Origin: a virus
Direction: 5' to 3' (one strand)
Virus record (IMG/VR): IMGVR_UViG_3300029661_000108
DNA length: 64,000 nucleotides
The notes under the pieces: model-generated
Database searches by the model: none
What the model saw: only the letters and a program-made list of their open reading frames with translations
Told to the model about the DNA's origin: nothing
Program-made: the position numbers and the translations under genes
Shown here: positions 1-64,000 of the stretch, one piece after another
Layout: each line of letters begins with the position of its first letter
Numbering within the stretch: position 1 is the first letter of the stretch

Positions 1-74
1 AACACCATATTTCTTTTTTAATGGTTTCATTGCCTCTTCAAAATCCTCTAAAAATCTAAAAACGTCTTTCTTGC

Positions 75-692
75 TCATTTCCATTTATTGTTTTCCTCCA
101 TATTTTGTATTTTCTGAATCACTTCATTAGTGTAAGGAACTCCATCGGAAATATTAATAACTAGGCCATCAACAGAAGGAACCCCACTTGGAACCAATTC
201 TTCAACAAAATCTCTGTCCTTTTCCATTCTTTCCATTCCATTTTCGTCTTCATATCCCCAATCACTCCTATCATCAAATGAATAATCTTTTGTGAGGTTC
301 AATAATTCTTTCAAATTATCTACTGCCCAACTACTTCCAAATATCTGAACAAAATAACCTTCTATATCATGATGATATAATACAATATCTACTAAAAAAT
401 CATTTAGATAGCATACAAACCATGAATCAATTCTATATCCAACTTCCTTTTGTCTCGCAACATCTTTTCGGAGTATATGAAAACAATAATTACACCATTG
501 CTGGTATGTTTGTGGCTTCTTTCTATCTGCAAATTCTTCATACTTCATGAAAAACTTCAATTTGTTCTTAATGACTTCTGGAATTCTATCTTCAAGTCTT
601 TTTTGATATTCATTTTTAGCAGTAAGCAAACTTCTAAACAACTCTTCAGAATTCTTATCTAATTTGAATAAATTTGGTACAACTGTTGACAT
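75..692 (-). CDS. hypothetical protein (205 aa)
   Basis: Long ORF in a co-directional minus-strand gene string; no recognisable motif. Confidence 0.4.
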   Translation of the reverse strand: MSTVVPNLFKLDKNSEELFRSLLTAKNEYQKRLEDRIPEVIKNKLKFFMKYEEFADRKKPQTYQQWCNYCFHILRKDVARQKEVGYRIDSWFVCYLNDFLVDIVLYHHDIEGYFVQIFGSSWAVDNLKELLNLTKDYSFDDRSDWGYEDENGMERMEKDRDFVEELVPSGVPSVDGLVINISDGVPYTNEVIQKIQNMEENNKWK

Positions 693-696
693 TCTA

Positions 697-1257
697 TCAC
701 TCTCCTTGTGTCAATCTTGATATATATTCTATTTTCAAATAGTCTAAATCAATTATTTCTCCTGAAACTTGATAAGCCCAGCTATCAAAGATAACTGATT
801 TTAATAGTTCAGTATTGCTGATAATCACGAGTTTATTTATGGTCTGTTCAAGAATTAATCTTGTTATTTCATCCAATTCTTCATTTTTGTAATATGCCAA
901 AGCAAACGTATCATGACAATCAGGATGTACTAAGTATCTCCTGTAATAGGGAATACTGCAAAAAATGGACTCAGCCCAATACATATAATTAACTTCTAAA
1001 TAAGTTGATGGAATAGTATTACCACCATAACTCTTTAGAAAAGCTTTATCAACTTCTTCAATTCTAACTCCATACTTGCATTTTTTTATTTCATCTTTAA
1101 ATAATGGTTGGTGGTATATAACTAAGGAAAGCCCTTGAGCTACATAAAGCAGCTTGCTCATTTTTAAAGGCGAGAGATAGCATTCTAATTGTTTTTTATG
1201 AGTATACTCTACCATATAATATGCTAATTCTAATGCTGTATATTTTGCTTCTTTCAT
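697..1257 (-). CDS. hypothetical protein (186 aa)
   Basis: ORF tightly packed with neighbours on the minus strand; no motif recognised. Confidence 0.4.
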   Translation of the reverse strand: MKEAKYTALELAYYMVEYTHKKQLECYLSPLKMSKLLYVAQGLSLVIYHQPLFKDEIKKCKYGVRIEEVDKAFLKSYGGNTIPSTYLEVNYMYWAESIFCSIPYYRRYLVHPDCHDTFALAYYKNEELDEITRLILEQTINKLVIISNTELLKSVIFDSWAYQVSGEIIDLDYLKIEYISRLTQGE

Positions 1258-1266
1258 ATTTCCCTC

Positions 1267-1572
1267 CTATTCCAAATAGCAATAACTTTCTACCAGTTTC
1301 TCATAGTCCTCATCTTCATTTGCTTCAATGACAACATATTCTCTTATTTCATCATCAGTAATAATGCTTCTATAGATTGTTCTCTCAAAGATATCATTTG
1401 ACGCATCTTCCTCTTCTCTGATGTTAATACTCTTCACATCTCTTAATACTCTCTCATGCAACTTATCATAAGATGTGTATATACCTAAGAAAGTGATATT
1501 TCCTGATATCCCGTAATCTCCGTACTCTAAAAGATTTTTGGTATTTTTCAATAATATTAATAGTTTTTTCAT
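1267..1572 (-). CDS. hypothetical acidic small protein (101 aa)
   Basis: ORF with a very acidic C-terminus, packed in the operon. Confidence 0.35.
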   Translation of the reverse strand: MKKLLILLKNTKNLLEYGDYGISGNITFLGIYTSYDKLHERVLRDVKSINIREEEDASNDIFERTIYRSIITDDEIREYVVIEANEDEDYEKLVESYCYLE

Positions 1573-1594
1573 GGCTTTCCTCCTTTCTTTGTAA

Positions 1595-1623
1595 CAAAAA
1601 AGGATGTACGTTTATGCACATCC
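1595..1623 (-). terminator. putative intrinsic terminator (minus strand)
   Basis: Hairpin GGATGT..ACATCC preceded on the plus strand by AAAAAA (a T-run on the minus strand), just downstream of the 1680..2027 minus-strand ORF. Confidence 0.4.
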
Positions 1624-1679
1624 AGTCGTTTAACTTTACTCTTCTATTGTATCATAAATATCACTAATTATAAGCATAT

Positions 1680-2027
1680 TTAGTATCCGATAGTATACTC
1701 TATACTTTCTTTTACCTCTCTATAGTCTTTTGCTGGAATCATTTTCTTTAGCAATGTTACAGCTTTAAAATGTGATTCTTGATGATTTCCTTTCATTGTC
1801 ATTCTTCCCTCTGAAGAAACATTTTCAATAATGAAAAAATCAATATAATCAGTTAATTTCAGTGGAAATCCATTTGAATCAAACCTATATATGATGATAT
1901 TGTTCTTATTATAGACTTGTTTCAGATTTCTCAAACAGATAGATTTGCTTTCCTTAAATAATAAGTTCTTCAATTTTTCATCATGATTTGAATCAATAAC
2001 CAATGTGTTTTCAGTAATCAGGCTCAT
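1680..2027 (-). CDS. hypothetical protein (115 aa)
   Basis: ORF only. Confidence 0.35.
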   Translation of the reverse strand: MSLITENTLVIDSNHDEKLKNLLFKESKSICLRNLKQVYNKNNIIIYRFDSNGFPLKLTDYIDFFIIENVSSEGRMTMKGNHQESHFKAVTLLKKMIPAKDYREVKESIEYTIGY

Positions 2028-2048
2028 ACTCTTTCCTCCTCTGATAAA

Positions 2049-2297
2049 CTACAAAATAAAAACGCAGCAAATATGGTTTGCGAGTTGATTTTCTATAGTT
2101 TGAATATCATCTTCTAAGCCATTCTCATAAACAATTTGAGTAGCAACCTTTACACCAATATATGAGCTTGGTCCTCCATGCTTATTTTGAGGGTATGTGA
2201 CAACAATCTTCGTTCCAAATGGCAACCCCCTTATATCCTCTGCTCTTATTTTTTTCATGTAATCCCTCCTACCTAATTTATTATGAATGAACACCAA
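2049..2297 (-). CDS. hypothetical protein (82 aa)
   Basis: ORF overlapping the next ORF by a few codons, consistent with operon packing. Confidence 0.3.
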   Translation of the reverse strand: MVFIHNKLGRRDYMKKIRAEDIRGLPFGTKIVVTYPQNKHGGPSSYIGVKVATQIVYENGLEDDIQTIENQLANHICCVFIL

Positions 2298-2496
2298 GCA
2301 TTAAAGAATACAATTCTTTTTCTCTGCACCCTTTATGAAACATCTTTAATGCATCTTCTAAAATAATCTCTCTTGTCATCAGAGTTAAGGTCTGCCCATA
2401 TAAGACTTCTAAATTCTTTAAACACGCCAGTTCCTCTTTTGCCATTTTTGCTACTAAGTCCCAATCATATTCAATTGTTAATTCCATTTCTATCAT
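2281..2496 (-). CDS. hypothetical protein (71 aa)
   Basis: ORF only. Confidence 0.3.
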   Translation of the reverse strand: MIEMELTIEYDWDLVAKMAKEELACLKNLEVLYGQTLTLMTREIILEDALKMFHKGCREKELYSLMLGVHS

Positions 2497-2576
2497 CCTT
2501 TCTCTTCTACTTGAAAATAAAAAGAGATATATCTCTATAATGATATACCTCTTATTTCTCGTTTATTGTTACATCT

Positions 2577-2849
2577 TTATTTTATCATAAAATCTAAAAT
2601 CTTTCTTTTATCACTACTTATTTTCTTATTGCATATTAGTGTATCCAACTGAACACAGAGAAGATACAACTGGTCTCCATTCATATCCTCAATATCTAGA
2701 TTTTTGATATGGGCATTCTTTTTTAGCTGTTGATAATTTTCGCCTCTCTTGTAAGAAACTTTTAAACTATCTAGTTTCTCCATATTTTTTTTGGCTTCCT
2801 TAAGAAGTTCTTTTTTTGTGAATGAAGATATTTTCTTATAATAACTCAT
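2577..2849 (-). CDS. hypothetical protein (90 aa)
   Basis: ORF only; lysine-rich. Confidence 0.3.
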   Translation of the reverse strand: MSYYKKISSFTKKELLKEAKKNMEKLDSLKVSYKRGENYQQLKKNAHIKNLDIEDMNGDQLYLLCVQLDTLICNKKISSDKRKILDFMIK

Positions 2850-3795
2850 TTCTCAACCTCTTTTTCCTAAAAATGATATTTATATAATCTGAAACAACAT
2901 CAGTTGTTAAGGGAAACCCAGCAGCTTTCTGATGACCTCCACCATTAAATCTCTTTGCAAGAACACTGACATCAATATCTTCTTTAACAGTTCTTAATGA
3001 AACAGCCCTACTTCCAATAATCGCAATTGCATCATATTCTGGATAGTTAAGTGCTATCTGATTTCCTAGTTCAGATACATACTGCTCAGCAAAGATGACT
3101 CCCAAATGATATTCATATAGTTGTAATTCAAATATATCCTTTTCCTTTGCTTTTATGTAGTTACTTATTCTATGACGCTCCGATGTCAGTAAAACACAAT
3201 CAGTTTCGCGCAATAATAAGTTATCGCTTGTATCAAGAAGTATCTCAATCATATCTTCAGCAAAATTCTTAATACCTTTTATATATAACAAATCGTTAAT
3301 ATCTTTTGCTAAGAGATTATTATATTTGCTCCAGTCCCATGTATCATAAGAACGAACTGCTTCAACAAAACGCTCTAGCTTATTAAAGATATCAAGCTGT
3401 AATTTAAATTCATAGGTTTTCTTAAGATATTGATAAAATAAATATGTCCCTGACATGAGTTTATCATCTCTCTGTATACAAATGTGTGCAAAATCATATT
3501 TGTTTAAGTCTAATGCACTTTTATGATGGTCAATGATTGTTGTTTTTTCTACAACCTCAGGTGTGAAAAACTGCTGAATATAATCATCATAGACAACAAT
3601 ATCAGTCATGTAGATATGCTCATAATCATCTCCTTTTAATATAGTCTCTGACATCATTTCCTGAATATTGGAATGTGTACAATATGTTACCTCAACACTA
3701 TAATGATGCTGATGAGCAAGTAATATTTTTGCTACAATATAACATCCAACCCCATCTAAATCGTTGTGTGTCAGTAATTTAATTTTCTTTTTCAT
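2836..3795 (-). CDS. DHH/DHHA1 phosphoesterase, NrnA-like (nanoRNase/pAp phosphatase family)
   Basis: DHH-family motifs read directly: THNDLDGVG (motif I), IIDHHKS (DHH motif III), and C-terminal NGGGHQKAAGF (DHHA1 GGGH motif). Confidence 0.65.
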   Translation of the reverse strand: MKKKIKLLTHNDLDGVGCYIVAKILLAHQHHYSVEVTYCTHSNIQEMMSETILKGDDYEHIYMTDIVVYDDYIQQFFTPEVVEKTTIIDHHKSALDLNKYDFAHICIQRDDKLMSGTYLFYQYLKKTYEFKLQLDIFNKLERFVEAVRSYDTWDWSKYNNLLAKDINDLLYIKGIKNFAEDMIEILLDTSDNLLLRETDCVLLTSERHRISNYIKAKEKDIFELQLYEYHLGVIFAEQYVSELGNQIALNYPEYDAIAIIGSRAVSLRTVKEDIDVSVLAKRFNGGGHQKAAGFPLTTDVVSDYINIIFRKKRLRNELL

Positions 3796-3805
3796 ATTCT
3801 CTCCT

Positions 3806-4114
3806 TTATCCCAATAAGGCTATTTCTTCATTTGGTACATTATCAAAGCAGTAACTATCCATTCTTAGTGCCTCTAGCTCATCGGGATTGCTGTCAATCA
3901 TGTAAAACAATCCATGATAACCATTACCTTCATCGTCATTTGTAATAAATAATTTCTTTGCACCATTGCCTTGTATAACTTCTTCTAAAGCATTTTTTGC
4001 TAAACAGTGAATTTTATAAGGTCTTTCACTATCTAATTCGTCTTTTCCCAAATGATTTAACACCAAAGTGGCAGCCTTTAAAACTTCCAGTTCTTCTCTT
4101 GTTGCTTCAAACAT
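3806..4114 (-). CDS. hypothetical protein (102 aa)
   Basis: ORF only. Confidence 0.35.
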   Translation of the reverse strand: MFEATREELEVLKAATLVLNHLGKDELDSERPYKIHCLAKNALEEVIQGNGAKKLFITNDDEGNGYHGLFYMIDSNPDELEALRMDSYCFDNVPNEEIALLG

Positions 4115-4451
4115 ATTTCATTTCCTCCTTTTCATCTAAATAGTCATAAATATTTGTTTGTCCTGTTATGGGATAATGATTTTGAGAATCCGTTTTGATG
4201 ACTCGCACCTCAATAGCCTCAATCATATTCTCATGAAATGAAGAATCTTTTGCAGCCCTTTTTATTGCATCAGATAATGACTCTGATTCATAGATACCAA
4301 TAAAATGATTAGGAATAAAATCATTCCAATTGTCATCTTCCCGATTATCATTGGAATCCATACTTCCACAATAAATCTGTGTATCTCTTAAATAATCTGA
4401 CGTTAATAACGCAATATACTTTTTCATAATGTATTCCTCCTCTCTAAACAA
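4107..4451 (-). CDS. hypothetical protein (114 aa)
   Basis: ORF only. Confidence 0.35.
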   Translation of the reverse strand: MFREEEYIMKKYIALLTSDYLRDTQIYCGSMDSNDNREDDNWNDFIPNHFIGIYESESLSDAIKRAAKDSSFHENMIEAIEVRVIKTDSQNHYPITGQTNIYDYLDEKEEMKYV

Positions 4452-4524
4452 AAAAAGAATCGCTTCATCTGAAACGACTCCATTCGTATATATTACATAT
4501 ATATTTTATCATATAATGAGGTAA

Positions 4525-4887
4525 TTATTGAATTGGTATTATATGAATTGTTAGTCCATGCTGCATTGCCTGCTTAATTATATCAGATATTCCTCTGCTT
4601 CCATTATAGAAGGCAATTAATACATCAGCATACTTTGCCATTTCTTGGTTGCGTATTGGTTCAGCAGATTTTCCATATTTATTCCAGTCAGATGGAAATT
4701 CTCTCAATGGATAGAAAAATTCATTTGCATATTGTTTAACAATAGTATCCATGCCTTTGGCACCACCTACAATAATCTCTTCCCAATCTTTACCATCATG
4801 ATATAAAATTTCTAATTCCAAAAGTTTTAAAAAGATAAATTCTTTATCTGTATAATCTCTTGGAACTGCTATAATTACTTTTGCCAT
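4525..4887 (-). CDS. SLOG/LOG-DprA-like Rossmann-fold protein (120 aa)
   Basis: GGAKGMDT glycine-rich motif typical of LOG/DprA/SLOG families; small phage-associated SLOG proteins are known. Confidence 0.4.
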   Translation of the reverse strand: MAKVIIAVPRDYTDKEFIFLKLLELEILYHDGKDWEEIIVGGAKGMDTIVKQYANEFFYPLREFPSDWNKYGKSAEPIRNQEMAKYADVLIAFYNGSRGISDIIKQAMQHGLTIHIIPIQ

Positions 4888-4900
4888 TTTTCTTTTCCTC

Positions 4901-5140
4901 CTAAAATCCCAATAATAAACTCTTATCAGTCATGTCCTCTTTATGAATAACAACTTCCTTCTTTTCTCCATTTAACATCACTACATACTCTTCATCAAGA
5001 GAAATGATTCCTTGTGGAAGCTCACCTCCTTCAATATCAAAAACCTCTTGCTTATCCAAATCTACCTTACAAATAGATTCTATATTGATTTTTCCACGAT
5101 TATAAATGGAATGATAATATGCATATACAATTTTATTCAA
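4901..5140 (-). CDS. hypothetical protein (79 aa)
   Basis: ORF only. Confidence 0.3.
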   Translation of the reverse strand: MNKIVYAYYHSIYNRGKINIESICKVDLDKQEVFDIEGGELPQGIISLDEEYVVMLNGEKKEVVIHKEDMTDKSLLLGF

Positions 5141-5281
5141 TTTATCTGTCTCCTTTTTATATCCTTTCTTCTCTTTCGCCTAATAGCAAAAAAACTGTAA
5201 CTTTATTCTGTTACAGTTCTTGCTTATCGGAATATCTATACATCTATTTTACCATATATCTAAAAATTTTATATTTCATGC

Positions 5282-5878
5282 CTAGAAATCTTTCACATCG
5301 TCCTCAAAATCCTTTATCATTTGAACAACAAGTGTTAAATCGCTATTAGGAAGTTCTTTTTTTAACAATTCTATCAACTTTCTGATAATCTCAAAGTATT
5401 CTTCTGCACTTAAAGAGTTATCTGATGAATAATCACGAGCTGATATATCTCTACTTTTATTCCTTATAGATTCCTTGAGCATAAATTCTCGATAATCTCC
5501 ATTTTCATTATCCAATAATTCCTTACTAATATCTTCTCTATGCTCTTCGATAAACGTCAATACATTTTCAATATCATCAAAACAATTTTTCAGATGTTCA
5601 TCATCGTTTAACCTGTTTTTTAAAAGATTATGAACATCTATAATACCTAGCATTATTCCTAAAGAATTCTCGTATTCACACTCGCAAGTGCATTCTCCAT
5701 TCATAAAAGTAAACTTCCCATTAAATATATAATTATCCATTATCAACCTCCGCAAAATCTTTACAATTCTTATTTTATCATGGAAATAGTCATTTAAGGA
5801 ATATCTTTCCCGCCTATTATTGACTAATATTCTATTATATGTTATAATTCGTTGGTAGAATGAGGTGTTTTTTAACAA
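5282..5878 (-). CDS. hypothetical protein with a CTCECE Cys cluster (198 aa)
   Basis: ORF divergent from the topoisomerase gene; no recognised motif. Confidence 0.35.
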   Translation of the reverse strand: MLKNTSFYQRIITYNRILVNNRRERYSLNDYFHDKIRIVKILRRLIMDNYIFNGKFTFMNGECTCECEYENSLGIMLGIIDVHNLLKNRLNDDEHLKNCFDDIENVLTFIEEHREDISKELLDNENGDYREFMLKESIRNKSRDISARDYSSDNSLSAEEYFEIIRKLIELLKKELPNSDLTLVVQMIKDFEDDVKDF

Positions 5879-8046
5879 TCTTCCTCTTCTTGGAGGTTAT
5901 TCCTATAAAGAAACTTATTATTGCTGAAAAGCCTAATGTTATGAGAGAATTTGTTCACGCTTTGGATTCTCATGCCAAGAGTATTTGCTATGCCAAACCA
6001 TATGTATATTACTATGAAGGAAAGGATTATATATTTGCAGCTGCTAATGGACATTTGTTTCAGGCAAAAAATCCTGAAGAAATTAGTATGAACAATAAAA
6101 AATGGGACGCTAAAAAACTAGATATCCCTGAAATTATTCCTATTAAGATAAATAAGCAATATGCTCAGTCATTTTATTGTCTAAAAGAACTTGTTAAAAG
6201 AAAAGATATTGATGAAATCATTGTTGCAACAGACCCAGATAGAGAAGGACAGTTAATATGGGAGCTGATTGCAAGAAATCTAAAAATAACTGTTCCTGTT
6301 ACACGTATTTGGATTAATGAATGGACAGAAGCATCACTTATAAAAGCTTTTCATGGCAGAAAAGACAATAAGGTTTATCAGAACCTTGCCGATGCAGGCT
6401 TAGCAAGATTACAATCTGATTATCTTATTGGTATGACAGGTACTAGAGTGCATACTGTCTGCTTTGGTGGTTATAAAAATGTGATTAATGAGGGGCGTGT
6501 TCAGTCTCCTACTCGCTATTTAGTAGGAACTCTGGAAAAAACTATCATGAACTTCAAACCTGAAAATTATCATATCATCCAACTCCAAACCGGGTCTGAT
6601 GAAGCAGAAGCAATGACTCTCTTGAGTCATAAGTTAGACACAAAAGAATCATCAGGATTATTAGAGGTCTTGCCTTCCTATCAATATGAGATTTTAAAAG
6701 ATGTTCATAAGGTTTCAAAAAAGGGGCCTAAACTATACAAGACAAATGATATTCTTATGGATGCAAATAATAAATTAGGCTTATCTGCTGAAAAAACAAC
6801 AGAAATTCTTCAAAAACTTTATCAGGACTATGCCCTAACAACATATCCGCGTACAGAAATCCAACAGATTTCTATATCTGCATCCAAAGAGGTTATGAAA
6901 ATAGTCAACAGCCTTGAGGGGGTAGGTCTTGTTGATGAGATTATTGATGAGATTAAGTCAAAACATATGACATTCCAAAAGCATCTTATTAATTTTAGTG
7001 AGGGAGAAATGCCCCATGAAGCTATCACGCCTACATATGAAGGGAATCCAAAAGCAACCTTATCAAAATTATCTAATGATGAAAGAAATGTTTATGAGCT
7101 GATTGTAAGAAGATTTTTACAGGGATTTTATCCTGAAGCTATTATAGAAGAAACAAAAGTAGCAACTGTTATTTCCTATAGTGAAAAAGACTATACTTTC
7201 TCAAACTCTGGAAAAATCATTGTTGAACCATCATGGATGAAAGTGCTAGGCATACCTCGTGACACTTATCTACCAGCCATTACTGACAGAAAAACCTATC
7301 CTTATGTCAATTCATTACTTGAAAGGAAAACAACAAAACCACCTTCAAGGTTTACTGAAGCAACTCTCTTAAATGCTATGGAGAATGCAGCAAGATATGT
7401 TGAGGATTCCTCATCAAAGACTATACTAAAAAAATCCAAAGGAATTGGTACAGGTGCTACTAGAAATGAAATCATTAAAAACCTTTATAAAAGTGGCTTT
7501 ATTATCAAAAAAGGAAAAACTATCTATCCAACTGATAAGCTTATGCAATGGATGGAAATTCTTCCAGAATCCCCTCTAAAATCTCCTCAAATGACTGCTG
7601 ATTTAGAAAGTCAATTATCTGAAGTTGAAAAAGGAACATTATCCTTTCATAACTTTATGAATTCAGTTAATAATCAATTAGATGAACTTATCAAAGTTGC
7701 TGTATCCTCGCCTAAAACAAGTATTGTCTCATCGTCTGTCAAAACTCCTTCAAAAGACACTCATTCATTAGATTCTTTGGGGAATTGTCCAATCTGTGGA
7801 AAACCAATGAGAGAAAACAGCAAAAGCTTTTACTGCACAGGATACAAGGAGGGATGTAAATTCTCTATTTGGAAAGAAATTAAAGGCAAGAAAATTAGTA
7901 AAAGAACAGCCGAAACATTAATTCATAAAGGCTATACTGGAAAATTAAAAGGCTTTTATAGTGACAAAACTGGAAAGGATTTTGAAGCAAAACTTAAAAT
8001 CAATAAATCAACACAAAAAGTAGAATTTGATTTTGATAAGAGGTAG
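5860..8046 (+). CDS. topB: DNA topoisomerase III (type IA) with C-terminal zinc ribbons
   Basis: TOPRIM start LIIAEKP, DPDREGQ, active-site motif LTTYPRTE, and C-terminal CPICG...C..C zinc fingers. The true start may lie a few codons inside the ORF. Confidence 0.9.
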   Translation: MRCFLTIFLFLEVIPIKKLIIAEKPNVMREFVHALDSHAKSICYAKPYVYYYEGKDYIFAAANGHLFQAKNPEEISMNNKKWDAKKLDIPEIIPIKINKQYAQSFYCLKELVKRKDIDEIIVATDPDREGQLIWELIARNLKITVPVTRIWINEWTEASLIKAFHGRKDNKVYQNLADAGLARLQSDYLIGMTGTRVHTVCFGGYKNVINEGRVQSPTRYLVGTLEKTIMNFKPENYHIIQLQTGSDEAEAMTLLSHKLDTKESSGLLEVLPSYQYEILKDVHKVSKKGPKLYKTNDILMDANNKLGLSAEKTTEILQKLYQDYALTTYPRTEIQQISISASKEVMKIVNSLEGVGLVDEIIDEIKSKHMTFQKHLINFSEGEMPHEAITPTYEGNPKATLSKLSNDERNVYELIVRRFLQGFYPEAIIEETKVATVISYSEKDYTFSNSGKIIVEPSWMKVLGIPRDTYLPAITDRKTYPYVNSLLERKTTKPPSRFTEATLLNAMENAARYVEDSSSKTILKKSKGIGTGATRNEIIKNLYKSGFIIKKGKTIYPTDKLMQWMEILPESPLKSPQMTADLESQLSEVEKGTLSFHNFMNSVNNQLDELIKVAVSSPKTSIVSSSVKTPSKDTHSLDSLGNCPICGKPMRENSKSFYCTGYKEGCKFSIWKEIKGKKISKRTAETLIHKGYTGKLKGFYSDKTGKDFEAKLKINKSTQKVEFDFDKR

Positions 8047-8051
8047 AAAAA

Positions 8052-8513
8052 ATGCATCATAAAAAAATAAATCTTATTATCTTCTCTTTTCTTGTTATTT
8101 GTTTTTTTTGTACTGGATGTACAAGTCGGCAACTAAAAGGAATAGAAGGAAAATGGTTGTTAAATAATCAGTCTCTTATGCTTATTGAGGAAAATACATT
8201 TGTTTGGTATCAAAACGTTAATAAAACAGATACAGATTACTTAAAAGGAAAAGATGTAACCATTCTCTCTGGAGAAGAAGCACTTAATGCAATTAAGGTC
8301 CCTGATGCGAACAAAGATAAATTATTAAACACACACATTTATTATTTAAGTGTCACTTATACAACAGTGGACATAAACGGTGTAGATGCTAGCCAACAAG
8401 CTGATGGAAAACTGAGTGAATTTGCCTTCCAGTTAAGTGGAAAAGACCAATTATCTATTGTCAATTTAAATACAAATGAACAATATACTGCAAAAAGAGA
8501 GGTAAAAAAATGA
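8052..8513 (+). CDS. putative lipoprotein (153 aa)
   Basis: N-terminal signal peptide with a lipobox-like FFCTGC. Confidence 0.5.
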   Translation: MHHKKINLIIFSFLVICFFCTGCTSRQLKGIEGKWLLNNQSLMLIEENTFVWYQNVNKTDTDYLKGKDVTILSGEEALNAIKVPDANKDKLLNTHIYYLSVTYTTVDINGVDASQQADGKLSEFAFQLSGKDQLSIVNLNTNEQYTAKREVKK

Positions 8514-9295
8514 GAATTTTTATAACTGGTGATACCCATGGTGATTTTTCTTCTATACATACATTTTGTGAAAAGATGAACACAACAGTAAAAGATATTT
8601 TAATCATTGTTGGAGATTCAGGAATTAATTATAATGTCAATTCCTTTCATAATTCTCAATACAGTTATGAAGATACACAAGAGAACTTATGTTTTAAAAA
8701 TTATCTGTCATATTTACCAATAACTCTATTCTGTATTCAAGGAAATCACGAGGCTCCGGCTGAACTTGTAAAAGGATATCATCTAATACAGAATGTTCAT
8801 CCACTTTTTAAAGAGCAATCTGTATTTTTACAAGATAATTATCCAAATATTCTTTTTGCAAACGAAGGTGAAGTCTATAATTTTTTAGGAAAAAGTGTTG
8901 CAATACTTGGTGGAGCGTATAGTGTTGATAAAAATTATAGAATTGAAATGAATAGAAACTGGTTCCCTGAAGAACAACCAGTAATAACTGGTAAAGATAA
9001 ATTGTTTTTAAAAAATCTAGAAACTTATAACTGGAAAGTTGATATTGTTCTTTCACACACTTGTCCATTTCACTATATGCCAACTGAAATGTTTTTAAGT
9101 GGAATTCAACAGGACCTCGTAGATAATACAACAGAGGAATTCCTTGAACATGTAGAAAAGAAATTAAATTATAAACAGTGGTATTGTGGACATTTTCACA
9201 CAGATAAAACTGTAGATAAAATAAAGTTTCTCTTCCACAATATTATTACTTTTATAGAAGATAACGAGGTACCCAATGACAAGACACAATACTAA
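8510..9295 (+). CDS. calcineurin-like metallophosphoesterase
   Basis: GDTHGD and GNHE metallophosphatase motifs. Confidence 0.7.
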   Translation: MRIFITGDTHGDFSSIHTFCEKMNTTVKDILIIVGDSGINYNVNSFHNSQYSYEDTQENLCFKNYLSYLPITLFCIQGNHEAPAELVKGYHLIQNVHPLFKEQSVFLQDNYPNILFANEGEVYNFLGKSVAILGGAYSVDKNYRIEMNRNWFPEEQPVITGKDKLFLKNLETYNWKVDIVLSHTCPFHYMPTEMFLSGIQQDLVDNTTEEFLEHVEKKLNYKQWYCGHFHTDKTVDKIKFLFHNIITFIEDNEVPNDKTQY

Positions 9296-9773
9296 AAAAA
9301 GACGAATACTTGATATTATTCCTATTATTATTTCGATTCTTCTGGTTATTGGAATTAATTTCTGTTTTCAACTGGTTTTAGTGAATGGTGATTCAATGAA
9401 TCCAACATATCAGAACAATGACTTTTTAATCTCTTCAAAAATCGCCTATAAAAACCATTCTCCTCAAAAAGGAGATATCGTGATTGTAGATGGCAAGTCT
9501 CAAGATTTAGATATAGACATCATTAAACGAGTTGTAGCAACCGCAGGTGATACTGTAGAAATTAAAAAAGGCCAACTCATTATTAATGATAAAAAAGTAG
9601 AGGAAGACTACATAGATGAAACAATGAATAAGGATATGCATAAAATAACTGTAAAGAAGAATACAGTGTTTATTATGGGAGACAACCGAAATCATAGTAT
9701 AGATTCTCGGGTTTTTGGAAGTATTCCTGTTCAGGATATCATGGGGAAAGTTATCTTTGATTTGAAATTTTAA
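9276..9773 (+). CDS. signal peptidase I (S26 family)
   Basis: N-terminal TM segment, catalytic GDSMNPT (Ser), KRVVATAGD (Lys) and GDNRNHSIDSR boxes. Confidence 0.8.
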   Translation: MTRHNTKKRRILDIIPIIISILLVIGINFCFQLVLVNGDSMNPTYQNNDFLISSKIAYKNHSPQKGDIVIVDGKSQDLDIDIIKRVVATAGDTVEIKKGQLIINDKKVEEDYIDETMNKDMHKITVKKNTVFIMGDNRNHSIDSRVFGSIPVQDIMGKVIFDLKF

Positions 9774-9774
9774 G

Positions 9775-9802
9775 AGGTATCAGAAGATACCTTTTATTTT
9801 AT
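9775..9802 (+). terminator. intrinsic terminator
   Basis: AGGTATC-agaa-GATACCT hairpin followed by TTTTATTTT, directly after the signal peptidase stop. Confidence 0.6.
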
Positions 9803-9896
9803 ATCCACTGTTAACTTAAAGTTAATTTTTATTGACTAATACCTCTTCATATGATATAATATCACTGTAAAATTTACAAAAGTGGAGTGATATTTT

Positions 9897-11537
9897 ATGA
9901 AAAAGAAAAAAGAATCGATGAAAAAAAACTCAATTATCCCATTTCTCTATGGGCTCGTTTTCATTGCTATTTATATATATTTAAGATATACAGCAGTTAC
10001 TGATGGCGTTCTTATTGCTTTTCTTCTTGTAGGCTTAATTAGCTTAGCTATCATCACATATAATCAGCTCAGAACAAATGAAATGGCTCATAGAAATGAA
10101 ATTCTTACAAATGAAGCTGTTCAGTTAACCCAAACAGCTATGCATTCTCACCCCAGCAATAGGAATGCATCTATGAAGTCAGATACTGAAAATTCTACAC
10201 CTACTCTATTTAAAGTCTACTCACCAGACAATATGAAAACAAGGATGAGTGATGTGGCTGGATGTAGTGAGGTCAAAGAAGACCTTATGGAAGTTATTGA
10301 TTTCCTTAAAAATCCTCAAAAATATAATGAAATGGGTGCACACATACCTCATGGAATTCTATTTATGGGGCCTCCTGGCACAGGAAAAACAATGCTTGCA
10401 AGAGCTGTTGCTGGTGAAGCTAATGTCAAGTATATTTATTGTTCTGGCTCAGAATTTGTAGAAAAGTTTTCTGGGGTTGGGGCTGCTCGTGTCCGCGAAT
10501 TATTTGAAGAAGCTAAAAAAGCACAGGGTCCTTGTATTATCTTTATTGATGAAATTGATGCTATTGGTGGAGCTCGTAATCTTTCTGGAAATGACGCAGA
10601 AAAAGACAAAACCTTAAATCAGTTACTAGTTGAAATGGATGGATTTGAGAAATCAAATGATATCATTGTGATTGCTGCAACAAATCGTAAGGATATGCTA
10701 GATGAAGCCCTACTGCGTCCTGGGCGTTTTGATAGACAGATTCTTGTCGGATTGCCCACAAAAGAGGAACGATTAGAAATCCTAAAAGTACATTCCAAAA
10801 ACAAGAAGGTCTCTTTGGATTTGGACTTGGAAAGTATTTCAAGAAAGACTCCAGGATTTTCGGGAGCTCAGCTTGCTGCAGTCCTTAACGAGAGTGCTCT
10901 GTTCGCTGTAAGAGAAAATAAACCATTCATTACAAATGATTTCGTGGATGAAGCAATTGATAGGGTTCTTATGGGTCCATCAAAAAAGAACAGAAAATAT
11001 ATTGATATAGAAAGAAACATCGTTGCTTATCATGAAGCTGGTCATGCTGTTGTAGGATTGACTTTGGAAAATGCTATGCAGGTTGAAAAAATCACAATCA
11101 TCCCTCGAGGTGATGCTGGTGGGTATAACTTGTTTTCTGAAAAAGAAGAGCGTTTTCTTAATACAAAAAACAGTATTCTTGCTGAAATTACTGGACTTCT
11201 TGCAGGACGTGCTGCTGAAGATTTAATGTTTAATGACATTACAAATGGAGCAACAAGTGATTTGAAACAAGCAACAAACCTAGCTAGGCGATATATCTGC
11301 CAATATGGGATGAGTCAATTGGGTCTTGTGCAAATGGACGATGTTCGAAATCTTTCTCCTCGAACATCTGAAAAGGTTGATATTGAAATCAAATCAATTC
11401 TTGATGAATGCTATTTAAAGAGTAAAGATTTATTAACTATGCATAAAAACCTTTTAGATGCCATTGCCTTGGAACTTTTGGATAAAGAAACAATTGATTC
11501 AACTCAAATTCAGAAATTGGCATGTCAGTATTGCTAG
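9897..11537 (+). CDS. FtsH-like AAA+ zinc metalloprotease (shorter than canonical FtsH)
   Basis: N-terminal TM helices, Walker [11 protein letters not shown], Walker B IIFIDEID, and M41 peptidase HEAGHAV (HExxH). SD GTGGAG precedes the ATG. Confidence 0.85.
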
Positions 11538-11908
11538 AAACTAATGTGACTTAGTGAAGCCTCTACAAACTATGTTTTGGCTTCTTTTTCATAAATATTT
11601 GCATTCTTCAACAAACTTTAGATTATAGAATAGAAATATAGAAAAATTTCCTAGTGATTTTATGTTTGAGTTATCACTTGAAGAAATAGATTAAATAAAA
11701 ATTATCAAGGTCACAAATTGTGACTTCACCAAATCACTTTCCGCAACACAAAATTCCTTTTTTATCAATAGCATAATATAATTTCTACTCTATGATATAA
11801 TATATATAGATTTTCTAATGGAGGTATATTTCTATAAATATAGAATAAAAACATAAACAAGGTTATAGTGATTTGCTATAGCCTCTTATTATAATTGGAG
11901 GTGGTTCA

Positions 11909-12376
11909 ATGCCCTATTTAGATATCGCTTTTACATTTGTTCTCTTAAGTATCTGTGCCTACACTGATACAAAGTTCAGAAAAATATATAACTGGATGAC
12001 TCTTCCCTTCATAGCTATTGGTATTCTTAATACACTCCTGCTCTATGGACCTAAAGAGGGATTCATGAATTGTCTTTGGCTAATTCCTGCCCTTATTCTT
12101 TGTATTATCGTATTTAAACTGCATCAGATTGGTGGAGGTGATGCAAAGCTTATTTTAAGTGTTGGGGCTCTTATGGGTCTGGAATACACTCTTATTATCC
12201 TTCTTATTTCCTTTATATTAGGCTGGTTCTATTCAATATATCAGCTTCTTAAAAAAAGAAATAATAAAAAAGGAGTCTTAAAGGGACATCAGAAGATTAT
12301 GATTCCTCTTGGAAGTATTATGCTGGTGGCTTTTGGGATTGTTGGGGGATTACAGGTATATTTGTTGTATTTATAA
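11909..12376 (+). CDS. A24-family prepilin peptidase-like membrane protein (CpaA/TadV-like)
   Basis: Polytopic membrane protein with an N-terminal Asp region (YTDTKFRKIYN) and the second catalytic motif GGGDAKL. Confidence 0.6.
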   Translation: MPYLDIAFTFVLLSICAYTDTKFRKIYNWMTLPFIAIGILNTLLLYGPKEGFMNCLWLIPALILCIIVFKLHQIGGGDAKLILSVGALMGLEYTLIILLISFILGWFYSIYQLLKKRNNKKGVLKGHQKIMIPLGSIMLVAFGIVGGLQVYLLYL

Positions 12377-12536
12377 AACCTAAAGAAGAAGTTTTTTACT
12401 TCTTCCTTTGTATACTTTTCTTATTTCAAATAACACAAACACAAAAGTATCGCCTCCTGGAATGGCATGTTTTTCGTTGCTAAAGATGAAACTAGGGTTG
12501 CAACAGTTATTTCAATGCGTAGAGGTGAAATTGCCT

Positions 12537-12650
12537 TTGGCTTGCAGGATAAAACCTGCCTTAAAAAAATGCTTGCCAAGTATCCTATTCATCGTTTTTG
12601 TAGATGTGACTATTAACGTTGTCTCAGAATTTTGGAGACATGAGCCATAA
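12537..12650 (+). CDS. small hydrophobic peptide (37 aa, TTG start), copy A of the duplicated cassette
   Basis: SD AGAGGTG nine nt upstream of TTG. Peptide ACRIKPALKKCLPSILFIVFVDVTINVVSEFWRHEP. Against copy B the differences are mostly synonymous third-position changes (agt/agc, atc/att, ttc/ttt, tta/ttg). Confidence 0.45.
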   Translation: MACRIKPALKKCLPSILFIVFVDVTINVVSEFWRHEP

Positions 12651-12654
12651 AAAG

Positions 12655-12680
12655 CAAGGGAGCAAAGGCTCCCTTTTTCC
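12655..12680 (+). terminator. intrinsic terminator of cassette A (possibly bidirectional)
   Basis: GGGAGC-aaag-GCTCCC followed by TTTTT. Confidence 0.6.
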
Positions 12681-12803
12681 TTGGCTTAATTATATTATAT
12701 AATGTTTTTGTTTTTTATTTATTTTTGATTGTGATTTGAAATTATCTATCTTGTAGCTTAAACTCAAGATAATAAAAAAGAGAACCCTCTCAGATTCCCT
12801 CAA

Positions 12804-13646
12804 TTAACATTTTACAAACTCGTTAAATACTCTTGTCCCCTCTTCATTTCCTAGATGATTTTTCAAACAGTCAAGCAGGTCCATTTTACTTTGATAAGCT
12901 TCAACTACATAATCACTAATAGATAATTTTTCCGCCTTTTCTTTTAACTTCCGACTTGGATACAGTCTTTTATTATTTGAATAATTTTCGAAACATTTTA
13001 GTGCCTTTTTATATTCCTTCAACTTATTTATTTGTTTTCCGTTTATTAAAAATTGAAATTCTCTATTAAATATATCCCATTTCAAATTCAATATATCATT
13101 ACGAATCTCTTCATGTCTAAGTAATATTAACTTATCATAGTTAAGCTGACCTAGTAATTGGCATAGCTCATTCTCATTTCTTATATACACTAGCATGTCC
13201 AAATCTATAAATTTTTCCAATCTCTTTATTAAGAGTGGTTCTTTTTGATAATCAGTAAGTATTTGACTAATAGATACATTAGGTATGCAGTCAATGTTGA
13301 TGCTATAATCACCTTTTAATATGTTTATGGCATCAACATATCCTTTATCTTTCGATACAATATAATACTCTTTGTTTTCTTTATATTTTAAAACCATCTT
13401 TGTTAGCTCAACAACAATACAAAAATCTAGTGAGTTCTTCTTTTGTTTACTGGCTGTATGTGTATAAAGCCCTATATTTCTATGATTCATCAATGTATTC
13501 ACACTATTAAAATCTATTTTTGCATTATTATTGCAAAAATAATAATAGTACGCATTTTTATCAATTGGAAAAGGCAATTCAAAACCTACATTTTCACAAT
13601 CAATAAAATAAACTTTCTTATATTTCTTGAATTTATTATTAAACAT
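12804..13646 (-). CDS. NYN-domain (LabA-like/PIN-like) putative nuclease with a C-terminal helical extension
   Basis: N-terminal KVYFIDCENV, then ...DFCIVVELTKM... and YYIVSKDKGYVDAINIL, matching the NYN pattern (vfiDgeNv / ivlvSgDsD). Confidence 0.55.
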   Translation of the reverse strand: MFNNKFKKYKKVYFIDCENVGFELPFPIDKNAYYYYFCNNNAKIDFNSVNTLMNHRNIGLYTHTASKQKKNSLDFCIVVELTKMVLKYKENKEYYIVSKDKGYVDAINILKGDYSINIDCIPNVSISQILTDYQKEPLLIKRLEKFIDLDMLVYIRNENELCQLLGQLNYDKLILLRHEEIRNDILNLKWDIFNREFQFLINGKQINKLKEYKKALKCFENYSNNKRLYPSRKLKEKAEKLSISDYVVEAYQSKMDLLDCLKNHLGNEEGTRVFNEFVKC

Positions 13647-13717
13647 TTACACCCTTCTTTCCATTTAAATTGCCAATTTTGGGGGCATTTCACTGCTCGT
13701 CCACACCTTGACAATGA

Positions 13718-14290
13718 TTACTTTTTATGCTCTATCCCATTTAAATTCTCTAGCTTTTTTTTCATTAGCAAAGCTGTATTATATGCATCATAAGAAGCAT
13801 GATGTTCAGTCCCCTTAAACTCTCCAAATTCCTTTTCAACAATCTGCATAAGTGATGGCAACTGCTGAAAGTTTTCCTGTTCCATGATATAGGATTGAAG
13901 GTCAATAAATGTCATCTCATTAAATTCCTTCTCGAATCCATTATCCTTACAGTTCACTCTTAAAACTGCTGAATCTCTAGGCCCCCATGATACATATAAA
14001 GTCTCTAAATTATCCTTATGAATCCATTTCAGGAATTCTTTAAAAACTTCACTAAAATTTATTGATGATAGTATTTCATCTCTTGAAACTCCTGTTAAGG
14101 ACAAGATAGAATTGGAAGGAATGTTATGAGGTTTAATGATTCTTCTGAATTTATCTCCTTCAATAATTCTTTCTCCATATCTTGTTGTATATATTTTCTT
14201 AGCTGCTAATTCAAATATTTCTGTCTTATTCCTTTCTTTTGAAAATTCTAAATCAATAACGATATATTGCCCAGCATAATCATAATTCAT
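13718..14290 (-). CDS. DEDD-family 3'-5' exonuclease (DnaQ/KapD-like)
   Basis: Exo I VIDLEF (DxE) and Exo III HHASYDAYNTALL (H-x4-D). Confidence 0.65.
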   Translation of the reverse strand: MNYDYAGQYIVIDLEFSKERNKTEIFELAAKKIYTTRYGERIIEGDKFRRIIKPHNIPSNSILSLTGVSRDEILSSINFSEVFKEFLKWIHKDNLETLYVSWGPRDSAVLRVNCKDNGFEKEFNEMTFIDLQSYIMEQENFQQLPSLMQIVEKEFGEFKGTEHHASYDAYNTALLMKKKLENLNGIEHKK

Positions 14291-14430
14291 TAATGGTTTT
14301 CTCTCCTTTCATTCTCCAAATAAAAAGAATCTACAATTGCTATGTAGATTCTTTTGTTTCGTATATATTACCCTTATATTTTACCACATATCAAAGGATA
14401 TGTACTATGTTCTTTTGAATCTCAATCAAT

Positions 14431-16620
14431 TTATAATCTTAGCATTTTTTTAAACACCTTAAACATTTCATTTGGCAAATTCTGCGGATTCTTAACACAT
14501 ACAGAGTTTTCATAAATTTGTCTAATTGAATCAAAATCAAAATTACCTAAACCAATGCCAACTGAATGGACTCGATAATGTTTTTTGAAAGTATTCATGA
14601 TTTTCTGCATATCTTCAATAGCAGATTTTCCACCATAATCATATGCGCATGGTTCGCCATCTGAAAGTATAAAGAAATAAAGGTCTTCATCAGGTTGAGA
14701 TGATTTTACCAACTCCCTTAAAGAATGAAATATAGCCAACCCATCTCGGTTATTGTCATGAGCTTTAATATGAAAGAGATTATCGAGGGTCTGAAGTTTT
14801 CGACAGTTTTGGAAAGATATATATTTCCTTATTCTAAATACTTCTGAAGAAAAATCTTCATCATGTCCATATACAGCAAATGGGATTTTCAGCTTTTGAG
14901 CAGCCTTTGCTACCATCCAGCAGCCAACGATTGCATTTTCCATTTTAGAACCTCTCATACTTCCTGATTCATCTACTAAAATGATGAATCGGACTTTTTT
15001 CTTCTCTCCAGACGTTTCCTTCTTAAAAACCTGCAAATCAGTTTTTATTCTATAAAGTCCACTCATATCTATGCTTCCTTCAAATCTGCCCTTTGATATA
15101 TCATCCTGACTTCTGTGCATAAGTATCTTTTTCATTTTTTTAGATAATTCATTCACAGACGATGATAATTCATCTTTCTTTATCATTTTTAATGCTTCTT
15201 TTCCCTCTGATGTATATTCTTCTTTCATAGAAAGAGAATCCTCCAAATCAATCATAGATACAGAAACGCTATGATGACACGCTGTCTCGCCTGCTCTTTC
15301 ATCTTCATCAGATGTAATAGAGGCTTTCTCTGCTCTATCTTTAGTCTTCTCGAAAGTTTTTGATGCTCCATCTAAAGCTTCACTCATCGAATTGATGGCT
15401 TCATCTTCTAATTCCTTTGCTGTTGGTTTTGTTCTTTCTGGAGCAGCTGATTCATCTGACTTTGAATCAGCTTCATCTTTCAGACTCTCTTTACCAAGTT
15501 CTTTTGCAGATTCTTCCATTTCCTTTTTTAAATCTTCAGGTAATCCTAAATCATATTTACTTGGAGCTGAAGATTTCATTTTAGCACCACCTCTCGCAGT
15601 GCCTCCTCCGCCCATGCTTTTGACTACTTCTGAATCAACTGAACCTGTACTTTTACTATGACTTTCTGCCTCTTTTGCCATTTTTTCCATCATCTCTTTG
15701 GCATGGTCAATATTATAAAGGTATTCATTTGTAAGATTATCTGCTATTTTATCAAGTAGTGGCTGACAAAGATTCAGTAATGCTTTGGCAGTTGCTGCTC
15801 TTTCATAGGTTGTTGGTGCTTCAAATCTTGCATATAAAGCAAGATTCTTAATCTTTTCAATATCATCATCTTCAAACAATGCATTCAATACCTGTATATC
15901 AAAATGTTTTCGATATCCAACATGTCCAAAAGCCTGTGCTTCAAAAAGCACAGCTCTTAGAGTATTGTCATCCCAATTATCCATGTCAAGGCATACATAA
16001 CCTGATTCAATGGCCTGTCTGAAAAGTTCTTTCTGCTTATCATGTCCTATATCCCTTAAAAATGTTAGGCATCCATTTTCTTCCCTTCCTTTTTCACACA
16101 TACATCTATCTACAGATAAGTCTTCATATATGTTATTGACCTCTGGCATATTAACTTTAAAAACAAAGTCTCCTACCTTTTCTCTGACAAAAGGAATTAA
16201 ATCTGCCTTATCTTCTTCCTTGGCAGAATGATAATCATTTGCTGCTTTTTCTACTTCTTTTTTAGCATCACAAAAGTCTTGGTGAAGCTGACCAATTATA
16301 TTAAAGTCTGAATAAAGCAAATGCCCAGACTCATGGTAGATGAGGGCTTTTGCAATGATATGATAATGAGATGTATCAAAGGCTTTATCTTCATAAGTCC
16401 ACAAATCTATATTCATAATAGGATTGCCATCTTTATCAAAACTTGTAAAACTGCTCCCAACCTTATCCATATAAAAGTTTAAGTTCATTCTTTTGGAAAC
16501 TATCTGAGCCAAACTCTTGAAAGAATCTTTGTACCCCTTGCTGGAAAGTAATTCTATCCCTGTTAAAATTCTTTTTTTACTTTTCTTTCCCAATAGTGAT
16601 TTCTTTGTTGGTTTCTTCAT
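14431..16620 (-). CDS. von Willebrand factor A domain protein (CobT-like), with an N-terminal HExxH motif and an acidic linker
   Basis: C-terminal vWA MIDAS ILVDESGSMRG. HESGH in the N-terminal region. Long E/K/S-rich low-complexity middle. Confidence 0.75.
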   Translation of the reverse strand: MKKPTKKSLLGKKSKKRILTGIELLSSKGYKDSFKSLAQIVSKRMNLNFYMDKVGSSFTSFDKDGNPIMNIDLWTYEDKAFDTSHYHIIAKALIYHESGHLLYSDFNIIGQLHQDFCDAKKEVEKAANDYHSAKEEDKADLIPFVREKVGDFVFKVNMPEVNNIYEDLSVDRCMCEKGREENGCLTFLRDIGHDKQKELFRQAIESGYVCLDMDNWDDNTLRAVLFEAQAFGHVGYRKHFDIQVLNALFEDDDIEKIKNLALYARFEAPTTYERAATAKALLNLCQPLLDKIADNLTNEYLYNIDHAKEMMEKMAKEAESHSKSTGSVDSEVVKSMGGGGTARGGAKMKSSAPSKYDLGLPEDLKKEMEESAKELGKESLKDEADSKSDESAAPERTKPTAKELEDEAINSMSEALDGASKTFEKTKDRAEKASITSDEDERAGETACHHSVSVSMIDLEDSLSMKEEYTSEGKEALKMIKKDELSSSVNELSKKMKKILMHRSQDDISKGRFEGSIDMSGLYRIKTDLQVFKKETSGEKKKVRFIILVDESGSMRGSKMENAIVGCWMVAKAAQKLKIPFAVYGHDEDFSSEVFRIRKYISFQNCRKLQTLDNLFHIKAHDNNRDGLAIFHSLRELVKSSQPDEDLYFFILSDGEPCAYDYGGKSAIEDMQKIMNTFKKHYRVHSVGIGLGNFDFDSIRQIYENSVCVKNPQNLPNEMFKVFKKMLRL

Positions 16621-16659
16621 AATTTCTCCTTTATATTGAAAGGGATGAAAAAATCATCC

Positions 16660-18456
16660 CTAAACTAATTCTATTGTTTCAAATTCATATTCTTTTCTGG
16701 GCATTTTAGGTTTAACGCCTGCAAATGTATTCATAATCTCATTATAAGCATAATCAATCACAGGGTCTCCTGTTGCAGTAAAGTCTTCTGGTTTATTTGA
16801 CCCCTTTACTCTATCAACTTCTTTTGATAGAGGGGCAAGTACTGTTGTAAAAGCGGCCCTTACTGGATTGTCAATATCCTTAATCTTTTTAGCCCAAGAT
16901 AGACAATTACGTAAGTCAATATTTTGTGTTGTTTCATCTCCATCATCTCTAATTTGTGTCTTGATATTATTCTTGCATTTAATAATCTTAGAAGCTAAAT
17001 CTCTATCAATACCCGTAGAGTTAACTATGATATTTGTTTCTGTCATCTCATCATACCCTGATAAATTATGCCACTCATCAACACGTGAAATATGAGACAA
17101 ATTATCTTCTTTTGTTCCTTCATACCCTATATTCATAGCTTCACAATATCTAAAATTATCATGAGCGATGATTGTTTCTCCAGTTTGAGGAATTGTATAC
17201 ATTCTTGTATCATCAAGCACATTATTTGTTGCTGAAACAACGCCTGCATTCACCATGTTTCTTTCATCAAAGAAAAAGATTCCACCATATCTCATAATTC
17301 TTGTCAATGGACCTTCACAAAATTCTGTTGTACCATCCTTAATTGTCATATATCCATATAAGTGAGATGTTTCTGTATCACTATTTCCTGTCAGAATCAT
17401 GAAAGGCAATTTTAACGCCCCTGCCATCATTTTAACGAATGTTGTTTTCCCTGATGCAGATGGACCATAGAATCCCATTTTCCAGATATTTCCGTTTTTA
17501 AAGCTTTGAATTGATTCCCATAACTCATCTGTTATTGACTCCTTATTTTTTTCAAATAAGTCCATAGCAATTTGACGAGTTCTTTGTAAATCAAGTGGTA
17601 ATTTCTTTGCTTCTGCATCAGACATTAATGAATAGTCTCTTTCAGAATATGGTACAAATACAGTTGCTGCTTTAGCCTCTTTTCCTTTTTTACTCTTTCT
17701 TTTAATAGTTGGAGCATGAATTTCCTTAACTACTTCATCCCCAATATCAAGAGATAAATCATATACATTATTGTGCATTGCAACTAAAGGAAGAATATTA
17801 TATTGGATATAAGGGGCATATTCTTCATCAATGAGTTCATCATTGTCAATCTCCTTGAAATTAAATCCATCAAATGTTTTAGCAGTAAAATATAGCGAAT
17901 CACATAAAGGCAAAAATTTCTCTGCTTCTGATGATTCGACTAAAGTTCCTGCAGTTATAGAATCATATTTTTCCTTAGGAAGATTTTTAAATTCACACAA
18001 ATATGAGAAAACTTCTCTTGCTTCATCACTTGCTTTATTTCCCTTTTTCACAAACTCTAATAAATCATATCCCAAAATCAATCTATAAAAGAGATGTGAA
18101 TAGATATTTGTAGCATAAATCATTTTATCTGCTGGAATGACTACGAATGTTTCAATAGGATTTTTCGTACCCCCAGTGAATTTACATAAAAGAAATTCCT
18201 TTTTATCCTTTTTTCCCCACGCCATAATTGTGTTTTCATCAACAATTTGCGAATCAATTACTGCTTTAGCAATTTTACTTGATAGCCTTGATACGATTTT
18301 TCCACTTGATGGTGAAGGTGTTGTATTTTTAATTGAATAAAAATGCTCATCCTCCTTGTTTGCTGTAAATTGAGTGTTTGGAATTAAACTTCCTGCATCC
18401 GTTGAAGAAAATGCCATCCTAGATGCTTGATAAATCGTTTTTTTAATTGCTGCCAT
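16660..18456 (-). CDS. AAA_5-type ATPase (MoxR/CobS-like)
   Basis: Walker A GPSASGKTT, Walker B IFFFDERN; dynein-related AAA core in the C-terminal half. Confidence 0.75.
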   Translation of the reverse strand: MAAIKKTIYQASRMAFSSTDAGSLIPNTQFTANKEDEHFYSIKNTTPSPSSGKIVSRLSSKIAKAVIDSQIVDENTIMAWGKKDKKEFLLCKFTGGTKNPIETFVVIPADKMIYATNIYSHLFYRLILGYDLLEFVKKGNKASDEAREVFSYLCEFKNLPKEKYDSITAGTLVESSEAEKFLPLCDSLYFTAKTFDGFNFKEIDNDELIDEEYAPYIQYNILPLVAMHNNVYDLSLDIGDEVVKEIHAPTIKRKSKKGKEAKAATVFVPYSERDYSLMSDAEAKKLPLDLQRTRQIAMDLFEKNKESITDELWESIQSFKNGNIWKMGFYGPSASGKTTFVKMMAGALKLPFMILTGNSDTETSHLYGYMTIKDGTTEFCEGPLTRIMRYGGIFFFDERNMVNAGVVSATNNVLDDTRMYTIPQTGETIIAHDNFRYCEAMNIGYEGTKEDNLSHISRVDEWHNLSGYDEMTETNIIVNSTGIDRDLASKIIKCKNNIKTQIRDDGDETTQNIDLRNCLSWAKKIKDIDNPVRAAFTTVLAPLSKEVDRVKGSNKPEDFTATGDPVIDYAYNEIMNTFAGVKPKMPRKEYEFETIELV

Positions 18457-18632
18457 AAATTTTCTCCTTTCTTTTCTGCTCTTTTTATCTGATATCTTTT
18501 TTCTCTCATACGTATTGTCTCCATGACTTTTGTCAAAAGAAAAAAGACTTTCTCTCTGTAGACACAGATAAAAAGTCGTTTAATAATACATATATATTTT
18601 ATCATAAATCATTTGATTTGTGATAAGTCTTT

Positions 18633-18989
18633 TTATTCTATAGAGGATTTTGAATGCTTTTGAAACATCTTTTCAAACTCCTCTCTCTTCCGATGAAGAT
18701 TTTCCTCGTCTAGCTGTTTCCATAACTCTTTTTCCTTTGAAATGCGTTCATATGCATCATTTAAAAAAAGTGCATCTGGAGACATTCCAAAATAGCGTGA
18801 GATAAGATAAGCATCATTATATGAGAGTTCATTTAACCCTCTTTCTAACGCACTCACATATTGAGGTGTTTTTCCTATAACTTTTGCAACATCAGCCTGT
18901 GTAATATTTAACCTTTTTCGCGTTTTTCTATAATGATTTAATCTTCTGCATTCCTGTAAATTCATAACTTCCCCTCCACTATCTAACAA
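18633..18989 (-). CDS. XRE-family helix-turn-helix transcriptional regulator
   Basis: HTH LNITQADVAKVIGKTPQYVSALERG. Confidence 0.7.
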   Translation of the reverse strand: MLDSGGEVMNLQECRRLNHYRKTRKRLNITQADVAKVIGKTPQYVSALERGLNELSYNDAYLISRYFGMSPDALFLNDAYERISKEKELWKQLDEENLHRKREEFEKMFQKHSKSSIE

Positions 18990-19279
18990 AATTCTATATT
19001 TGTCATTTTATGATATAATAAATATGTACCTTTAGTACGAATTGTTTTTTTGTGATTCATATGGACTTTCCCTCCCTTTTATTGAGGATAGAAATAACAT
19101 ATCAGCTTATTTTATCCTACTAGAGTTTATATCCAATCACAAGACCTATACAAATGAGTTATCTCCCTAACAAGTTTGTATATCATGTCATTGATTTGAC
19201 TTTGAAAGTAATTGATTTTAAGAGACAGCATATAATATGTCTCGTCCGAAGCCCCTCATCTAGGGGCCCTTTTTTATAT

Positions 19280-19975
19280 CTATATATTGACATTCGTATC
19301 TACATTCTCATTAAAATCAATCATATTTCCACTCACTGCATTATAAAATTCCTCATTTTCATCAAAAGGTATAAACCATTGCTGTTTCTTATCATCATAA
19401 TAAAACTCAACAATAAATGTTTTCTGATAATTTCTTTTTATTGTATGGACTGCGGATTTAATCTTTTCAATATTACGAGTTAAAAATTCCTCATGATTAT
19501 AATTTATATCTATCTGTGTATCATCGTTCACAAGCTGCTCGATAATCTTATCTAATATCTCTAAATTATTATATGTCGTTACAGTTATCTTTGCTTTGGA
19601 ATAAGGAATATGACTTGACCAGTTATCAACTGTCATTGTCTGTATTTGATAAGAAACATTCCCGTATATATGTTCTTCTATTATATTGTGAATATCCTGA
19701 TTATTTTCAAATCCTGTCTCAATAATAAACCTTTCTGGAGTGGTTTGAGAAATCTCTGCAATTTCTTCAATGTTTTTACTGTTCCATGCTATAAATAGCG
19801 ATTCTACTTTAGCCTGAATTTGAATCCGCTGCCTATAATTATCTTTTAGCACTCCTATAACCAATAGCAAAGCGAAGCACATGAAAACAGACATTAGCAT
19901 TTTTGCTATTTTTCTATAATTAAATAATCCCCATAAAATGAATGATTTTATCTTTAGTCTTAATCTTCTTATCAT
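19280..19975 (-). CDS. membrane-anchored hypothetical protein (231 aa)
   Basis: Single N-terminal TM segment (CFALLLVIGVL). Confidence 0.4.
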   Translation of the reverse strand: MIRRLRLKIKSFILWGLFNYRKIAKMLMSVFMCFALLLVIGVLKDNYRQRIQIQAKVESLFIAWNSKNIEEIAEISQTTPERFIIETGFENNQDIHNIIEEHIYGNVSYQIQTMTVDNWSSHIPYSKAKITVTTYNNLEILDKIIEQLVNDDTQIDINYNHEEFLTRNIEKIKSAVHTIKRNYQKTFIVEFYYDDKKQQWFIPFDENEEFYNAVSGNMIDFNENVDTNVNI

Positions 19976-20177
19976 TTGTCACCTCTCTTATTTCCTTTTT
20001 ATTATATCACTATAATCGTTTTTCTATATTATACAAATTATAATTATCATTTTTTAGCATTTATACAAATTGTGATATAATATAAGTGTCTTTTTAATAC
20101 GAATTTAATTATTATAATTACTTTCAAAACGTAAGTCCTAGTTATCCATAAATCTAGGCAGAAGGGAGAAAAATTTT

Positions 20178-20702
20178 ATGGAACAATTTATTTTATTATC
20201 AGTTTATTCAGAGTATGAAAAAACATCAGAAATGATAGCTAATACTCAAAGATTTATACCTTTTATTGCGCTTGCATTTATATTCTTTATAATTGTACTA
20301 GTTATTGTTGGAATTTGTACTGCCTTTTTTAGCTATAAGGAGCTAACTGTTAAAAGAAAAACAGAGCAAGCAAAAATTAGTGCAGAATTATTGAAAGCGA
20401 AATCAACTTTATTAGCTGCTCAAGCACAGTTTGCTCATGCTCAGCAAAAAGATGTTGATAGTGTAACTGCAACTGCTTTAAGAACTGCTTTTGCTAAGAT
20501 TAAAAGTCCTGAGGATGTTTTATCTGTTGTCGATTCAGCTGAACATCAGGCTCATTCTCAACTTTTAAAATCACCTCTTTTTGATGATGATTTCACTATT
20601 GAGTCTGAAGCAGACCTTAATCATTTTCTTGACCGCATGGCAGAAGATTTAACTTCTGGTTTACAATCTCAAGATGTAACTGATACTATTCCCGTAGAGT
20701 AG
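20178..20702 (+). CDS. membrane hypothetical protein (174 aa)
   Basis: N-terminal TM (FIALAFIFFIIVLVIVGI) followed by an Ala/Gln-rich helical region. Confidence 0.4.
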   Translation: MEQFILLSVYSEYEKTSEMIANTQRFIPFIALAFIFFIIVLVIVGICTAFFSYKELTVKRKTEQAKISAELLKAKSTLLAAQAQFAHAQQKDVDSVTATALRTAFAKIKSPEDVLSVVDSAEHQAHSQLLKSPLFDDDFTIESEADLNHFLDRMAEDLTSGLQSQDVTDTIPVE

Positions 20703-20756
20703 GAATTCAAAATTCTGTAGCATTTGCTACAGTTTTTTTGTGCATTATTTTATAAA

Positions 20757-21248
20757 TTATATCTTCCTATATTCTACCTTCAAATCTTTATCAAGCTTAT
20801 AGGAGATTATGGAAGGAGTGTCTTTTTTATATGCATGGACATTCATAATATACCCTTCATCTATCTGATGAAATTCTATTGCAATTGGAATAATAGATGT
20901 TGTCTTTAACATATCGGATACTCTCCTATGTTCTATTTTAACACTTTCACAAATCCATAAAATGTTTGAAATATTTGTAAGTTGAGAATAGATAAGAACT
21001 TGTCCAAGGTGCTTAGAGTCACTGTTTTCATACTGATTCTCTACAATCAGCCCTCCTTCTCCCTCTTTCTCTTTGTATATCATATCTATTCTATACTCAC
21101 CTATTGTGGCTTCTGTTTTAAAAAGAGAAATGGGATTATCAAAGATGTTGAGGGTTTTAGCTATATCTGGAATAAGATTATTTTTAGCCAGCCATGGTGT
21201 AAAATCTGTAGTCTCATTTGGGAAGATATCTCGTAAATCAATTTTCAC
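20757..21248 (-). CDS. hypothetical protein, possibly a PD-(D/E)xK-like nuclease (163 aa)
   Basis: Weak pattern D...E-N-Q...K (IVENQYENSDSKHLGQ); speculative. Confidence 0.3.
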   Translation of the reverse strand: MKIDLRDIFPNETTDFTPWLAKNNLIPDIAKTLNIFDNPISLFKTEATIGEYRIDMIYKEKEGEGGLIVENQYENSDSKHLGQVLIYSQLTNISNILWICESVKIEHRRVSDMLKTTSIIPIAIEFHQIDEGYIMNVHAYKKDTPSIISYKLDKDLKVEYRKI

Positions 21249-21280
21249 TCCTTTCTCACTCCTGGACGTTTGCCCAAATT

Positions 21281-21847
21281 TTACTTCATCGAAAAATCTA
21301 ATATCTTTATCTGATTATCTCTTTCTTTTGTCTTTATATATAAATCAAAATGATAAAACATTTCATATAATGAATCTTCCTCATAACAAAATAGGAATTT
21401 CTTCTCCTGCAAATCAAGTATGGAATATACCCCTGTACTATTCCCTAAGAAACATTTTAATTCTATTTTTCCCATAGTTCCAAATAAAGGATTATAGTTA
21501 GCCAAATAACTTAGATAGGGAGTGAAAACAGCAAATTCACAAAAGCCATACTCATCTATCAGAATATCTAAACAAAAAGATTCACCTTGATTCTTGTTTC
21601 TTAAAAGAGAAAAGTTATCACTATAATATAAAGAAGCCTTTGCCTTTTCTTTCTCCATTGGTAAAACATTCATTTTCTTTAGGCTTTTCAAAATCTTTTT
21701 AAAATCATCACCCACTACAAATAGATGCCGAATACTTCCATAATTCAATTGATGGTTTCTTATAAGAATTTCTTCTTCAATACTTTTCAGGTATGTTTCT
21801 AGTTTCAAATCAAATAACCTCCATAAAAAAAGTGTCAGGCTTAGCAC
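21281..21847 (-). CDS. hypothetical protein (188 aa) in the operon with the nucleotidyltransferase and Y-family polymerase
   Basis: ORF only; operon position. Confidence 0.35.
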   Translation of the reverse strand: MLSLTLFLWRLFDLKLETYLKSIEEEILIRNHQLNYGSIRHLFVVGDDFKKILKSLKKMNVLPMEKEKAKASLYYSDNFSLLRNKNQGESFCLDILIDEYGFCEFAVFTPYLSYLANYNPLFGTMGKIELKCFLGNSTGVYSILDLQEKKFLFCYEEDSLYEMFYHFDLYIKTKERDNQIKILDFSMK

Positions 21848-21867
21848 GACACTTAAAAGTATAATAT

Positions 21868-22770
21868 CTATCTAGAATCTGCTTTGGCTCCTTTCTTTTC
21901 TTGATTTGTTTTTTGAATGCTCTTGATAACATCTATTTTTACACAATCTGAAACATAATCCTCAATAAGAGAATTAAGTTTATCCAACGTTATATCATTA
22001 ACTGTGAGAGAATTATTCTCCAGTAACTTGTTTATTTCACATTCGGCTTTTTTCACATATGTATCAGCCAAATAAATTGCTTCTGAATACTCTATTGGTG
22101 CTGTTTTATATTTCTTAATCTTATTTTTCTCTTTTATTGATAGAAAATCAAGATTCATAAGTGATTCAAAGTTTACTTTTCCATCTAATCTAGCAACTTC
22201 TGAGACCATTTCAGATAAACGTGCAAGATGATGCAACTGCTTTGGGTTATATTTATAAATATCAAAAATTTCTTGTCCAGAATCTGTTCTCTTTTCAAGC
22301 CCCTTTCTTTTTTCATAAATAAATCCCTGCATTGACTTAACAAATCTTTTTACATCCCGATTTGAGATATCGTCTCTCATTTCCTTCAAAGATTTTAAAA
22401 ATAATAAAGTTCTAACACGTTGGTATTCCTTATTTACATAGAAATATGGGGTATATAATAACTCCAGATATGTTGGATTCATCTTATAAAGAAGATTTCC
22501 TAATAATCTAATATCTTTCACTTCAATATGACTCTTATCATTCATGACAAGTTCTTTAGAAATCATATTTGGTCTTTCAAGTAAGTCTTTAAGCGTTGGG
22601 ATAATAAAGCACTTAACATCAAAATCACTGCTATAGTCGTCAGTATATTCGTCAAAACCATAATTCTGGGAACCTTGTAAACACATAAATGCAACATGAT
22701 AATCAGTATTTTCTTTAAGCCAGTTCATTTTCTTTTTCATTTCATTTAATACCATTTGTTTTTTTGCCAT
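21868..22770 (-). CDS. predicted nucleotidyltransferase (Pol-beta-like NTase)
   Basis: GSQNYGFDEYTDDYSSDFDV, matching the G[SG]-x(9-13)-DxD minimal NTase motif. Confidence 0.5.
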   Translation of the reverse strand: MAKKQMVLNEMKKKMNWLKENTDYHVAFMCLQGSQNYGFDEYTDDYSSDFDVKCFIIPTLKDLLERPNMISKELVMNDKSHIEVKDIRLLGNLLYKMNPTYLELLYTPYFYVNKEYQRVRTLLFLKSLKEMRDDISNRDVKRFVKSMQGFIYEKRKGLEKRTDSGQEIFDIYKYNPKQLHHLARLSEMVSEVARLDGKVNFESLMNLDFLSIKEKNKIKKYKTAPIEYSEAIYLADTYVKKAECEINKLLENNSLTVNDITLDKLNSLIEDYVSDCVKIDVIKSIQKTNQEKKGAKADSR

Positions 22771-22876
22771 ATTTCTATCAATCCCCCTATCTCAAGTATT
22801 TCTTTACAACCACAATTATAACATATTATTAGATTTTAGTCAATAATATGGATTTTATTTACTTAGATAAATTATT

Positions 22877-24127
22877 TCATCTTAAAAAACCTGGTGGATG
22901 AATATCCATTCCTAACTGTGTTGAAAAATCAGAAAGTTCCTCATCTAGTAGACTATGACCATATTTTATGCTTTTTTCTCCCCACCTCTCTTTAATTTCC
23001 TGAATAATCTCCTCTAAATGCAACTGTTCATAACGGTCCTCTTCATTAGCAGTATTAAATAGACTCATCTGATACGCATAAGTTTCCTTCTCAACAAGGC
23101 TGCTGACAGATATTGAAAGACTTCTTAAAGGAATAGCCATATTCCAATTATCCCTAAGAAGAATCATTACCATATCCAAGATTTCCTGTGCTATGTTTGT
23201 AGGAGTATCTACTCGCTTTTGCCTGCTTAATCCCTGTAAATCCTTATACCTCATACCAATAGATATAACAGACCCTAGCTTATTTGATTGTCGCAATCGT
23301 TTAGCAACACTTTCTGCAAGCATTGACAGGACTATCTTTGCTTCCTCAATAGTATGTATATCATGTTTTGCTGTTATGCCATTCCCTACACTCTTTATCA
23401 CTTGCTGACTTGAATTGACTGAGAGAGTGTCATAGCCATTTGCAAACAGCCATACCATTTCACCATTCTTCCCCAGAAAACTCTTGATATATTCTTTAGA
23501 TGATAATGCTAAATCTCCTAATGTATAGATATTTCTTTCATTCAATTGTGATGATGTTGCTTTTCCTATATAAAGAATATCTGCAACGGGTAATGGAAAA
23601 ACCATATCTTTAAAATTATCTCGTGTTATCACTGCAAGCCCTTGTTTCTTATCTAAGTCACTTCCTAATTTTGCAAAAACCTTATTAAAACTTAACCCCA
23701 TCGATACTGTCAACCCAAGTTCTTTAAACACTCTTCTTTGAATCTCCTCGGCTAATTCCATAGCAGTCTTATGAAAAAGTTTTTCGGTTCCTGTAATATC
23801 AATCCAGGCTTCATCCAAGCCAAAACTTTCAACCTTATCACTATATTCTCGATAAATTCTTTTGACTTCCTCTGTATAGAATAAATAGTCATCATAATGC
23901 GGAGGAACAATTAACAGTTCTGGGCATTTCTGAAAAGCGTCTCTCAGTGATTCACCAGTTTTAATATGATACTTTTTAGCCAAATCATTTTTTGCAAGAA
24001 TAATTCCATGCCTGTCCTCTTCATGACCTCCAATAGCCATTGGAACATTTCTTAATTCTGGATACATCATTTCTTCAATCTGAGCATAGCAATGATTAAT
24101 ATCACTATGGATTATCCATCTTTCCAT
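22877..24127 (-). CDS. Y-family translesion DNA polymerase (UmuC/DinB-like)
   Basis: N-terminal IIHSDINHCYAQIE (cf. UmuC LCDVNSFYASCE) and the catalytic GLDEAWIDITG motif. Confidence 0.85.
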   Translation of the reverse strand: MERWIIHSDINHCYAQIEEMMYPELRNVPMAIGGHEEDRHGIILAKNDLAKKYHIKTGESLRDAFQKCPELLIVPPHYDDYLFYTEEVKRIYREYSDKVESFGLDEAWIDITGTEKLFHKTAMELAEEIQRRVFKELGLTVSMGLSFNKVFAKLGSDLDKKQGLAVITRDNFKDMVFPLPVADILYIGKATSSQLNERNIYTLGDLALSSKEYIKSFLGKNGEMVWLFANGYDTLSVNSSQQVIKSVGNGITAKHDIHTIEEAKIVLSMLAESVAKRLRQSNKLGSVISIGMRYKDLQGLSRQKRVDTPTNIAQEILDMVMILLRDNWNMAIPLRSLSISVSSLVEKETYAYQMSLFNTANEEDRYEQLHLEEIIQEIKERWGEKSIKYGHSLLDEELSDFSTQLGMDIHPPGFLR

Positions 24128-24240
24128 ATGTCACCCTCCTTACAATTCCATTATATATTCTTTACAGATAATGTGATTTATTATCTGTAATAATAAAACC
24201 ATTTTTTCGGTGTTAAAACAAAAAAGAGCAGCAATGCTAC

Positions 24241-24786
24241 TCACTCGTATCTATGTTTTTTCTTAGTACAATCTTTCCAGCTTCTGCTATATTGTCTTGA
24301 TATGTCGTCCCATGATGTTGGCAGGTTTTTTATTCTACCGTTTTTTAAAGATAATTTTGTATTTGGATAATTCTCCTTATATTCTCTTCTCTCCTCTTTT
24401 GAAACTATGTTCTTTAAACTATGTGTAGTGTGAGGTTTTCTATAGTGTTTATAATGATTATGTCCAATCTGAGGACAACTTTTGTATTTGCGTTTGTAAA
24501 ATTCAAGTCTTTCATTGCGGTAATTATCATAGAGTTTTTGAAGATTAATATAAGTTTTTGTATTATATTCAGCAAAAAGGAAAACTGTTCCCTTTGTACA
24601 CATGAAATAATCATCTTGAATTATAAAAAAATTATTTTTCCAAACATCTTCCCAATTTTGAAAATTTAATGTATCTGAAAATTCCCATTTACTGTCTATG
24701 ATTAATTTTCCATCTTCTGAAAATTTGTAAGTGGCAGAATAAATATCGTAAGTTTTAGCTTTATAATTTGAATGTATAGCTTTCAT
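24241..24786 (-). CDS. hypothetical protein (181 aa) with a very basic C-terminus
   Basis: ORF only. Confidence 0.35.
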   Translation of the reverse strand: MKAIHSNYKAKTYDIYSATYKFSEDGKLIIDSKWEFSDTLNFQNWEDVWKNNFFIIQDDYFMCTKGTVFLFAEYNTKTYINLQKLYDNYRNERLEFYKRKYKSCPQIGHNHYKHYRKPHTTHSLKNIVSKEERREYKENYPNTKLSLKNGRIKNLPTSWDDISRQYSRSWKDCTKKKHRYE

Positions 24787-25016
24787 ATCTTCCTCCTAAA
24801 AAAGACTATCTTTCCTTGAAAAATAGCCACTTCGTTATATATTACTATAAATAGTATATCATGATTAAAAACATATTTAATTTTATCAATATTTAATTTT
24901 ATCAACAGGTTTATTCTTATTTTTATAATTCAAGTTATACTTGAATCTATTTTATATTTATGACAAAATAAAACTACGCAGAAAAGTCATTACTCTGCGT
25001 AGAGGTGAATTAGCCT

Positions 25017-25205
25017 TTGGCTTGCAGGAGAATTATACCTGCCTTGAAAAAAAGCTTGCCAAGCATTCTATTTATCATTTTTGTAGATGTCATAGAATGT
25101 CTAACAACAAAAAACATGTCACTTATTGACACAATCGTCCTAACCTGTATTGTGGATGTGACAATTAAAGTTGTCTCAGAATTTTGGAGACATGAGCCAA
25201 AATAG
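25017..25205 (+). CDS. small hydrophobic peptide (62 aa, TTG start), copy B of the duplicated cassette
   Basis: Same SD, start and frame as copy A. Carries a 72-nt in-frame insertion that looks like a partial duplication (FVDV...IVDVTIK). Same C-terminus VVSEFWRHEPK. Confidence 0.45.
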   Translation: MACRRIIPALKKSLPSILFIIFVDVIECLTTKNMSLIDTIVLTCIVDVTIKVVSEFWRHEPK

Positions 25206-25207
25206 GC

Positions 25208-25232
25208 ATGGGAGCGAAAGCTCCCTTTTATT
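25208..25232 (+). terminator. intrinsic terminator of cassette B
   Basis: GGGAGC-gaaa-GCTCCC followed by TTTTATT. Confidence 0.6.
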
Positions 25233-25342
25233 ATATCACATTTAGAAATTTGTAATGTTTTTTTAACCTCTAAGAAATGCATATTGTATTTTTAGTGCTC
25301 ATGGAAAATTATATATATCTTCTTTTTACATTTATCAGCAAA

Positions 25343-25909
25343 TTATTTATTCTGAATGAATTGATTATCCAGGTACTTTCTTACATTTGTTGCAGACTGC
25401 TCTTGAATCTCAATAATTTGGGCACCATTTATATAGGCTATTTCTTTTAGTTCCCTACTGATTCCCGTATAATCTGATGCTCCTACTACCAATAATGTAT
25501 CTCCTTTACCTAGTTGTGAAACCATTTGTATCGCCTTGTTGTAGTTTGGTGCAATATCCCCATAAAGAATAGGTTTATCTACAAGTAATGATGCATTATC
25601 TAATTCTTCTTCATCTGGAAGTGTTCCATGTAATTCTAGGGCATCACTTCTAGCATCCTTATGTAAGCCATCAATATTCATTGTTATAATAGGAATTTTA
25701 TACTCAGCCAGAGCTATATGAGCATCATTGGGCTTTGCTTCATTCACATTCGCCTTTAATTGTTGGATAACTTCATTATATTCATCAGGAAAACTATTGG
25801 CATATTCTCTTGTCAGTTTATTTCTCAACTCTTTCTGGTTTTCAAAGGTTGGTATACCAGATTCTTGAGAAATACCTGCGCCAGTAAATGCTATTATCAC
25901 CTTTATCAC
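25343..25909 (-). CDS. SIR2-like protein lacking the Zn-ribbon module (188 aa)
   Basis: Sirtuin motifs GAGISQESGIPTF, NIDGLH and catalytic LELHGT. No CxxC...CxxC zinc module, so it is a minimal sirtuin core. Confidence 0.65.
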   Translation of the reverse strand: MIKVIIAFTGAGISQESGIPTFENQKELRNKLTREYANSFPDEYNEVIQQLKANVNEAKPNDAHIALAEYKIPIITMNIDGLHKDARSDALELHGTLPDEEELDNASLLVDKPILYGDIAPNYNKAIQMVSQLGKGDTLLVVGASDYTGISRELKEIAYINGAQIIEIQEQSATNVRKYLDNQFIQNK

Positions 25910-25979
25910 CCCAGTATATTTATGACTTTCTATACCATTAATTATATCATATTCATCTTTTCTTTATGCTATAATTTAT

Positions 25980-26699
25980 GTGAAAGGATGTTTGACTATG
26001 GAAAGCGATGAACTAGATATTTTAATGGAAGAATGGCAGGAATATGAAAGAAACCGCCTTGGGAATGAGTTCAAATATTTTATTAATGATGGATTTATTG
26101 ATAAGAAGGCTTGGATGAATCAAACAGGAGTCAAGATTTGCTATTTTCTAAAAGAAGCCTATCATGATGAAAATAATGATACTCCGGAACATGTTCTTAA
26201 TTGGATTAGAGATTGTATTAAAGATAAAGGTCCAAAGGGTATGTGGAAAAAAGTATCTACATGGACTCAAGCCATTAAATCAGCTGAACTTTTAGAGATA
26301 CCTGTGTATAATTACAAAGAGATTGACACAAATTGTAAAAAGAGAACTCGTGAAATCGCCTTTGTGAATATTAAGAAAAGCAATGGTTTATCTCATTCGG
26401 ATTCAGAGGAACTGATGAAATTGGTAGAAGATAAGCAAACTGCTGAATATCTCAAAAAGGAATTAGAAATTATTAATCCTGATGTTATTGTCTGTGGAAA
26501 CACATTCAAATATCTTCAAAAAATCCTTGGTAATGAACTAACTGGGGAAAAGCCTAATGAAAAATACTTTGCATTTTGGAAAGATAGAATCATTATTAAT
26601 TATTATCACCCAGCATCACGAACTTCACAAATTGTTAATTTCTATGCCTTAAGTGCAATTTATAAGGCAGCCATAAACGAAAGCAATCACAGCTTATAA
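25980..26699 (+). CDS. hypothetical protein (239 aa), divergent from the SIR2-like gene
   Basis: ORF only. YHPASRTS near the C-terminus weakly resembles UDG-superfamily motif B; speculative. Confidence 0.4.
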   Translation: MKGCLTMESDELDILMEEWQEYERNRLGNEFKYFINDGFIDKKAWMNQTGVKICYFLKEAYHDENNDTPEHVLNWIRDCIKDKGPKGMWKKVSTWTQAIKSAELLEIPVYNYKEIDTNCKKRTREIAFVNIKKSNGLSHSDSEELMKLVEDKQTAEYLKKELEIINPDVIVCGNTFKYLQKILGNELTGEKPNEKYFAFWKDRIIINYYHPASRTSQIVNFYALSAIYKAAINESNHSL

Positions 26700-26820
26700 A
26701 TATTGCTTAATGCAAATTATAAAAAGAAATATAGGGAGTCAGTATGAAACGAGCCTCAAAATTTGGATAACCAAATAATTGAGTTCACTTCTAAATAGGC
26801 TCCCTTTTATTATTCTATAA

Positions 26821-28797
26821 TTATGCTTCCATAAAGAAGTTATTATCCAGTAATGATACCTCTTTAGCCTCTTTAGCCTTTTCTAAAGTTAGAATGACTT
26901 CTGCCTCTTCTTTATTATTGACCAAAATGCACCCTTGTCCTGTAAGCAGAGCTTCTAAATAAGTCTGAAGAGTAAATTGAGATACTTTTTTCTTCCCAGT
27001 TCCTTCATCTTGTGACCCATTAAAGATAAGAATCCTTCTCTTAACATCTATATAGCCATAATTCATAGCACGTCCAACTCCCTTTAAATGATGAGAAAAG
27101 AAACAATTCTTTTTATTATACAGTTTAACATCTTCTCCCAACTGGTTAACAGCTAGCATACCAACAAAACACTCATCAATATCTTTGAAATTATCATATC
27201 CACTAAAGATATTAATAGAAGCATTTACAAAATCAAGTGACTGATTTTCTAAATCAACATCAATATACTCTGCAGCATTGCTATGCGTAATGTCTCCTGA
27301 CATAACAATTCCTTCTTTTTTATAGTGACTGTTCCACCCAATATGAATATCTTCCCCTTCAAGATTTCGTGCAAATGCATGTAAATCTATATCAACTCGT
27401 CTTTTATCATTCCAGTAGACAAAGAATCTCAATCTCTTCACAGCATCTGGAATCTTCAATGCTAATCCACTTCGAATATAGCCTCCCTCCTGAGATTTTG
27501 AGTTCGTTTCTATCAGGGAGTTTTCAAGACTAATATTATTCATTTCAAGATATACAGAACGTCCAGTCAAAGCTGTTTTCAATGTTGTGGCTTTAGCTTC
27601 AAAGACTGCAAGGCAGATATGATAAACATCACGTGCTTCCTCCTCTTTTTCACCTTCAAACTCCTGACCAAAATGAGTGAGAATGCTTACCAATGTCTGC
27701 ATACTTAAGCTTTCAACATGCTGAATCAATTCCATCTGAATCTTTTCAGGAGAATATCCTAATCTCACTAACCATGAAACCATTCTCAGTAGAGTTCCTG
27801 GATGCTGTCCAATAAAAGATACAGCATTTTCATCTTTTATAGAAAGCAAGTCATGAACTTTAGAATACCAGGAATGAAGCTCCTTTTGTCTTAAAGACTT
27901 AACAGCCTGATTATGTTTTCGACTTCTTGAATACTCCTGATAATCAAGAGCCTGTAGTGCAAATAAAGTCTCTTCTCTTTTCTTATTCGAAATCATAATA
28001 TTGACTTTGAAATCTGAAATAGGGAAACTTTCTAAAACCCTTACAAACATCTTTTTATTTGACTTTGTAAAATGATAATGGTTTCTTTTGTATACATATG
28101 ATATGACTCTTAGAACATCCCCTGTATGCTGACAAATAGATGACATTGCCTTTATAAACTGTTCTTTTTTCATTGTCTCGAAAAATACCCAAGATAATTC
28201 CAATAAATTCTCCTTAAACTGAATAGAAGTATCTTTTAGGATATGTTCTGGGATATGAATACATGCCATTGAAATAATTTCTTTTTCAGGGATTGTCATT
28301 CTCTCTCTCTTAGAAAGAATACGGATAAAAGGAGTTTGATATTGGTTTGTTTGGGGAATTAATTCTAATACCTTAGCCTCCAATAATTTATCATCTTCTC
28401 TTGTTTTGATGCTTTCTTTAACATTAGGAAGCCAACCTTTAGCAACTTCTACAGGAAACAATGATTCAACTCCATAAGTGGAGAAATAATGAACAAGCTG
28501 ATGCATACGATATGTTGCTTCATCTATTTCCATAACCTGAGTTGGAAAATCAGGATACATAGGCTTTGCTGGTATTTCGTCCATTAGGAAAAGTAAAGAG
28601 TGATAAAAGGTATCTAGAGATAACGACTGAGCTAATAAAATAATATCTTTAGCATTTAATGTATAACCTAAAGAGAGCAGATTTTCATTTAATGTCACTG
28701 CTTTTGCCAAACGTTCATGAGTTAAAGAAAACTCCTCTGTGTTGTCATATAAAGCAATTCTTAATTCAGATAATAATAATTTTTCATATTTTTGCAT
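26821..28797 (-). CDS. large protein with a C-terminal TerD-like domain (658 aa)
   Basis: The C-terminal ~170 aa (VDIDLHAF...SGDITHS...IDVDL...RRILIF) matches the TerD beta-sandwich pattern; the N-terminal 450 aa are unrecognised. Confidence 0.5.
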   Translation of the reverse strand: MQKYEKLLLSELRIALYDNTEEFSLTHERLAKAVTLNENLLSLGYTLNAKDIILLAQSLSLDTFYHSLLFLMDEIPAKPMYPDFPTQVMEIDEATYRMHQLVHYFSTYGVESLFPVEVAKGWLPNVKESIKTREDDKLLEAKVLELIPQTNQYQTPFIRILSKRERMTIPEKEIISMACIHIPEHILKDTSIQFKENLLELSWVFFETMKKEQFIKAMSSICQHTGDVLRVISYVYKRNHYHFTKSNKKMFVRVLESFPISDFKVNIMISNKKREETLFALQALDYQEYSRSRKHNQAVKSLRQKELHSWYSKVHDLLSIKDENAVSFIGQHPGTLLRMVSWLVRLGYSPEKIQMELIQHVESLSMQTLVSILTHFGQEFEGEKEEEARDVYHICLAVFEAKATTLKTALTGRSVYLEMNNISLENSLIETNSKSQEGGYIRSGLALKIPDAVKRLRFFVYWNDKRRVDIDLHAFARNLEGEDIHIGWNSHYKKEGIVMSGDITHSNAAEYIDVDLENQSLDFVNASINIFSGYDNFKDIDECFVGMLAVNQLGEDVKLYNKKNCFFSHHLKGVGRAMNYGYIDVKRRILIFNGSQDEGTGKKKVSQFTLQTYLEALLTGQGCILVNNKEEAEVILTLEKAKEAKEVSLLDNNFFMEA

Positions 28798-29181
28798 ATC
28801 TGCACCTCCATTAATTTAAAAAAAGAGGAGTCAAAGACTCCATGTGAGCAATCTTGTAGCAGTTCTTCTTTTCCCTTCATATTTGATTTTGAATCAAAAG
28901 GATGCTACAACATAATAGAAAAGAAGTTCGCCCACAGCTGAACAATCCGATAGCAATAAAGTTCTTTTTCTGCAAAATGTCTTCTTTACAAAATAAAAGG
29001 AAGCTATCATATATATTTATTGAAATAACAATAAATTTGAAAAAAGAACCACGTCCAGCAATTAATATCTTTTCATTGCATAATTATTATAACATATAAT
29101 TTGTTTTTAGTCAATTTTATTTAAGATTATATGTCTTATTCTTAATTTCTTAAATGGTTATAAGTCGGTGTATTTCATTAC

Positions 29182-30441
29182 TTATTTTTTAACCCTTTCA
29201 TTTTCTTTCACATCTATTTTACATTTTTCAGTCTTAATTGGTACTTTGTTATAATCAGTTAGGTAAGCAAATTCGCCTTTCTCTACAAAATATGTTTTGA
29301 TTTCGCTCTCTTCGTCATCACTCTTTATCATTTTTGTGTCAATTATTTTCATAATGATTTTTTCATTGTTTTTATTTTCTAATAGCAAATATTTGTTTTC
29401 TTGATTTTCTTCAATAATATGATGTATTTCTTCATCAAGAAGGATATCTATTCCTTTATTATAGAAATTATCTAGCAAAGATGACATACTGTAGATAAAA
29501 TAACATGTCATTGCAAAAATAATAAGTATAGAAGATACAAGATAAAGAAATGTTTTTATTTGCATTTTATTATCTACATCTTCCTTTTTTTCTTCTTCAT
29601 CTTGATTATCTTGATTAACTTCTTTTTTTTGAGTGACTTTTTTACCTTTATTTAAGTAACCTAGCCTATCTAATCCATCAACAAAGTAAGGTATATAAAT
29701 AATATATGAAATTATAAAACTAATACTTAACCATCCTTGAGCTTCAATTTGTTTTAAACTATATATAAACCACACAGTCATACCAATAATAATGGCTATT
29801 GTACAACAACTTCTTATTACAATATTTTTTTGTGCTATAAAAACAATATAACCAAAATAACATAATATCATAATAAGAAATATAACAATTGGTTTTATTA
29901 TGAATTGAATTATTTCAATAATTCCTGTATTCCCATAAAATATCAAAATACAAATAATAAGAAGTAATGTTATTTCCATGAATACACAAGGAAAAAATAT
30001 TGCCTTATGTGTTAATTTGTTTTTAAATTTATACATAATAATTGCTTCTATAAAAATTATAAAACAAACCGACAGGCCAACAATCAAATTACTCCAGTAC
30101 GAAGAAACTTCAACATTTAAAGGAATATTATTTAGTCCCAAATATTCACAGTATCCCTCTGTCATAATTTGATTAAAATACCCCATTAACCATGGAAAGA
30201 TACCAACAGTAATTGCAAATATAGCCCCAAAACTCGTTGCATTCTTTAAAAAGAAAAACAAAAAAGGATATTTCTTCTGTAACTTATCCTCAGCGGGGGT
30301 GTTTGTCTCACCCTTTTCTGGATTTTCAGGCAATTTTACTTTTTTGTCTTCTTCCATTTCTTGAGAAGTGGGTTCACCTTTTTGTTTCAGATTTATCTGT
30401 TCATTTTTTAATTGTTTCTTTGGATTCTTTCTTTTGCTCAT
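29182..30441 (-). CDS. polytopic membrane protein with a Lys/Glu-rich N-terminus (419 aa)
   Basis: Multiple hydrophobic helices. Confidence 0.45.
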   Translation of the reverse strand: MSKRKNPKKQLKNEQINLKQKGEPTSQEMEEDKKVKLPENPEKGETNTPAEDKLQKKYPFLFFFLKNATSFGAIFAITVGIFPWLMGYFNQIMTEGYCEYLGLNNIPLNVEVSSYWSNLIVGLSVCFIIFIEAIIMYKFKNKLTHKAIFFPCVFMEITLLLIICILIFYGNTGIIEIIQFIIKPIVIFLIMILCYFGYIVFIAQKNIVIRSCCTIAIIIGMTVWFIYSLKQIEAQGWLSISFIISYIIYIPYFVDGLDRLGYLNKGKKVTQKKEVNQDNQDEEEKKEDVDNKMQIKTFLYLVSSILIIFAMTCYFIYSMSSLLDNFYNKGIDILLDEEIHHIIEENQENKYLLLENKNNEKIIMKIIDTKMIKSDDEESEIKTYFVEKGEFAYLTDYNKVPIKTEKCKIDVKENERVKK

Positions 30442-30570
30442 TGTATCATTCCTTTCTATAACTTCTCACAAATCTCTGTCATCATTATACAAAATTCAAC
30501 AATTGAAAATCAAACAAACAAAGCAAAATAACAAGAAACTCAACCTTTTAGCAGCAAAAAAAGAGGATTC

Positions 30571-30852
30571 TCATAAAATCCTCCTAAAAAACACAAAACT
30601 TCCTACAATTACGCTGATATAGTATATATAATATGGCATACTCAATATATATATCACTTCTTTATTCACACCACAATCTATCCACCCGCTTTTATAATCT
30701 TTCCATATATAGGCTATAAAACATCCATGAACAATCCCCATTGGGCCTATAAAAATAAGAAATATATTGTATCTCATCAAAAATAAAATAAGTAATAATA
30801 AGCCAAATACAAACCAAAATTGCAGCCATTTCCTAACATATTTATTTTTCAT
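30571..30852 (-). CDS. small membrane protein (93 aa)
   Basis: Two or three TM helices. Confidence 0.3.
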   Translation of the reverse strand: MKNKYVRKWLQFWFVFGLLLLILFLMRYNIFLIFIGPMGIVHGCFIAYIWKDYKSGWIDCGVNKEVIYILSMPYYIYYISVIVGSFVFFRRIL

Positions 30853-30913
30853 TGATATTTTCTATAGAAATATTAGCATCTCCTACCATCATTCATATCC
30901 TATTTCCTCTTAT

Positions 30914-31234
30914 TTATTTTTTTGTATCCATTTTCACTATGTAAAGAATATGAGAAGATAAATAAAGATTGTAACAAGCATCTTGAAGATATTTTTCATC
31001 TGTTATGAGATAATTTTCTTTTGCCTTAATATCTTGTTTTATCTTCCATAATGCAACCTTGCCTGCACCCTTCAAATTGCAAAGGAGTTTTGCTGTCCTA
31101 AGACCAGTGACTTCTAAATCTGTATAAGTTACAATCTTTAAGGTAAGACTTTTGAAGAATTTGAAGGGTATTGAAACGAAACCATTTTGGTAGCAATACT
31201 CCAATACATAACTTTCTTTTTTCTCTTTCCACAT
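30914..31234 (-). CDS. hypothetical protein (106 aa), possibly an NfeD-like partner of flotillin
   Basis: Lies immediately downstream of the flotillin gene; speculative. Confidence 0.3.
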   Translation of the reverse strand: MWKEKKESYVLEYCYQNGFVSIPFKFFKSLTLKIVTYTDLEVTGLRTAKLLCNLKGAGKVALWKIKQDIKAKENYLITDEKYLQDACYNLYLSSHILYIVKMDTKK

Positions 31235-31268
31235 TTTTGAACCTCATATTTTATTAAAAAGAGAGGTA

Positions 31269-32726
31269 TTAATCCTCTCTCCTATCATTACTCATTTTTT
31301 CCAATGCTTTCACTCCAACTAATGACCCAAGAATCTGATTAAGATTTAAGCCCAACCCTTGTTCCATTCCTGTATTTACTTGATGAGTTGTCTTCATGAC
31401 ATCCTCAATCAGTTTTGCACTATTCCCTTCACCATACATTGTAATGTTGCCAATCTTTTCAAGTGGTTTGGCTGCCGCTTCAACTGCTTTTGGCCATGCA
31501 TTGAAGTACATTTCTGCAATTGCTGCTTCGCCATATTTTTTCATCGCTTCAGCTTTTTTATCTAATGCTTCAGCTTCAGCAATACCTTTGGCTTCAATAG
31601 CCTTGGCTTCTGCTTCCCCTTTTGTACGGATACCTGATGCTTCCTGCTCCATTTGATATTTTAAGGCTTCAGCTTGTGCTTTCTTGGCTTGAGCTTCTTT
31701 TTCCTGCTCAAATTTCCACGCTTCTGCATTTTGCTGACGTGCATATAAATCAGCGTCTGCTCTTTGCTGTGCAGCAAATTTTTCTGCTTCAGCTTGCTTC
31801 TTGATTTTTGCATCAAGTTCCTGTTCTGTAACTTCAACGTCTTTACGTCTCAATTCAATTTCTTTTTCCTGTCTCATAATATTTGCGTCAGCTGTTGCAA
31901 TTTCAATTGCTTTACGAGACTGTTCCTGCTGAATTGTATATGCTGCATCTGCTTCAGCTTGTTTTGCATCTGCAGTCTTCTTTAATTCAGCTTTTTTGAT
32001 AGCTAATTCATTATTCTTTTCTGCAATAATTGTTTCAGCAGCAATTTTTGCATCATTTGCTTCCTGGAATGCTTTTGACTGAGCCTGAGCAATATCTCTT
32101 TCACTCACAGCACGAGAAATTGCCGCATTTTTTTGAATCTTTACAATATTGTCAACCCCAAGATTTTCAATAACACCATTGCCATCAACAAAATTCTGAA
32201 CATTAAACGAAACAATATCCAAACCCATCTTTGCCAAATCAGGTTCAGCATTCTCCTTTACCAATTCAGCAAACTTCTGTCTATCGGAAACCATTTCCTC
32301 AAGATTCATACGTCCTACGATTTCACGCATATTCCCTTCCAAAACTTCTCTTGCAACATTGGCAATATAATCAACTCTCTTATTCAAGAAGTTCTGTGCA
32401 GCTAATCCTAAACGTTCACTGTTATCACTAATCTTGACATTGACTGCTGCATCTACATTAATGTTGATATAGTCAGCGGTTGGTACAGCACTAGACGTTT
32501 TGACATCAATGGGAATTAACTGTAAATTCAATTCATCTTTCTTCTCTAGAAATGGAATTTTAATTCCTGCTTTCCCAATTAAAACCTTTGGTTGTTTTCT
32601 CAGTCCTGAAATAATATACGCAGTGTCTGGTGATGCCTTGACATATCCTGTCAATACAATCACTAAAATAAGAGCTCCTACTAAAACACCTGTAATCACT
32701 CCAGGATTCATTAAAAAATCTAACAT
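31269..32726 (-). CDS. floT: flotillin-family protein (SPFH domain, FloT/YuaG-like)
   Basis: N-terminal TM, SPFH domain, then a long Ala/Glu/Lys/Gln-rich coiled-coil typical of flotillins. Confidence 0.8.
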   Translation of the reverse strand: MLDFLMNPGVITGVLVGALILVIVLTGYVKASPDTAYIISGLRKQPKVLIGKAGIKIPFLEKKDELNLQLIPIDVKTSSAVPTADYININVDAAVNVKISDNSERLGLAAQNFLNKRVDYIANVAREVLEGNMREIVGRMNLEEMVSDRQKFAELVKENAEPDLAKMGLDIVSFNVQNFVDGNGVIENLGVDNIVKIQKNAAISRAVSERDIAQAQSKAFQEANDAKIAAETIIAEKNNELAIKKAELKKTADAKQAEADAAYTIQQEQSRKAIEIATADANIMRQEKEIELRRKDVEVTEQELDAKIKKQAEAEKFAAQQRADADLYARQQNAEAWKFEQEKEAQAKKAQAEALKYQMEQEASGIRTKGEAEAKAIEAKGIAEAEALDKKAEAMKKYGEAAIAEMYFNAWPKAVEAAAKPLEKIGNITMYGEGNSAKLIEDVMKTTHQVNTGMEQGLGLNLNQILGSLVGVKALEKMSNDRRED

Positions 32727-32800
32727 AATCTACCTCCTTTCTTTTTATTCAATTGTTTCATTCTTATTTGTTAAACTTTCTTATTTCATGTCTTCACCTC

Positions 32801-32835
32801 AAAAAAAGAATGCAGACAGGTGCATTCTTTTTTTA
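32801..32835. terminator. bidirectional intrinsic terminator
   Basis: A-run, AGAATGCA-gacagg-TGCATTCT, then T-run. Confidence 0.5.
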
Positions 32836-33045
32836 TATGCTTTGTCATTTATTTGCACCTGTCCTTTCTTTATGAGTCTATTATATCATTTATTTGTTAT
32901 TTTTACAATAATTTTTTCTATATATTTATGAAAATAACAAATGTTTAACTGTTTTGCCTTTGCTGTCATTATATAAAGAAAAAGACATACCTCATTTGAT
33001 ACGTCTTTTCCTTATCATAATATAATATTTATAAACTATGGAACT

Positions 33046-33306
33046 TTATTCTACATAATTGCATCTTTCAATCTTTACTTTATCAGAATGTTTCCATCCA
33101 ATTGCTCTTGTCTTTGCCTGACACATTGGACAGCTGCAATGTATTTTACTTTTAGCAAGTCTGTGTGTTTGCCCATTTGTGAATTCCTCTAAAACTCCCT
33201 CACCATAACTATTCAAAATCTTTTTCTTTCTTTCAATAATCCTGAATTCATTCTTTCTAGAAACTGCTCTATTATGTCTTTTTTCAGTATATGACATTGT
33301 CTTCAC
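33046..33306 (-). CDS. hypothetical Cys-containing small protein (86 aa)
   Basis: ORF with CSCPMC and C-terminal C; function unknown. Confidence 0.3.
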   Translation of the reverse strand: MKTMSYTEKRHNRAVSRKNEFRIIERKKKILNSYGEGVLEEFTNGQTHRLAKSKIHCSCPMCQAKTRAIGWKHSDKVKIERCNYVE

Positions 33307-33461
33307 CTCACTGAATACTTATAAAAATCGTGAAAAGAAAGCCATTCACCTCTCCAAGTGAACAGCCAATATTATACAGGTCCTCTCACGATTTCCATAA
33401 TTCTATTTTACCATAGATTATTAGGATAAAGAAAAATAGAACTGTTGTATTCTATCATGAT

Positions 33462-33671
33462 TTATATAATATAGATTTCACCTTTAACGATTTCATCATT
33501 ATATAGCCCATTATAATAAATAATCTTTTTATCAGTTACATAATAGATTTCCAAATCATTAATCTTGTTAAGAATTATTTTTTTATGTTTTAAGGAATCC
33601 TTAACTTCCTTAATGATTCTGCTTTCTTCAATATTGAATCCATTACTCTGTATTTCTAGTTTATATTTCAT
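33462..33671 (-). CDS. hypothetical protein (69 aa)
   Basis: ORF only. Confidence 0.25.
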   Translation of the reverse strand: MKYKLEIQSNGFNIEESRIIKEVKDSLKHKKIILNKINDLEIYYVTDKKIIYYNGLYNDEIVKGEIYII

Positions 33672-33698
33672 TATCTCACCTCCGTTCTTTTATTCTTT

Positions 33699-34301
33699 TT
33701 ACTCTTTTAAACTCCTTATAAATACTTTCAGCAATCTTTCATCATATTGAGAAGATTCTTCCAATAATCTCTGAATAGCCTCTTGCTTCGTTAGTGTTTG
33801 CTTGTAGCATCTTTGATATGTTAAAGCATCATAACTATCTACAATTGCAACTATTTTTGCTTCTAAAGGGATAGTATCTCCCTTTAAATTCTGCAAATAT
33901 CCACTCCCATTATTTCTTTCATGATGATATAAGACAATATTTTGGCAAACGCTTGCAAAATCAAAATCTTCATCTGTTTTACAGTATTTAAAAAGATTAC
34001 AGAGATAATATGTTCCATATTGAGTATGATTTTGAATAATCTGATATTCCCTATTTGTTAATGTTTTCTTTTTTGAAAGAATTTCCAAAGGAATAGCAAG
34101 TTTCCCTATATCATGAACAAGAGCCGCCAATTCAACATGAAACTTAAATAAATCAGTTAAGTTTAACGAAGGGATATCCTTGTCCAATCTCTCAACAAAT
34201 CTTTTTATATACATTGACACATTTTCTGAATGGTCGTTGAAAAAGTTTTTTTGAGAAGTGACAAGATGATTAAATTCATCTTCAACAGCTTTTGATATCA
34301 T
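33699..34301 (-). CDS. HD-domain / HD-GYP-like phosphohydrolase (200 aa)
   Basis: HDIGKL (HD motif) and HHERNNGSGYLQ, resembling HHExxDGSGYP of HD-GYP domains. Confidence 0.6.
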   Translation of the reverse strand: MISKAVEDEFNHLVTSQKNFFNDHSENVSMYIKRFVERLDKDIPSLNLTDLFKFHVELAALVHDIGKLAIPLEILSKKKTLTNREYQIIQNHTQYGTYYLCNLFKYCKTDEDFDFASVCQNIVLYHHERNNGSGYLQNLKGDTIPLEAKIVAIVDSYDALTYQRCYKQTLTKQEAIQRLLEESSQYDERLLKVFIRSLKE

Positions 34302-34495
34302 TTAAAAATCACCTCATTAAGATACTTTAGTACCTTTTATTTATTTAAATTTATAATACTTAACTTATTACTTTCTTTTGCAAAGTATAAAATCATATAA
34401 AAACCTGTTACATATTTACAATTTCTTTAAATCATGCTACATTTATATTATAAATCAACTCTTATTTCAAGAGTTTCAAAAGGGAGGAATGTATT

Positions 34496-35299
34496 ATGAA
34501 GCTCAGTTTTAAGAAATTTTTTGTTGGGGTATCAATTTTAGCATTAACTTTTGCTGCTATAAATGTAACCCCAGTATTCGCAGCAGATTTAGATGATATT
34601 TATGAAAAAGAAATATCTGAATCTATTATTGCTGGTGACGGAAGTGCTGAAAACCCTTATATTTTAAATGAAGAAACCTCGCCGATGTTTACACAGTATT
34701 TAGAAGAAAAGGGTAAAGAAGCTATAGTGTCTTTACAAGTTCCAACAGTATCAACATTTGGTTTATTTGATGGCATTTTAAGTGGTACATCTCACGGAAC
34801 TGCACCAAATGGTGCCTATTGGAAATATACGAGTGGAGCACCAAATGTTAATAGTAATGGTAATGTATGGATGAAAAGTGTTGAATATATGACTTACAAT
34901 GAAGTAAAAAATATGGTGGCAGGGTTTAATTCAAGTTCATATGTTTCAGTGTTTAAAGGTAGTATTACAGAAATTGCTGGATGGAGCTTAACTAAAGCTG
35001 TTAATCATCTTATAAACAAAGGAATACAAAAGAGTATAGCAACAGCTTTTGCAACTTGGCTTGGTTGCGGAACAACTTTTATTGGTGCATATCTTATATT
35101 AGAAGAATACAGTACTTTTACGAAACAAAGACCATATATAAGAGCCCATGAAGCTGGTGTAGGACTTATTCATGCAGCATATAATACTTCTTATCAAGGA
35201 AAATGGTATGGTCATTCTGCATCTGATTTATGGCCAACTTATCCAATTGCTAAAGACCCTGGAATAATGTATGGAAAAGGAACTTATGTGAAAAAATGA
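34496..35299 (+). CDS. secreted hypothetical protein (267 aa)
   Basis: N-terminal signal peptide ending VFAAD. Confidence 0.45.
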   Translation: MKLSFKKFFVGVSILALTFAAINVTPVFAADLDDIYEKEISESIIAGDGSAENPYILNEETSPMFTQYLEEKGKEAIVSLQVPTVSTFGLFDGILSGTSHGTAPNGAYWKYTSGAPNVNSNGNVWMKSVEYMTYNEVKNMVAGFNSSSYVSVFKGSITEIAGWSLTKAVNHLINKGIQKSIATAFATWLGCGTTFIGAYLILEEYSTFTKQRPYIRAHEAGVGLIHAAYNTSYQGKWYGHSASDLWPTYPIAKDPGIMYGKGTYVKK

Positions 35300-35583
35300 T
35301 ATTTTACTTTTTAATTGAAACCATTACTTTATTATTAATCTTTATTAATATTCTAAAACTTATTAAAAAAAATGATTTAAAAAAATACATTATATTTATT
35401 GAGGGAGGATTAATAGTTTCTTTTATTTCAATATATTTGTTTGTATATTTCAATGGATATCTTCCTCATATCACAGAAGAATTAAATAAAAATGGATTTT
35501 TATATCCTTTTCATTTAATTTCTATTCTCGTGTGGGTAGTTTTAAATAGTATTATTCTTCATAAGCAAAAAAAAAATAAATAG
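35296..35583 (+). CDS. small membrane protein (95 aa)
   Basis: Three hydrophobic helices; overlaps the upstream stop by 4 nt. Confidence 0.35.
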   Translation: MIFYFLIETITLLLIFINILKLIKKNDLKKYIIFIEGGLIVSFISIYLFVYFNGYLPHITEELNKNGFLYPFHLISILVWVVLNSIILHKQKKNK

Positions 35584-35951
35584 AATCTTACTCTATAAAT
35601 GAATATCATTTATAGAGTCTTTTTTATTTCTAATTCACTTAAATCTAAGTATTGAAATATAAATATATTGCGAACGTTCCTATGAACCCTAACTCTTCAA
35701 GTGTCTAACATAGGCTTTTCCAAGTTTTTCTTCTGTTTCTCAATTGATATGAGTCATTGTCCCCTATTGCCTTTTACGTCGGTCTCATGTTACTGGCACA
35801 ACTTCGCAGATACATAAGTTCTTTTGTTATGACTGATTTAAAATTTACCTTCTTTGATTATATCTGATAAAGTTATTGTTCTCTTGTATTGTGAAATCAC
35901 TTATGGGCACAAAATGCCCAGATGTCTTTTCATTATAATAAATTTCTTCTT

Positions 35952-36025
35952 TGGTGTGAAAGACGGGAATCGAACCCGTATAGTTGGAGCCACAATCCAC
36001 CACACTACCATTGTGCTACAATCAC
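35952..36025 (-). tRNA. tRNA, probably His (GTG); two mismatches in the acceptor stem
   Basis: T-arm ACGGG-TTCGATT-CCCGT plus ACCA. Anticodon arm GTGGA-TTGTGGC-TCCAA read by hand. Confidence 0.45.
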
Positions 36026-36079
36026 CATCATTATTTTATAAAGCAACACGCAAAAAGTGAGTGTTCGTCATAAAATATT

Positions 36080-36154
36080 TGGTACCCAATATAGGAATCG
36101 AACCTATAATTGATGGTTCGTAGCCATCTGTTTTATCCATTAGACTAATTGGGT
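36080..36154 (-). tRNA. tRNA-Arg (ACG)
   Basis: Acceptor ACCCAAT/ATTGGGT, anticodon arm GATGG-CTACGAA-CCATC, T-arm ATAGG-TTCGATT-CCTAT, ACCA. Confidence 0.65.
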
Positions 36155-36162
36155 ATGTTTTT

Positions 36163-36236
36163 TGGAGGCCTCGACCAGACTTGAACTGGTATAAATAGGG
36201 TTGCAGCCTATTGCATAGCCATTCTGCCACGAGGTC
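36163..36236 (-). tRNA. tRNA-Cys (GCA)
   Basis: Anticodon arm ATAGG-CTGCAAC-CCTAT; T-arm ACCAG-TTCAAGT-CTGGT; TCCA end. Confidence 0.6.
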
Positions 36237-36279
36237 GCAAATATTTTCTTTTTGTTTTACAATATTTAACTTTATATTT

Positions 36280-37359
36280 TCATTTAATGACCCATTGAAG
36301 TTTTGAATCATCAGTAAAATATAATTCTCCTCCATAATCAGAGCACCAACTTTTGTCCAAATTGACTTTTTCTTCATTGTTTTTCAATTCTATTTCATAA
36401 TCTTGTTTCATCTGAGAAACTAAATTATCTTCTCGTGAAATTGAAATATTACTCTTCAAAGTTTTGTTTATAATAACATTTCCACTAATAAGACTATCTT
36501 TAAATTCATCTATAGTGGCTTTTTTAATGATTTTTTTATATATTTTTTTATTTGCACTTTCATAACAACAAATCTGTAATACTTTGCGTATTTGAAAATT
36601 AGGCTCATATCTTCCTGCTAAATAAATAATTATTGGGTTTACATAGTTACTAAATGTAAAAAGTCTTTTTTCTTTATCATCTAATTTTAGAGGAAATAAA
36701 ATGATATAATCATATTTTTTATTTTCATCTAATTCACATAAAGAAGAACAAGTGTCCTCAACTCCATTATAGTTATAGATAATTTCATAATTCAAAAAAT
36801 AATTATTTATAAGTTTTTTAATATCCTCATACTCTTTTATTTCTTTCAAAGGCTTTGCTTTCATTTTCTTTTGATTAAGAACATCAATAATAATATTTAT
36901 ATATTCTTCTGTGACATTTTTATTATTAATAAATATAGGCTCAGATGTAAAATCGGTTGTACGATATAACTGAATTGTTTTTTCTCTATATATTTCATTT
37001 AAAACGTTAGCTACTTTATCAATATGATTGACATAAATATCCTTTTTCAAGAAAATATTTTCAATATAAAACTTTAAAACATCTTGCCAATTATTATTAA
37101 CAAATAAATTTTCCATATCTTCTGGTGATGTAACATAAAAAAGTGTTTTTAACTTATCCATCAAAATCTCTGATTTTATAAATGAGTCTTTTGTAAACAT
37201 ACTACTTAATTTATTATAATTGTCTATAGTTTCCTCTACATTTTCTCGAAGATGTTTTCCATGAAAAGCTTCTTCAAGGTTATTATAATATTTTTCCTTA
37301 TACAAAAAACCATCTGAATATGTCGGTGACAGATTTAACTCTTTAATATTTGTTATCAT
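36280..37359 (-). CDS. hypothetical protein (359 aa) embedded between two tRNA blocks
   Basis: Long ORF with no recognised motif. Confidence 0.45.
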   Translation of the reverse strand: MITNIKELNLSPTYSDGFLYKEKYYNNLEEAFHGKHLRENVEETIDNYNKLSSMFTKDSFIKSEILMDKLKTLFYVTSPEDMENLFVNNNWQDVLKFYIENIFLKKDIYVNHIDKVANVLNEIYREKTIQLYRTTDFTSEPIFINNKNVTEEYINIIIDVLNQKKMKAKPLKEIKEYEDIKKLINNYFLNYEIIYNYNGVEDTCSSLCELDENKKYDYIILFPLKLDDKEKRLFTFSNYVNPIIIYLAGRYEPNFQIRKVLQICCYESANKKIYKKIIKKATIDEFKDSLISGNVIINKTLKSNISISREDNLVSQMKQDYEIELKNNEEKVNLDKSWCSDYGGELYFTDDSKLQWVIK

Positions 37360-37635
37360 ATAACACCTCTCTCGTCCATCTAAAGGCTTTATAGTAGCTT
37401 TTTAAAAACTAGTTAAAATAAATCAATACTCCTAAAAAACCCCTGCTGGCATCTGCCATATATATTCTGGAGTGCTTTTCAGTATTCTGACTTACCATGC
37501 CTATATCAGAAGTTTGGTGAACTGAAAAGAATTTTTCGGATAAGGTTTTACATGGATATTTATATACCTTATACCTGTAGAGGAAAATTTTAGAATATGT
37601 TATCAGCAAAAACAATTTATATCCTAAATAATATT

Positions 37636-37671
37636 TGGTGCTCATAGTAGGATTTGAACCTACATATGGGC
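37636..37671 (-). other. tRNA 3'-half-like minihelix (acceptor + T-arm only)
   Basis: Reverse complement gives GCCCATA-GTAGG-TTCAAAT-CCTAC-TATGAGC-ACCA. No D-arm or anticodon arm. Confidence 0.4.
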
Positions 37672-37676
37672 ATTTT

Positions 37677-37751
37677 GGTAGGAATAATAGGAATCGAACC
37701 TATATTGCACGATTATCGGTCGTGAGTACTCACCAGTTGTACGATACTCCT
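37677..37751 (-). tRNA. tRNA-Ile (GAT) with C33 in the anticodon loop
   Basis: Acceptor AGGAGTA/TATTCCT, anticodon arm CACGA-CCGATAA-TCGTG, T-arm ATAGG-TTCGATT-CCTAT. Confidence 0.55.
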
Positions 37752-37754
37752 ATA

Positions 37755-37828
37755 TGGTATCCGTTGGTGGTAATGCTCCACCGTCTTCAAGTTGTAAGGA
37801 TGATGTTCTCCTTTTAAACTAAACGGAT
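37755..37828 (-). tRNA. tRNA-like element, possibly Val (TAC), with a non-canonical T-loop and weak anticodon stem
   Basis: Perfect acceptor ATCCGTT/AACGGAT plus ACCA. D-arm GTT-TAAAAGGAG-AAC. Loop CTTACAA. T-arm GGTGG-AGCATTA-CCACC. Confidence 0.35.
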
Positions 37829-37829
37829 A

Positions 37830-37906
37830 TGGTCTCGATAAAAGGATTTGAACCTTTACAAACTCGGTCCCAGGCCGAGTGCACTACCAAATTATGCTAT
37901 ATCGAG
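37830..37906 (-). tRNA. tRNA-Pro (TGG) with C33
   Basis: Acceptor CTCGATA/TATCGAG, anticodon arm CTCGG-CCTGGGA-CCGAG, T-arm AAAGG-TTCAAAT-CCTTT. Confidence 0.6.
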
Positions 37907-38032
37907 AGGAAAGAGAATATCTCTTCCGTAATTATGCTGGACCAGACATAATATGTTTATCTATCACTACAATAGACTGGACTCCGAGATACTTCCCAAT
38001 ATCTTATCTTTACCTTATTTCATGAAGGAAAT

Positions 38033-38107
38033 TGGCACCTCTTGAAGGAATTGAACCCTCATCGTGGAGGTAGAAACTCCATGCTCTATCCATTAAGCTA
38101 AAGAGGT
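38033..38107 (-). tRNA. tRNA-Arg (TCT)
   Basis: Anticodon arm TGGAG-TTTCTAC-CTCCA; T-arm GAGGG-TTCAATT-CCTTC. Confidence 0.6.
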
Positions 38108-38310
38108 AATAATGATAACTATTTATCGCAATAGCCTTAGCATCTGACTCCTTATACAGAATATACTTTCATTTTCTATTCTTTCATGCACTTTCAAATA
38201 TACTAAGAAAATATATATTTTCGTCAAAGCCAACCTCCTAGCTCGTGACTATCTGCATCCATTGCTTATGCAGTTTCCACATGGTTTTATTTAATAAATT
38301 ATATAATCAT

Positions 38311-38387
38311 TGGTGGACGATATAGGATTCGAACCTATGACCAGTCGGTTATGAGCCGACAGCTCTAACCATCTGAGCTAAACGTCC
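38311..38387 (-). tRNA. tRNA-Met or Ile2 (CAT)
   Basis: D-arm GCTC-AGATGGTTA-GAGC; anticodon arm GTCGG-CTCATAA-CCGAC; T-arm ATAGG-TTCGAAT-CCTAT. Confidence 0.65.
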
Positions 38388-38399
38388 ATATTTTTAAAA

Positions 38400-38478
38400 T
38401 GGTGGAAACTTTGGAATTCGAATCCAACTGATTTCCTGTGTGCAAAACAGGTGACCACACCTAGCAGTCCCAGTTCCC
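38400..38478 (-). tRNA. tRNA-Ala (TGC) with a G3:U70 pair
   Basis: Acceptor GGGAACT/AGTTTCC (G3-T70), anticodon arm CCTGT-TTTGCAC-ACAGG, T-arm TTGGA-TTCGAAT-TCCAA. Confidence 0.55.
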
Positions 38479-38490
38479 AATAATACATTA

Positions 38491-38578
38491 TGGCGCTGAC
38501 TATAGGACTCGAACCTATGCTAGATTTACATCTAGTACAGTTTAGCAAACCGCTGCTTTACCACTCAGCCAAGTCAGC
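38491..38578 (-). tRNA. class II tRNA, probably Ser (GCT); anticodon arm irregular
   Basis: Acceptor GCTGACT/AGTCAGC, long variable hairpin CTAGAT-gtaa-ATCTAG, T-arm ATAGG-TTCGAGT-CCTAT. The anticodon assignment is uncertain. Confidence 0.45.
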
Positions 38579-38586
38579 AAAAATAT

Positions 38587-38673
38587 TGGTACTCCTAATG
38601 GGAGTCGAACCCATACGAGCTTTTGCCCACAGAAGTTTAAGTTCTGTATGTCTACCGATTTCATCATAGGAGT
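38587..38673 (-). tRNA. tRNA-Leu (TAA)
   Basis: Anticodon arm CAGAA-CTTAAAC-TTCTG, long variable arm, T-arm ATGGG-TTCGACT-CCCAT. Confidence 0.65.
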
Positions 38674-38676
38674 ATT

Positions 38677-38761
38677 TGGTCTTCTCGAAGAGATTTGAAC
38701 TCTTACGCTATAAAGCACTAGTTTCTAAAACTAGCATGTCTACCTATTCCATCACGAGAAG
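38677..38761 (-). tRNA. tRNA-Leu (TAG)
   Basis: Anticodon arm CTAGT-TTTAGAA-ACTAG; T-arm AAGAG-TTCAAAT-CTCTT. Confidence 0.65.
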
Positions 38762-38766
38762 ATGAT

Positions 38767-38843
38767 TGGTGGTTTCAGATGGACTTGAACCAACGCTACG
38801 AGAAGTTTCAGTTATCTGCTCTACCAGATTGAACTATGAAACC
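38767..38843 (-). tRNA. tRNA-Phe (GAA)
   Basis: Acceptor GGTTTCA/TGAAACC, loop CTGAAAC, T-arm GTTGG-TTCAAGT-CCATC. Confidence 0.55.
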
Positions 38844-38857
38844 AGATGAAAAAATAT

Positions 38858-38932
38858 TGGCACCTCTGTAAGGAGTCGAACCTTAAGTTTTGGTTTTGGA
38901 GACCAATGTGTTCCCTTTTACACTACAGAGAT
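38858..38932 (-). tRNA. tRNA-Trp (CCA)
   Basis: Anticodon arm TTGGT-CTCCAAA-ACCAA; T-arm TAAGG-TTCGACT-CCTTA. Confidence 0.6.
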
Positions 38933-38934
38933 AT

Positions 38935-39011
38935 TGGCATCAGGGAGAGGGCTCGAACCTCTAAATGTGGGAGTCAAGGTCCCATGTGCTTACCAGTTTC
39001 ACCACCCTGAT
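38935..39011 (-). tRNA. tRNA-Gln (TTG) with C33
   Basis: Anticodon arm TGGGA-CCTTGAC-TCCCA; T-arm AGAGG-TTCGAGC-CCTCT. Confidence 0.55.
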
Positions 39012-39033
39012 ATCTAAATAGATTTAGTATACT

Positions 39034-39100
39034 TGGAAGTGGTTGAACCCTCATACCCTCTATTAGAAGTCGAGTGCATTACCAACTTTGCTACAAGTAC
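39034..39100 (-). other. degenerate tRNA-like element
   Basis: The reverse complement has a tRNA-like 5' half (GTACTTG-TA-GCAA-AGTTGGTAA-TGC) but lacks a canonical T-arm or acceptor closure. Confidence 0.3.
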
Positions 39101-39142
39101 AATATATAATTTTCATAGTTGAATATATATGAAATTTTTTAA

Positions 39143-39229
39143 TGGTGGGCCCCACTGGATTTGAACCAGCAGCGTTTCTAATGTCACAGATTTACAGTCT
39201 GCTTCCTTCACCAATTTGGATAGAGACCC
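39143..39229 (-). tRNA. tRNA-Tyr (GTA), class II
   Basis: Anticodon arm GCAGA-CTGTAAA-TCTGT; T-arm GCTGG-TTCAAAT-CCAGT; acceptor GGGTCTC/GGGGCCC. Confidence 0.6.
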
Positions 39230-39236
39230 ATATGTT

Positions 39237-39323
39237 TGGCGCTCAGTGAGGGACTCGAACCCCCAAGTCCTTTCAGACCAACTGTTTTCAAGACAGCACG
39301 ACTACCAATTATCACAACTGAGC
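39237..39323 (-). tRNA. tRNA-Ser (TGA), class II
   Basis: Anticodon arm GCTGT-CTTGAAA-ACAGT; T-arm GGGGG-TTCGAGT-CCCTC; acceptor GCTCAGT/ACTGAGC. Confidence 0.6.
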
Positions 39324-39593
39324 GTTTCTAAACTATCATAAATATCAATTGACCTAACAGCACGACTATGGAATTACCCAATGGTTGTTGACAAGAAAGG
39401 TCTCCTAAGATGATATAGTCTTAAACTTTATATAAATAAGCGCACCATACAGGTGTATCATCTCAGGTTTTTCAAGCCTCAAGGTTTCTGGTCTGCCAAT
39501 TATCTACTATAAACCTTTTTTCGATTTAATAAATAATCATAAGATATAATGTTATTCTATAAAATAACTATCCAACAATGAATACAATATATT

Positions 39594-39670
39594 TGGTATC
39601 CGAGGTGGGATTCGAACCCACGATTACCTGATAGAAAGTCAGGGGGCTTAAACCACTTGCCTACTCGGAC
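39594..39670 (-). tRNA. tRNA-Glu (TTC)
   Basis: Anticodon arm CCTGA-CTTTCTA-TCAGG; T-arm GTGGG-TTCGAAT-CCCAC. Confidence 0.55.
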
Positions 39671-39675
39671 ATATT

Positions 39676-39752
39676 TGGCGGACCCTGCAGGACTTGAACC
39701 TGCGACCCTTCGCTTAACAGGCGAACGCTCTAACCAACTGAGCTAAAGGTCC
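39676..39752 (-). tRNA. tRNA-Asn (GTT)
   Basis: D-arm GCTC-AGTTGGTTA-GAGC; anticodon arm TTCGC-CTGTTAA-GCGAA; T-arm GCAGG-TTCAAGT-CCTGC. Confidence 0.7.
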
Positions 39753-39761
39753 ATATAATTT

Positions 39762-39836
39762 TGGAGTGAGTAAAGGGTATCGAACCCTCATCCTCTGCTT
39801 GGAAGGCAGATATACGAACCATTATACTATACCCAC
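39762..39836 (-). tRNA. tRNA-Gly (TCC)
   Basis: Anticodon arm TCTGC-CTTCCAA-GCAGA; T-arm GAGGG-TTCGATA-CCCTT. Confidence 0.6.
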
Positions 39837-39840
39837 AATA

Positions 39841-39916
39841 TGGTGCCATCTGAGAGATTCGAACTCCCAACCAACTGATTACAGGTCAGCTGCACTTCCA
39901 GTTGTGCTAAGGTGGC
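39841..39916 (-). tRNA. tRNA-Thr (TGT) with C33
   Basis: Anticodon arm GCTGA-CCTGTAA-TCAGT; T-arm GGGAG-TTCGAAT-CTCTC. Confidence 0.55.
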
Positions 39917-39920
39917 AAAT

Positions 39921-39995
39921 TGGCGGAACATAGGAGAATTGAACTCCTATCTCTTGATAGACAGTCAAGTATATTTTCCATTATACGAATGCTCC
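39921..39995 (-). tRNA. tRNA-Asp (GTC)
   Basis: Anticodon arm CTTGA-CTGTCTA-TCAAG; T-arm AGGAG-TTCAATT-CTCCT. Confidence 0.6.
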
Positions 39996-39996
39996 A

Positions 39997-40073
39997 TGGT
40001 TGCAGAGGCAGGATTTGAACCTGCGACCTCAGGATAATGAGTCCTGCGAGCTACCAAACTGCTCTACTCTACG
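39997..40073 (-). tRNA. tRNA-Met (CAT), initiator-like with a C1:A72 mismatch
   Basis: Acceptor CGTAGAG/CTCTGCA leaves C1 opposite A72. D-arm GAGC-AGTTTGGTA-GCTC (A11:T24). Loop CTCATTA. T-arm GCAGG-TTCAAAT-CCTGC. Confidence 0.55.
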
Positions 40074-40179
40074 ATATTTCACAAAAGAAAAAGTTCCTCA
40101 TACGAGAAACAATAAAAAAGAAAATTTAAAATATCTCGTTTATTGTTTGTTTTTCACTTCCTTTCGTGATTTCATAGTT

Positions 40180-40208
40180 ATTATAACATATAATATAAAA
40201 TTAGTCAA
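40180..40208 (-). promoter_or_regulatory. putative sigma70-like promoter driving the minus-strand tRNA array
   Basis: On the minus strand, TTGACT (40208-40203), a 17-nt spacer, then TATAAT (40185-40180), about 110 nt upstream of the first tRNA (40073). Confidence 0.35.
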
Positions 40209-40270
40209 TATATAAATAAAAAGTGCATATAAATGCACTCTTCATTTCTATAAACAACATTTAATACAAA

Positions 40271-40594
40271 TTAATACTCATAATCAATTAAAAAATCCTT
40301 GACTGTGTATTCATTTGATTTTAATCTTTCATCTTCAGCTTTTTCCATTGCTTTTTGAATTGCTTCCTCAAATGGAATTTCATCATCTGCAATTGCTATC
40401 AGGATTTGGTTGATTTTATTATTGTCCTCTAAAATATGTTCAGCACATGATTGTAATATATAATCATCACTATATCCAAAACTTTCTAATCTTTCTTTGA
40501 CTTTATTTCTCATACTTACTTTCATTTTTTTTCCTTCTTTCTTTTTAAATATTTTCTGCATAAGTTTTATATAATTTTTTAAATATAATTCCAT
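40271..40594 (-). CDS. hypothetical protein (107 aa)
   Basis: ORF only. Confidence 0.3.
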   Translation of the reverse strand: MELYLKNYIKLMQKIFKKKEGKKMKVSMRNKVKERLESFGYSDDYILQSCAEHILEDNNKINQILIAIADDEIPFEEAIQKAMEKAEDERLKSNEYTVKDFLIDYEY

Positions 40595-40929
40595 CCATGA
40601 ACTTCATTGTTCATAGCATAAACAAGCAACTCAAAAGGAGGAAGCTGTTCTGTAGCTTCATAATAACGAGAAATTTGTTTTGCCCTTGCTAATAGGACAG
40701 TACAAACTTTTGAGCTTCTCGCATTTAAAATTAAAATAATTGCTCTTGATAATAAAACATGAATCTCGGGACCATTGGGATGCCCTTTATCAACCCAAAA
40801 AATATCCACAATATTCTGTTTGTGAATGTTCTCTATTAACATTCTGTTTTGTCTTTGTTTCATATGCTTAGATTCTATAAGATTATCTAAGCATATATGA
40901 AAGTTTTGATTTTCCTTTATAATCATCAT
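40579..40929 (-). CDS. hypothetical protein (116 aa)
   Basis: ORF only. Confidence 0.35.
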   Translation of the reverse strand: MMIIKENQNFHICLDNLIESKHMKQRQNRMLIENIHKQNIVDIFWVDKGHPNGPEIHVLLSRAIILILNARSSKVCTVLLARAKQISRYYEATEQLPPFELLVYAMNNEVHGWNYI

Positions 40930-40987
40930 AATTCTGTCCCTCCTTTTTGAATTGATGAAAATAACTGCAATCTTTCTTGCTAAAAAA

Positions 40988-41191
40988 TCAATTGTATTTT
41001 AGATGTAGATACATCAGAGCAAATACTAGCTCTGCAACTAAAAAAAGACATCCATCTAATGCTGTCTTATCAACTACTCCTAAAAATACTAAAATCATAA
41101 TTTTTAAATAATTTAAATTTAATAGTGCGAGAACTGGGACAATCATGGTTAATATGACATGATTCCACTTAACTCTTTGTAGAAGCTTCAT
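40988..41191 (-). CDS. small membrane protein (67 aa)
   Basis: Two hydrophobic helices. Confidence 0.25.
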   Translation of the reverse strand: MKLLQRVKWNHVILTMIVPVLALLNLNYLKIMILVFLGVVDKTALDGCLFLVAELVFALMYLHLKYN

Positions 41192-41399
41192 AATTTCTCC
41201 TTTCCAACTTCTAATAATTTACGAATTTTCCCTCCAAAACTCATATCAGAATAAATTTATGGAACTCGTATAGATTACACTTATATTATATCATAATCCT
41301 AAATATTATTAATTTTATATATGATAAGTCTAAATTTTATTAAATAAAAAAACTATAACCTATGAAAATATTTCTAAGGTTATAGTTCGTTTAGTTTCT

Positions 41400-43112
41400 T
41401 TATTCATCCCACCAGTTATAATTTTTAATGTCATCTTCAATCTGATGAGAGCTTGAGGATGATTGCTTTTTTATTTGCCTGATTGCTTCACTTTCTTGAA
41501 TTCCTGGTGAAAACCACGCTGGTTTATCTGAGTTGTTCTTTAAATCATTAAACAGAAATGTTAGAAAGCAGTTTATTTGATTATCTGGAGTCTTGAAAGA
41601 ATATCCAGAGGTTTTTATTCTATCAAGAATATTAAGCATAATTGAATCAAAGGACGCCTGATGAATAATAAGTTTTTCAAGATTCATTATTAACAAATCC
41701 CCTTCTATCATTTTCGCTTCTTTACTCATATAGAATTTCTTAAAGAGCTTCAGTTTATTGAAGCAGGCATTGAGAAAGTCTTTATCAGTGTTTTCTATAA
41801 AGATTGAATTATAAATAGAAGAATTGATTTCATTAATTAAATTAATTAATAAAGAATCGTTTTTATTATTTTCAGTATAAGTATTTAAAGTTTTATTAAT
41901 GTTGATATCTTTTTCGCTATTTTGTTTCTTTCTTTTTGAAGAAATTGTTTCTTTCATATCTGATGAAATGATGGCTCTTGATGGAGTCTTGATATCTGTC
42001 AAATTCTCTGAATTATGGCTCTTTTTAATTTCTTCTTCATCATTATAAGTCAAATTCACGGAATTGTGGCTCTCATCTAATATGTCATAATCATCAAATT
42101 GTGGCTCACTGAATTCTTTCATGTCTATATCTTCAAGGTATTGCTTTACAAATTGATATATTTTATCTGGGAAGTTTCTTGTTCCATTTTCCCATTTGGA
42201 ATATGTCTGTTTATAAAGGCTTAATGAATATTTTTTATTTATAGCCTCTACTATCTGTTTTTGGGTTAAGTTATGCTTTAAACGAAGCTGTTTAACATAT
42301 GTATAATTTCTTTTATTTTTATTGATAATTAAATCTTCTTTGAGTTGGTCCATGTGACTCTTTAGATATAGTTTTTTGTTTTTGCTGTCTAAGCTTTCAA
42401 ATTCTTCAACATTATCCTCAAAGTTGAAAAGTTTTAATAGATAGAAACGTGTATCCTGTGAAAATGCTCTATATTCAAATAATAAACCACAGGCTTTTAA
42501 AAGATATCTTCCTCTTTTTAATGCTGACTGTCCAAGCCCTAATTTCTTTTCCTGAGTTTCAAGAGATTCTTGGAAGTATATTCTTTCTTTGTCATCCACA
42601 AAATAATTCATTTGAGATAAACACATTGTATCAAAGTATATAGAATATTGAAGTTTTGTAGCTAGAGGTAGATTGTTATAGATATCATCAAATAATTCAT
42701 TTGGAAACCTAAAGAAATTGTAACTATCTAAATCTGTTTCATAATAAAACTCATCTGTTTCATCTTTTTTATTATAGTTATATAGATATATCTTATTATT
42801 TCCAACGCTTCGCTTATAGTTGATGAGTCCAACCCTCTTTAAATCTGCTCTTGCTCGGCAACATGTTGATTCACTAATTTTTAATTTATTCATTATATCA
42901 GAATCTGAGTAGATAATATAAGGACCACTGTTATCTTTATAAGTGGTAATGATATATCTGTTTAAATAGAGAGAATACATAAACTTTGCTGGAACAGAAA
43001 GTTTTTTGAATCTATTATCTGAAAATAAGACTTTTGGTATAGATAAGAAAGCATCTATTTTTGTTGTATCATTAATATTATAGTATTTAGATTCTTTATC
43101 CATAGAAAACAC
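41400..43112 (-). CDS. putative replication initiator / replisome-organiser-like protein with an embedded XRE HTH (570 aa)
   Basis: Central HTH NLTQKQIVEAINKKYSLSLYKQTYSKWENG; N- and C-terminal regions resemble phage/plasmid initiator (DnaD-like) architecture; lies near parAB. Confidence 0.45.
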   Translation of the reverse strand: MFSMDKESKYYNINDTTKIDAFLSIPKVLFSDNRFKKLSVPAKFMYSLYLNRYIITTYKDNSGPYIIYSDSDIMNKLKISESTCCRARADLKRVGLINYKRSVGNNKIYLYNYNKKDETDEFYYETDLDSYNFFRFPNELFDDIYNNLPLATKLQYSIYFDTMCLSQMNYFVDDKERIYFQESLETQEKKLGLGQSALKRGRYLLKACGLLFEYRAFSQDTRFYLLKLFNFEDNVEEFESLDSKNKKLYLKSHMDQLKEDLIINKNKRNYTYVKQLRLKHNLTQKQIVEAINKKYSLSLYKQTYSKWENGTRNFPDKIYQFVKQYLEDIDMKEFSEPQFDDYDILDESHNSVNLTYNDEEEIKKSHNSENLTDIKTPSRAIISSDMKETISSKRKKQNSEKDININKTLNTYTENNKNDSLLINLINEINSSIYNSIFIENTDKDFLNACFNKLKLFKKFYMSKEAKMIEGDLLIMNLEKLIIHQASFDSIMLNILDRIKTSGYSFKTPDNQINCFLTFLFNDLKNNSDKPAWFSPGIQESEAIRQIKKQSSSSSHQIEDDIKNYNWWDE

Positions 43113-43636
43113 CTCCTCCCTTTTTTATTATATCTTAATATTTTATTATATCTTAATATATGAATATAAGATTTGTATAATCTTATTTTAAAACCTATTT
43201 ATTGGAGTTGTTTTACTTAATTTTCTTGACTTTTCTTATAAAAATGTTAAGATAAAAGTGCAAAAAATCTCTTATGCCAAAAAGAGTATTATAAAAACAA
43301 CTGTCCGCAATGCCAATTTGGACTAAACTGATGACCGTCTGCCAGGACGGTTTTTCTTTTATAGAAGTGCCACCTTCTAAAGAAAAAACAGCTTACTTGA
43401 ACACACAACCTATGTCGTCGAAAATAATACTGAGATAGGTGATACACATCACCAAAAAGTGGTTATGTGCTCAAATAAACTGTTTTATAAAAAAATATAT
43501 TCAAATGTTAAAAAACTCAAGATAAAAAATGTTATTATTTTCGACACTAAGATTATAACAAAAATGGGAAAATAAAGCAAATGAAAAAAAGACAGACATG
43601 CAAAGATGAAAATCTTTATGATGTATGTCTTTTTGC

Positions 43637-44038
43637 TTAAATGTGTGTGAGCTTAAAGCGCGGATGAGTTGTTAAGTTTGCAGCTTCAATAATAATAATC
43701 TCTTTTTTTGAATATTCTGTTTCATGGGTTATTGTCTTGATATATTTTAATCTAATTCGTTCTCCCTTTCTTGTAATGTAGTGCGAGAATCCATCAAATT
43801 GATTATGAGTTTTGTAGTATTTCTTTAAAAGTTCAAAAAGCTTTATTTTAACGTCATAGTCAAAAGAATTCTGACAATCTGCACATACAAAATTAATCTG
43901 TCGAGGCTTGCTCTCATCCATTTTAAATCCTTTGCCATTCAAATCCTTAATATTGGAGATATTCTGTCCAACATGACATGCACATATCAATGCAATTGAG
44001 CCCCAATCATTTAAGGGGAAGCTATCTAACTGAGACAT
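43637..44038 (-). CDS. hypothetical Cys-rich protein (133 aa)
   Basis: ORF with CACH and CADC pairs, possibly a zinc ribbon. Confidence 0.3.
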   Translation of the reverse strand: MSQLDSFPLNDWGSIALICACHVGQNISNIKDLNGKGFKMDESKPRQINFVCADCQNSFDYDVKIKLFELLKKYYKTHNQFDGFSHYITRKGERIRLKYIKTITHETEYSKKEIIIIEAANLTTHPRFKLTHI

Positions 44039-44339
44039 TGATATTAAAAACAGCTAATTCAGAGTCTGTATCTGCTATTTTTTCTAAAATAAACACAGGT
44101 GTAGAAATTTCTAGAATTTTGTTTTCAGTTTCTAAAAGCTTCCCTGCTCTGGCAATTGTTTTCATTGTGTTGGCAATGGCTCTGTTACCCATAGCCTTAA
44201 TAGTTACTGTACTTCCTTCTTCAAGGAAATGCATTAAAGAACTTGAACATTTTGTAACATATGCAGGGATATCTTGAATCCCTTCTTCAGTTCTGATAAC
44301 TCCTTTCGTGATTTTCATAACCTTATTTCCGTTTTTCAT
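44022..44339 (-). CDS. SpoVS-like protein (105 aa)
   Basis: IKAMGNRAIANTMKTIARAG...NKILEISTPVF...AVFNI resembles the B. subtilis SpoVS family. Confidence 0.5.
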   Translation of the reverse strand: MKNGNKVMKITKGVIRTEEGIQDIPAYVTKCSSSLMHFLEEGSTVTIKAMGNRAIANTMKTIARAGKLLETENKILEISTPVFILEKIADTDSELAVFNINVSVR

Positions 44340-44435
44340 TTTCTACCTCCGTAGCTTTGCTACAGGAAATATTATATCATGTATTTATGAAATCAGTAAA
44401 TTCGTTTGTGAATATAACAAATATACATATTTATC

Positions 44436-45188
44436 TTAAATATTAAATAAATGCCCAACTATGAGAGTTGCATTATCTTCTCCGCCTGCCTCATTAACTT
44501 TCTTTAAAAACATATCGACTCCTTCATTTATTGTTTGAGCTGTTGCTAGGATTGATATGACTTCATCAGGTGTTATATATCTATAGATACCATCACTTGT
44601 CATTAATACAACATCATCCTCTTTTAGATTTCCTGTTAAAAGGATATCTGCAGAAACTTCTGGAAATACTCCCAATGCAGATGTTAGACGACATCTTCCA
44701 GGATGTATATAGAAATCTTTTTCTTCAATTTTACCTGCCATCAACTCTTCATATGTTTCAGAATAGACTCTATTCACTCTTTTAAACTGTCCATTTCGAA
44801 TAAGCTGTATTTCCGTATTTCCAGTTGATGCTGTTAAGAAGTTAAATGATGTTTTACTGATTACTGATATTGATAGTGATGAATAAATATTTCTGTATTT
44901 TTCACTCATTGCGTTGATTGATAGGAATGCCTGTGAGACTACATAAAACCCGAAATCTAGAGAGTCTCTGATATCTATAATGGTTGTTTTATCATTAATG
45001 ATTTTATGTAAATACTGGCTCATAATATGAATAGCGAGCTGACCTATATTAATATCTCCAGCCTGCCCACCATTACCATCAGCCACCATAAGTATATAAT
45101 AATCCCCTATTTCCTCCATTAAAATTCCATCTTCCAGCTTATCAAGCTGACATTTTGCTGTATTCCCATAAAAATAAAGCTGCTTCAA
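44436..45188 (-). CDS. PP2C-family Ser/Thr protein phosphatase
   Basis: ILMVADGNGGQAG (metal-binding DG-GG) and C-terminal GGEDNATLIV. Confidence 0.7.
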   Translation of the reverse strand: MKQLYFYGNTAKCQLDKLEDGILMEEIGDYYILMVADGNGGQAGDINIGQLAIHIMSQYLHKIINDKTTIIDIRDSLDFGFYVVSQAFLSINAMSEKYRNIYSSLSISVISKTSFNFLTASTGNTEIQLIRNGQFKRVNRVYSETYEELMAGKIEEKDFYIHPGRCRLTSALGVFPEVSADILLTGNLKEDDVVLMTSDGIYRYITPDEVISILATAQTINEGVDMFLKKVNEAGGEDNATLIVGHLFNI

Positions 45189-45318
45189 TTTTAATCACCT
45201 CTTTTTTCATCGTACTCTCCTATTATATATCAATATTTGTTAAAAGAACAAATATAAAAGCATAGAGTTATGAATAAAACAAACCATGTTATAATAATGA
45301 GGTAATGGAGGTGATTAC

Positions 45319-46308
45319 ATGAAGTTTAAAAAGATTGTTATGAGTATCATGGGTATTGGACTCTCATTAAATCTTGTAGGAGTCTCGCCTGCATATGCAA
45401 CAGATAATCCTTTGAAAGATTCCCAAGAGAAGGAGCAGGAAAATTTGAAGAAAAAAGCTCAGAAAGAAGATATTTCTAATAAGGCTGACGAAAATCAACC
45501 CTTTAGCATAAAGGATGAGGCTTATTCAATCTATGCATCATCTAAAGAGTCTTTTAATAATTTACAGATGCAATATGGGCATTTAGATGGAGACTCTCAA
45601 GCTGGTCAAGGATTTAAATCATATCTTAAGATAATAAGTGAGGATAAGGAAAATCAGCAGTTACAAGCAAGATTAAATCAAATGGCACAAGGAGATTATA
45701 GTGTGAACGTTTCTGCTGATAAATATGATTCATTGAAGGACGCTGTTGGAGGAGTGACTGATGAACAAAAGGAATCTAATATGAATACTCAGGAGAATGA
45801 GGAGTCTAAAAGTAAGGATTCCCAGATTATAAATTCAGATGATTACAATAGTGATATAGCTTTTGGTTCGGGTTATCAGTCATATGTTCAGCAATATACC
45901 AATAAATATGAACAGAATAAAAAAGATACTCAAGATAGCTCAGAGGAGGTAACTTCGCAACAAACCAAGGAATTTGGCAAAAGCAAGGAGAATAGTCAAA
46001 GTCAAAGTGAGAAAGATAAACAGGAAGTTGCTCAAAAAGAAAAAGAGAATAGGGAGGCTATTCAAAGAAATTACAATAAGCAATTTGATTCTCAAAAGAA
46101 TGAGAATAGCCAAAGTCTTTCCAAAAACGAAAAGGCTAATGAGAAGTTTTTAGAGTCTGGAAAGAATAAAAGTATTCTTAAAAGCTATAATCAATTGAAA
46201 AATGCGATTGTTGCTTCTCAAAAGGCTGTTTCTAATGCTGGAAAATCAGCAAGTGCATCAAAGAGTTATGAAAATAAAGTAAAAAACATAATTGCAAAAT
46301 CTAATTAG
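45319..46308 (+). CDS. secreted low-complexity (Gln/Lys/Glu/Ser-rich) protein (329 aa)
   Basis: Signal peptide ending PAYA, followed by a highly polar repetitive sequence. Confidence 0.45.
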   Translation: MKFKKIVMSIMGIGLSLNLVGVSPAYATDNPLKDSQEKEQENLKKKAQKEDISNKADENQPFSIKDEAYSIYASSKESFNNLQMQYGHLDGDSQAGQGFKSYLKIISEDKENQQLQARLNQMAQGDYSVNVSADKYDSLKDAVGGVTDEQKESNMNTQENEESKSKDSQIINSDDYNSDIAFGSGYQSYVQQYTNKYEQNKKDTQDSSEEVTSQQTKEFGKSKENSQSQSEKDKQEVAQKEKENREAIQRNYNKQFDSQKNENSQSLSKNEKANEKFLESGKNKSILKSYNQLKNAIVASQKAVSNAGKSASASKSYENKVKNIIAKSN

Positions 46309-46317
46309 GAGGGAAAA

Positions 46318-46788
46318 ATGAGAAAATTAATAAGAATCTTATTGGTTTTCTCTTTCTTTTTGAATATTTATGGCTGCCAGAATGTTGACAGGAAAGAAAT
46401 GTTAGATTACAAAGAGATAGAGATTGCCAATCGTCATAATGATGAGGATTTAATTGATAAAGCAAAAGATATTTATACTTCGAATCTATCCAAGGCACAG
46501 GAAGCTGAGGAAAGGCAGGTCGCTACAGTCAAATATTTGGATGATATTTATCAGATAGCTTCTACACGAGTAAATCTGGATTTAGATATATTATATGTTT
46601 TTTCTGAAGATTATGAAACATATATTGCTACAATGCAGGCATATTCGGAAGTATATCTTAAGGAACGTGGAGAATTAGTTAAAAATCAGTCTTTATCAAA
46701 AAAAGAAAATATTGATAAAACAAGTACAGGAAAAATGCTAAAACTTTTATATCAGGCAATTGATGAGCAAGAAAAAGAGACCCAGTAG
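46318..46788 (+). CDS. putative lipoprotein (156 aa)
   Basis: Signal peptide with a lipobox-like NIYGC. Confidence 0.4.
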   Translation: MRKLIRILLVFSFFLNIYGCQNVDRKEMLDYKEIEIANRHNDEDLIDKAKDIYTSNLSKAQEAEERQVATVKYLDDIYQIASTRVNLDLDILYVFSEDYETYIATMQAYSEVYLKERGELVKNQSLSKKENIDKTSTGKMLKLLYQAIDEQEKETQ

Positions 46789-46814
46789 GGTCTCTTTCGT
46801 TTATATAATAGCAT

Positions 46815-47822
46815 TTAAAGTATCAATACAGTATCATTCATTTTGAAATATTCAGAACTGAGATATAACTCATCAGCATTCATGAGAACTGCATTCATGA
46901 GAAGTTTTGTGAATTTGTAAGATTCAATAGGCTTTTTGACTGTTACTTTTTTTGATATCTCAAATATTTTTTCCCCTTGCAAATAGAATATACCATCAAT
47001 CACCTCAATAATGACCTTGAATGGGGCATTTGTTTTTTTATTAATAGAACTATTCTTCTTTTTTAAATTCAATTCCTTGAGCTGTTTCAGTTCTTCCAAT
47101 GAAAGAACATATTCTCTTGCTTTGGAATATTCACATAAGTATGCTTCATCTGTGTCTATTAAAGGAGCTACATAAATATCATTTTTCCCCTTAAATATTA
47201 AAGTTGAGGAATGATTGCGAGTTTGGATGGATAATTCTATATTTTCATATAATCCATCAGCAAAGCTACTTATTGCCTTGCAGATACTCTTTGAGAGATG
47301 ATATGCAAGATTTTTGTTGGTGCTTGTGACACCTTCAAGTCTTAGCTGATGAATGCAATCTGTTCCCCAAAAATAAAGTTCCTTATTTTGAAGAATGAAA
47401 GTGGGATGTTGCAGGAATTTTAGATAGCTGAGACCTGTTGTCATTTCCTCTAGAATATTAAAATTTCTTAGCGTTCTGGAATGAATATTCCCTATAGCCT
47501 CACCAGTAATATCCAATATACTTAAATCTGCCTCTTTATAGGGTATTGTTATTTCTTCTACTAAGCTTCCATTCTTTTTCATATAAATAACTATTCTATG
47601 GTTTTGAATGCCAAAGACATGTTTTGCACCATGAATTTTCTTATATCCCTGATAAAAATCCTTTATTGTAAACATGATAGGTGCTTCAATCTTTTCTGGT
47701 AATATATGAATTTCTTTCGTTTTTGCTATGCTATCAGTTATACAGCATTTGTTATCAATAAAAATAATATCCCCTTCCCTATTCTCATAATTCTCTATAA
47801 ACTTAATATTTCTCTTAATCAT
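46815..47822 (-). CDS. hypothetical protein (335 aa); sliding-clamp-like size but no motif support
   Basis: ORF only, at the start of a DNA-metabolism gene string. Confidence 0.3.
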   Translation of the reverse strand: MIKRNIKFIENYENREGDIIFIDNKCCITDSIAKTKEIHILPEKIEAPIMFTIKDFYQGYKKIHGAKHVFGIQNHRIVIYMKKNGSLVEEITIPYKEADLSILDITGEAIGNIHSRTLRNFNILEEMTTGLSYLKFLQHPTFILQNKELYFWGTDCIHQLRLEGVTSTNKNLAYHLSKSICKAISSFADGLYENIELSIQTRNHSSTLIFKGKNDIYVAPLIDTDEAYLCEYSKAREYVLSLEELKQLKELNLKKKNSSINKKTNAPFKVIIEVIDGIFYLQGEKIFEISKKVTVKKPIESYKFTKLLMNAVLMNADELYLSSEYFKMNDTVLIL

Positions 47823-48160
47823 CTGACTACCTCTTTGTTTCTATATGGTCCTTTTCTTTTTGGATGAATATCCATAGAGATTGTAAAGATTGATGTCTTA
47901 TCCTTGTATCGGGAAATATATTCATAGGTTTTGGAAAGAATGTTGAGAGAATCGGTGTTTATATAAAGGCTGATATTATTGGGAATATAGATTTCATTGA
48001 ATAGGTAATTTGTAAGTTCCTCATTTGTAAGAAATTCATCAAATCGGGGGTTTTGAAGATATAGCCAAGCAAGATATGACTGTAGGAATTCCTTATAGAT
48101 ATCCCCCATTTTCTCTAAAGCTTTTGATTTTTTTTTCTTAGCTTGTTCTTTTAGGCTCAT
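47819..48160 (-). CDS. hypothetical protein (113 aa)
   Basis: ORF only; overlapping stops and starts suggest an operon. Confidence 0.3.
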   Translation of the reverse strand: MSLKEQAKKKKSKALEKMGDIYKEFLQSYLAWLYLQNPRFDEFLTNEELTNYLFNEIYIPNNISLYINTDSLNILSKTYEYISRYKDKTSIFTISMDIHPKRKGPYRNKEVVR

Positions 48161-48741
48161 TTGCTTTCACTCCTGATAGATACATCAAGTTCTTTATTTT
48201 TTGAGATTCCTTTTCTACTATATATATCCTTGTCACGGAAAGCTTTTTTGGAAATAGATATGTAGTCTCTCAATTTATCATCTTCAGCTAGAGACGTTAT
48301 GAAGTCCTTTGCATTTTCTATATTTGGCACAGTAATATATTTACATGTGACAGTTCCATATCCCTTAAAATGTATTGATTTCTCTGTTAACCCTTCTTTT
48401 TTTGCATCAGTCATAATCAGTTCACCAATCTCAGACTTAATACTGTCAGACGCCCCTTTTATTCCTTTAAGTGTTTTTCTTGCTTCATTGACATATGTTG
48501 AGGATTCCTTAATTAGCGTTTTGGCTAGATTGTGTATTTCTTTATCTGTAAAGCCTCTGTCTTTTAGTGTGCTGATTGTCTCATGAAGCTCTTCAGGAAA
48601 GTCTTCACTATTCTCATAGAATGACTGAATCATTTTGTTTGCACTATCAGAATACTCATCAAAGCGTGAGATATCTTGATTTATATTTTGTAAGTCTTCT
48701 AGCCTATCTAGAATTTTTTCCTCTGTTTTATAATCTTTCAT
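48157..48741 (-). CDS. hypothetical protein (194 aa)
   Basis: ORF only. Confidence 0.35.
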   Translation of the reverse strand: MKDYKTEEKILDRLEDLQNINQDISRFDEYSDSANKMIQSFYENSEDFPEELHETISTLKDRGFTDKEIHNLAKTLIKESSTYVNEARKTLKGIKGASDSIKSEIGELIMTDAKKEGLTEKSIHFKGYGTVTCKYITVPNIENAKDFITSLAEDDKLRDYISISKKAFRDKDIYSRKGISKNKELDVSIRSESK

Positions 48742-49297
48742 TGTCTTCCTCCTTTACTGTAATTTTGTTTTTATCAATATCTTCATGATAACTTGCAAAG
48801 AGTGCAAAGGCATCACTGATATCTTCGTTTGGAAAAATATATCCATATTTTAATCCTAGAATTTCTCGGACTGTTTCCTTTTTTGCGTGACCATCACCTG
48901 TTATGTTTTTTTTAATAACTGATGGTGATAAAAAGTACTGCGGAGTATCTATAAAATAGGACATTAAGAAACCATGGAGTTTCAAGAGTGTTTGTGATGA
49001 TTTCAATCTCTTAGGATAAATAAAAATTCCTTCCATATACACACCTGTAATAAAATATTGGTTTTTAAGAGTATCTAGATAGTTTTTTATGCAGCCAAAC
49101 TTGAGCTTTTCAAAATCCTCAGGTTTCATTTGGAGAGGTTTTTTGATTTTTGAGAGATTTATATCATCTAGTAATATTCTCTTACTTTTTTCTTCATAGA
49201 TGACAACGCCAGTATTTGATGTTGAAGCATCTAAAAAGAGTTGAATAGATGGCTTCTTTTTTAAGAATTTCGTTTCACGTGAAACATTTTTTGTCAT
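48728..49297 (-). CDS. RuvC-like / YqgF-like Holliday-junction resolvase fold protein (189 aa)
   Basis: N-terminal IQLFLDASTSNTGVVIY resembles the RuvC motif I (ilGiDpG..tG.av). Confidence 0.4.
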   Translation of the reverse strand: MTKNVSRETKFLKKKPSIQLFLDASTSNTGVVIYEEKSKRILLDDINLSKIKKPLQMKPEDFEKLKFGCIKNYLDTLKNQYFITGVYMEGIFIYPKRLKSSQTLLKLHGFLMSYFIDTPQYFLSPSVIKKNITGDGHAKKETVREILGLKYGYIFPNEDISDAFALFASYHEDIDKNKITVKEEDNERL

Positions 49298-49349
49298 ATT
49301 CCTAAATCTCTTCTTTAGCAGAAAAAGAGGCTTTATAGCCCCTTTTCAC

Positions 49350-50024
49350 TTAATCGATTAAACCTTCAGCTTTAAATGCTTCAACTGCTGCTTCTGTAAT
49401 GGCTTTGGCTGCTTCGGTATTGAATGTTCCACAGTGTGGAGCAGCTTTCCATTCCTTATTTGCATCTTGATAGCGTCTTGATGGGAATCTTAAATGATAC
49501 TTTCCATTTTCATGATGCAATTCGACATCATGCATTGCCATTTTTTCAGTTGTTACAAATGATGCATTTCCAACGAGTGCCTCAAAAGTAGGAACATCGC
49601 GCAATGTAGGGAAACGGATAATTGTTGGGTTTTCTTCTAATGCATTTGCCATTTCATCTTTCTCTGTTTCCACAAACTTTTCTTCCACTGTATCTTCAAA
49701 AGCTTTAACTACAGCAGCTTGAACTCTATCACGAACTTCCTTAGAAATAGGATGAATATAGCTTTGAGTCTGAGTTTCTCCATTTTTATCCTGATACTTT
49801 TTATATGGGAAGAAGATTGAGAATTTGTCATCTTCTTTTTCTGTCAATGAGACATTGCCAAATAGAGGTAAGCCCTCTGTTGTTACAGAGAAGAATCCGA
49901 CTAATGTTGGATTATTTTCGAATGAAACTTTTCTAGGAAAAGTCACCTCCACTGATGGATTTTCTTTATCAGCTGTTGATTTTGAAGCTGTAGCTGCAGC
50001 TTTTTTTGCTTTAATGCTTGCCAT
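49350..50024 (-). CDS. tandem-repeat hypothetical protein (224 aa)
   Basis: Two internal repeats F(F/R)P...(Y)QD(K/A)N(G/K)E...; Ala/Lys-rich N-terminus. Confidence 0.4.
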   Translation of the reverse strand: MASIKAKKAAATASKSTADKENPSVEVTFPRKVSFENNPTLVGFFSVTTEGLPLFGNVSLTEKEDDKFSIFFPYKKYQDKNGETQTQSYIHPISKEVRDRVQAAVVKAFEDTVEEKFVETEKDEMANALEENPTIIRFPTLRDVPTFEALVGNASFVTTEKMAMHDVELHHENGKYHLRFPSRRYQDANKEWKAAPHCGTFNTEAAKAITEAAVEAFKAEGLID

Positions 50025-50138
50025 GTTTATTTCCTCCTTATGTTTCGCATAGATTTACGTATATATTTTATCATAAATTTCATGAGTTGCGTTTTTCTGT
50101 TTGGATGTTATAAGTGTCAAAGGGGTTAGATAGCCCAC

Positions 50139-50876
50139 TTACCCTTTGTCATGAATTATCCAATGCATAATAGCTAATTCTTTTAGCACTTCCTTTCTGA
50201 CAACAATGTTAATTGGCTGCTCATATAATCCACATGATAAGACTGGATAGATATTCATTCGATTCCTATTTTTGACTAACTCTCCTTTTTCATTGAACCT
50301 TGCAGCACTTTTTTGGTGTATTTCATATGCTCTTATCTTATCAACAAGTACCTCTAAATCTCCTAAATGTCTTTCAATCTCTTTTTTAAGAGTTTCTTTA
50401 TTGATAAGCATTGCTTCTGTTTCAGCTACATTATCTTGTGTCATAAGAGCCTTACCTTGCCTGTAGGATGAAGCTCCAATAATCTCATGATAGACGATAA
50501 GATAGTATTCTGTTTCTACATCTGGGTTAATTAGCCAACCTTTTTGCGAAGTGTTTATATTTCCTGAAATTTCAAAGCAGAATGTTGGAAGCTGTGAAGC
50601 AATAGACTTTATATCTACTTTGATATCCTGACCATAAAGTTGAGCAATGACGTCAATTCCTCGTAGCTGTCTATCCCTGTCCTTCACAATTTCCTGAATA
50701 TTCATATCCTTGAATATATTCGTGTTTTGAAGATATTGGATAGAAGTTTCTTCAAATGCTTTATCCCCTACCCAGTTTGTTCTTTTATTTGATTGTGATG
50801 AATGGATAGACCGAGACGTCCTGTTTCCTAGATTTAGTTTGTATGCGTGGTTATTTTCTCTTTTATTAAAATCCAT
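50139..50876 (-). CDS. hypothetical protein, possibly a PD-(D/E)xK-like nuclease (245 aa)
   Basis: GIDVIAQLYGQDIKVDIK looks like a D...(D/E)xK core; speculative. Confidence 0.35.
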   Translation of the reverse strand: MDFNKRENNHAYKLNLGNRTSRSIHSSQSNKRTNWVGDKAFEETSIQYLQNTNIFKDMNIQEIVKDRDRQLRGIDVIAQLYGQDIKVDIKSIASQLPTFCFEISGNINTSQKGWLINPDVETEYYLIVYHEIIGASSYRQGKALMTQDNVAETEAMLINKETLKKEIERHLGDLEVLVDKIRAYEIHQKSAARFNEKGELVKNRNRMNIYPVLSCGLYEQPINIVVRKEVLKELAIMHWIIHDKG

Positions 50877-50897
50877 AAAGTTTCATTCCTCCTTCCT

Positions 50898-51563
50898 TTA
50901 TTTTTTATCAATATTTAAGATAGGCAAATCACCATTATAGTCTTTTTTTAGATGTTCAAAGATTTGATAAAGTGCTTCAACATCGTTAATAGCTCTATGT
51001 GCGACATATTCAATACCATATAATTTTCCTAAGTCAGACTGCTGATTTGATGCAACAAGTCCTTTTTCTTTTAGCTTCATGTTTATTGCCATCTTTAGTG
51101 TGTCTAGACTCCTTTCAAATGGAAAGTTAAGTTTGAATCTCTTTGTAGCTACTTTTAACATTCTGTTATCAAAACTATTAATATTTTGTCCAACTGCTAG
51201 ACTTGTTTCTTTGCTGTTGCACCATTCAACAAACTGTTTAACTACATCATATTCTGGTGGCTTATCACTTAACATCTTATTTGTAATACCAGTAATCTCA
51301 ACAATTCTTTGAGTGATAAAAATCCCTGGATTGCATAGTGCTGAAAATGAGTCAACAATAGTATTATCTTCAACATAAATAGCTCCAATTTCAATGATAT
51401 GGTCCTTATTAGTTAAACCTGTTGTCTCTAGGTCATACATGATATAATTACCAAGCGTTTTATCTGTGACTTGCTGATAGATGCAAATCGGAAATCGCAG
51501 GCATCTTAAATCATTTGATTCATCCAATAGGCAACCACATATTGGACACTTGTTCTGTTTCAT
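50898..51563 (-). CDS. DnaQ/epsilon-like 3'-5' exonuclease with an N-terminal zinc ribbon
   Basis: CPICG..C..C, then Exo I YDLETTG, Exo II NSFDNRML and Exo III HRAINDVEAL. Confidence 0.75.
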   Translation of the reverse strand: MKQNKCPICGCLLDESNDLRCLRFPICIYQQVTDKTLGNYIMYDLETTGLTNKDHIIEIGAIYVEDNTIVDSFSALCNPGIFITQRIVEITGITNKMLSDKPPEYDVVKQFVEWCNSKETSLAVGQNINSFDNRMLKVATKRFKLNFPFERSLDTLKMAINMKLKEKGLVASNQQSDLGKLYGIEYVAHRAINDVEALYQIFEHLKKDYNGDLPILNIDKK

Positions 51564-51815
51564 CTTTATCCTCCTTTAAATAATAAGATAATTGAAATTG
51601 TATAATAGACTGTTCTTTGATGTTCCTCCTCCTTGAATTGTTTAGACAGAGTCAATATGCTGACCTTGTCTTCAACAAAAAAAGATATACCTCTGCTGAG
51701 ATATACCTCTTCTTCGTTCTAATATACATTCATATTGTATCATATTTTTTAGCATTGAGTATTTATATTAATCATGAAATTATTGTTTTAAGAGAAGTGA
51801 CTCGTGAAATAAAAA

Positions 51816-51857
51816 GGGTTAGTTAACCCATTGTAAAGGTCAAGGGCTATTTAACCC
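51816..51857. repeat. left arm of an imperfect inverted repeat containing GGGTTAGTTAACCC and GGGCTATTTAACCC
   Basis: Its reverse complement matches 52576-52617 (23/23 identical, then similar). Confidence 0.6.
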
Positions 51858-51897
51858 TTTTTTATAAAAATGCTCTAATTAATTTGCAGGATTTTAT

Positions 51898-51950
51898 GTT
51901 GACTTTTAAAAGGGTTCTTCTTAAGTAAATATAACACTAACTTTATATTT
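51898..51950. repeat. left arm of a second inverted-repeat pair
   Basis: GTTGACTTTTAAAAGGGTTCTTCTTAAGTAAATATAACACTAACTTTATATTTA; its reverse complement recurs at 53708-53762. Confidence 0.55.
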
Positions 51951-52575
51951 ATAATTATTTTTAAGAGGATTTTGGTCGTTTATTTATGGTTTTTCTTATT
52001 TCTTATTCAGAATGCATTTTATTGGATATTTTTTCAGAAAAATGCATATTTTTTCAATTTTTTGAATTAGCATTATACTATCACTATTCAACCTTTGTTA
52101 AGTATAAAGCGAGGTGGGAGGGATTTATCAGGTATCTTGAAAAACTCTTTGGATATACTACCTCCTTAACATTCTTTAAAAACTCCTCCTATACCCCTTT
52201 TATTTCATTTGAGCTTATATGCTATAGCAAGTTTTTATATGATTGCTTATATAATCTCTAAATTTCAATTCTAAGAGACTTTTATGTGCTTGGTGGATAG
52301 TTGGAGGGTGTTTCCGAATAGGAGGCGGAGAGAGGGATTTAAGAGCGTTTTTATATGCTTATGCTTAAAAATATATAAATGTTGATAAAGTAATAATTGA
52401 GTAACATCTCTTAACATCCCTCAATCTCTTTTAAACTCCTTTTTTTAAATTATGTTGGACCGTGATTCGTTTCATCATCTATTGAGAATCACCTTATGAA
52501 AGGTAGCAGAAAAGCATGTAGAAAGAATTTTATATAGAGCAAGTTTTTATATTGGATATAAAAGGATTGTAGGGA

Positions 52576-52617
52576 GGGGTTAAATAGCCCTTGACCTTTG
52601 ATAAAGGTTAATTAGCC
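52576..52617. repeat. right arm of the inverted repeat
   Basis: GGGTTAAATAGCCCTTGACCTTT... is the reverse complement of the left arm. Confidence 0.6.
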
Positions 52618-53510
52618 TTTGTATATAAAAGAAATGACTGGCATAGGTGATAATCCTATTTACATTCCAGTAAAAATCTAATGACATAAAAAACAGCTAG
52701 ATATGGAAGGAGTTAAAGAGATTTTTGTCATGCAGATATGTGTTAGCATATAAAAGTTTCCTTTTATAATTCCTTCTATCCTCTTTTCAATTCTAAATTT
52801 TAATAGATACAAAGAATGGTAGGAGGTTTTAATGAGAGTCTGCCTGTTAAGGGGAGTAGTTGGGGTATAAAGAGAATTTTGAGAGTAGACTAAGCTTATC
52901 TAAAAAAGTATGACTTGAGTTTGAGTGGAATAAAAAAAAGACTCTCGAGAGAATCTTTACAAACACTTTCTAAGCTGTTCAGAGAGACTTCTAAGAATTT
53001 CCTGAGGGTATCTTACAAGCATGTTCAATGAGTCAGTATAGCAAAACTGTTTAGACTGAAATCTAAATATTATCCATGATAATCCTACTAAAAATATAAA
53101 TAGTATGAGCAGCACCAGAGAAAATGCCTGAGCATTCCATTGATGAGAAATGAGGATATAGAGGAGTGTTAGGAATGTTGAAAGAGCAATACTCATCAAA
53201 TAATAAGTTGAAGTTTTAAATCTTGTATAAATATCAATCTTTGTTTTCTTTCCAGTCCCTAATAAAAACTCTATACATTCCTGCTTGATAAGAATAGTTT
53301 CTCTTAAGTTAAATTTCATATATGACACCTCTTTTTTGTGAGTTACGAATAGCGAACATCTTTTATAGTTAGGATTATAACATAAATACTTTTGGAAATC
53401 AATAAATATATGTTGCATCAGGTAAAGTATTGCTTTAGCATAAAAACTAGGAATGTGGTTGAATCAGAAGCAAACAAAGTATTTTGGGTAAGTGAATGGA
53501 ATGGGTTTTT

Positions 53511-53590
53511 AAGAGAAAGGAAATGAATGTTGAGAGGAGGATAGGGGAGTAGGGAGAAGGGAGAGAGGTAGTAGGGGATAGAAAATGCGA
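53511..53590. repeat. polypurine (GA-rich) tract
   Basis: About 80 nt consisting almost entirely of G and A (GAGGAGGATAGGGGAGTAGGGAGAAGGGAGAGAGG...) in an otherwise AT-rich region. Confidence 0.6.
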
Positions 53591-53707
53591 AATCAATAAA
53601 ATCGCTTTAAAATCTTCAAAATTAAAAAATTCACCATAAAAAAGTATGATGAAATAAAAGTCCAAAAAAACGCTCAAAAACCTCTAGAAACTCCTTAAAA
53701 ATAGTGG

Positions 53708-53762
53708 CAAATATAAAGTTAGTGTTATATTTGCTTAAGAAGAACTCCTTTAAAAGTCAAAC
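53708..53762. repeat. right arm of the second inverted-repeat pair
   Basis: CAAATATAAAGTTAGTGTTATATTTGCTTAAGAAGAACTCCTTTAAAAGTCAAACC. Confidence 0.55.
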
Positions 53763-53835
53763 CTTATTGACTCTCAATATATAATTCTCTAAAGATATTA
53801 AAAAAATCTAAAAACTTAAAGAATTATGCTTATGT

Positions 53836-53849
53836 GGGCTAACTAACCC
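53836..53849. promoter_or_regulatory. GGGCTAACTAACCC motif copy upstream of parA
   Basis: Matches the 14-bp family also seen at 51816, 51844, 52576 and 55967. Confidence 0.4.
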
Positions 53850-53962
53850 ATGAAAATAATTTCTATTGCGGAAAAAGTCAATTCAAGTTATAATTGACTT
53901 TGATTAGAGTATCTTGGATATAAAAATTTTATTAAAAAGCAAGGAATTCAATTGAGAAGGGA

Positions 53963-54916
53963 ATGGTAGCAATGGGCAAAAACACAAAAGTAATTACACT
54001 CTATAATCAAAAAGGAGGCGTTGGTAAAACAACAACAACAATTAATCTCGCTCAAGTTCTAGGGAGTACCTTTAATAAAAAAGTATTAATTATTGATAAT
54101 GATGCTCAAAACTCTCTTAGCTTTCTGGCAAATATACAAATAAGAAATAATGGAGCTGTAGAAGATGAAGATGGATTAAAGACATTAGGGTGGCTGGAAC
54201 AGATGTTTCAGTTATACGGAGATGTTCCAACAGTTCGAGATATTCAGGAAACAATTATAACTCCAACATATCAAAAATCGGAGAGAATTGAAGGAACCAT
54301 TGAGTGGGATATAGTCGAGAAAAAATTTGCGTTCGATATGATTCCTGGAACTGGAAAAGACTTATCTTTGGCTGAATTGATTTTTATCACGCCCAACGAT
54401 GAACCTTTTATTCTTAAGCCAGAAAATAGAAAATTGGCGCCATATGTCTTGAAAGTTATCATTGAGCAAATAAAGAAATACTTTGATTATGATTATATCT
54501 TAATTGACTGTCCTCCATCACTAGGTATCTTAAGTATGGGAGCTCTAGTTGCATCAGATTATTTAATTATACCAACAACAAGTGATATGCTTTCAACGAT
54601 AGGGATTCAAACAATTATAGACAATCTTAAGGAATTACACTTATATGTACCAGACTTTAATATATTAGGGGTTTTGTTTAATTGCTATTCAGATACAAAA
54701 TATGATAATGAGTTGATAGAAGATGTAAGAAATTTTGGAGACTCTCAAGGAATATCTGTATTTGAAGTGAAAATTCCTAAGAAAAATCAAATGAGAATGG
54801 TAAGTTCTGAAGAGATTATAGCAGTTCTCAAAAACGAGAAGGCTTTTAAGAGTTATACTGAGTCAATTATTGACCTTGCTCAAGAAATTATAAAGAAAAG
54901 TGAAGGGGGAGAATAG
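53963..54916 (+). CDS. parA: ParA-family partition ATPase
   Basis: Deviant Walker [15 protein letters not shown]. Confidence 0.85.
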
Positions 54917-54918
54917 TT

Positions 54919-55947
54919 ATGCCACCAAAAAAGAAATCGATGAGTGATACGGGAACACATAAGGCTTCTTCATCAAGTCTGTTCTCAGCTCTTGGAGATG
55001 GAATAGATGTTACTGGTTTTGACCCAGATTCAAAAACAGTGAGTGAAACATCCAGATTTAGAACCGAATATCTAGAACTATCAAAAATTATAGACAATAA
55101 AAGTAACAATTTTAGAGCCTTGGATACATTCTATTTGGAATTGTCAATTGCAAAGGTAGGGCAACTTCAACCAATTATTCTAGTTCCAGAAGTTGTAGAA
55201 GGAAAATCAACTGGGCTCTATGAAATAAAAGTGGGGTCTCGACGTTTTGCTGCATTAAATAGGCTACTAGAAAAAGCTTTTAAAAAGAGTAATCAAAAGG
55301 ACATTGAAAAGTACTCAAAAGCTTTTGCAATTATTCTGCCTTATGGTGCTACTCAAGATGAAATTGAAACAATTTATCGAGAAACGAATACTACAGCCAG
55401 ACCATTAACTGTAGAAGAAGTTTTCGCCCATTTTGATGGTATCTTTAAAATAAGTGACACAGGTGAATTTGTTCATATTCCAAAAGGTGTCAACAAGTAT
55501 GAATATGTATCCAAAGAGTTTAAGAGGATGGGATTTGATTTTTCGGCAACAAAAGTCAAAGAGTACTTAACAATTTATAGTGCATCTGATAAAAGAGTTA
55601 CAGACTGGTTTGAAGATAAGCTTTTAACACGTCAGCAGGCTGTAGAAGTGTCAAGAATGCCTTCGGCTATGCAAATATCTGTAATGGATAAGTTTGAGCA
55701 GATGACAACTAAGGAAATAAGTGATTATATTAAGACTTACATGCTGGAAAAGAAAACAGAGAAGCTTACAAAGAAAATGAGAGGAATCGATGCAATTAGC
55801 TTTGTAATAAAGAGCAATAAAAATCTGAAACATATTGCAGTAATGGAAAATATCAGATTTCAATCAGAAGATGAGAAACTTAGTTTCTTAAGTCAGATAC
55901 AGGAGCTTCAGGACCATTTGAATAAAATTGAAAAGTTATTAAAATAA
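54919..55947 (+). CDS. parB: ParB-like partition protein
   Basis: Immediately downstream of parA; ParB-box-like YEIKVGSRRFAALNRL (cf. GERRxRA). Confidence 0.65.
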   Translation: MPPKKKSMSDTGTHKASSSSLFSALGDGIDVTGFDPDSKTVSETSRFRTEYLELSKIIDNKSNNFRALDTFYLELSIAKVGQLQPIILVPEVVEGKSTGLYEIKVGSRRFAALNRLLEKAFKKSNQKDIEKYSKAFAIILPYGATQDEIETIYRETNTTARPLTVEEVFAHFDGIFKISDTGEFVHIPKGVNKYEYVSKEFKRMGFDFSATKVKEYLTIYSASDKRVTDWFEDKLLTRQQAVEVSRMPSAMQISVMDKFEQMTTKEISDYIKTYMLEKKTEKLTKKMRGIDAISFVIKSNKNLKHIAVMENIRFQSEDEKLSFLSQIQELQDHLNKIEKLLK

Positions 55948-55966
55948 TAAATGAGCATTATAAAAA

Positions 55967-55980
55967 GGGCTAATTAACCC
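55967..55980. promoter_or_regulatory. GGGCTAATTAACCC motif copy downstream of parB
   Basis: Flanked by A and T runs; it could also form a terminator-like hairpin. Confidence 0.4.
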
Positions 55981-56119
55981 TTTTTATTTTTTGTCCTATT
56001 GTAACAATAGGACAACACATATCTGTAGATATGTGATACAATATATATGTAAATTTAAACGAGGCATCAGGACTATATTTTCATAATATAGTCTTTTTTG
56101 TGCTCAAAAGGAGGAAATT

Positions 56120-56777
56120 TATGAGTTTAAAAAGTAGATTGAAAGAAAATCAAACAGAAGGAGATGTAAAAGAAGATGTTAAGAAATCTTTGAGTGAGGA
56201 AGAAACAGAAAAAATGAGCGATACATATGAAACACCAGAACGAATTGCGTTCAGCAAAGGAGAAAAAGATTACCCAAAAAAAATAGACAAAGTTTATGCT
56301 CAAATGAAAACAGGAGATGTTTTTTTAGAAGTTCTTGAAGATGGTTTTAATCTAACTAATGAAGATAAGGGATATAACACAAAAATTCATATCAATTTCT
56401 CTCAGCTGGATAAAAGTATGAAACAAAAAGCATTTAAAAGTCATTATCTTGACTTAACTAATTTTCTATATTTAAGAAACATTTTTCTCTCAGGCAAATA
56501 TTCCGTATTAGAAGAATTGGAAAGAGCGACGTTAAATGCTACAAAAAAATATTGTGAAAGTATTTTTTCTGAGTATAAACAGCCTGATAAAAGTATTTCA
56601 AATACTTTTTATGTAACTCCAGGAATGAAACAAGGCAATTGGATGATTGGCATTGTAGAAGTGAATTCAAAGACTAAGGAAAACCAAAGAATTCAGGTGC
56701 CAGTTACAACTGCCCGATTGATTGCCATGCTTGAGCTTATTTATTTAGCTTACCAGAGACATCTTTTTAGAAACTAA
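56120..56777 (+). CDS. hypothetical protein (about 219 aa)
   Basis: SD AAAGGAGGAAATTT then ATG at 56120, inside the longer ORF-track frame that begins at 56100. Confidence 0.4.
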
Positions 56778-56805
56778 TATTTCAATTGAACAGGAGGAGC
56801 TTTAA

Positions 56806-59109
56806 ATGGACTTAAGATTAAAGGATAGATACAAGCAAAGGCTGGCGAAGAATTCTATGCCAGCTTCTTCTCATAAAAAGGAAAATGAACTGGAAACAAT
56901 TAGAGGTGCTGTTCAATATCGAATTGTACCTAGAGGATTTTTAGAATCAGATAAGTTAATCTGGGTAGTCATGGATATTAAGGATGTTGCCACAAAAGAG
57001 CATATCAAAGTTGTTGGAGAAACCAATCACTACAATGTTGGAGACTATTTGGAATTTTATGGAACATGGGTAGAAAGAAATGGAAAAAAAGAATTTCATT
57101 TTAAATATGCATTAAGAGTAGATGATGATTATGTTGGTGCAACAGCTATGCTAGCTTTTCTATTTGGAGCAAAGACAGCAAAAAGAATTATTGAGCATTA
57201 TGATAACAAACCTCAAGAACCTATGAATATTTTTAAAAACAATGAAGAGAGATTTAGAGAAGATATGAAGTCAGTTAAGGGAATAGGTGATAAAAAAATT
57301 CAAAAGGCCTATGAGAAACATAAAAAATATATTGCAGTTGATGCTCTTTATTTTAAATTTGCAAGATTCAATCTTTCATTGTCAAAGGCTCTTAAACTTA
57401 TTAAAAAGTGGGGAAGTGCAGCAGCCGATATTATTGATGAGAATGTTTATCAGTTAATTCATATTGATGGTTTCTCATTTGAAACAATTGATAGAATTGG
57501 ATTAGGATATTATAAGTTTGATAAAAAGGATGGAAGGAGAATAGAAGCATATCTTATTCAAATTCTAAAAAATGCTGCATCAGGAAAAGGAGACTGTTTT
57601 TTGCCATTAGAAGGACAGGAAGGTCTTATTGCTCAGGCACAATTAGGCTTAAATATATCAGATAATCTTATTAGAGAAAAAGTCATTGACCTTATCTATA
57701 AACAAAAGTTGTACAAAAGATTATATGAAGGCAATATAGTTATATATCTTCCTCATATTTATAAAGCTGAAAAAACTGTTGTGCAAATAGTTTCATCTGC
57801 AATACATAAGAATAAAGTTATCAAAGAAGATAAAGTTGATATGATAATTGCTGATTATGAAAAGAGAAAAGGCTTTACTCTTGCAAACAAACAGAAGGAA
57901 AGTATTAAAACCTCATGTATTAATCAGTTTAGCATTATATCAGGTCCGCCTGGTTCTGGCAAAACAACAATTGTTGATGTTATATGTGAAGTTTTTAGAA
58001 GGCATAAAAAAACATGTAATATCAAATTGGCTGCCTTGGCTGGGAAAGCAGCAACACGAATGGCTGAAACAACAGGGATAGAAGCCAGTACAATTCATAG
58101 ATTGCTAGGATATAATCCAGACACTGGATGGACATATAATGAAAAAAATCAGTTGCCAAATGTTGACTTGCTAATTATTGATGAGTTTTCTATGGTTGAC
58201 ATTCTTCTGTTTGAGAAATTGATGAAAGCTGTCTCAAGAGATACCGTTGTGATTTGTGTAGGAGATAAAGACCAGTTACCATCAGTGGATTGTGGACAGG
58301 TTTTAGAAGACTTAATTGATGTTCCTTATATTCCTAAGACCATTCTGGAAGAAATCTATAGACAAAAAAAGGATAGCACCATTTTAAAAAGAGCTCTTGC
58401 ATTTAATAAAGAACAAATTCCCTCTTTAACTGAAGCGAAGGATTTTAAATTTATTTCCTGTGAGGTAAATGATATTAAAAAGACTTCAGAGACTGTCTTG
58501 GATTTATATGTAAATAAAATTAAGCAATGGGGAATAAAGAACGTCTGTCTCATGGTTCCACAAAATGTCAAAGAACTAGGAGGAGATATAATGAATCTTC
58601 AACTTCAAGGAATTATTAATCCGCCTGATAAAAGCAAAACTGAAATCAGTAGTGGGCATAAAAGAGTTTTTAGAGAGGGTGATAGAGTTATCCAGTTGAA
58701 GAATATTGAGAATGGGATTTCAAATGGAATGGTTGGAACTGTTATTGAATGTTTTCCTACGGATAGACATATAGCATCAGAAGATAAGTTTACAGTATTA
58801 TTTGATAATGGAAATGAAAAGACATATGCCAGAGAAGATTTTGATATGTTAAAGCTTGCATATGCATTAACTATTCACAAAAGCCAAGGTTCAGAATATA
58901 AATGCATCATTATGCTGATGGATGAGCATCAGAGATTTATGATAAGAAAGAAATTAGTCTATACAGGAATGACTCGATGTAAAGATGAACTTTTTATCGT
59001 TGGACAGGAAAAGATGTTTGAGCATGCCTTGAAAAATAAAGATAAGCGAAGAAATACTATGTTAACTCACTTATTTATGGAATATAAAGAAGGAGCCACA
59101 ATTTCGTGA
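56806..59109 (+). CDS. RecD-like SF1 DNA helicase
   Basis: HhH KSVKGIGDKKIQ, Walker A GPPGSGKTT, DEFSMV (Walker B), and a C-terminal SH3-like region typical of RecD2. Confidence 0.8.
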   Translation: MDLRLKDRYKQRLAKNSMPASSHKKENELETIRGAVQYRIVPRGFLESDKLIWVVMDIKDVATKEHIKVVGETNHYNVGDYLEFYGTWVERNGKKEFHFKYALRVDDDYVGATAMLAFLFGAKTAKRIIEHYDNKPQEPMNIFKNNEERFREDMKSVKGIGDKKIQKAYEKHKKYIAVDALYFKFARFNLSLSKALKLIKKWGSAAADIIDENVYQLIHIDGFSFETIDRIGLGYYKFDKKDGRRIEAYLIQILKNAASGKGDCFLPLEGQEGLIAQAQLGLNISDNLIREKVIDLIYKQKLYKRLYEGNIVIYLPHIYKAEKTVVQIVSSAIHKNKVIKEDKVDMIIADYEKRKGFTLANKQKESIKTSCINQFSIISGPPGSGKTTIVDVICEVFRRHKKTCNIKLAALAGKAATRMAETTGIEASTIHRLLGYNPDTGWTYNEKNQLPNVDLLIIDEFSMVDILLFEKLMKAVSRDTVVICVGDKDQLPSVDCGQVLEDLIDVPYIPKTILEEIYRQKKDSTILKRALAFNKEQIPSLTEAKDFKFISCEVNDIKKTSETVLDLYVNKIKQWGIKNVCLMVPQNVKELGGDIMNLQLQGIINPPDKSKTEISSGHKRVFREGDRVIQLKNIENGISNGMVGTVIECFPTDRHIASEDKFTVLFDNGNEKTYAREDFDMLKLAYALTIHKSQGSEYKCIIMLMDEHQRFMIRKKLVYTGMTRCKDELFIVGQEKMFEHALKNKDKRRNTMLTHLFMEYKEGATIS

Positions 59110-59184
59110 TTATGACAGATACAAAGTTTCTAATAACGAGGAGGAGCCATAAATTCATGAATTTGACATGTTGGAGGAATAAAA

Positions 59185-59712
59185 ATGAAAAAAAGACTTA
59201 TTTTGGATTTTGATGGAACTCTGGTTGAATTTAAACCAGTTGAGAGATTAGATGAACTATTGACTCCTGGATATTTTTCAAAACTATTTGTTTTTGAGAA
59301 TGTTGTTTTAGCTATTCAGGAATTATACAAAAGGCATCCAGAAATAGATATACTCATAGGAAGTAAAGTGCTAGATGCACCACATATTCCAAAAGACAAA
59401 GATGTAATTATAGATAAGCACTTGCCATTTATAAATAGAGAAAATAGAATCTATATCCCTTATGATGCTAAAAAAACCGATTATATACAAATTACGTCTT
59501 GTGATTATGTTTTGGATGATTTAACAACAAACCTTGTAGAGGTTGAAGAGAGTGGGGGACATGGTATCAAACTCTTGAATGGAATAAACGCTAATAAAAG
59601 AACATGGAAAGGACCAGCTGTACATAAGGATTATCCTTATACGCTTATTGTTGAGCAGCTAGAAATTTATATGAATTTGAAGGAGAAAGAAAATGAAATG
59701 GAAAAAGTATAA
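59185..59712 (+). CDS. HAD-superfamily hydrolase, 5'(3')-deoxyribonucleotidase-like (175 aa)
   Basis: N-terminal DFDGTL HAD motif I; size typical of the NT5C family. Confidence 0.5.
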   Translation: MKKRLILDFDGTLVEFKPVERLDELLTPGYFSKLFVFENVVLAIQELYKRHPEIDILIGSKVLDAPHIPKDKDVIIDKHLPFINRENRIYIPYDAKKTDYIQITSCDYVLDDLTTNLVEVEESGGHGIKLLNGINANKRTWKGPAVHKDYPYTLIVEQLEIYMNLKEKENEMEKV

Positions 59713-61531
59713 TAAGACAAGTGGATTGCATGTATGTCCTCAAATGGATATGTATCTTACATCTTGTGGATTTACCAAGGCATCCGCCTACTACTTAACT
59801 CACCCTTGTGAGATGCATGATAAATATCTTCTACACGATTTAAGAGAAGTTGTTCATGCTATTGGGGAGTTTATAAAAAACAATAAAAAGATAGTTATTA
59901 TAGGAGATTATGATGCAGATGGAGTGACATCAACAAGCTGCTTATATTTAACTCTAGATTATTGTGGGGCTTGTGTGGAGTATCTCATTCCACATAGAGT
60001 CAAGAATGGATATGGATTAAGTCATGCTTTGGTGGATGATGCTATTGCAATTAATGCTGATGTTATCTTAACATGTGATAATGGCATTTCCGCCTTAGAA
60101 GCAATCCGATATGCTAAAAGCAAAGGAATTACTGTTATTGTGACAGACCACCATACACCAGGAGAAACTTTGCCAATTGCAGATTATATTGTTCATCCTG
60201 CTTTAGGAGACTATCCATTTTCTAATATAAGTGGATGTCAGACAGCATATAAACTATGCTTAGGTATCATTGAAGAGTGCTCCCCATTAAAGGATAAGAA
60301 ATTAATAAAAAAAGCAATGAGGAGAAAGGAATTCCAATTGAAGGACTATCTGTTTCAGTTGTCAGCAATTTCTATTGTAACTGATGTTATGCCACTTGCT
60401 TCCATTGATGAAGATACAGCAAAAGTCAATGAAAATAGAAAATGGTTAATGGATGGAATTGAAATGATTAAAAAGAATCCAGATTGGAGAATTCAAATGA
60501 TGTTAAAAGAACTTGGGGTCAATCAAAAAACATTTGAAGAAACATCAATTGGGTTTTATGTTGGACCGTGTTTAAATGCAGTTGGAAGGTTAACTGATGC
60601 AGGTAAAGCAGTTCAATTTTTAACAGCACAAACTAAAGAGGAAGCAAAAAAAAGATTTTCATTTATGTACTATATCAATGAAGAGAGAAAAAAGGTAAAG
60701 TTGGAGTGCCTAGAAAAAATTCATATGAGTGATAAACATAAGATTAATTTAATTGTCCAAAAGGAACTGCATGAAGGGGTACTTGGGATTTTGGCATCTC
60801 ATTATACAAATCAGAATGGATATCCAACTTTTGTATTGACTGACTGCACAATCGAAAGTGGTCAAAAAGCTTGGAAAGGTTCAGGAAGAGGAGTAGAAGA
60901 ACTAAATTTGTATGATATTCTTTCTCAGGTTCAAGATGAAACAGGGACACTCTATACCTTTGGTGGACATGCGGGGGCAGTAGGGGTTACTGTTCTGGAT
61001 GAAAATATTGAACAATTTAAAAGTAGAATTACTGAAATTGTAGAGGACAGACTTGCTCATTCCTCATATGCAAAGAATTATATTCAGTTAACGACAATTG
61101 AACAAAGAAAGGAAATTGCTGAAGCGGTTAAAGAATTAAAGCCTTTTGGAAATGGACTTCGTTTGCCAATCGTGGAATTAAGCTATAATGTTAAGGAAAT
61201 TAATCTGTATTATAAGTCTAAACACGCTAAATTTCTTCATAAGGAACCTGATAAATCAGGAACAAAGACTATTTGGAATAATTTTGAATTATGGAACTAT
61301 GGAGGATTAGAAGAAGCTAAAATACTATGTAATAGAGATTTTGTTTTATCTTTTGACAATGTTCAAAAACTTATAGATAATGGAAAAACAGAATCTGAAG
61401 CTCAACAGCAAAAATATGAAAAATATATACGAAAAACGAAGGAATCAAGGGTGACATATAAAGTTGAAGTTGGTTATAGTGACTTTTGTGGAATGGGGCC
61501 AAGATTTAATGTTTTAGAGGTTACTTTTTAG
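59693..61531 (+). CDS. RecJ-like DHH-family single-strand exonuclease
   Basis: GDYDADGVTS (DHH motif I/II) and VTDHHTP (DHH motif III). Confidence 0.7.
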   Translation: MKWKKYNKTSGLHVCPQMDMYLTSCGFTKASAYYLTHPCEMHDKYLLHDLREVVHAIGEFIKNNKKIVIIGDYDADGVTSTSCLYLTLDYCGACVEYLIPHRVKNGYGLSHALVDDAIAINADVILTCDNGISALEAIRYAKSKGITVIVTDHHTPGETLPIADYIVHPALGDYPFSNISGCQTAYKLCLGIIEECSPLKDKKLIKKAMRRKEFQLKDYLFQLSAISIVTDVMPLASIDEDTAKVNENRKWLMDGIEMIKKNPDWRIQMMLKELGVNQKTFEETSIGFYVGPCLNAVGRLTDAGKAVQFLTAQTKEEAKKRFSFMYYINEERKKVKLECLEKIHMSDKHKINLIVQKELHEGVLGILASHYTNQNGYPTFVLTDCTIESGQKAWKGSGRGVEELNLYDILSQVQDETGTLYTFGGHAGAVGVTVLDENIEQFKSRITEIVEDRLAHSSYAKNYIQLTTIEQRKEIAEAVKELKPFGNGLRLPIVELSYNVKEINLYYKSKHAKFLHKEPDKSGTKTIWNNFELWNYGGLEEAKILCNRDFVLSFDNVQKLIDNGKTESEAQQQKYEKYIRKTKESRVTYKVEVGYSDFCGMGPRFNVLEVTF

Positions 61532-61716
61532 TAGCCTTTTTTATATATTAGTAAGGTAATGTACAACTGAGTAGCATCTGTTTAATAATATATATAGGTT
61601 ATATATTACACTTCTTAAGATATGTGATACAATAATAATGAAATATATAACGAGCAGAGGATATGTCATGAAGGCGTATCCTCTTTTGGTTAATAAACAA
61701 AAAAGGAGGAAATTTT

Positions 61717-62964
61717 ATGTTAACAGCGTTTGATGAGAAAGCGCAAAAAGCAATTGTCATTGCAGAGAGTATTGCTTTTGATTTAGGACATAGTAGTGTA
61801 GGAAGTGAACATCTTCTCTTATCTCTTTTGAAGATAAAAGATTGTCCTTTTTCTAAGATATTAAAGACGTATCATGTTGATGATGAAATGATATATGAGG
61901 ATGTTGTAAGGTTGTTTGGTGAAAAAGATATTCAACCTTTTTATATGGAGTACAGTGAAGTCGTAAAGAAGATTTTAGAAGATGCTATGAGTATGAGTGA
62001 AGCGAAAAAAGAAAGTAAAGTTTCTTTGAATACTTTATCAATTGCTATGTTACTACAAAAAGAAAGTGTAGCTGTGGTATTACTCAACAATTATCATGTC
62101 CCCTTTGATGAAATTAAAAAGGAACTAGAGGAAAAAGAAAACATGGACGATATTAAACTTGGTCCTTGTGAATCCTTTGCAACGATTCTTCAGCCATCTC
62201 GCAAAAAACTTATACTTGAAAGAAATCAAGAGGTTAAGGATATTATAATTAGTCTTAGCTGCAAAGAAAAAAGTAATGTTGCTTTAATAGGTAAAGCAGG
62301 TGTTGGAAAAAGTGCAGTTGTAGAGGAGTTGGCGAGAATTTTGAAGTATTATCCACCAAAAAATCTTGATGGATACCAAATTGTTTCTTTTAACTTAACT
62401 GCTGCAATGTCTGGAACTAGGTACAGAGGAGAATTGGAAGAAAAAATAAATAAACTGCTTAATATAACAAGAGATAAAAAGGCCATTATCTTTATCGATG
62501 AAGGGCATGATATTTTAAAAAGTGGAGCTACTGAAAGTCTATCCGTCTCTGATATGATTAAACCTGTTATGGCAAGGTCAGATTATAAGTTTATCGTAGC
62601 AACAACAGAAGCTGAGTATAATCAGTTTATTCAAAACGATGCAGCACTCAATAGACGTTTTAGACAGGTGACTATAAGAGAACCTGAAATAAATAAAGTG
62701 AAGAGGATGATAACTAAAAAAGTTGAGGATTATTCTAAATATCATCACGTATCTATAAAGGATTTAGACATTGATAATATTATTGATTTGTGTATAGATA
62801 TTCCAGATAGATACTTTCCAGACAAAGCCTTGGATGTTATAGATTATGTCATGGCTTATTGCAAATTTGAGAATAAAACCGGATTTGATATTCAAGTTGC
62901 TAAAAGATATATAAATTCTCTTAAGGGGTATCCTTCTGTAGAGAGTGAAGTGTTACTAGCATAA
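61717..62964 (+). CDS. Clp-type AAA+ ATPase fragment (Clp N-domain repeats plus one AAA module, 415 aa)
   Basis: Clp_N-like repeats (GHSSVGSEHLLLSLL), Walker A GKAGVGKSAVVEELA, Walker B IIFIDEGH; stops after the first nucleotide-binding domain. Confidence 0.6.
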   Translation: MLTAFDEKAQKAIVIAESIAFDLGHSSVGSEHLLLSLLKIKDCPFSKILKTYHVDDEMIYEDVVRLFGEKDIQPFYMEYSEVVKKILEDAMSMSEAKKESKVSLNTLSIAMLLQKESVAVVLLNNYHVPFDEIKKELEEKENMDDIKLGPCESFATILQPSRKKLILERNQEVKDIIISLSCKEKSNVALIGKAGVGKSAVVEELARILKYYPPKNLDGYQIVSFNLTAAMSGTRYRGELEEKINKLLNITRDKKAIIFIDEGHDILKSGATESLSVSDMIKPVMARSDYKFIVATTEAEYNQFIQNDAALNRRFRQVTIREPEINKVKRMITKKVEDYSKYHHVSIKDLDIDNIIDLCIDIPDRYFPDKALDVIDYVMAYCKFENKTGFDIQVAKRYINSLKGYPSVESEVLLA

Positions 62965-62993
62965 ATAAAAGTGAAGCGTGAGGAGGATAGAAT

Positions 62994-63185
62994 ATGAAGT
63001 ATGTATATTTGGAAGTCTCAAGCAAAAATGTGAAGTCTAAAGTTCATCTCACATTTAAAAATATTATTGAAATGATTACTTTTCTTAATGAACCCAAAAA
63101 CAATCTTGAGTTGGTCAAAGAAATAGTAGATAGCTGTGGAAACCTTAGAGGATTTTTAACAAAGGAGATAGTGACAAAAGATTGA
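62994..63185 (+). CDS. hypothetical small protein (63 aa)
   Basis: ORF with SD GAGGAGG upstream. Confidence 0.3.
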   Translation: MKYVYLEVSSKNVKSKVHLTFKNIIEMITFLNEPKNNLELVKEIVDSCGNLRGFLTKEIVTKD

Positions 63186-63227
63186 TTTTGAAATAAATTT
63201 AAGAAAACATGAAAAGGAGGAAAGATA

Positions 63228-63665
63228 TTGAAAGATACATATAAGTTTAAACTTAAGCTTGTTAAGGAACAGACATTTAGATGTATTCATATGAACAAAT
63301 TGGATAGAATTAAAGAGTTTTTAATTAACGATATTCATTTATCAAAAGAAGCAGAAGAGGTTGTTCTTTTGATAGGGTTGGATACTCAATTAAATATGAC
63401 TGGATTTTTTGAAGTGTCACGGGGAAGTATTGAGGAATCTCTGTGTGTTCCAAGAGATGTTTTTAAAAGGCTTTTATTAGCAAACGCTTCTGCATTTGTA
63501 ATAGCTCATAATCATCCCAGTGAAAATCTAGAACCTTCGCTTGAGGATATAAACAATGCTAGGGCATTAAGGGAAGCTTCAGAGATTATGGGAATAAAAA
63601 TGGTGGATTATCTTATAGCTGCTGGAGATAATATCATTTCCTTTAAAAAGGAAAATATTTTTTAA
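63228..63665 (+). CDS. RadC-like JAB/MPN domain protein
   Basis: HNHPSENLEPSLEDI (JAMM-like HxHPS...S..D) characteristic of RadC; TTG start after AGGAGG. Confidence 0.7.
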   Translation: MKDTYKFKLKLVKEQTFRCIHMNKLDRIKEFLINDIHLSKEAEEVVLLIGLDTQLNMTGFFEVSRGSIEESLCVPRDVFKRLLLANASAFVIAHNHPSENLEPSLEDINNARALREASEIMGIKMVDYLIAAGDNIISFKKENIF

Positions 63666-63714
63666 ATGAAGAATAATCAATACAGTCAGATTAAAGAAGA
63701 GCGAGGTATAAAAT

Positions 63715-63915
63715 ATGAAAACAAAAAATATAAAAGTATCAATTGAAATAGAGAAGCCTAGAAGGTGTGGAGAATGTCCATTTTTTTCATATCAGGAATA
63801 TAGATGTCATAATGAGTGGGGATATGAATCATGCTGCAGTTTAGGCTTCATGAATGATGATATGAGAGAACGAGACTATTCAAACAAACTATATGAGAAA
63901 TGTGGTTTAAAATAA
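63715..63915 (+). CDS. hypothetical Cys-rich small protein (66 aa)
   Basis: ORF with CGEC...C...CC pattern. Confidence 0.3.
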   Translation: MKTKNIKVSIEIEKPRRCGECPFFSYQEYRCHNEWGYESCCSLGFMNDDMRERDYSNKLYEKCGLK

Positions 63916-64000
63916 AAACTTTGTTTTCAAATATATGATAAAATATAAGAGTAATATAAACGAAGTAGGACTATTTCCATGAGGAAGTAGTCTTTTTTTA

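Follow-up and report, generated by a model that had tools for sequence, protein, structure and literature searches.

A duplicated small-ORF cassette on a Coprobacillus replicon is a candidate new type I toxin–antitoxin family

Two copies of a small-ORF cassette, found in a 64,000-nt viral sequence (IMG/VR record IMGVR_UViG_3300029661_000108, the whole of which is hereafter called the window), probably represent a candidate new type I toxin–antitoxin (TA) family, with mRNA fold-back control resembling that of hok and aapA. By its sequence motifs, the cassette is a self-contained transcription unit of ~300 nt that comprises a promoter, a 5′ hairpin, a Shine–Dalgarno (SD) sequence, a TTG or ATG start, a small ORF and a terminator. 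The data show purifying selection on the ORF, conservation of the promoter and terminator motifs and covariation of the RNA helices; we infer sense and antisense transcripts, toxicity of the peptide, an antitoxin role of the antisense RNA and activation of the mRNA by 3′ trimming. The cassette is a small gene without earlier annotation, and the family is one without earlier description.

The repeat pair lies on the + strand at 12517-12680 (copy A) and 24997-25232 (copy B) with a segment identity of 84-89%, and exactly two occurrences of the 29-mer GTTGTCTCAGAATTTTGGAGACATGAGCC were counted in the window versus zero expected. A previous sequence-only reading had placed two same-strand copies here, and each motif that it listed was recovered in both, namely the SD AGAGGTG nine nt 5′ of a TTG, a GCAGG-loop-CCTGC hairpin with a loop of 6 nt in copy A and 9 nt in copy B, a TTGGC...GCCAA pairing, a TGTCTC...GAGACA hairpin, and a GGGAGC...GCTCCC stem followed by a T-run, which was scored as a terminator. 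Two of its details were revised: the copy B peptide has 62 aa rather than 61, and the 72-nt difference, taken for an in-frame partial duplication in copy B, is instead a 3-nt indel plus 69 nt that were deleted in copy A. Because the long form is present in four of four diverged lineages, copy A is a deletion derivative that lost the 69 nt lying between TTGTAGATGT and TTGTGGATGT, two internal repeats, and copy B, with no duplication, is the ancestral two-helix form of 62 aa. The features of copy B are as follows.

24928..24946, + strand: inverted repeat ATTCAAGT-TAT-ACTTGAAT, whose right half is the -35 box TTGAAT (24941-24946)
24964..24969, + strand: sense -10 box CAAAAT, 17 nt after TTGAAT
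24974..25002, + strand: hairpin H0, CUACGCAGA/UCUGCGUAG, abutting the SD
25001..25007, + strand: SD AGAGGTG, nine nt before the start codon
25013..25023, + strand: 5′ strand of the long-distance interaction, GCCU + UUGGCUU, including the start codon
25017..25205, + strand: ORF MACRRIIPALKKSLPSILFIIFVDVIECLTTKNMSLIDTIVLTCIVDVTIKVVSEFWRHEPK, 62 aa, TTG start (25017), TAG stop
25024..25042, + strand: hairpin H1, GCAGG-9 nt-CCUGC, 5′ arm beginning at ORF nucleotide +8
25058..25062, + strand: proximal GCCAA, alternative partner of UUGGC, from local folds
25172..25192, + strand: hairpin H3, UGUCUC-9 nt-GAGACA, covering codons VVSEFWRH
25194..25207, + strand: 3′ strand of the long-distance interaction, GAGCCAA-AAU-AGGC, last codons and stop codon
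25210..25229, + strand: intrinsic terminator GGGAGC-GAAA-GCUCCC then UUUU, by terminator scoring
25230..25238, - strand: extended -10 box TGATATAAT, directed into the terminator hairpin and the ORF
24962..25224, - strand: predicted antisense RNA of ~260 nt, both ends approximate, complementary to nearly the whole mRNA

The corresponding parts of copy A are these.

12521..12527, + strand: SD AGAGGTG, nine nt 5′ of TTG 12537
12537..12650, + strand: ORF MACRIKPALKKCLPSILFIVFVDVTINVVSEFWRHEP, 37 aa, one-helix form
12544..12559, + strand: hairpin H1, GCAGG-AUAAAA-CCUGC
12620..12647, + strand: H3 (12620-12640), then GAGCCA (12642-12647)
12656..12675, + strand: terminator AAGGGAGC-AAAG-GCUCCCUU, scored as a terminator on both strands
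12694..12699, - strand: TATAAT without a TG extension, TTATATAAT

In copy A, the 69-nt in-frame deletion after about position 12607 leaves a one-helix ORF with a Kyte-Doolittle peak of 2.07, the promoter has decayed (CTGGAAT 12457-12463, TAAAGA 12481-12486), and H0 is gone. Its GAGCCA and the UGGCUU of the start-codon region (12538-12543) form a helix that closes the ORF in the minimum free energy (MFE) structure. An antisense RNA begun at the copy A TATAAT would end at a bidirectional terminator at 12382-12408.

That the region encodes a peptide, as the synonymous differences between the two copies had suggested, is shown by codon-position bias, pN/pS and a TTG-to-ATG change at the same codon with a frame-breaking 1-nt indel next to it on the 5′ side, and is further backed by distant protein relatives. 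Over 11 close copies, the variable sites numbered 15, 9 and 29 at the three codon positions, and pN/pS was 0.31 in this frame, the two alternative frames giving 0.51 and 3.05. Relatives start with TTG or ATG at one shared position, and the frame is kept through the 3-nt and 69-nt indels and 31-52% protein divergence. The distant relatives are P0006, P0007 and an uncalled L017 paralog; relatives at 52%, 36% and 31% identity retain a hydrophobic-D-x-x-E ... T ... D pattern. Gene callers instead reported a 49-aa alternative frame (12467-12616) and a 90-aa antisense ORF (25010-25282), neither of which is conserved. Frameshifting or slippage at an A7 run might join the upstream 49-aa frame (ATG 12467) and the frame followed here into a single polypeptide, given that neither is interrupted upstream in copy A or copy B and that contig L013 (P0005), with A6, encodes exactly such a fusion. 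However, A6 occurs in one contig versus A7 in at least six, and L010, L015, L020 and others have AAAGAAAA at this run; the L015/L007/L020 lineage has a 1-nt indel directly upstream of the start and a TAA ending the upstream frame, which is absent in L016 and L017; and most downstream substitutions change the amino acid in the alternative frame. The alignment of copies effectively refutes the fusion, and we give it almost no credence.

The copy B peptide contains two hydrophobic helices, with a conserved Asp in each and Kyte-Doolittle 19-residue peaks of 1.81 and 1.86 (1.8-2.1 across copies), and AlphaFold2 modelled it as a helical hairpin (helices 3-31 and 36-58) at pLDDT 69. Considering that the hydrophobic segments are short and carry conserved Asp and Glu, and at this model confidence, it may be a soluble helical hairpin. 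The family comprises nine proteins among 5.8 billion, in four independent lineages; all nine are from Coprobacillus, Massilimicrobiota or metagenome contigs, and two protein searches returned no Clostridioides difficile protein.

Folding and covariation analysis, which the sequence-only reading had proposed as a check, indicated that the mRNA is more structured than coding needs, and the cassette RNA is under selection as well. For the ORF body, the MFE relative to synonymous recodings gave z = -2.0, -4.2, -4.3 and -4.9 in the four lineages (Fisher p = 3e-6), and four hairpins together with the pairing of the start codon to the ORF 3′-end recur in all four with compensatory changes. At the position of H0, four different stem sequences occupy one place in four lineages, with both sides changed in 7 of 9 pairs, and the GGTGA of the adjoining SD is kept in all lineages. 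H1 stems of 5-8 bp begin at +8 in four of four lineages with different sequences, both sides are changed in 3 of 5 pairs, and their MFE is lower than that of synonymous recodings (combined p = 5e-5, for a region picked after the hairpin was seen). Hairpins at codons homologous to H3 were found in L016, L017a and L017b, the same comparison giving a combined p of 1.3e-4 for a region selected post hoc. The terminator stems are likewise not the same between lineages. Furthermore, a covariance model built solely from the Coprobacillus clade picked up the three distant 5′ modules at E = 2e-4 to 5e-3, and in its alignment, itself fitted to the structure, 94% of cells are paired and both sides are altered in 10 of 14 pairs. 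The covariation score was 0.399 versus 0.164 +/- 0.024 for shuffled alignments (0/500 reach it) and <=0.10 with slid partners, values that rest on few events because a family of nine proteins in four lineages is tiny.

Every lineage has the long-distance pairing of the start codon in its MFE structure, and the probability that the copy B start codon is unpaired is 0.03. The distal site is the best duplex partner on the entire mRNA in winB, L010, L016 and L017b, and the cognate combinations of 5′ and 3′ strands rank first of 24 permutations. L016 retains GAGCCAG in a different codon register, and L017b has one additional G-C pair, present on both strands of the interaction; in L017a the interaction is weak (-7 kcal/mol), and in L020 the proximal partner is stronger than the distal one, GCCAA being the best partner there. 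The proximal GCCAA, which is what had been described as a 'longer-range pairing', may form a co-transcriptional helix, for which we infer a metastable role.

Upstream of the mRNA, the copy B-type palindrome and -35 box also occur in L010, L014, L016, L017a, L017b and L020, and since the right half of the palindrome is the -35 box, it may be an operator. The sense -10 box is TAAAAT in other lineages, the 17-nt spacing is kept in four lineages, and at consensus level transcription would start from the AAAAC after the -10 box, at the foot of H0; the sense -10 and -35 boxes score under the promoter scan threshold. The search for an antisense promoter at the 3′ end, which had likewise been suggested, was positive: a minus-strand TGnTATAAT stands right after the terminator, and TG(A/G)TATAAT was found there in all long-form copies of all lineages, copy A having only TATAAT. 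From this extended -10 box, the antisense (antitoxin) RNA is predicted to be transcribed. On the minus strand, the H0 complement is followed by UUUUAUUUU in the folded long-form copies (winB, L010 and L014), and in L016 and the L017 pair the sequences themselves show UUUUAUUUU after the minus-strand hairpin. The H0 complement with its U-tracts is the predicted terminator that would stop the antisense RNA, and it could also be a by-product, as A-rich promoters automatically yield U-rich complements.

If the cassette were an ordinary 'moron', the minus-strand TGnTATAAT would be the promoter of a neighbouring minus-strand operon and there would be no dedicated antisense regulator. The left gene does lie on the minus strand in winB, L010, L014, L020 and L017a, and TGnTATAAT is a general promoter signature of the replicon, with 30 sites across the window where 7.9 were expected, many lying a short distance 5′ of an ORF start. 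However, L016 and L017b have no minus-strand gene to the left of the cassette (L016 has a plus-strand left neighbour, and that of L017b is the plus-strand paralog L017a) and retain the motif, which argues that the antisense promoter belongs to the cassette; the hairpin and U-tract separate this promoter from any leftward gene, and the box is fused to the terminator T-tract at a position fixed across lineages with unrelated flanks. We consider this explanation improbable. L020 also has a cassette of a second type, in which the same chassis bears an unrelated hydrophobic ORF of 37 aa, rich in Lys, and TG(A/G)TATAAT is again present.

As a type I TA locus, the cassette would work as follows. A moderate sigma-A-type promoter (TTGAAT-17-YAAAAT), overlapped by the palindrome, would yield an mRNA that starts with a protective hairpin beside the SD and encodes a hydrophobic peptide of 37-63 aa, with two helices ancestrally and one in copy A. 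In the full-length mRNA, the start codon would be paired with the last ORF codons, this 5′-3′ interaction rendering it translationally inert, and the proximal GCCAA could occupy the start codon during mRNA synthesis. A stronger extended -10 promoter on the opposite strand, whose TATAAT is the terminator T-tract read backwards, would produce a fully complementary antisense RNA ending in the complement of the 5′ hairpin, which would block translation and/or bring about degradation of any mRNA turned active. Multiple copies on a replicon might serve as addiction or exclusion modules and, as repeats, as recombination points.

Instead, the product of the ORF might be a small protein, membrane-bound or helical, that serves the plasmid or phage-plasmid without toxicity, for example in superinfection exclusion, in lysis timing or as a regulatory subunit, with the mRNA structure and cis-antisense RNA incidentally tuning its expression. 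The conserved polar residues D24, E27, T31, T43 and D47 point to a defined partner or an oligomer instead of unspecific membrane damage, the palindrome on the -35 box suggests protein-level regulation, and the Massilimicrobiota copy is close to holin and lysin genes. Against these stand hallmarks of toxin control, namely 5′-3′ start-codon sequestration, a stronger convergent promoter, multicopy spread, decayed copies and the second, unrelated hydrophobic ORF on the same chassis, and PHROG, Pfam and NCBIfam gave no family match for the peptide. A non-toxic function is unlikely in our view, though credible.

The type I TA interpretation had been put forward with Fst, TxpA and Hok as models. Its architecture stood, as peptide coding, a structured mRNA and an antisense promoter together support it better than the sequence-only reading could know; sequence membership did not, with none found for Fst, TxpA or Hok by Pfam, NCBIfam and PADLOC at the thresholds used. 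The Bacillus subtilis txpA/RatA and bsrG/SR4 and the Enterococcus par (fst RNA I/RNA II) systems are Gram-positive, reside on prophage-like elements or plasmids, and have convergent promoters, 3′-end overlap and a toxin mRNA structure that restricts translation. The cassette shares the Gram-positive host, the location on a plasmid-like element and, as predicted from sequence, the convergent promoters, the overlap of the 3′ ends and the translation-limiting mRNA structure; unlike these partially overlapping pairs, its promoters and terminators are interleaved, so that the two RNAs would be near-complete complements, and it lacks a Pfam, NCBIfam or PADLOC match at those thresholds. A fully overlapping antisense RNA and a toxin-promoter palindrome are atypical of the best-studied Gram-positive type I systems.

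Control by long-distance interaction has precedents in aapA/IsoA and hok (PMC5416894, PMC6733600). The hok mRNA of hok/sok is closed by pairing of its 5′ and 3′ ends and has metastable 5′ pairings and a stronger antisense promoter (PMC6733600, which also mentions txpA and bsrG). Like hok/sok of plasmid R1, the cassette combines a small hydrophobic peptide and a plasmid-type replicon with 5′-3′ closure of the start codon, alternative 5′ pairings and a predicted antisense RNA from the stronger promoter. In contrast to hok/sok, it has no sequence similarity, Hok Pfam match or mok-like leader ORF, its helix masks the start codon itself, its predicted antisense RNA spans the whole mRNA (the sok side being the 5′ leader), its host is Gram-positive (Erysipelotrichales), and its ancestral peptide has two helices. 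Helicobacter pylori aapA/IsoA features an inert full-length mRNA, covarying ORF hairpins, multiple copies and kissing loops (PMC5416894, PMC6733600), and the cassette likewise has a 5′-3′ long-distance interaction, covarying hairpins in the ORF, multiple copies and loops available for antisense kissing. However, the 30-aa AapA peptide is unrelated, the SD is masked in aapA whereas the cassette masks the start codon (and in L016 also the SD, through H0), IsoA overlap is confined to the 5′ part, and 3′-end processing, demonstrated there, is conjectured here. Unannotated multicopy type I TAs are also known from C. difficile prophages (PMC7699646); CD0977.1-RCd11 and relatives resemble the cassette in their gut Firmicute host, several unannotated copies on mobile elements, convergent toxin/antitoxin transcription (predicted here), an RBS 7-8 nt upstream of the start and an element maintenance role (proposed here) (PMC7699646). 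Their toxins have 34-53 aa, an N-terminal hydrophobic helix and a Lys-rich tail (PMC7699646), unlike the cassette peptide with its basic N-terminus, two Asp-containing helices and WRHEP-type tail.

The carrier is a plasmid-like, par-equipped, tRNA-rich replicon of ~180-200 kb in the gut bacterium Coprobacillus cateniformis, and it encodes ParA/ParB and a DnaD-like initiator. The idea that the cassettes bracket an accessory block found no support: no recombinase, integrase or transposase was found in the 12.5-kb interval, its G+C equals that of the surroundings, and none of the contigs compared lacks it. Cassettes do, however, fall at the points where synteny between related replicons breaks. 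Could the cassette be an RNA-only element, for instance a pair of sRNAs or countertranscripts that set copy number, or else a site of recombination or attachment at the ends of a mobile island, with a coincidental ORF? Helix covariation, the other codon register of GAGCCA in L016 and the position at synteny breakpoints fit such a reading, as do the mosaic make-up of the cassette sequences and a hybrid, L015, with its crossover inside the cassette. This explanation is nonetheless very improbable, considering the frame conservation and pN/pS given above, the interval without integrase or transposase, copies only 84-89% identical, unlike duplicated att sites, and no Rfam family match for the cassette RNA. 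At least three cassette copies lie on one C. cateniformis contig, and signs of decay are seen in the copy A deletion and in a TAG at the start codon in L044.

The two same-strand cassettes described in the sequence-only reading were recovered on reading, by a repeat finder and by pairwise alignment. Their segments are 84-89% identical and lie 12.5 kb apart, and a shared 29-nt core has exactly two occurrences in the whole window, against none expected.

Small-ORF cassettes in the window
12517-12680, plus strand: copy A, one-helix ORF, 37 aa
24997-25232, plus strand: copy B, two-helix (long-form) ORF

Both copies carry the Shine-Dalgarno (SD) sequence AGAGGTG nine nt 5′ of a TTG, a GCAGG/CCTGC hairpin with loops of 6 nt and 9 nt, the TTGGC/GCCAA and TGTCTC/GAGACA pairings and a GGGAGC/GCTCCC-T terminator, the last being called independently by a scan tool. 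The peptide of copy B was found to be 62 aa long, not 61 aa, and the length difference between the copies, first read as a duplication in copy B, was found to be the reverse: all lineages have the long two-segment form, and copy A is therefore taken to have lost 69 nt in frame by deletion between two internal repeats, TTGTAGATGT and TTGTGGATGT. Of the two, copy B seems to be intact, and copy A, which has one helix, a decayed promoter, no SD-abutting hairpin (H0) and no TG extension at its antisense promoter, may be weakened or dependent on read-through.

Synonymous differences between the two copies had been taken as a sign of peptide coding, and 11 close copies bear this out, with variable sites distributed 15/9/29 over the codon positions and a pN/pS of 0.31 in the proposed frame vs 0.51 and 3.05 in the other frames. 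At one unchanged position, some copies have TTG as the start codon and others ATG; the lineage of L015, L007 and L020 also has a 1-nt indel just upstream of this codon, which closes an alternative 49-aa frame. Peptide searching of 5.8 billion proteins gave a family of nine, and an exhaustive HMMER scan returned four clusters, all inside this family.

Members of the peptide family
60-62-aa proteins: C. cateniformis
P0006: Massilimicrobiota sp. An142, 52% identity
P0007: syntenic metagenomic replicon, 36% identity
Tandem paralog beside P0007 in contig L017: uncalled, found by reading L017, 31% identity

An Asp in the second hydrophobic segment is invariant across the family, and two Thr are also conserved; the first hydrophobic segment has a conserved Asp and Glu, each substituted in one paralog. 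The peptides are 37-63 aa long with Kyte-Doolittle 19-residue peaks of 1.8-2.1, and AlphaFold2 predicted two helices (3-31 and 36-58) forming a helical hairpin at pLDDT 69. This size, these peaks and the predicted hairpin are consistent with the small hydrophobic ORF of a type I toxin-antitoxin (TA) locus. The two tandem cassettes of L017 span 8344-9046 and are also present in L018 and L019; the second ORF (8816-9007, 63 aa) is uncalled in all three contigs.

At the two copies in the window, gene callers marked a 49-aa alternative-frame ORF (12467-12616, plus strand) and a 90-aa antisense ORF (25010-25282, minus strand). Neither was accepted as a gene, both being unconserved across lineages; the wrong ORFs are thus annotated at both copies, and the true small ORF is left unannotated in most assemblies. 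In one contig only (L013, 3904-4086), a copy-A variant with A6 for A7 fuses the 49-aa frame to the peptide frame, giving the protein P0005. A frameshift or A7-slippage fusion, suggested by this protein, was rejected: several copies have an interrupted A7 run (AAAGAAAA), and the P0005 fusion is therefore considered an oddity rather than a mechanism.

The cassette RNA is itself under selection. In all four diverged lineages the ORF body folds much better than recodings of the same peptide that follow the codon usage of the replicon (z = -2.0, -4.2, -4.3 and -4.9; combined Fisher p = 3e-6). These tests are based on minimum free energy; a "longest stem" statistic did not separate real from recoded sequences. 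The heavily structured mRNA proposed from the sequence alone is thereby supported, with four hairpins at homologous positions and of differing sequence.

Hairpins of the cassette
H0: directly 5′ of the SD; stems CUACGCAGA, ACCUCUGUCG, ACCGUAUAGG and CCGCAUAC
H1: 5′ arm begins at nucleotide +8 in every lineage
H3: over the VVSEFWRH-equivalent codons
H4: terminator

A covariance model built from the Coprobacillus-clade 5′ modules only and searched against ~195 kb of loci recovered three distant cassettes (E = 2e-4, 2e-3 and 5e-3), and in the window it found the two copies only. In the resulting alignment, which was fitted to the model and comprises four lineages, 94.3% of cells pair and both sides have changed in 10 of 14 pairs. 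The covariation score of this model-fitted, four-lineage alignment was 0.399, against 0.164 +/- 0.024 for shuffles, none of 500 reaching the real value, and with slid partners it was at most 0.10.

When whole predicted mRNAs were folded, the start-codon region paired with the last ORF codons in every lineage.

Predicted fold-back helices (5′ strand; 3′ strand)
Coprobacillus clade: GCCU-UUGGCUU; GAGCCAA-AAU-AGGC
L016 (Massilimicrobiota cassette): GUCUUU-A-UGGC; GCCA-GA-AAAGGC
L017b (tandem cassette of L017): UGGGCUU; GAGCCCA
L017a (tandem cassette of L017): GCAUG; CAUGC

In the Coprobacillus clade (copy B and L014) the start codon has a predicted probability of being unpaired of 0.02-0.03, and in L016 the SD, which H0 would mask, has one of 0.02; the predicted folds thus point to the masked translation start of type I TA mRNAs. 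In L016 the motif GAGCCAG stands in a shifted codon register (AAG AGC CAG vs GAG CCA), and because of this difference the conservation of GAGCCA(G) is placed at the RNA level. All of L020, L032 and L015, which start with ATG, have GAGUCAU, and the first base of their start codon thereby regains an A-U pair. The cognate 5′/3′ combinations had the lowest summed energy of 24 permutations. When the start region was scanned against the whole downstream mRNA, the homologous distal site was best in copy B, L010, L016 and L017b; L020 favoured a proximal site and L017a was weak. The GCCAA in the longer-range TTGGC/GCCAA pairing of the earlier reading is a proximal, alternative partner of the same UUGGC, which suggests a co-transcriptional holding structure. 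The G-U pairs of the fold-back helices would turn into A-C mismatches in a complementary RNA, which assigns the fold-back to the sense RNA. The L017b helix has one extra G-C pair, seen on both of its strands.

An antisense promoter, which had been considered at the 3′ end of the element, is represented there by a minus-strand TG(A/G)TATAAT that follows the sense terminator directly in every long-form copy of every lineage, within unrelated flanks; copy A has TTATATAAT at this site. At the other end of the cassette, in the folded copies and as read from the L016 and L017 sequences, the H0 complement is followed by UUUUAUUUU, which would be a canonical intrinsic terminator for a leftward transcript. 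With an antisense promoter at one end and a minus-strand terminator at the other, the cassette ends are mirror images, and the A/T-rich -10 region of each promoter would double as the terminator U-tract of the other strand. The two predicted RNAs would be ~260 nt long and almost fully complementary. The antisense promoter might instead merely serve neighbouring genes; this is improbable, because there is no minus-strand gene to the left in L016 and L017b, which assigns the promoter to the cassette. An internal antisense promoter (25093-25065) was also considered, and the conserved 3′ promoter was preferred to it, the -35 box of the former being poorly conserved by eye in other copies.

The sense promoter reads TTGAAT-17-YAAAAT and is overlapped by the palindrome ATTCAAGT-N3-ACTTGAAT; it is predicted to be weaker than the antisense one. 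A weaker toxin promoter and a stronger antitoxin promoter are the usual polarity of such loci. In the window, the motif of the antisense promoter, TGNTATAAT, occurs at 30 sites vs 7.9 expected (~4-fold over-represented), many just upstream of ORF starts, and the extended -10 appears to be the main promoter type of the replicon; examples of extended -10 sites lie at 5840, 9852, 11793, 20001, 20073, 25941 and 45287. The palindrome was considered as a dispersed site, parS-like or an operator, and the window has a single perfect copy, at copy B, and a site with one mismatch ~70 nt upstream of parA (53881-53896). Without an attached ORF, the form TCAAG-YATRA-CTTGA was also seen at L017 8672-8760 and, around the Massilimicrobiota cassette, at five places inside 750 nt (L016, 9700-10440); these ORF-less palindromes could be an operator or orphan promoters. 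After the L016 cassette, 1.9 kb without a called gene (10189-12072) is G+C-richer at ~10930-11350 and has no Rfam match.

Type I TA loci are hard to find, as the genes are tiny and usually unannotated and the families do not cross-match. Six members queried against the Hok/Gef model gave no Pfam-A match at E <= 10, and for Fst/Ldr and TxpA/BsrG, Pfam, NCBIfam, PHROGs and PADLOC returned noise-level matches only, to unrelated transmembrane proteins. Rfam searches of the window gave tRNAs only above the gathering threshold; at permissive thresholds the two copies had a best local E of 0.13 or worse, far below gathering scores, and loci L010, L014, L016 and L017 gave nothing. The cassette belongs to none of the hok/sok, aapA/IsoA and C. 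difficile sequence families.

The type I TA reading first proposed thus keeps its architecture, with a hydrophobic ORF, a predicted masked start and an antisense motif, and has no sequence membership in Fst, TxpA or Hok. We consider the cassette probably a type I TA module, whose RNA antitoxin would be specified by the conserved minus-strand TGnTATAAT after the terminator and by the minus-strand hairpin and U-tract at the opposite end. A main rival, a non-toxic small membrane protein under antisense regulation, seems unlikely. Hints of toxicity are only indirect, namely the deletion form of copy A and a cassette in L044 (1132-1427) with the start codon TAG, not TTG or ATG, which may be an inactivated copy or a sequencing error. 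For a type I TA module, the likeness to hok/sok and aapA/IsoA lies in a 5′-3′ long-distance interaction that holds the mRNA inert (PMC5416894, PMC6733600), here taken from predicted folds, and that to the C. difficile prophage modules lies in lifestyle, these being multicopy and unannotated (PMC7699646).

The same chassis, that is, the layout of promoter, hairpin, SD, start, terminator and antisense promoter, was found to carry an unrelated ORF, MASKYKNIKKKKADKQMRTKKVLEIILLIVKILSHFF, in L020. This ORF is 37 aa long, Lys-rich, hydrophobic and called by no gene caller.

Second cassette type
L020 13400-13620, minus strand: palindrome, TTAAAAT, hairpin CCGAGGG/CCCUCGG, AGGTGA, TTG, terminator

It has ATGATATAAT on the other strand, and its start codon is enclosed in a small hairpin, the SD being overlapped by the 5′ arm of this hairpin.

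The comparison with phage and plasmid genomes that had been proposed gave no DNA match for the cassette or the surrounding 24 kb in GenBank phages or PLSDB plasmids. An exact 26-mer was absent from IMG/VR and GTDB representative genomes, protein-pattern scans of the same two sets found no relative, and the chassis pattern was absent from IMG/VR; a metagenome scan with this pattern gave 14 loci, of which seven are true cassettes and seven are false positives from an unrelated marine gene. Flanking proteins and peptide relatives placed the window on contigs of ~180-200 kb that belong to isolates and MAGs of Coprobacillus cateniformis and to human-gut metagenomes. As neither GTDB-representative scan found a cassette, we take the window to belong to a large plasmid or phage-plasmid that varies between strains. 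It encodes ParA/ParB, a DnaD-like initiator, a RecD-like helicase, RecJ, a Lon-like protease, topoisomerase III, an FtsH-like protease, S26 and A24 peptidases, a Y-family polymerase and a SIR2 protein; relatives carry elsewhere RepA_N, SecY, ArdC, DNA pol III alpha, SSB, holin and lysin genes.

Replicon features in the window
53963-55947: ParA/ParB
41400-43112: DnaD-like initiator
35952-40073, minus strand: array of 23 tRNAs covering most amino acids

Within the array, a tRNA-Ala at 38400-38478 was found by ARAGORN and is not in the Rfam gathering list, and a tRNA at 37758-37828 is in the Rfam list and not in the ARAGORN output. At 9276-12376 (plus strand) the S26 signal peptidase, the FtsH-like AAA-M41 protease and a 155-aa A24 prepilin-type peptidase give the replicon its own secretion and proteolysis genes; on the related contig L007 (7497-8729) a SecY homologue adjoins RepA_N.

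The interval between the copies, proposed as an accessory block, encodes PIN-like, DEDDh exonuclease, VWA/AAA+ pair, HTH, RlaP-like nucleotidyltransferase and Y-family polymerase genes. Because no integrase or transposase domain lies at 12.8-24.8 kb, its G+C equals that of the surroundings and all contigs of sufficient length contain it, it cannot be presented as a discrete island. The features of an att-flanked island were likewise wanting, as the repeats are 84-89% identical, there is no recombinase inside, and in no contig are the A24 peptidase side and the SIR2 side adjacent, as they would be at an empty site. The cassettes do mark synteny breaks. L015 matches the copy-A side at 98.8% to mid-cassette and then the right flank of L010, the third C. 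cateniformis copy, at 97.9%; the start of this junction is shared by L007 from an independent sample. Low coverage leaves some chance that L015 is misassembled. L020 tracks L010 through the cassette and ~20 nt beyond, followed by complete divergence. The cassette sequences are mosaics, and metagenome contigs often end at a cassette.

To our knowledge, no type I TA has previously been described in Erysipelotrichales. We tentatively propose, at somewhat below even confidence, a new type I TA family of Erysipelotrichales mobile replicons, in which a reusable chassis, each -10 box being the other strand's terminator U-tract, would carry at least two unrelated hydrophobic peptides, the toxin mRNA would be silenced by a hok/aapA-style 5′-3′ fold-back over the start codon, and the cassettes would be crossover points shuffling gene modules between related ~180-200-kb tRNA-array replicons. 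The locus blueprint of promoter, protective hairpin, start-codon fold-back, terminator and antisense promoter is unusually complete and supported by comparative genomics, and could be searched for directly in gut metagenomes. Fold-back control, if true, would point to an origin of the hok/aapA strategy in a Gram-positive lineage as well. Such cassettes could be part of the reason why gut commensals stably carry very large accessory replicons, and might be usable as counter-selection tools, as in C. difficile.

In L001 (14752-17243), an IS110-family transposase is inserted in the interval's AAA_5 (MoxR-like) gene and is followed by different, ArdC-like genes; L001 thus carries a rearranged variant of the 12.5-kb region.

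What the first reader, a model, noticed from the sequence alone, without database searches (positions are those of the whole stretch)
12804..18989. HTH, AAA_5 ATPase, vWA(+HExxH), DEDD exonuclease and NYN nuclease cluster
A co-directional minus-strand string encodes:
- an XRE regulator;
- a 598-aa AAA_5 (MoxR/CobS-like) ATPase;
- a 729-aa vWA protein with an N-terminal HESGH zinc-peptidase-like motif and a long acidic linker;
- a KapD-like DEDD exonuclease;
- an NYN-domain nuclease.

CobS/CobT-like AAA+vWA pairs are a recurrent phage module of unknown function. MoxR-vWA pairs also head NTP-dependent conflict systems. Coupling to two different nucleases and a dedicated repressor is not a combination I recognise as a named system.
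Basis: partly seen in the sequence, partly recalled or inferred. Interest (0 to 1): 0.6.

Follow-up and report, generated by a model that had tools for sequence, protein, structure and literature searches.

The report
Phage ATPase–vWA pair with incidental nucleases
The five genes are real, but only the ATPase and its vWA partner form a conserved unit, an already described and still uncharacterised phage "CobS/CobT-like" pair; the two nucleases are neighbours that come and go, so this is not a new five-gene system.

Summary
All five minus-strand genes exist at the stated coordinates, and their catalytic motifs are intact. The "NYN" protein is Pfam PIN7, with NYN-like structural neighbours.

Synteny does not support a five-gene system.
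- The AAA_5 gene lies directly upstream of the vWA gene in 85 of 89 viral loci; the other 4 are cut off at that edge.
- Among 9 clade loci (35–98% vWA identity), the DEDDh exonuclease is present only where the prepilin-peptidase/FtsH block is present (5 of 5). It is absent where that block is absent (0 of 4).
- PIN7 occurs only in the window's own phage. It looks like a ~1.3 kb insertion.
- 276 flanking genes from 122 more distant non-redundant loci gave no recurrent RNase_T or PIN family.

The pair is far below the CobS/CobT equivalog cut-offs, and the ATPase is closer to NorQ/CbbQ/midasin. A MoxR–vWA pair with an N-terminal metallopeptidase domain was already noted in jumbo phages (PMC7824862).

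An XRE regulator recurs with the HExxH-type pair: upstream in this clade, and between the two genes in 30 of 65 Firmicutes genomic loci.

Verdict: a new member of a known, uncharacterised module.

The parts
16660..18456 (-). MoxR-class AAA+ ATPase (AAA_5), 598 aa. It has a clade-specific ~310-aa N-terminal extension followed by the AAA+ core and a CbbQ_C-like lid.
   Evidence: Pfam AAA_5 E = 1e-16; phrog_249 E = 1e-29. PDB sequence matches: midasin 4e-38, CbbQ/NorQ 1e-13 to 7e-17, CobS only 6e-4. Invariant residues: Walker A G331..G336-K337-T338, Walker B D397-E398, N442, R458, R516. The N-terminal extension is conserved only in the clade loci: L001-L008 and L010, L090, L091 and L095.
14431..16620 (-). 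vWA/MIDAS adaptor protein, 729 aa. Layout: N-terminal HExxH domain (aa 1-~325), acidic linker (~330-480), C-terminal CobT_C/vWA domain (aa ~530-729).
   Evidence: Pfam CobT_C 3e-5, VWA 5e-4. The family profile matches CobT 9uka_G at 4e-14, over the linker and vWA only. Invariant: H96, E97, H100, E166, D167, and the MIDAS motif D550-x-S552-x-S554 with S653-D654-G655. The N-domain model has pLDDT 89 but no fold match.
18633..18965 (-). XRE-family HTH regulator, 110 aa from the ATG at 18965 (the ORF extends to a TTG at 18989). It is conserved upstream in the clade, but 0-5 genes can lie between it and the ATPase gene.
   Evidence: HTH_3 E = 1e-13. GGAGGGG ribosome-binding site before the ATG. Orthologs at 46-60% identity in L003-5, L007, L008, L090, L091 and L095; spacing to AAA_5 ranges from ~160 bp to 4.1 kb.
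18596..18624 (-). Promoter-like site with an extended -10 (TGATAAAAT), between the HTH and ATPase genes.
   Evidence: Consensus scan, (ATCACA-17-TAAAAT with TG); sequence read. This is a consensus match only.
13718..14290 (-). DEDDh 3'-5' exonuclease (KapD / PolC-exo / ERI1-like), 190 aa. It is a neighbour, not part of the conserved module.
   Evidence: RNase_T 2e-10; NCBIfam PRK06722 3e-14; KapD 7e-12, below cut-off. D13, E15, D106, H163 and D168 are invariant. Its presence tracks the A24/FtsH block.
14323..14355 (.). 13-bp-stem hairpin between vWA and the exonuclease. It is preceded by a TGGTAAAAT extended -10-like element at 14386-14378. This may mark a transcription-unit boundary.
   Evidence: Pattern-level evidence only.
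12804..13646 (-). PIN7 (NYN-like PIN-fold) putative nuclease, 280 aa, with a C-terminal domain of unknown function. It is a lineage-specific insertion.
   Evidence: PIN7 8e-10. D16, E18, N19, N71, D74 and D100 are invariant among 11 relatives. Only 72 relatives among 1.84 billion representatives. It is absent from every other locus that carries the pair. In L003 the exonuclease and A24 stop codons are 19 bp apart.
12778..12801 (-). Intrinsic-terminator-like hairpin with a T-run, directly after the PIN7 stop codon.

Best explanation
The functional unit is two genes, not five.

**The pair.** It consists of a MoxR-class AAA+ ATPase (16660-18456) and a vWA/MIDAS adaptor (14431-16620). The adaptor also carries an N-terminal HExxH...E-D metal site and an acidic linker. 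The pair belongs to the widespread viral 'CobS/CobT-like' module, in the HExxH-bearing subfamily.

**Inferred mechanism.** This is by analogy with CobS-CobT, NorQ-NorD, CbbQ-CbbO, RavA-ViaA and midasin.
- The ATPase forms a ring.
- The vWA protein docks on it and uses its MIDAS site to grip an acidic residue or peptide of a client protein.
- ATP hydrolysis remodels or releases the client.
- The HExxH domain probably cuts it.
- The client is unknown. It could be a phage or a host protein complex.

**The other three genes.**
- The upstream XRE protein is most likely a local transcriptional regulator of this early-gene block, loosely associated with the pair.
- The DEDDh exonuclease is an independent nucleic-acid-metabolism gene of the phage backbone. 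It travels with the prepilin-peptidase/FtsH/signal-peptidase block.
- PIN7 is a recently inserted stand-alone gene with its own terminator.

**Shown versus inferred.** Shown: domain content, intact motifs, and which genes co-occur. Inferred: ring formation, MIDAS-client binding, proteolysis, and the regulator's target.
For: **The pair is tightly linked.**
- AAA_5 lies immediately upstream on the same strand in 85 of 89 viral loci; the other 4 are truncated there.
- An AAA_5 core is detected in 68 of the 85 loci scanned. It is paired with vWA in 65 of the 80 genome-scan loci.
- The gap in the window is 39 bp.

**Motifs are intact.** Across N-domains of 12-44% identity, the only invariant residues are H96, E97, H100, E166 and D167.

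**Relationship to known families.**
- The vWA profile matches CobT at 4e-14 over the linker and vWA.
- The ATPase matches midasin, CbbQ and NorQ.

**The nucleases are not linked.**
- Clade table: the exonuclease occurs in 5 of 5 loci with A24/FtsH and 0 of 4 without.
- L008 has a reverse transcriptase and a dNK gene on the opposite strand between vWA and the exonuclease.
- PIN7 occurs only in L001/L002, which are the same phage.
- No RNase_T or PIN family recurs among flanking genes. PADLOC gives nothing for the ATPase (above noise), vWA or PIN7.

**Separate transcription signals.** Promoter-like and hairpin elements lie before the exonuclease, and a terminator lies after PIN7.

**Prior descriptions.** PMC7824862, PMC8651126, PMC10638138.
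Against: - No experiment or expression data exist. Transcription units rest on consensus patterns only.
- About half of the viral partners (46 of 89) lack HExxH, although their N-domain is homologous (hhalign 94.8%). Proteolysis cannot be the universal activity of the module.
- The exonuclease is adjacent to vWA in three of the clade's lineages (window, L003-type, L095). A lineage-specific functional link is therefore not excluded.
- Neighbour tests looked at only 1-2 genes on each side by Pfam, and at +/-10 kb only by jackhmmer from single seeds.
Confidence: 0.62

Rival explanations
1. All five genes form one regulated conflict or anti-defence system. The MoxR-vWA-peptidase pair senses or activates, the DEDDh and PIN nucleases act as effectors, and the XRE protein acts as repressor.
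For: - The genes are co-directional, with a terminator only after PIN7.
- All catalytic residues are intact.
- The exonuclease is adjacent to vWA in three clade lineages.
- MoxR-vWA pairs head conflict systems in bacteria (PMC7159879).
- A phage MoxR ATPase gene was needed to overcome a defence system in Bas54 (bioRxiv 10.1101/2025.11.20.689424).
Against: - PIN7 is absent from every other locus that carries the pair.
- The exonuclease tracks the A24/FtsH block. It is missing in L007, L090 and L010, and separated from vWA in L008.
- No nuclease family recurs next to 122 non-redundant distant pairs.
- PADLOC has no matching system.
- The Kaur et al. systems are ternary, with VMAP, iSTAND, double-FtsH or beta-propeller components and effectors fused C-terminally to vWA. 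None of these is present here.
Confidence: 0.06
2. The pair is a genuine cobaltochelatase CobS/CobT. It would be an auxiliary metabolic gene pair that hijacks host CobN to boost cobalamin synthesis, as proposed for viral cobST.
For: - PHROG and GenBank annotations read 'porphyrin/cobalamin biosynthesis'.
- The CobT_C domain and acidic linker match CobT.
- The hypothesis is stated in PMC8651126.
Against: - NCBIfam equivalog scores are 18 bits against a cut-off of 559 (CobS) and 26 against 759 (CobT).
- The ATPase is far closer to midasin, CbbQ and NorQ than to CobS (4e-38 and ~1e-17 against 6e-4).
- The N-domain, with its invariant HExxH, does not match CobT's N-terminal region.
- The likely hosts are anaerobic gut Firmicutes. 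Whether they encode CobN was not tested.
Confidence: 0.06
3. The pair is a virion-assembly chaperone and protease acting on structural proteins. This is the proposal of Iyer et al. 2021 for jumbo phages, by analogy with ATV p618/p892.
For: - PMC7824862.
- A MoxR-like ATPase was detected in a purified Staphylococcus jumbo-phage preparation (PMC10638138).
- This is a special case of the best explanation, with a specific client.
Against: - In this clade the pair sits among replication, repair and early-type genes: topoisomerase, DinB, and DnaE in relatives. No structural genes were seen in the 64 kb window.
- In Firmicutes genomes the same subfamily is flanked by PcfK, SSB, RadC, AbrB-type and sigma-factor genes. 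That pattern suggests conjugative or integrated elements rather than virion modules.
Confidence: 0.15
4. The XRE protein, ATPase and vWA-HExxH protein form a three-part switch. The XRE protein would be the client: an AAA+-assisted metalloprotease would cleave or remodel the repressor. This is functionally analogous to ImmA/ImmR or IrrE/DdrO pairs.
For: - An XRE HTH_3 gene lies upstream in all 8 clade lineages with enough sequence.
- It lies between AAA_5 and vWA in 30 of 65 Firmicutes genomic loci. Ten of these were verified as HTH_3 by Pfam.
Against: - No HTH_3 appears next to 67 more distant viral pairs.
- In the clade, up to 5 genes separate the HTH from the ATPase gene.
- The 30 loci may be one element family, and so a single evolutionary event.
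- There is no sequence or fold similarity to the M78/ImmA family.
- XRE genes are ubiquitous in mobile elements.
Confidence: 0.1

Closest known systems
Viral 'CobS/CobT-like' pair: MoxR AAA+ ATPase plus vWA protein with an N-terminal metallopeptidase domain. Described in Iyer et al. 2021, Viruses 13:63, for group 2.2 jumbo phages, and in Liu et al. 2021, PLoS Biol, as the viral cobST cluster.
   Same: - Gene order: AAA_5 then vWA.
- N-terminal HExxH domain, acidic linker and C-terminal MIDAS vWA.
- Located in large phages.
- phrog_249, phrog_1576 and phrog_5298 match.
- Homologous loci in IMG/VR.
   Different: - Only 20-37% identity to other viral members.
- The ATPase has a clade-specific ~310-aa N-terminal extension.
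- An XRE gene is associated with it.
Aerobic cobaltochelatase CobS-CobT (PDB 9uka and related entries; bioRxiv 10.64898/2026.07.21.739949)
   Same: An AAA+ motor plus an adaptor with an acidic linker and a C-terminal vWA/MIDAS domain. The profile matches CobT at 4e-14.
   Different: - Far below the equivalog cut-offs.
- The CobT N-terminal region is not matched.
- An HExxH site is present here.
- No CobN partner is seen in the window.
NorQ-NorD, CbbQ-CbbO and midasin: MoxR-class AAA_5 remodelling machines with vWA/MIDAS partners
   Same: These are the best sequence matches of the ATPase core. A weak CbbQ_C-like lid is present. The working logic, a MIDAS site gripping a client that the ring then remodels, is the model adopted here.
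   Different: The clients of those systems (nitric-oxide reductase, Rubisco, pre-60S particles) are irrelevant to a phage. Their vWA partners lack an HExxH domain.
MoxR-vWA-centric ternary conflict systems (Kaur, Burroughs, Iyer, Aravind 2020, eLife 9:e52696)
   Same: A MoxR plus vWA core. The idea of regulated effector deployment.
   Different: - No VMAP, iSTAND, double-FtsH-AAA or beta-propeller third component.
- No effector fused C-terminally to vWA.
- This is a phage, not a multicellular bacterium.
- The nearby FtsH is a canonical single-AAA M41 protease on the opposite strand.

Membership tests
Viral CobS/CobT-like (MoxR-vWA) pair, HExxH subfamily | The AAA_5 ATPase gene lies immediately upstream of, and co-directional with, the vWA gene. 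| tested here: met
   39-bp gap in the window. The same arrangement holds in 85 of 89 viral loci.
Viral CobS/CobT-like (MoxR-vWA) pair, HExxH subfamily | The vWA protein has an N-terminal HExxH domain, an acidic linker and a C-terminal MIDAS (DxSxS) vWA domain. | tested here: met
   H96-E97-x-x-H100, E166-D167, D550-x-S-x-S554. 43 of 89 viral partners share the HExxH N-domain.
Viral CobS/CobT-like (MoxR-vWA) pair, HExxH subfamily | The N-terminal domain has a metallopeptidase fold. | tested here: inconclusive
Cobaltochelatase CobS/CobT (orthologs) | Scores above the NCBIfam equivalog cut-offs TIGR01650 and TIGR01651. | tested here: not met
   18.4 bits against 558.6, and 26 bits against 759.
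Cobaltochelatase CobS/CobT (orthologs) | A CobN large subunit is available in the element or its host. | not tested
   No CobN-like gene was noticed among the window ORFs scanned. The host genome is unknown.
MoxR-vWA ternary conflict systems (Kaur et al. 2020) | A third conserved component: VMAP, inactive STAND, a protein with two FtsH-type AAA domains, or a beta-propeller fused to vWA. | tested here: not met
   The flanking genes are XRE, DEDDh and PIN7. The FtsH at 9897-11537 has one AAA domain plus M41, lies on the opposite strand, and is absent from L007, L090 and L010. VMAP was not searched for with a dedicated model.
Known anti-phage defence systems (PADLOC-DB v2) | Significant matches of the core proteins to a defined system. 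| tested here: not met
   Only generic HTH and DEDDh hits were found. There was nothing for vWA or PIN7, and only a noise-level AbiLi match for the ATPase.
KapD 3'-5' exonuclease | Score above the NF005838 equivalog cut-off, with DEDDh residues present. | tested here: not met
   45 bits against 169. DEDDh residues are present. It is therefore KapD-like but not a member.
PIN7 / NYN-like PIN-fold nucleases | Pfam PIN7 above the gathering score, with conserved acidic residues. | tested here: met
   39.8 bits against 34. D16, E18, D74 and D100 are invariant. MARF1 NYN domains appear among the probability-1.00 structural neighbours, with weak E-values.

The most novel reading that the evidence does not exclude
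XRE regulator, MoxR ATPase and vWA-HExxH protein form a conserved three-part switch of Firmicutes phages and integrated elements. The AAA+ ring and MIDAS adaptor would present the XRE repressor, or another regulator, to the HExxH site. This would be an ATP-driven analogue of the ImmA/ImmR anti-repressor logic. In this phage lineage the switch might additionally control the downstream exonuclease and PIN7 genes.
Probability: 0.1. Interest if true: 0.6.

Novelty: new member of a known kind. Interest (0 to 1): 0.27.

Why it matters
The viral CobS/CobT-like pair is one of the most widespread phage gene pairs with no tested function. It is routinely mis-annotated as 'porphyrin/cobalamin biosynthesis'.

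This analysis does not reveal a new system, but it sharpens the picture in four ways.
- The unit is two genes.
- The family splits into two homologous flavours. One has an HExxH...ED site under very strong constraint. The other has that site substituted.
- The ATPase is closer to NorQ/CbbQ/midasin than to CobS.
- In Firmicutes elements an XRE regulator recurs with the pair.

It also removes a false lead: nucleases as effectors of the pair.

Tried and rejected
- **Nucleotide search against deposited phages:** no match.
- **Single-protein pattern scans of IMG/VR** with the ATPase and PIN7: no relatives.
- **Second large-database protein search with the vWA alignment:** returned the same 7 proteins, so it was wasted.
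- **PIN7 family scan of the genome collection:** failed because no stretch was conserved enough.
- **Shared operator motifs in the five intergenic regions:** none beyond ribosome-binding-site and AT-rich words.
- **Rfam on the whole window:** only tRNAs.
- **DnaQ-like proofreader hypothesis.** I considered that the exonuclease might proofread for a phage DnaE. DnaE occurs in relatives L003 and L010, but none lies in this 64 kb window. The idea is left open.
- **FtsH-type ternary system.** I considered it because an FtsH gene lies nearby. I rejected it because that FtsH is a canonical single-AAA M41 protease, on the opposite strand, and not co-conserved with the pair.

Full report
**1. Observation.**

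Pfam, PHROG and NCBIfam confirm the domain content:

| Gene | Best family matches |
|---|---|
| HTH | HTH_3, 1e-13 |
| ATPase | AAA_5, 1e-16; phrog_249 'porphyrin biosynthesis', 1e-29; weak CbbQ_C lid |
| vWA protein | CobT_C, 3e-5; VWA, 5e-4, on the C-terminal third |
| Exonuclease | RNase_T, 2e-10; KapD model 7e-12, but 45 bits against a 169-bit cut-off |
| Fifth protein | PIN7, 8e-10 |

- HESGH is at residues 96-100, and an acidic linker follows the N-domain.
- The HTH more likely starts at the ATG at 18965, which has a GGAGGGG ribosome-binding site. This gives 110 aa, as gene callers found on identical contigs.
- 'NYN' is formally PIN7. However, its motifs and its probability-1.00 structural neighbours are NYN-like. 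These neighbours are the MARF1 NYN domains plus 2qip, an uncharacterised Vibrio protein, all with weak E-values.
- Catalytic residues are intact and invariant among relatives in all four enzymes:
  - ATPase: Walker A, Walker B, sensor and arginine residues.
  - vWA protein: HExxH, E166-D167 and the MIDAS motif DxSxS.
  - Exonuclease: DEDDh residues D13, E15, D106, H163, D168.
  - PIN7: D16, E18, D74, D100.

**2. Context.**

The window is 30% GC and carries a 23-tRNA array. It holds many accessory genes:
- topoisomerase and metallophosphatase;
- signal peptidase I, FtsH and prepilin peptidase;
- RlaP, DinB, SIR2 and flotillin;
- a RepA_N initiator and ParA/ParB;
- RecD2-like, RecJ-like and Clp-like proteins.

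No virion genes lie in these 64 kb. The identical ATPase is on record in 166 blocks of the metagenome collection, on contigs of up to 0.2-1 Mb. This points to a large phage or phage-plasmid-like element. A 43%-identical relative lies on a contig binned with Candidatus Massilimicrobiota, family Erysipelotrichaceae. That is a clue to the host, not proof.

**3. Which genes belong together?**

*Within the clade.* I collected relatives of the vWA protein at 35-98% identity and fetched their contigs. Synteny is summarised here:

| Locus (vWA identity) | HTH to ATPase | Exonuclease | PIN7 | A24/FtsH block |
|---|---|---|---|---|
| Window phage, L001 | adjacent | adjacent to vWA | present | present |
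| L003 (49%) | 2 genes inserted | adjacent | absent | present |
| L004 (49%) | adjacent | adjacent | absent | present |
| L095 (43%) | 5 genes inserted | adjacent | absent | present |
| L008 (35%) | adjacent | separated by a reverse transcriptase and a dNK gene, both on the opposite strand; adjacent to A24 | absent | present |
| L007 (46%) | 2 small genes inserted | absent | absent | absent |
| L090 (52%) | adjacent | absent | absent | absent |
| L091 (46%) | adjacent | absent (short contig) | absent | absent |
| L010 (37%) | no HTH | absent | absent | absent; divergent DnaE upstream |

- The exonuclease is present in 5 of 5 loci that have the A24/FtsH block and in 0 of 4 that lack it. It belongs to that backbone block, not to the ATPase-vWA pair.
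- PIN7 occurs only in the window's own phage.
- In L003 the exonuclease and A24 stop codons are 19 bp apart. PIN7 plus ~430 bp of non-coding DNA therefore looks like a ~1.3 kb insertion.

*More distant loci.* An alignment-based scan found 226 relatives in IMG/VR, of which 80 loci were kept. It found 211 relatives in bacterial genomes, again with 80 loci kept.
- AAA_5 lies directly upstream of vWA in 85 of 89 viral loci. The remaining 4 are truncated there.
- jackhmmer from the window's exonuclease, PIN7 and HTH found no homolog within +/-10 kb of any distant viral pair.
- Pfam on the two downstream neighbours of 67 non-redundant viral loci (126 proteins) gave no RNase_T and no PIN. The top families were SPL, Band_7, HNH_3 and Metallophos.
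- Pfam on 119 upstream neighbours gave no HTH_3.
- Pfam on 150 neighbours of 55 non-redundant genomic loci gave AbrB/MazE-type regulators, sigma-70 region 4, PcfK, SSB and RadC. No RNase_T or PIN appeared among the recurrent families.
For the exonuclease it is met outside one phage backbone.

*Transcription signals.* Sequence-level hints agree, though they are weak.
- The ATPase-vWA gap is 39 bp.
- An extended -10-like promoter precedes the ATPase gene.
- A similar element plus a 13-bp hairpin precedes the exonuclease gene.
- A terminator follows PIN7.
- No shared operator-like motif links the intergenic regions.

**4. What the pair is.**

- The vWA family profile matches solved CobT at 4e-14, but only across the linker and vWA domain.
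- The ATPase matches midasin AAA domains (4e-38) and CbbQ/NorQ (7e-17 to 1e-13) much better than CobS (6e-4).
- Both proteins are far below the CobS/CobT equivalog cut-offs: 18 against 559 bits, and 26 against 759 bits. They are CobS/CobT-like, not orthologs.

*The N-domain.*
- The model of vWA residues 1-330 is confident (pLDDT 89, pTM 0.85). It shows a three-stranded sheet followed by the helix that carries HExxH.
- That motif is compelling. Among 14 N-domains of 12-44% identity, the only invariant residues are H96, E97, H100, E166 and D167.
- 43 of 89 viral partners carry this HExxH domain. The other 46 lack the motif.
- The two N-domain types are nevertheless homologous (hhalign probability 94.8%, E = 5e-8). 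The second type has substitutions at the metal-site positions.
- The core activity of the module therefore cannot depend on proteolysis. The HExxH flavour probably adds it.

**5. Prior knowledge.**

- Iyer et al. 2021 reported a MoxR AAA+ plus vWA pair in group 2.2 jumbo phages, with an N-terminal metallopeptidase fused to vWA. They proposed a virion-assembly role (PMC7824862).
- Liu et al. 2021 documented the cobST cluster across tailed viruses and proposed hijacking of host CobN. They noted that cyanophage cobT is often annotated as a peptidase (PMC8651126).
- A Staphylococcus jumbo phage has an adjacent AAA ATPase and 'metallopeptidase' gene pair. A MoxR-like ATPase was detected in its virion preparation (PMC10638138).
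- A transposon screen found a MoxR ATPase gene of phage Bas54 to be required against one predicted defence system (bioRxiv 10.1101/2025.11.20.689424).
- The bacterial MoxR-vWA conflict systems of Kaur et al. are ternary and have defining third components (PMC7159879). Those components are absent here.
- I found no experimental work on the function of the phage pair.

**6. The regulator.**

An XRE gene is conserved upstream of the pair in every clade lineage with enough sequence. However, it stays next to the upstream 215-231-aa gene, while 0-5 genes can be inserted between it and the ATPase gene.

Independently, 30 of 65 Firmicutes genomic loci have a small XRE protein encoded between the ATPase and vWA genes. 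These loci come from Blautia, Lachnospiraceae, Ruminococcus and others. Ten of the proteins were verified as HTH_3. Those loci may be one element family. Distant viral pairs have no such neighbour. The association is real but of uncertain depth.

**7. Mechanism adopted.**

- Shown: a tightly linked, motif-intact AAA_5 ATPase and MIDAS-vWA protein with a conserved metal site.
- Inferred from CobST, NorQD, CbbQO, RavA-ViaA and midasin (established knowledge; for the summary):
  - The ATPase forms a ring that docks the vWA adaptor.
  - The MIDAS site grips a client peptide.
  - ATP hydrolysis remodels the client.
  - In this flavour the HExxH site probably cleaves it.
- The client is unknown.
- The exonuclease and PIN7 are independent genes: one for backbone nucleic-acid metabolism, one a recent insertion.

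**8. Verdict.**

- The five-gene-system interpretation is not supported.
- The conserved part is a new, divergent member of an already described but functionally untested phage module.
- Interest is modest. The most novel reading still open is an XRE-ATPase-vWA-peptidase switch, at about 10%.

Noticed in passing
window 9276-12376 (+ strand): Three membrane-protease genes lie in a row, convergent with the cluster: signal peptidase I (S26), a full-length FtsH (AAA + M41), and a type IV prepilin peptidase (A24). The block is conserved in relatives L003-6, L008 and L095, and the exonuclease travels with it. A phage carrying this trio is unusual.
   Followed up: partly
window 35952-40073 (- strand): An array of 23 tRNA genes: ARAGORN finds 23, and Rfam finds 23 matches above the gathering score.
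   Followed up: no
window 41400-43112 (-), 53963-55947 (+): A RepA_N replication initiator with an internal HTH, plus a ParA/ParB-like pair. This is plasmid-type maintenance in a phage-like element. No virion genes were seen in the 64 kb, so it may be a phage-plasmid or another large extrachromosomal element.
   Followed up: partly
window 12377-12803: About 430 bp lack a convincing ORF. The stretch is bounded by strong hairpins (12385-12405, and 12656-12675 with a G+C-rich stem). There is no Rfam match. Together with PIN7 it looks like an insertion relative to L003, where the exonuclease and A24 stop codons are 19 bp apart.
   Followed up: partly
window 18983-19060 (- strand): A 25-codon ORF (MNHKKTIRTKGTYLLYHKMTNIEFC) with a strong AAGGGAGGG ribosome-binding site lies just upstream of the HTH gene.
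   Followed up: no
L104-L170 (30 genomic loci, e.g. L105 7851-12052): In Lachnospiraceae, Blautia, Ruminococcus and related genomes the gene order is AAA_5, small XRE HTH_3, vWA(HExxH). Neighbours include AbrB/MazE-type regulators, sigma-70 region 4, PcfK, SSB and RadC. This suggests integrated conjugative elements or prophages.
   Followed up: partly
L013-L089 (IMG/VR loci): 46 of 89 viral vWA partners lack HExxH, yet their N-domain is homologous to the HExxH type (hhalign 94.8%). The substitutions fall at the metal-site positions. Their neighbours are enriched in DNA-photodamage repair genes (spore photoproduct lyase in 8, Pyr_excise, UvdE) and in SPFH/Band_7 (8).
   Followed up: partly
L004/L005 2800-4323; L008 4924-6132; L003 18740-22070: Mobile insertions occur in relatives. 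An IS605-type TnpA + TnpB lies upstream of the HTH. A reverse-transcriptase gene lies between vWA and the exonuclease. A DnaE polymerase gene is split by a GIY-YIG endonuclease gene.
   Followed up: no
window 21868-25909 (- strand): RlaP-like nucleotidyltransferase, DinB-type Y-family polymerase and a SIR2-domain protein lie a few kb upstream of the cluster. A flotillin/SPFH gene is at 31269-32726.
   Followed up: no

What the first reader, a model, noticed from the sequence alone, without database searches (positions are those of the whole stretch)
35952..40073. Minus-strand tRNA array with non-canonical members: four tRNAs with C33, a minihelix fragment and degenerate copies
At least 21 canonical tRNAs are present: Arg-ACG, Cys, Arg-TCT, Met/Ile2-CAT, Ala, Ser, Leu-TAA, Leu-TAG, Phe, Trp, Tyr, Ser-TGA, Glu, Asn, Gly, Asp, an initiator-like Met, plus His?, Ile, Pro, Gln and Thr. 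They are interleaved with a 359-aa ORF and long tRNA-free gaps.

In my hand parse, the Ile(GAT), Pro(TGG), Gln(TTG) and Thr(TGT) tRNAs all have perfect 5-bp anticodon stems enclosing loops CCGATAA, CCTGGGA, CCTTGAC and CCTGTAA. Each has C at position 33, where U33 is almost universal. Also present are an acceptor/T-arm minihelix (37636-37671), a Val-like tRNA with an AGCATTA T-loop, and a degenerate tRNA at 39034-39100.

Large, irregular tRNA sets with anticodon-loop variants are typical of big phages and may help evade host anticodon nucleases.
Basis: seen in the sequence. Interest (0 to 1): 0.62.

Follow-up and report, generated by a model that had tools for sequence, protein, structure and literature searches.

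The report
Mobile-element tRNAs with cytosine at position 33
A roughly 200 kb plasmid- or phage-like element of the gut bacterium Coprobacillus carries 24 tRNA genes, and four intact ones have C instead of the almost universal U just before the anticodon, a change that recurs in related elements and in viral contigs but is essentially absent from cellular genomes.

Summary
ARAGORN and the Rfam tRNA model find 24 tRNA-like genes on the minus strand (35952-40073). The covariance model places C at position 33 in Ile(GAU), Pro(UGG), Gln(UUG) and Thr(UGU), scoring 52-61 bits against a threshold of 29.

These are not pseudogenes. Orthologues in diverged syntenic relatives keep the cloverleaf through 3-8 double-sided compensatory changes per tRNA. 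C33 is invariant in 14 copies of this element.

Across the clade, position 33 switches between U and C in six isoacceptor families. In matched scans, 21 of 414 viral-contig tRNAs lack U33 (18 C, 3 A) against 1 of 625 cellular tRNAs. That one exception lies in a mobile-element-like array. tRNAs from host-family genomes differ from the element's exactly at position 33.

The "minihelix" is a deletion relic of tRNA-Leu(CAA). The Val-like and second Arg(UCU) copies look degenerate. The 359-aa ORF is replaceable orphan cargo.

Whether the element is a phage is unresolved. Escape from a U33-dependent loop enzyme is plausible but untested, and two characterised anticodon nucleases ignore U33C.

I rate this a new variant of a known kind. 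Side finds: inversions with crossovers at tRNA 3' ends, and a ROOL RNA present in sibling strains but not here.

The parts
40180..40208 (-). Promoter-like site TTGACT-17-TATAAT with a TG extension, about 105 nt upstream of the first tRNA
   Evidence: 11 of 12 consensus matches. A second copy of the same motif lies at 29075-29115 (family D10). This is a consensus match only.
39997..40073 (-). Initiator-like tRNA-Met(CAU): C1xA72 mismatch, loop CUCAUUA (U33, U37)
   Evidence: (58.5 bits)
39921..39995 (-). tRNA-Asp(GUC), loop CUGUCUA (U37)
   Evidence: (57.3 bits)
39841..39916 (-). tRNA-Thr(UGU) with C33 (window 39884), loop CCUGUAA
   Evidence: covariance-model alignment, 59.1 bits; orthologues in L012 and L014 have C33, those in L013 and L015 have U33, and 3 stem pairs changed on both sides.
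39762..39836 (-). tRNA-Gly(UCC)
   Evidence: 59.1 bits
39676..39752 (-). tRNA-Asn(GUU); two alleles among strains
   Evidence: (73.1 bits)
39594..39670 (-). tRNA-Glu(UUC), loop CUUUCUA (U37); hypervariable among strains
   Evidence: (61.8 bits)
39324..39593 (-). 270-nt spacer that is polymorphic among strains and contains a partial duplicate of the 5' part of Ser(UGA)
   Evidence: No Rfam match. Fold z-score -0.24.
39237..39323 (-). tRNA-Ser(UGA)
   Evidence: 46.9 bits
39143..39229 (-). tRNA-Tyr(GUA); anticodon arm identical to that of an Erysipelotrichaceae MAG tRNA-Tyr
   Evidence: (52.8 bits)
39101..39142 (-). 42-nt spacer; in strain L002 and in relatives this site holds a ~575-nt ROOL RNA
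39027..39100 (-). Degenerate Arg(UCU)-like tRNA: stem mismatches and no encoded CCA; probable pseudogene
   Evidence: 43.2 bits. Not called by ARAGORN in L007 and L009.
38935..39011 (-). tRNA-Gln(UUG) with C33 (window 38978), loop CCUUGAC
   Evidence: 51.9 bits. C33 in L013 and L014, U33 in L015, 8 compensatory pairs.
38858..38932 (-). tRNA-Trp(CCA)
   Evidence: 57.4 bits
38767..38843 (-). tRNA-Phe(GAA)
   Evidence: 50.8 bits
38677..38761 (-). tRNA-Leu(UAG)
   Evidence: 54.3 bits
38587..38673 (-). tRNA-Leu(UAA)
   Evidence: 54.3 bits
38491..38578 (-). tRNA-Ser(GCU)
   Evidence: 60.6 bits
38400..38478 (-). Atypical 79-nt tRNA-Ala(UGC): G3:U70 kept, G8, long D loop; conserved in L015 and L017
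   Evidence: Found by ARAGORN only. No Rfam tRNA hit even at E<=10. Orthologues shown.
38311..38387 (-). Elongator Met or Ile2 tRNA (CAU)
   Evidence: 67.9 bits
38108..38310 (-). 203-nt spacer
   Evidence: No Rfam match. Fold z-score -0.86.
38033..38107 (-). tRNA-Arg(UCU)
   Evidence: 63.7 bits
37907..38032 (-). 126-nt spacer, 84% identical over 100 nt to the spacer after Arg(UCU) in relative L013
   Evidence: Fold z-score -0.10.
37830..37906 (-). tRNA-Pro(UGG) with C32 and C33 (C33 at window 37873), loop CCUGGGA
   Evidence: 61.4 bits; same loop in L012-L014 with 7 compensatory pairs. Host-family cellular Pro has UUUGGGA on the same stem.
37755..37828 (-). Val-like (UAC) degenerate tRNA: T loop AGCAUUA, two broken anticodon-stem pairs
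   Evidence: 44.2 bits. Not called by ARAGORN. No orthologue in L012-L014.
37676..37751 (-). tRNA-Ile(GAU) with C33 (window 37718), loop CCGAUAA; its 3' end is an inversion crossover site
   Evidence: 58.3 bits. C33 is also found in L014 and L015 and in the disrupted L013 copy, while position 32 varies. Breakpoint mapped.
37636..37671 (-). Acceptor/T-arm 'minihelix' = deletion relic of tRNA-Leu(CAA)
   Evidence: L013 has the intact Leu(CAA) in the same place, with the same 18-nt lead-in. Ten of 14 strain copies have two T-stem mismatches.
36280..37359 (-). 359-aa orphan ORF, variable cargo inside the invertible cassette
   Evidence: No Pfam, PHROG or PADLOC hit. Only 3 hits among 1.84 billion representatives. 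AF2 pLDDT 31. Replaced by a short ORF in L271 and L272.
36163..36236 (-). tRNA-Cys(GCA)
   Evidence: 53.2 bits
36080..36154 (-). tRNA-Arg(ACG); its 3' end (GGGTACCA) is the crossover site shared by both inversions
   Evidence: (61.4 bits)
35952..36025 (-). tRNA-His(GUG)
   Evidence: 57.2 bits

Best explanation
The region is a polycistronic array of 24 tRNA-like genes on a ~200 kb plasmid- or phage-like element of Coprobacillus cateniformis. It supplies tRNAs for the element's preferred A-ending codons.

Shown: four of these tRNAs, Ile(GAU), Pro(UGG), Gln(UUG) and Thr(UGU), are intact elongator tRNAs under structural selection. Each carries C instead of U at position 33, the nucleotide immediately 5' of the anticodon.

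Inferred: C33 is kept by selection because it marks the element's tRNAs as different from host tRNAs at a nucleotide that loop-directed enzymes read. Two candidate enzyme classes are:
- PrrC/RloC-type anticodon nucleases, which cut the U33-N34 bond.
- U33-dependent modification enzymes, such as the t6A37 machinery or wobble-U modifiers, whose products can themselves be nuclease determinants.
The element's tRNAs would thus stay usable when host tRNAs are attacked or modified, at a tolerable cost to the U-turn.

The minihelix, the Val-like gene and the second Arg(UCU) copy are decay products of array turnover, not designed parts.
For: Genuine C33 in high-scoring tRNAs.
- The covariance-model alignments show it. 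All other conserved tRNA features and the encoded CCA are intact.

Selection on structure.
- Among orthologues from relatives whose RepA_N proteins are only 38-47% identical, 3 (Thr), 7 (Pro), 8 (Gln) and 5 (Ile) stem pairs changed on both sides. 94-100% of cells remain paired.

Retention of C.
- C33 is invariant in 14 copies of this element.
- Pro and Gln keep C33 in L012-L014.
- Ile(GAU) has C33 in all four lineages while neighbouring position 32 varies C/A/U/C.
- The genome is 31% G+C, so mutation pressure favours C to T, yet C persists.

Lability restricted to pyrimidines.
- Thr and Gln switch between U and C among orthologues. Phe and Cys are C33 only in L015. In total 14 of 86 clade tRNAs are C33, and none is A or G.

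Specific to mobile elements (same pipeline and same search pattern for both sets).
- Viral contigs: 393 U, 18 C, 3 A.
- Cellular genomes: 624 U, 1 C. Fisher p = 4e-8. The single cellular case is a dense phage-like 24-tRNA array.
- Four control phages: 0 of 44.

Contrast with host-family tRNAs (an Erysipelotrichaceae MAG and related Bacilli MAGs).
- Thr has CUUGUAA and Gln has CUUUGAC, differing from the element only at position 33. Pro has UUUGGGA on the same stem as L012-L014, differing only at positions 32 and 33.

Biochemical plausibility from the literature.
- PrrC and RloC cleave 3' of U33 (PMC2610378).
- C33 abolishes t6A37 formation by E. coli TsaBCDE (PMC8887486).
- C33 abolishes Elongator action on U34 (PMC11096365).
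- The concept of phage tRNAs escaping nucleases through loop mutations is published (PMC10264068).

The tRNA set matches the element's codon preferences.
Against: - No nuclease or modification enzyme was identified in the host or the element, and no cleavage or modification data exist for these tRNAs.
- The two anticodon nucleases tested with U33C, colicin E5 (PMC1635277) and gamma-toxin (PMC2275089), cut it as well as wild type. C33 is therefore not a general shield.
- The C33 isoacceptors (Ile, Pro, Gln, Thr, Phe, Cys; elsewhere Lys and Ser) share no obvious known nuclease.
- Switching between U and C is also what relaxed constraint would produce.
- The host comparison used family-level MAGs, not C. 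cateniformis itself.
- The element is carried stably in isolates. An 'infection-time escape' scenario may therefore not apply as such.
- The viral background sample was drawn with one Thr-arm pattern and is not a census.
Confidence: 0.4

Rival explanations
1. Tolerated, nearly neutral variation. tRNAs on mobile elements are redundant with host tRNAs, so constraint on U33 relaxes to 'any pyrimidine'. C33 drifts in and out without conferring any benefit.
For: - Position 33 switches between U and C among orthologues about as often as position 32 does.
- Only the mildest substitution, the U-to-C transition, is seen.
- The same arrays contain clearly decaying genes: the Leu(CAA) relic, the Val-like gene, the degenerate Arg(UCU) and the disrupted Ile in L013.
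- C33 initiator tRNAs function in eukaryotes (PMC8887486).
Against: - All other invariant tRNA positions and all stems are maintained by compensatory change, so constraint is not generally relaxed.
- C persists against AT mutation pressure in a 31% G+C genome.
- C33 is retained in Ile(GAU) in four lineages while position 32 varies.
- Four control phages with 44 tRNAs show none, so redundancy alone does not produce C33.
Confidence: 0.3
2. Decoding or modification tuning. C33 prevents host modification of U34 or A37, or alters loop geometry. A single tRNA then reads a whole codon box (Pro CCN, Thr ACN), or the element's genes are translated with different kinetics.
For: - C33 blocks t6A37 formation by the bacterial TsaBCDE system (PMC8887486).
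- C33 blocks U34 modification by Elongator (PMC11096365).
- The array has a single Pro tRNA and a single Thr tRNA, both with U34.
- The element uses both CCA and CCT, and both ACA and ACT, heavily.
Against: - Gln(UUG), Ile(GAU), Phe(GAA) and Cys(GCA) sit in split codon boxes. Expanded wobble there would cause misreading.
- No data exist on bacterial wobble-modifying enzymes and U33.
- The other U34 family-box tRNAs in the array (Ala, Gly, Ser, Leu) keep U33.
Confidence: 0.12
3. Self-immunity. The element itself encodes a loop-directed tRNase, used for host takeover, for exclusion of rivals or as an addiction module. Its own tRNAs carry C33 to be spared.
For: - The window encodes a PIN-domain protein (12804-13646), a SocA/Panacea antitoxin-like protein (697-1257), an RlaP RNA-repair-type nucleotidyltransferase (21868-22770) and an HD-domain protein next to the array.
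- PIN-domain VapC toxins are known tRNases (PMC10264068).
Against: - None of these proteins matched a PADLOC model, apart from generic HD/Cas3 similarity.
- No tRNase activity is shown.
- Only 4 of 24 tRNAs are C33. A broad tRNase would still hit the remaining element tRNAs.
Confidence: 0.08
4. Artefact or pseudogenes. The C33 calls come from misplaced loops or from dead genes.
For: The array does contain degenerate members.
Against: - ARAGORN and the Rfam covariance model agree on the loops.
- Scores of 52-61 bits lie in the middle of the array's range.
- Stems show compensatory evolution.
- The bases are identical in 14 independent assemblies.
Confidence: 0.03

Closest known systems
Phage tRNAs with anticodon-loop mutations proposed to evade host anticodon nucleases (mycobacteriophage cluster C1, T5-like phages; van den Berg et al. 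2023, PMC10264068)
   Same: - A mobile-element tRNA array.
- Its tRNAs differ from host-type tRNAs inside the anticodon loop while remaining structurally intact.
- The array covers most amino acids.
   Different: - The published cases involve positions near known VapC, colicin or PrrC cleavage sites. That paper does not mention position 33.
- Here the changed base is the near-invariant U33.
- No cognate nuclease is known.
- The carrier may be a plasmid-like replicon rather than a lytic phage.
C33 initiator tRNA-Met of multicellular eukaryotes (PMC8887486)
   Same: A natural, functional tRNA with C at position 33. It shows that the ribosome can use C33 and that C33 changes recognition by the t6A machinery.
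   Different: - Those are cytoplasmic initiators.
- Here the C33 tRNAs are elongators for Ile, Pro, Gln and Thr in a bacterial setting.
- The array's own initiator-like Met has U33.
PrrC / RloC anticodon nucleases (PMC2610378)
   Same: They cleave the phosphodiester bond 3' of U33. That is exactly the nucleotide changed here. RloC occurs in Firmicutes such as Geobacillus.
   Different: - Their known preferred substrates are tRNA-Lys and a few others.
- Their response to U33C was not found in the papers read.
- No homologue was looked for in the host.
tRNA arrays with an embedded ROOL RNA (Rfam RF03087)
   Same: Relatives L013, L014 and L017 and sibling strain L002 carry a ~575-nt ROOL RNA inside the same array.
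   Different: The window itself has no ROOL. Only a 42-nt spacer occupies that site.
Site-specific invertible DNA segments (Hin/Gin-type or shufflon-type)
   Same: Two alternative inversions are found in independent assemblies. Both have precise reciprocal junctions at a TA dinucleotide inside GGGTACCA or TCCTACCA.
   Different: - The sites are the 3' ends of tRNA genes, and only about 8 nt are shared.
- No recombinase gene was found among the window's ORFs of 150 aa or more.

Membership tests
tRNA (Rfam RF00005): the four C33 genes | Cloverleaf scoring above the family's gathering threshold | tested here: met
   51.9-61.4 bits against a threshold of 29. Also called by ARAGORN.
tRNA (Rfam RF00005): the four C33 genes | Stems maintained by compensatory substitutions among homologues | tested here: met
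   3, 7, 8 and 5 pairs changed on both sides in Thr, Pro, Gln and Ile. 94-100% of cells are paired.
tRNA (Rfam RF00005): the four C33 genes | Uridine at position 33 (U-turn) | tested here: not met
   C at window 37718, 37873, 38978 and 39884.
tRNA (Rfam RF00005): the four C33 genes | Expression, 3' maturation and aminoacylation | not testable with these tools
   CCA is encoded and a promoter-like site precedes the array. No RNA data are available.
Nuclease-evading phage tRNAs (PMC10264068) | Encoded by a phage | tested here: inconclusive
   No structural phage genes in the window or 10 kb on either side. RepA_N and ParA are present. The element is absent from IMG/VR, INPHARED and PLSDB, and present in C. 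cateniformis isolates.
Nuclease-evading phage tRNAs (PMC10264068) | Anticodon loop differs from that of the host's cognate tRNA | tested here: met
   Erysipelotrichaceae and Bacilli MAG tRNAs have Thr CUUGUAA, Gln CUUUGAC and Pro UUUGGGA. The element has CCUGUAA, CCUUGAC and CCUGGGA. The comparison is with the host family, not with C. cateniformis itself.
Nuclease-evading phage tRNAs (PMC10264068) | The difference lies in the recognition or cleavage site of a nuclease present in the host | not tested
PrrC and RloC cut 3' of U33 (PMC2610378), but colicin E5 and gamma-toxin ignore U33C (PMC1635277, PMC2275089).
Nuclease-evading phage tRNAs (PMC10264068) | Demonstrated resistance to cleavage | not testable with these tools
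   Requires biochemistry.
Eukaryote-type C33 initiator tRNA | Initiator identity (CAU anticodon, initiator acceptor and anticodon-stem features) | tested here: not met
   The C33 genes read Ile, Pro, Gln and Thr codons. The initiator-like Met(CAU) at 39997-40073 has U33.
Functional tRNA minihelix or tRNA-like element (37636-37671) | Helix conserved among copies | tested here: not met
   Ten of 14 strain copies have GAUGG instead of GUAGG, which gives two T-stem mismatches.
Deletion-derived tRNA pseudogene (37636-37671) | Collinear with an intact tRNA in a relative, minus internal arms | tested here: met
   L013 15961-16054 runs: same 18-nt lead-in, acceptor 5' strand, D, anticodon and variable arms of Leu(CAA), then T arm, acceptor 3' strand and CCA.
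ROOL RNA (RF03087) | Match to the covariance model in the window | tested here: not met
   No ROOL hit in the window. Hits of 279-304 bits in L013, L014 and L017. An 85.7%-identical copy is present in strain L002.
Site-specific invertible segment | Both orientations found in independent samples with identical junctions | tested here: met
   Window 36083-37680 is inverted in L002, L004, L006, L008, L271 and L276. Window 30884-36084 is inverted in L001, L007 and L009.
Site-specific invertible segment | Cognate recombinase gene adjacent | tested here: not met
   No resolvase, invertase or integrase domain among the window's 47 ORFs of 150 aa or more. The remaining ~115 kb of the element (beyond the window and its 10-kb flanks) was not examined.

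The most novel reading that the evidence does not exclude
C33 is a general, so far undescribed signature of tRNAs carried by phages and other mobile elements. It would be one side of an arms race centred on the nucleotide 5' of the anticodon. Widespread bacterial loop-directed enzymes (PrrC/RloC-like nucleases cutting the 33/34 bond, U-preferring HEPN RNases, or U33-dependent modification enzymes) would depend on U33. Mobile elements would repeatedly escape by the only substitution the ribosome tolerates.
Probability: 0.3. Interest if true: 0.8.

Novelty: new variant of a known kind. Interest (0 to 1): 0.63.

Why it matters
U33 is among the most conserved nucleotides in biology. Natural elongator tRNAs without it are treated as curiosities or as annotation errors.

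This work shows intact, co-evolving C33 tRNAs in a very common human-gut element. It also shows that non-U33 tRNAs are about 30 times more frequent in viral contigs than in cellular genomes.

Three consequences follow:
- There is now a concrete, cheap test for the 'tRNA arms race' idea: compare U33 and C33 substrates with anticodon nucleases and with t6A or wobble-modifying enzymes.
- Position 33 becomes a possible marker for mobile-element tRNAs in metagenomes.
- tRNA annotation pipelines should not flag such genes as pseudogenes.

A cultured host, Coprobacillus cateniformis, exists, so the question is experimentally tractable.

Tried and rejected
- Shifted-loop or pseudogene reading of the C33 genes. 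Rejected by the covariance-model alignments and by covariation.
- A U34-centred alternative register. Only Pro would keep its identity. Thr and Gln would change amino acid, and Ile has no U at 34. Rejected by inspection.
- The minihelix as a designed element. Rejected. It is a Leu(CAA) deletion relic and is mismatched in most strains. My generic minihelix scan was too permissive to be useful.
- Hidden structured RNAs in the three long spacers. No Rfam match at E<=1 and fold z-scores between -0.1 and -0.9.
- Function of the 359-aa ORF.
  - No Pfam, PHROG or PADLOC hit.
  - No PDB match with E below 0.078.
  - Only near-identical fragments plus one 29%-identical protein among 1.84 billion representatives.
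  - The single-sequence AF2 model is unusable at pLDDT 31, so no fold search was run.
- Relatives in IMG/VR by protein. None found.
- Relatives in GTDB genomes by a RepA_N profile. None found.
- PLSDB by DNA. No match.
- INPHARED. Only scattered hits to individual tRNAs.
- Phage-versus-plasmid decision. Walking 10 kb beyond each end of the window and scanning against PHROGs was inconclusive.
- Strain-level SNP density as a way to tell live tRNAs from dead ones. There was too little variation to be informative.

Full report
**What is there**

ARAGORN tRNA genes on the minus strand between 35952 and 40073. The Rfam tRNA covariance model. The two sets differ by one gene each. An atypical 79-nt Ala(UGC) at 38400-38478 is found only by ARAGORN, and Rfam misses it even at E<=10. 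A Val-like gene at 37758-37828 is found only by Rfam, at 44.2 bits.

Nearly all genes encode their CCA. A strong promoter-like site, TTGACT-17-TGnTATAAT, lies 105 nt upstream of the first gene. The array is therefore probably one transcription unit.

The set covers every amino acid except Lys. Val is represented only by the degenerate copy. The anticodons match the element's preferred A-ending codons.

**Position 33**

The covariance-model alignments place a 5-bp stem and a 7-nt loop with C at position 33 in four tRNAs, at top posterior probability:
- Pro(UGG), loop CCUGGGA, 61.4 bits.
- Thr(UGU), loop CCUGUAA, 59.1 bits.
- Ile(GAU), loop CCGAUAA, 58.3 bits.
- Gln(UUG), loop CCUUGAC, 51.9 bits.

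The other 19 ARAGORN-called tRNAs and the Val-like gene have U33.

**Source and host**

- The embedded 359-aa ORF occurs with identical sequence in 932 blocks of public assemblies. These are human-gut metagenome contigs of up to ~206 kb.
- The neighbouring RepA_N protein is present in several cultured Coprobacillus cateniformis assemblies.
- The window and 10 kb on each side encode RepA_N, ParA, DNA polymerase III alpha, a topoisomerase, RecD2- and RecJ-like proteins, an FtsH-like protease, a Y-family polymerase and a LAGLIDADG endonuclease. I saw no capsid, portal or terminase gene and no conjugation gene.
- The element is absent from IMG/VR, INPHARED and PLSDB.

I therefore call it a ~200 kb plasmid- or phage-like element. 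'Big phage' is not established.

**Are the C33 genes alive?**

Diverged relatives were found through RepA_N homologues of 38-47% identity. They have the same gene order and tRNA arrays.

Orthologues of the four tRNAs keep the cloverleaf through double-sided compensatory changes. Thr has 3 such pairs, Pro 7, Gln 8 and Ile 5, and 94-100% of cells remain paired.

C33 is identical in 14 independent copies of this element. It is kept in Pro and Gln of L012-L014. In Ile(GAU) it is kept in four lineages while neighbouring position 32 varies. Thr and Gln orthologues switch between C and U. In L015 it is Phe, Ile and Cys that carry C33. Across the clade, 14 of 86 tRNAs are C33 and none is A33 or G33.

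The genome is 31% G+C. A C held at an unpaired site therefore runs against mutation pressure.

**Is this more than chance?**

I used one pipeline (ARAGORN plus my own loop parser) on loci fetched with one pattern. The pattern was the Thr(UGU) anticodon arm with N at position 33.

| Source | tRNAs | U33 | C33 | A33 |
|---|---|---|---|---|
| IMG/VR viral contigs, 120 loci | 414 | 393 | 18 | 3 |
| GTDB cellular genomes, 120 loci | 625 | 624 | 1 | 0 |
| Four other tRNA-rich phages | 44 | 44 | 0 | 0 |

- The viral-versus-cellular contrast gives Fisher p = 4e-8.
- The single cellular exception lies in a dense 24-tRNA array with odd anticodons. That array is itself mobile-element-like.
- Excluding the pattern-matching Thr genes, the viral set still has 15 non-U33 among 321 tRNAs.
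- Four or more C33 among 23 tRNAs has P = 5.7e-8 at the cellular rate and 0.027 at the viral rate.

Cellular tRNAs from an Erysipelotrichaceae MAG and related Bacilli MAGs have Thr CUUGUAA, Gln CUUUGAC and Pro UUUGGGA. Thr and Gln differ from the element's loops only at position 33. Pro, which shares its stem with L012-L014, differs only at positions 32 and 33. Their Tyr anticodon arm is identical to the element's.

**Mechanism**

Shown: intact, co-evolving tRNAs with a genuine C33 that is retained and that is specific to mobile elements.

Inferred: C33 removes a determinant used by a loop-directed enzyme. The literature read here gives support in both directions.

For:
- PrrC and RloC cleave 3' of U33 (PMC2610378).
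- C33 abolishes t6A37 formation by E. coli TsaBCDE (PMC8887486).
- C33 abolishes U34 modification by Elongator (PMC11096365).
- The general idea that phage tRNAs escape nucleases through loop mutations is published, without mention of position 33 (PMC10264068).

Against:
- Colicin E5 and gamma-toxin cut U33C substrates normally (PMC1635277, PMC2275089).
- No nuclease is identified here.
- The set of affected isoacceptors has no obvious common enemy.

The main rival is near-neutral relaxation of U33 to 'any pyrimidine' in redundant tRNAs. Four full-text literature searches on C33, U33, position 33 and phage tRNAs found no description of C33 elongator tRNAs in phages or plasmids.

**The non-canonical members**

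- Minihelix (37636-37671). Relative L013 has, directly after its Ile(GAU), the same 18-nt lead-in. An intact Leu(CAA) follows it, with a matching acceptor 5' strand, T arm and acceptor 3' strand. The window copy lacks the D, anticodon and variable arms. Ten of 14 strain copies carry two T-stem mismatches. It is a deletion relic.
- Val-like gene. It has a broken T loop and two broken anticodon-stem pairs, and no orthologue in L012-L014.
- Second Arg(UCU) (39027-39100). It has stem mismatches and no CCA, and ARAGORN drops it in two strains. Both this and the Val-like gene look like decaying genes.
- Ala(UGC). Although atypical, it is conserved in three lineages with G3:U70 intact, so it is probably functional.
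- The 359-aa ORF. It is an orphan and is replaced by a short ORF in some strains.
- The three long spacers. They show no Rfam match and no folding signal.

**Verdict**

The array as such is ordinary for a large mobile element.

The recurrent, selected C33 is best described as a new variant of the known 'loop-mutated mobile-element tRNA' theme. It has a concrete biochemical test attached.

Noticed in passing
window 36083-37680 and 30884-36084; junctions in L002 9680/11275 and L001 11277/16473: Two alternative inversions occur among otherwise ~99%-identical assemblies. Both cross over at a TA inside the 3' end of tRNA-Arg(ACG) (GGG-TA-CCA). One partner is the 3' end of tRNA-Ile(GAU) (TCC-TA-CCA). 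The other is an intergenic TCC-TA-CCA at ~30886. In the first inversion Arg and Ile end up fused tail to tail and both lose their encoded CCA. Orientation does not track the other indels, which suggests repeated inversion. No recombinase gene was found in the window.
   Followed up: partly
window 39101-39142; L002 12719-13295; L013 14188-14761; L014 13847-14421; L017 17597-18168: A ~575-nt ROOL RNA (RF03087, 279-304 bits) sits inside the tRNA arrays of relatives. One sibling strain has it between Tyr and the degenerate Arg(UCU), 85.7% identical to the L013 copy. The window has only a 42-nt spacer at that site, so ROOL is a presence/absence polymorphism.
   Followed up: partly
window 39959 (Asp), 39633 (Glu), 40036 (initiator-like Met): These three tRNAs have U at position 37, which is normally a purine. 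Their loops are CUGUCUA, CUUUCUA and CUCAUUA. Relatives have the same Asp loop (L012-L015) and Glu loop (L013, L014; L015 has CUUUCAC), and Bacillus phage BCP8-2 has both. Host-family Asp has CUGUCAC. A pyrimidine at 37 occurs in 8/414 viral and 2/625 cellular tRNAs.
   Followed up: partly
window 38400-38478; L015 14644-14722; L017 19905-19983: A 79-nt tRNA-Ala(UGC) with G8, a 9-nt D loop and a 7-nt variable region is conserved in three lineages with G3:U70 intact. The Rfam tRNA model does not detect it.
   Followed up: partly
L013 15867-15964: The Ile(GAU) orthologue in this relative carries a 23-nt insertion after position 38, plus A32 and C33. Neither ARAGORN nor Rfam calls it. It is either a disrupted gene or a tRNA with a very small intervening sequence.
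   Followed up: no
window 37930-38030 versus L013 15591-15687: The spacer downstream of Arg(UCU) is 84% identical over 100 nt between elements whose RepA_N proteins are about 45% identical. That is as conserved as the tRNAs, yet there is no Rfam match and no folding signal (z -0.1).
   Followed up: partly
window 36294-37365; L271 4031-4185; L272 998-1152: The 359-aa ORF is replaced by a short (~60 aa) unrelated ORF in some strains, in either cassette orientation.
   Followed up: partly
L272 777-854 (the position of window 36080-36154): One strain has a tRNA with the acceptor, D and T arms of Arg(ACG) but a different, poorly paired anticodon arm. ARAGORN reports a 4-nt anticodon, 'ttcc'.
   Followed up: no
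window 39594-39752 and 39324-39593: The Asn-Glu-spacer segment is a hotspot of variation among strains. 12-18% of columns vary here, against 0-3% in the rest of the array. Asn has two alleles, and the 270-nt spacer is replaced by ~110 nt in several strains.
   Followed up: partly
whole array, 35952-40073: There is no tRNA-Lys, although Lys is the most used amino acid in the window's ORFs (9.9%, with AAA at 69% of Lys codons). Relative L017 does carry a Lys(UUU).
   Followed up: no
L012 12942-13036, L013 12950-13044, L014 12904-12998: In relatives, the first gene of the array is a 95-nt tRNA with a long variable arm and anticodon UAU (Rfam 61-62 bits). The window has the initiator-like Met at that position.
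   Followed up: no
L025, L026, L084, L087, L089, L094, L112 (IMG/VR contigs): A Met-Lys-Thr-Gly tRNA cluster recurs in several IMG/VR contigs. Its tRNA-Lys(UUU) has C33 (loop CCUUUAA). tRNA-Lys(UUU) is the classic target of PrrC and PARIS.
   Followed up: no
window 21868-22770, 12804-13646, 697-1257, 25343-25909: The element encodes an RlaP RNA-repair-type nucleotidyltransferase, a PIN-domain protein, a SocA/Panacea antitoxin-like protein and a SIR2-domain protein. These are possible RNA-conflict genes. None matched a PADLOC model.
   Followed up: partly
window 40169-40209 and 29075-29115: An 83%-identical 41-nt direct repeat carries the promoter-like motif. One copy precedes the tRNA array and the other precedes the 658-aa ORF.
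   Followed up: no
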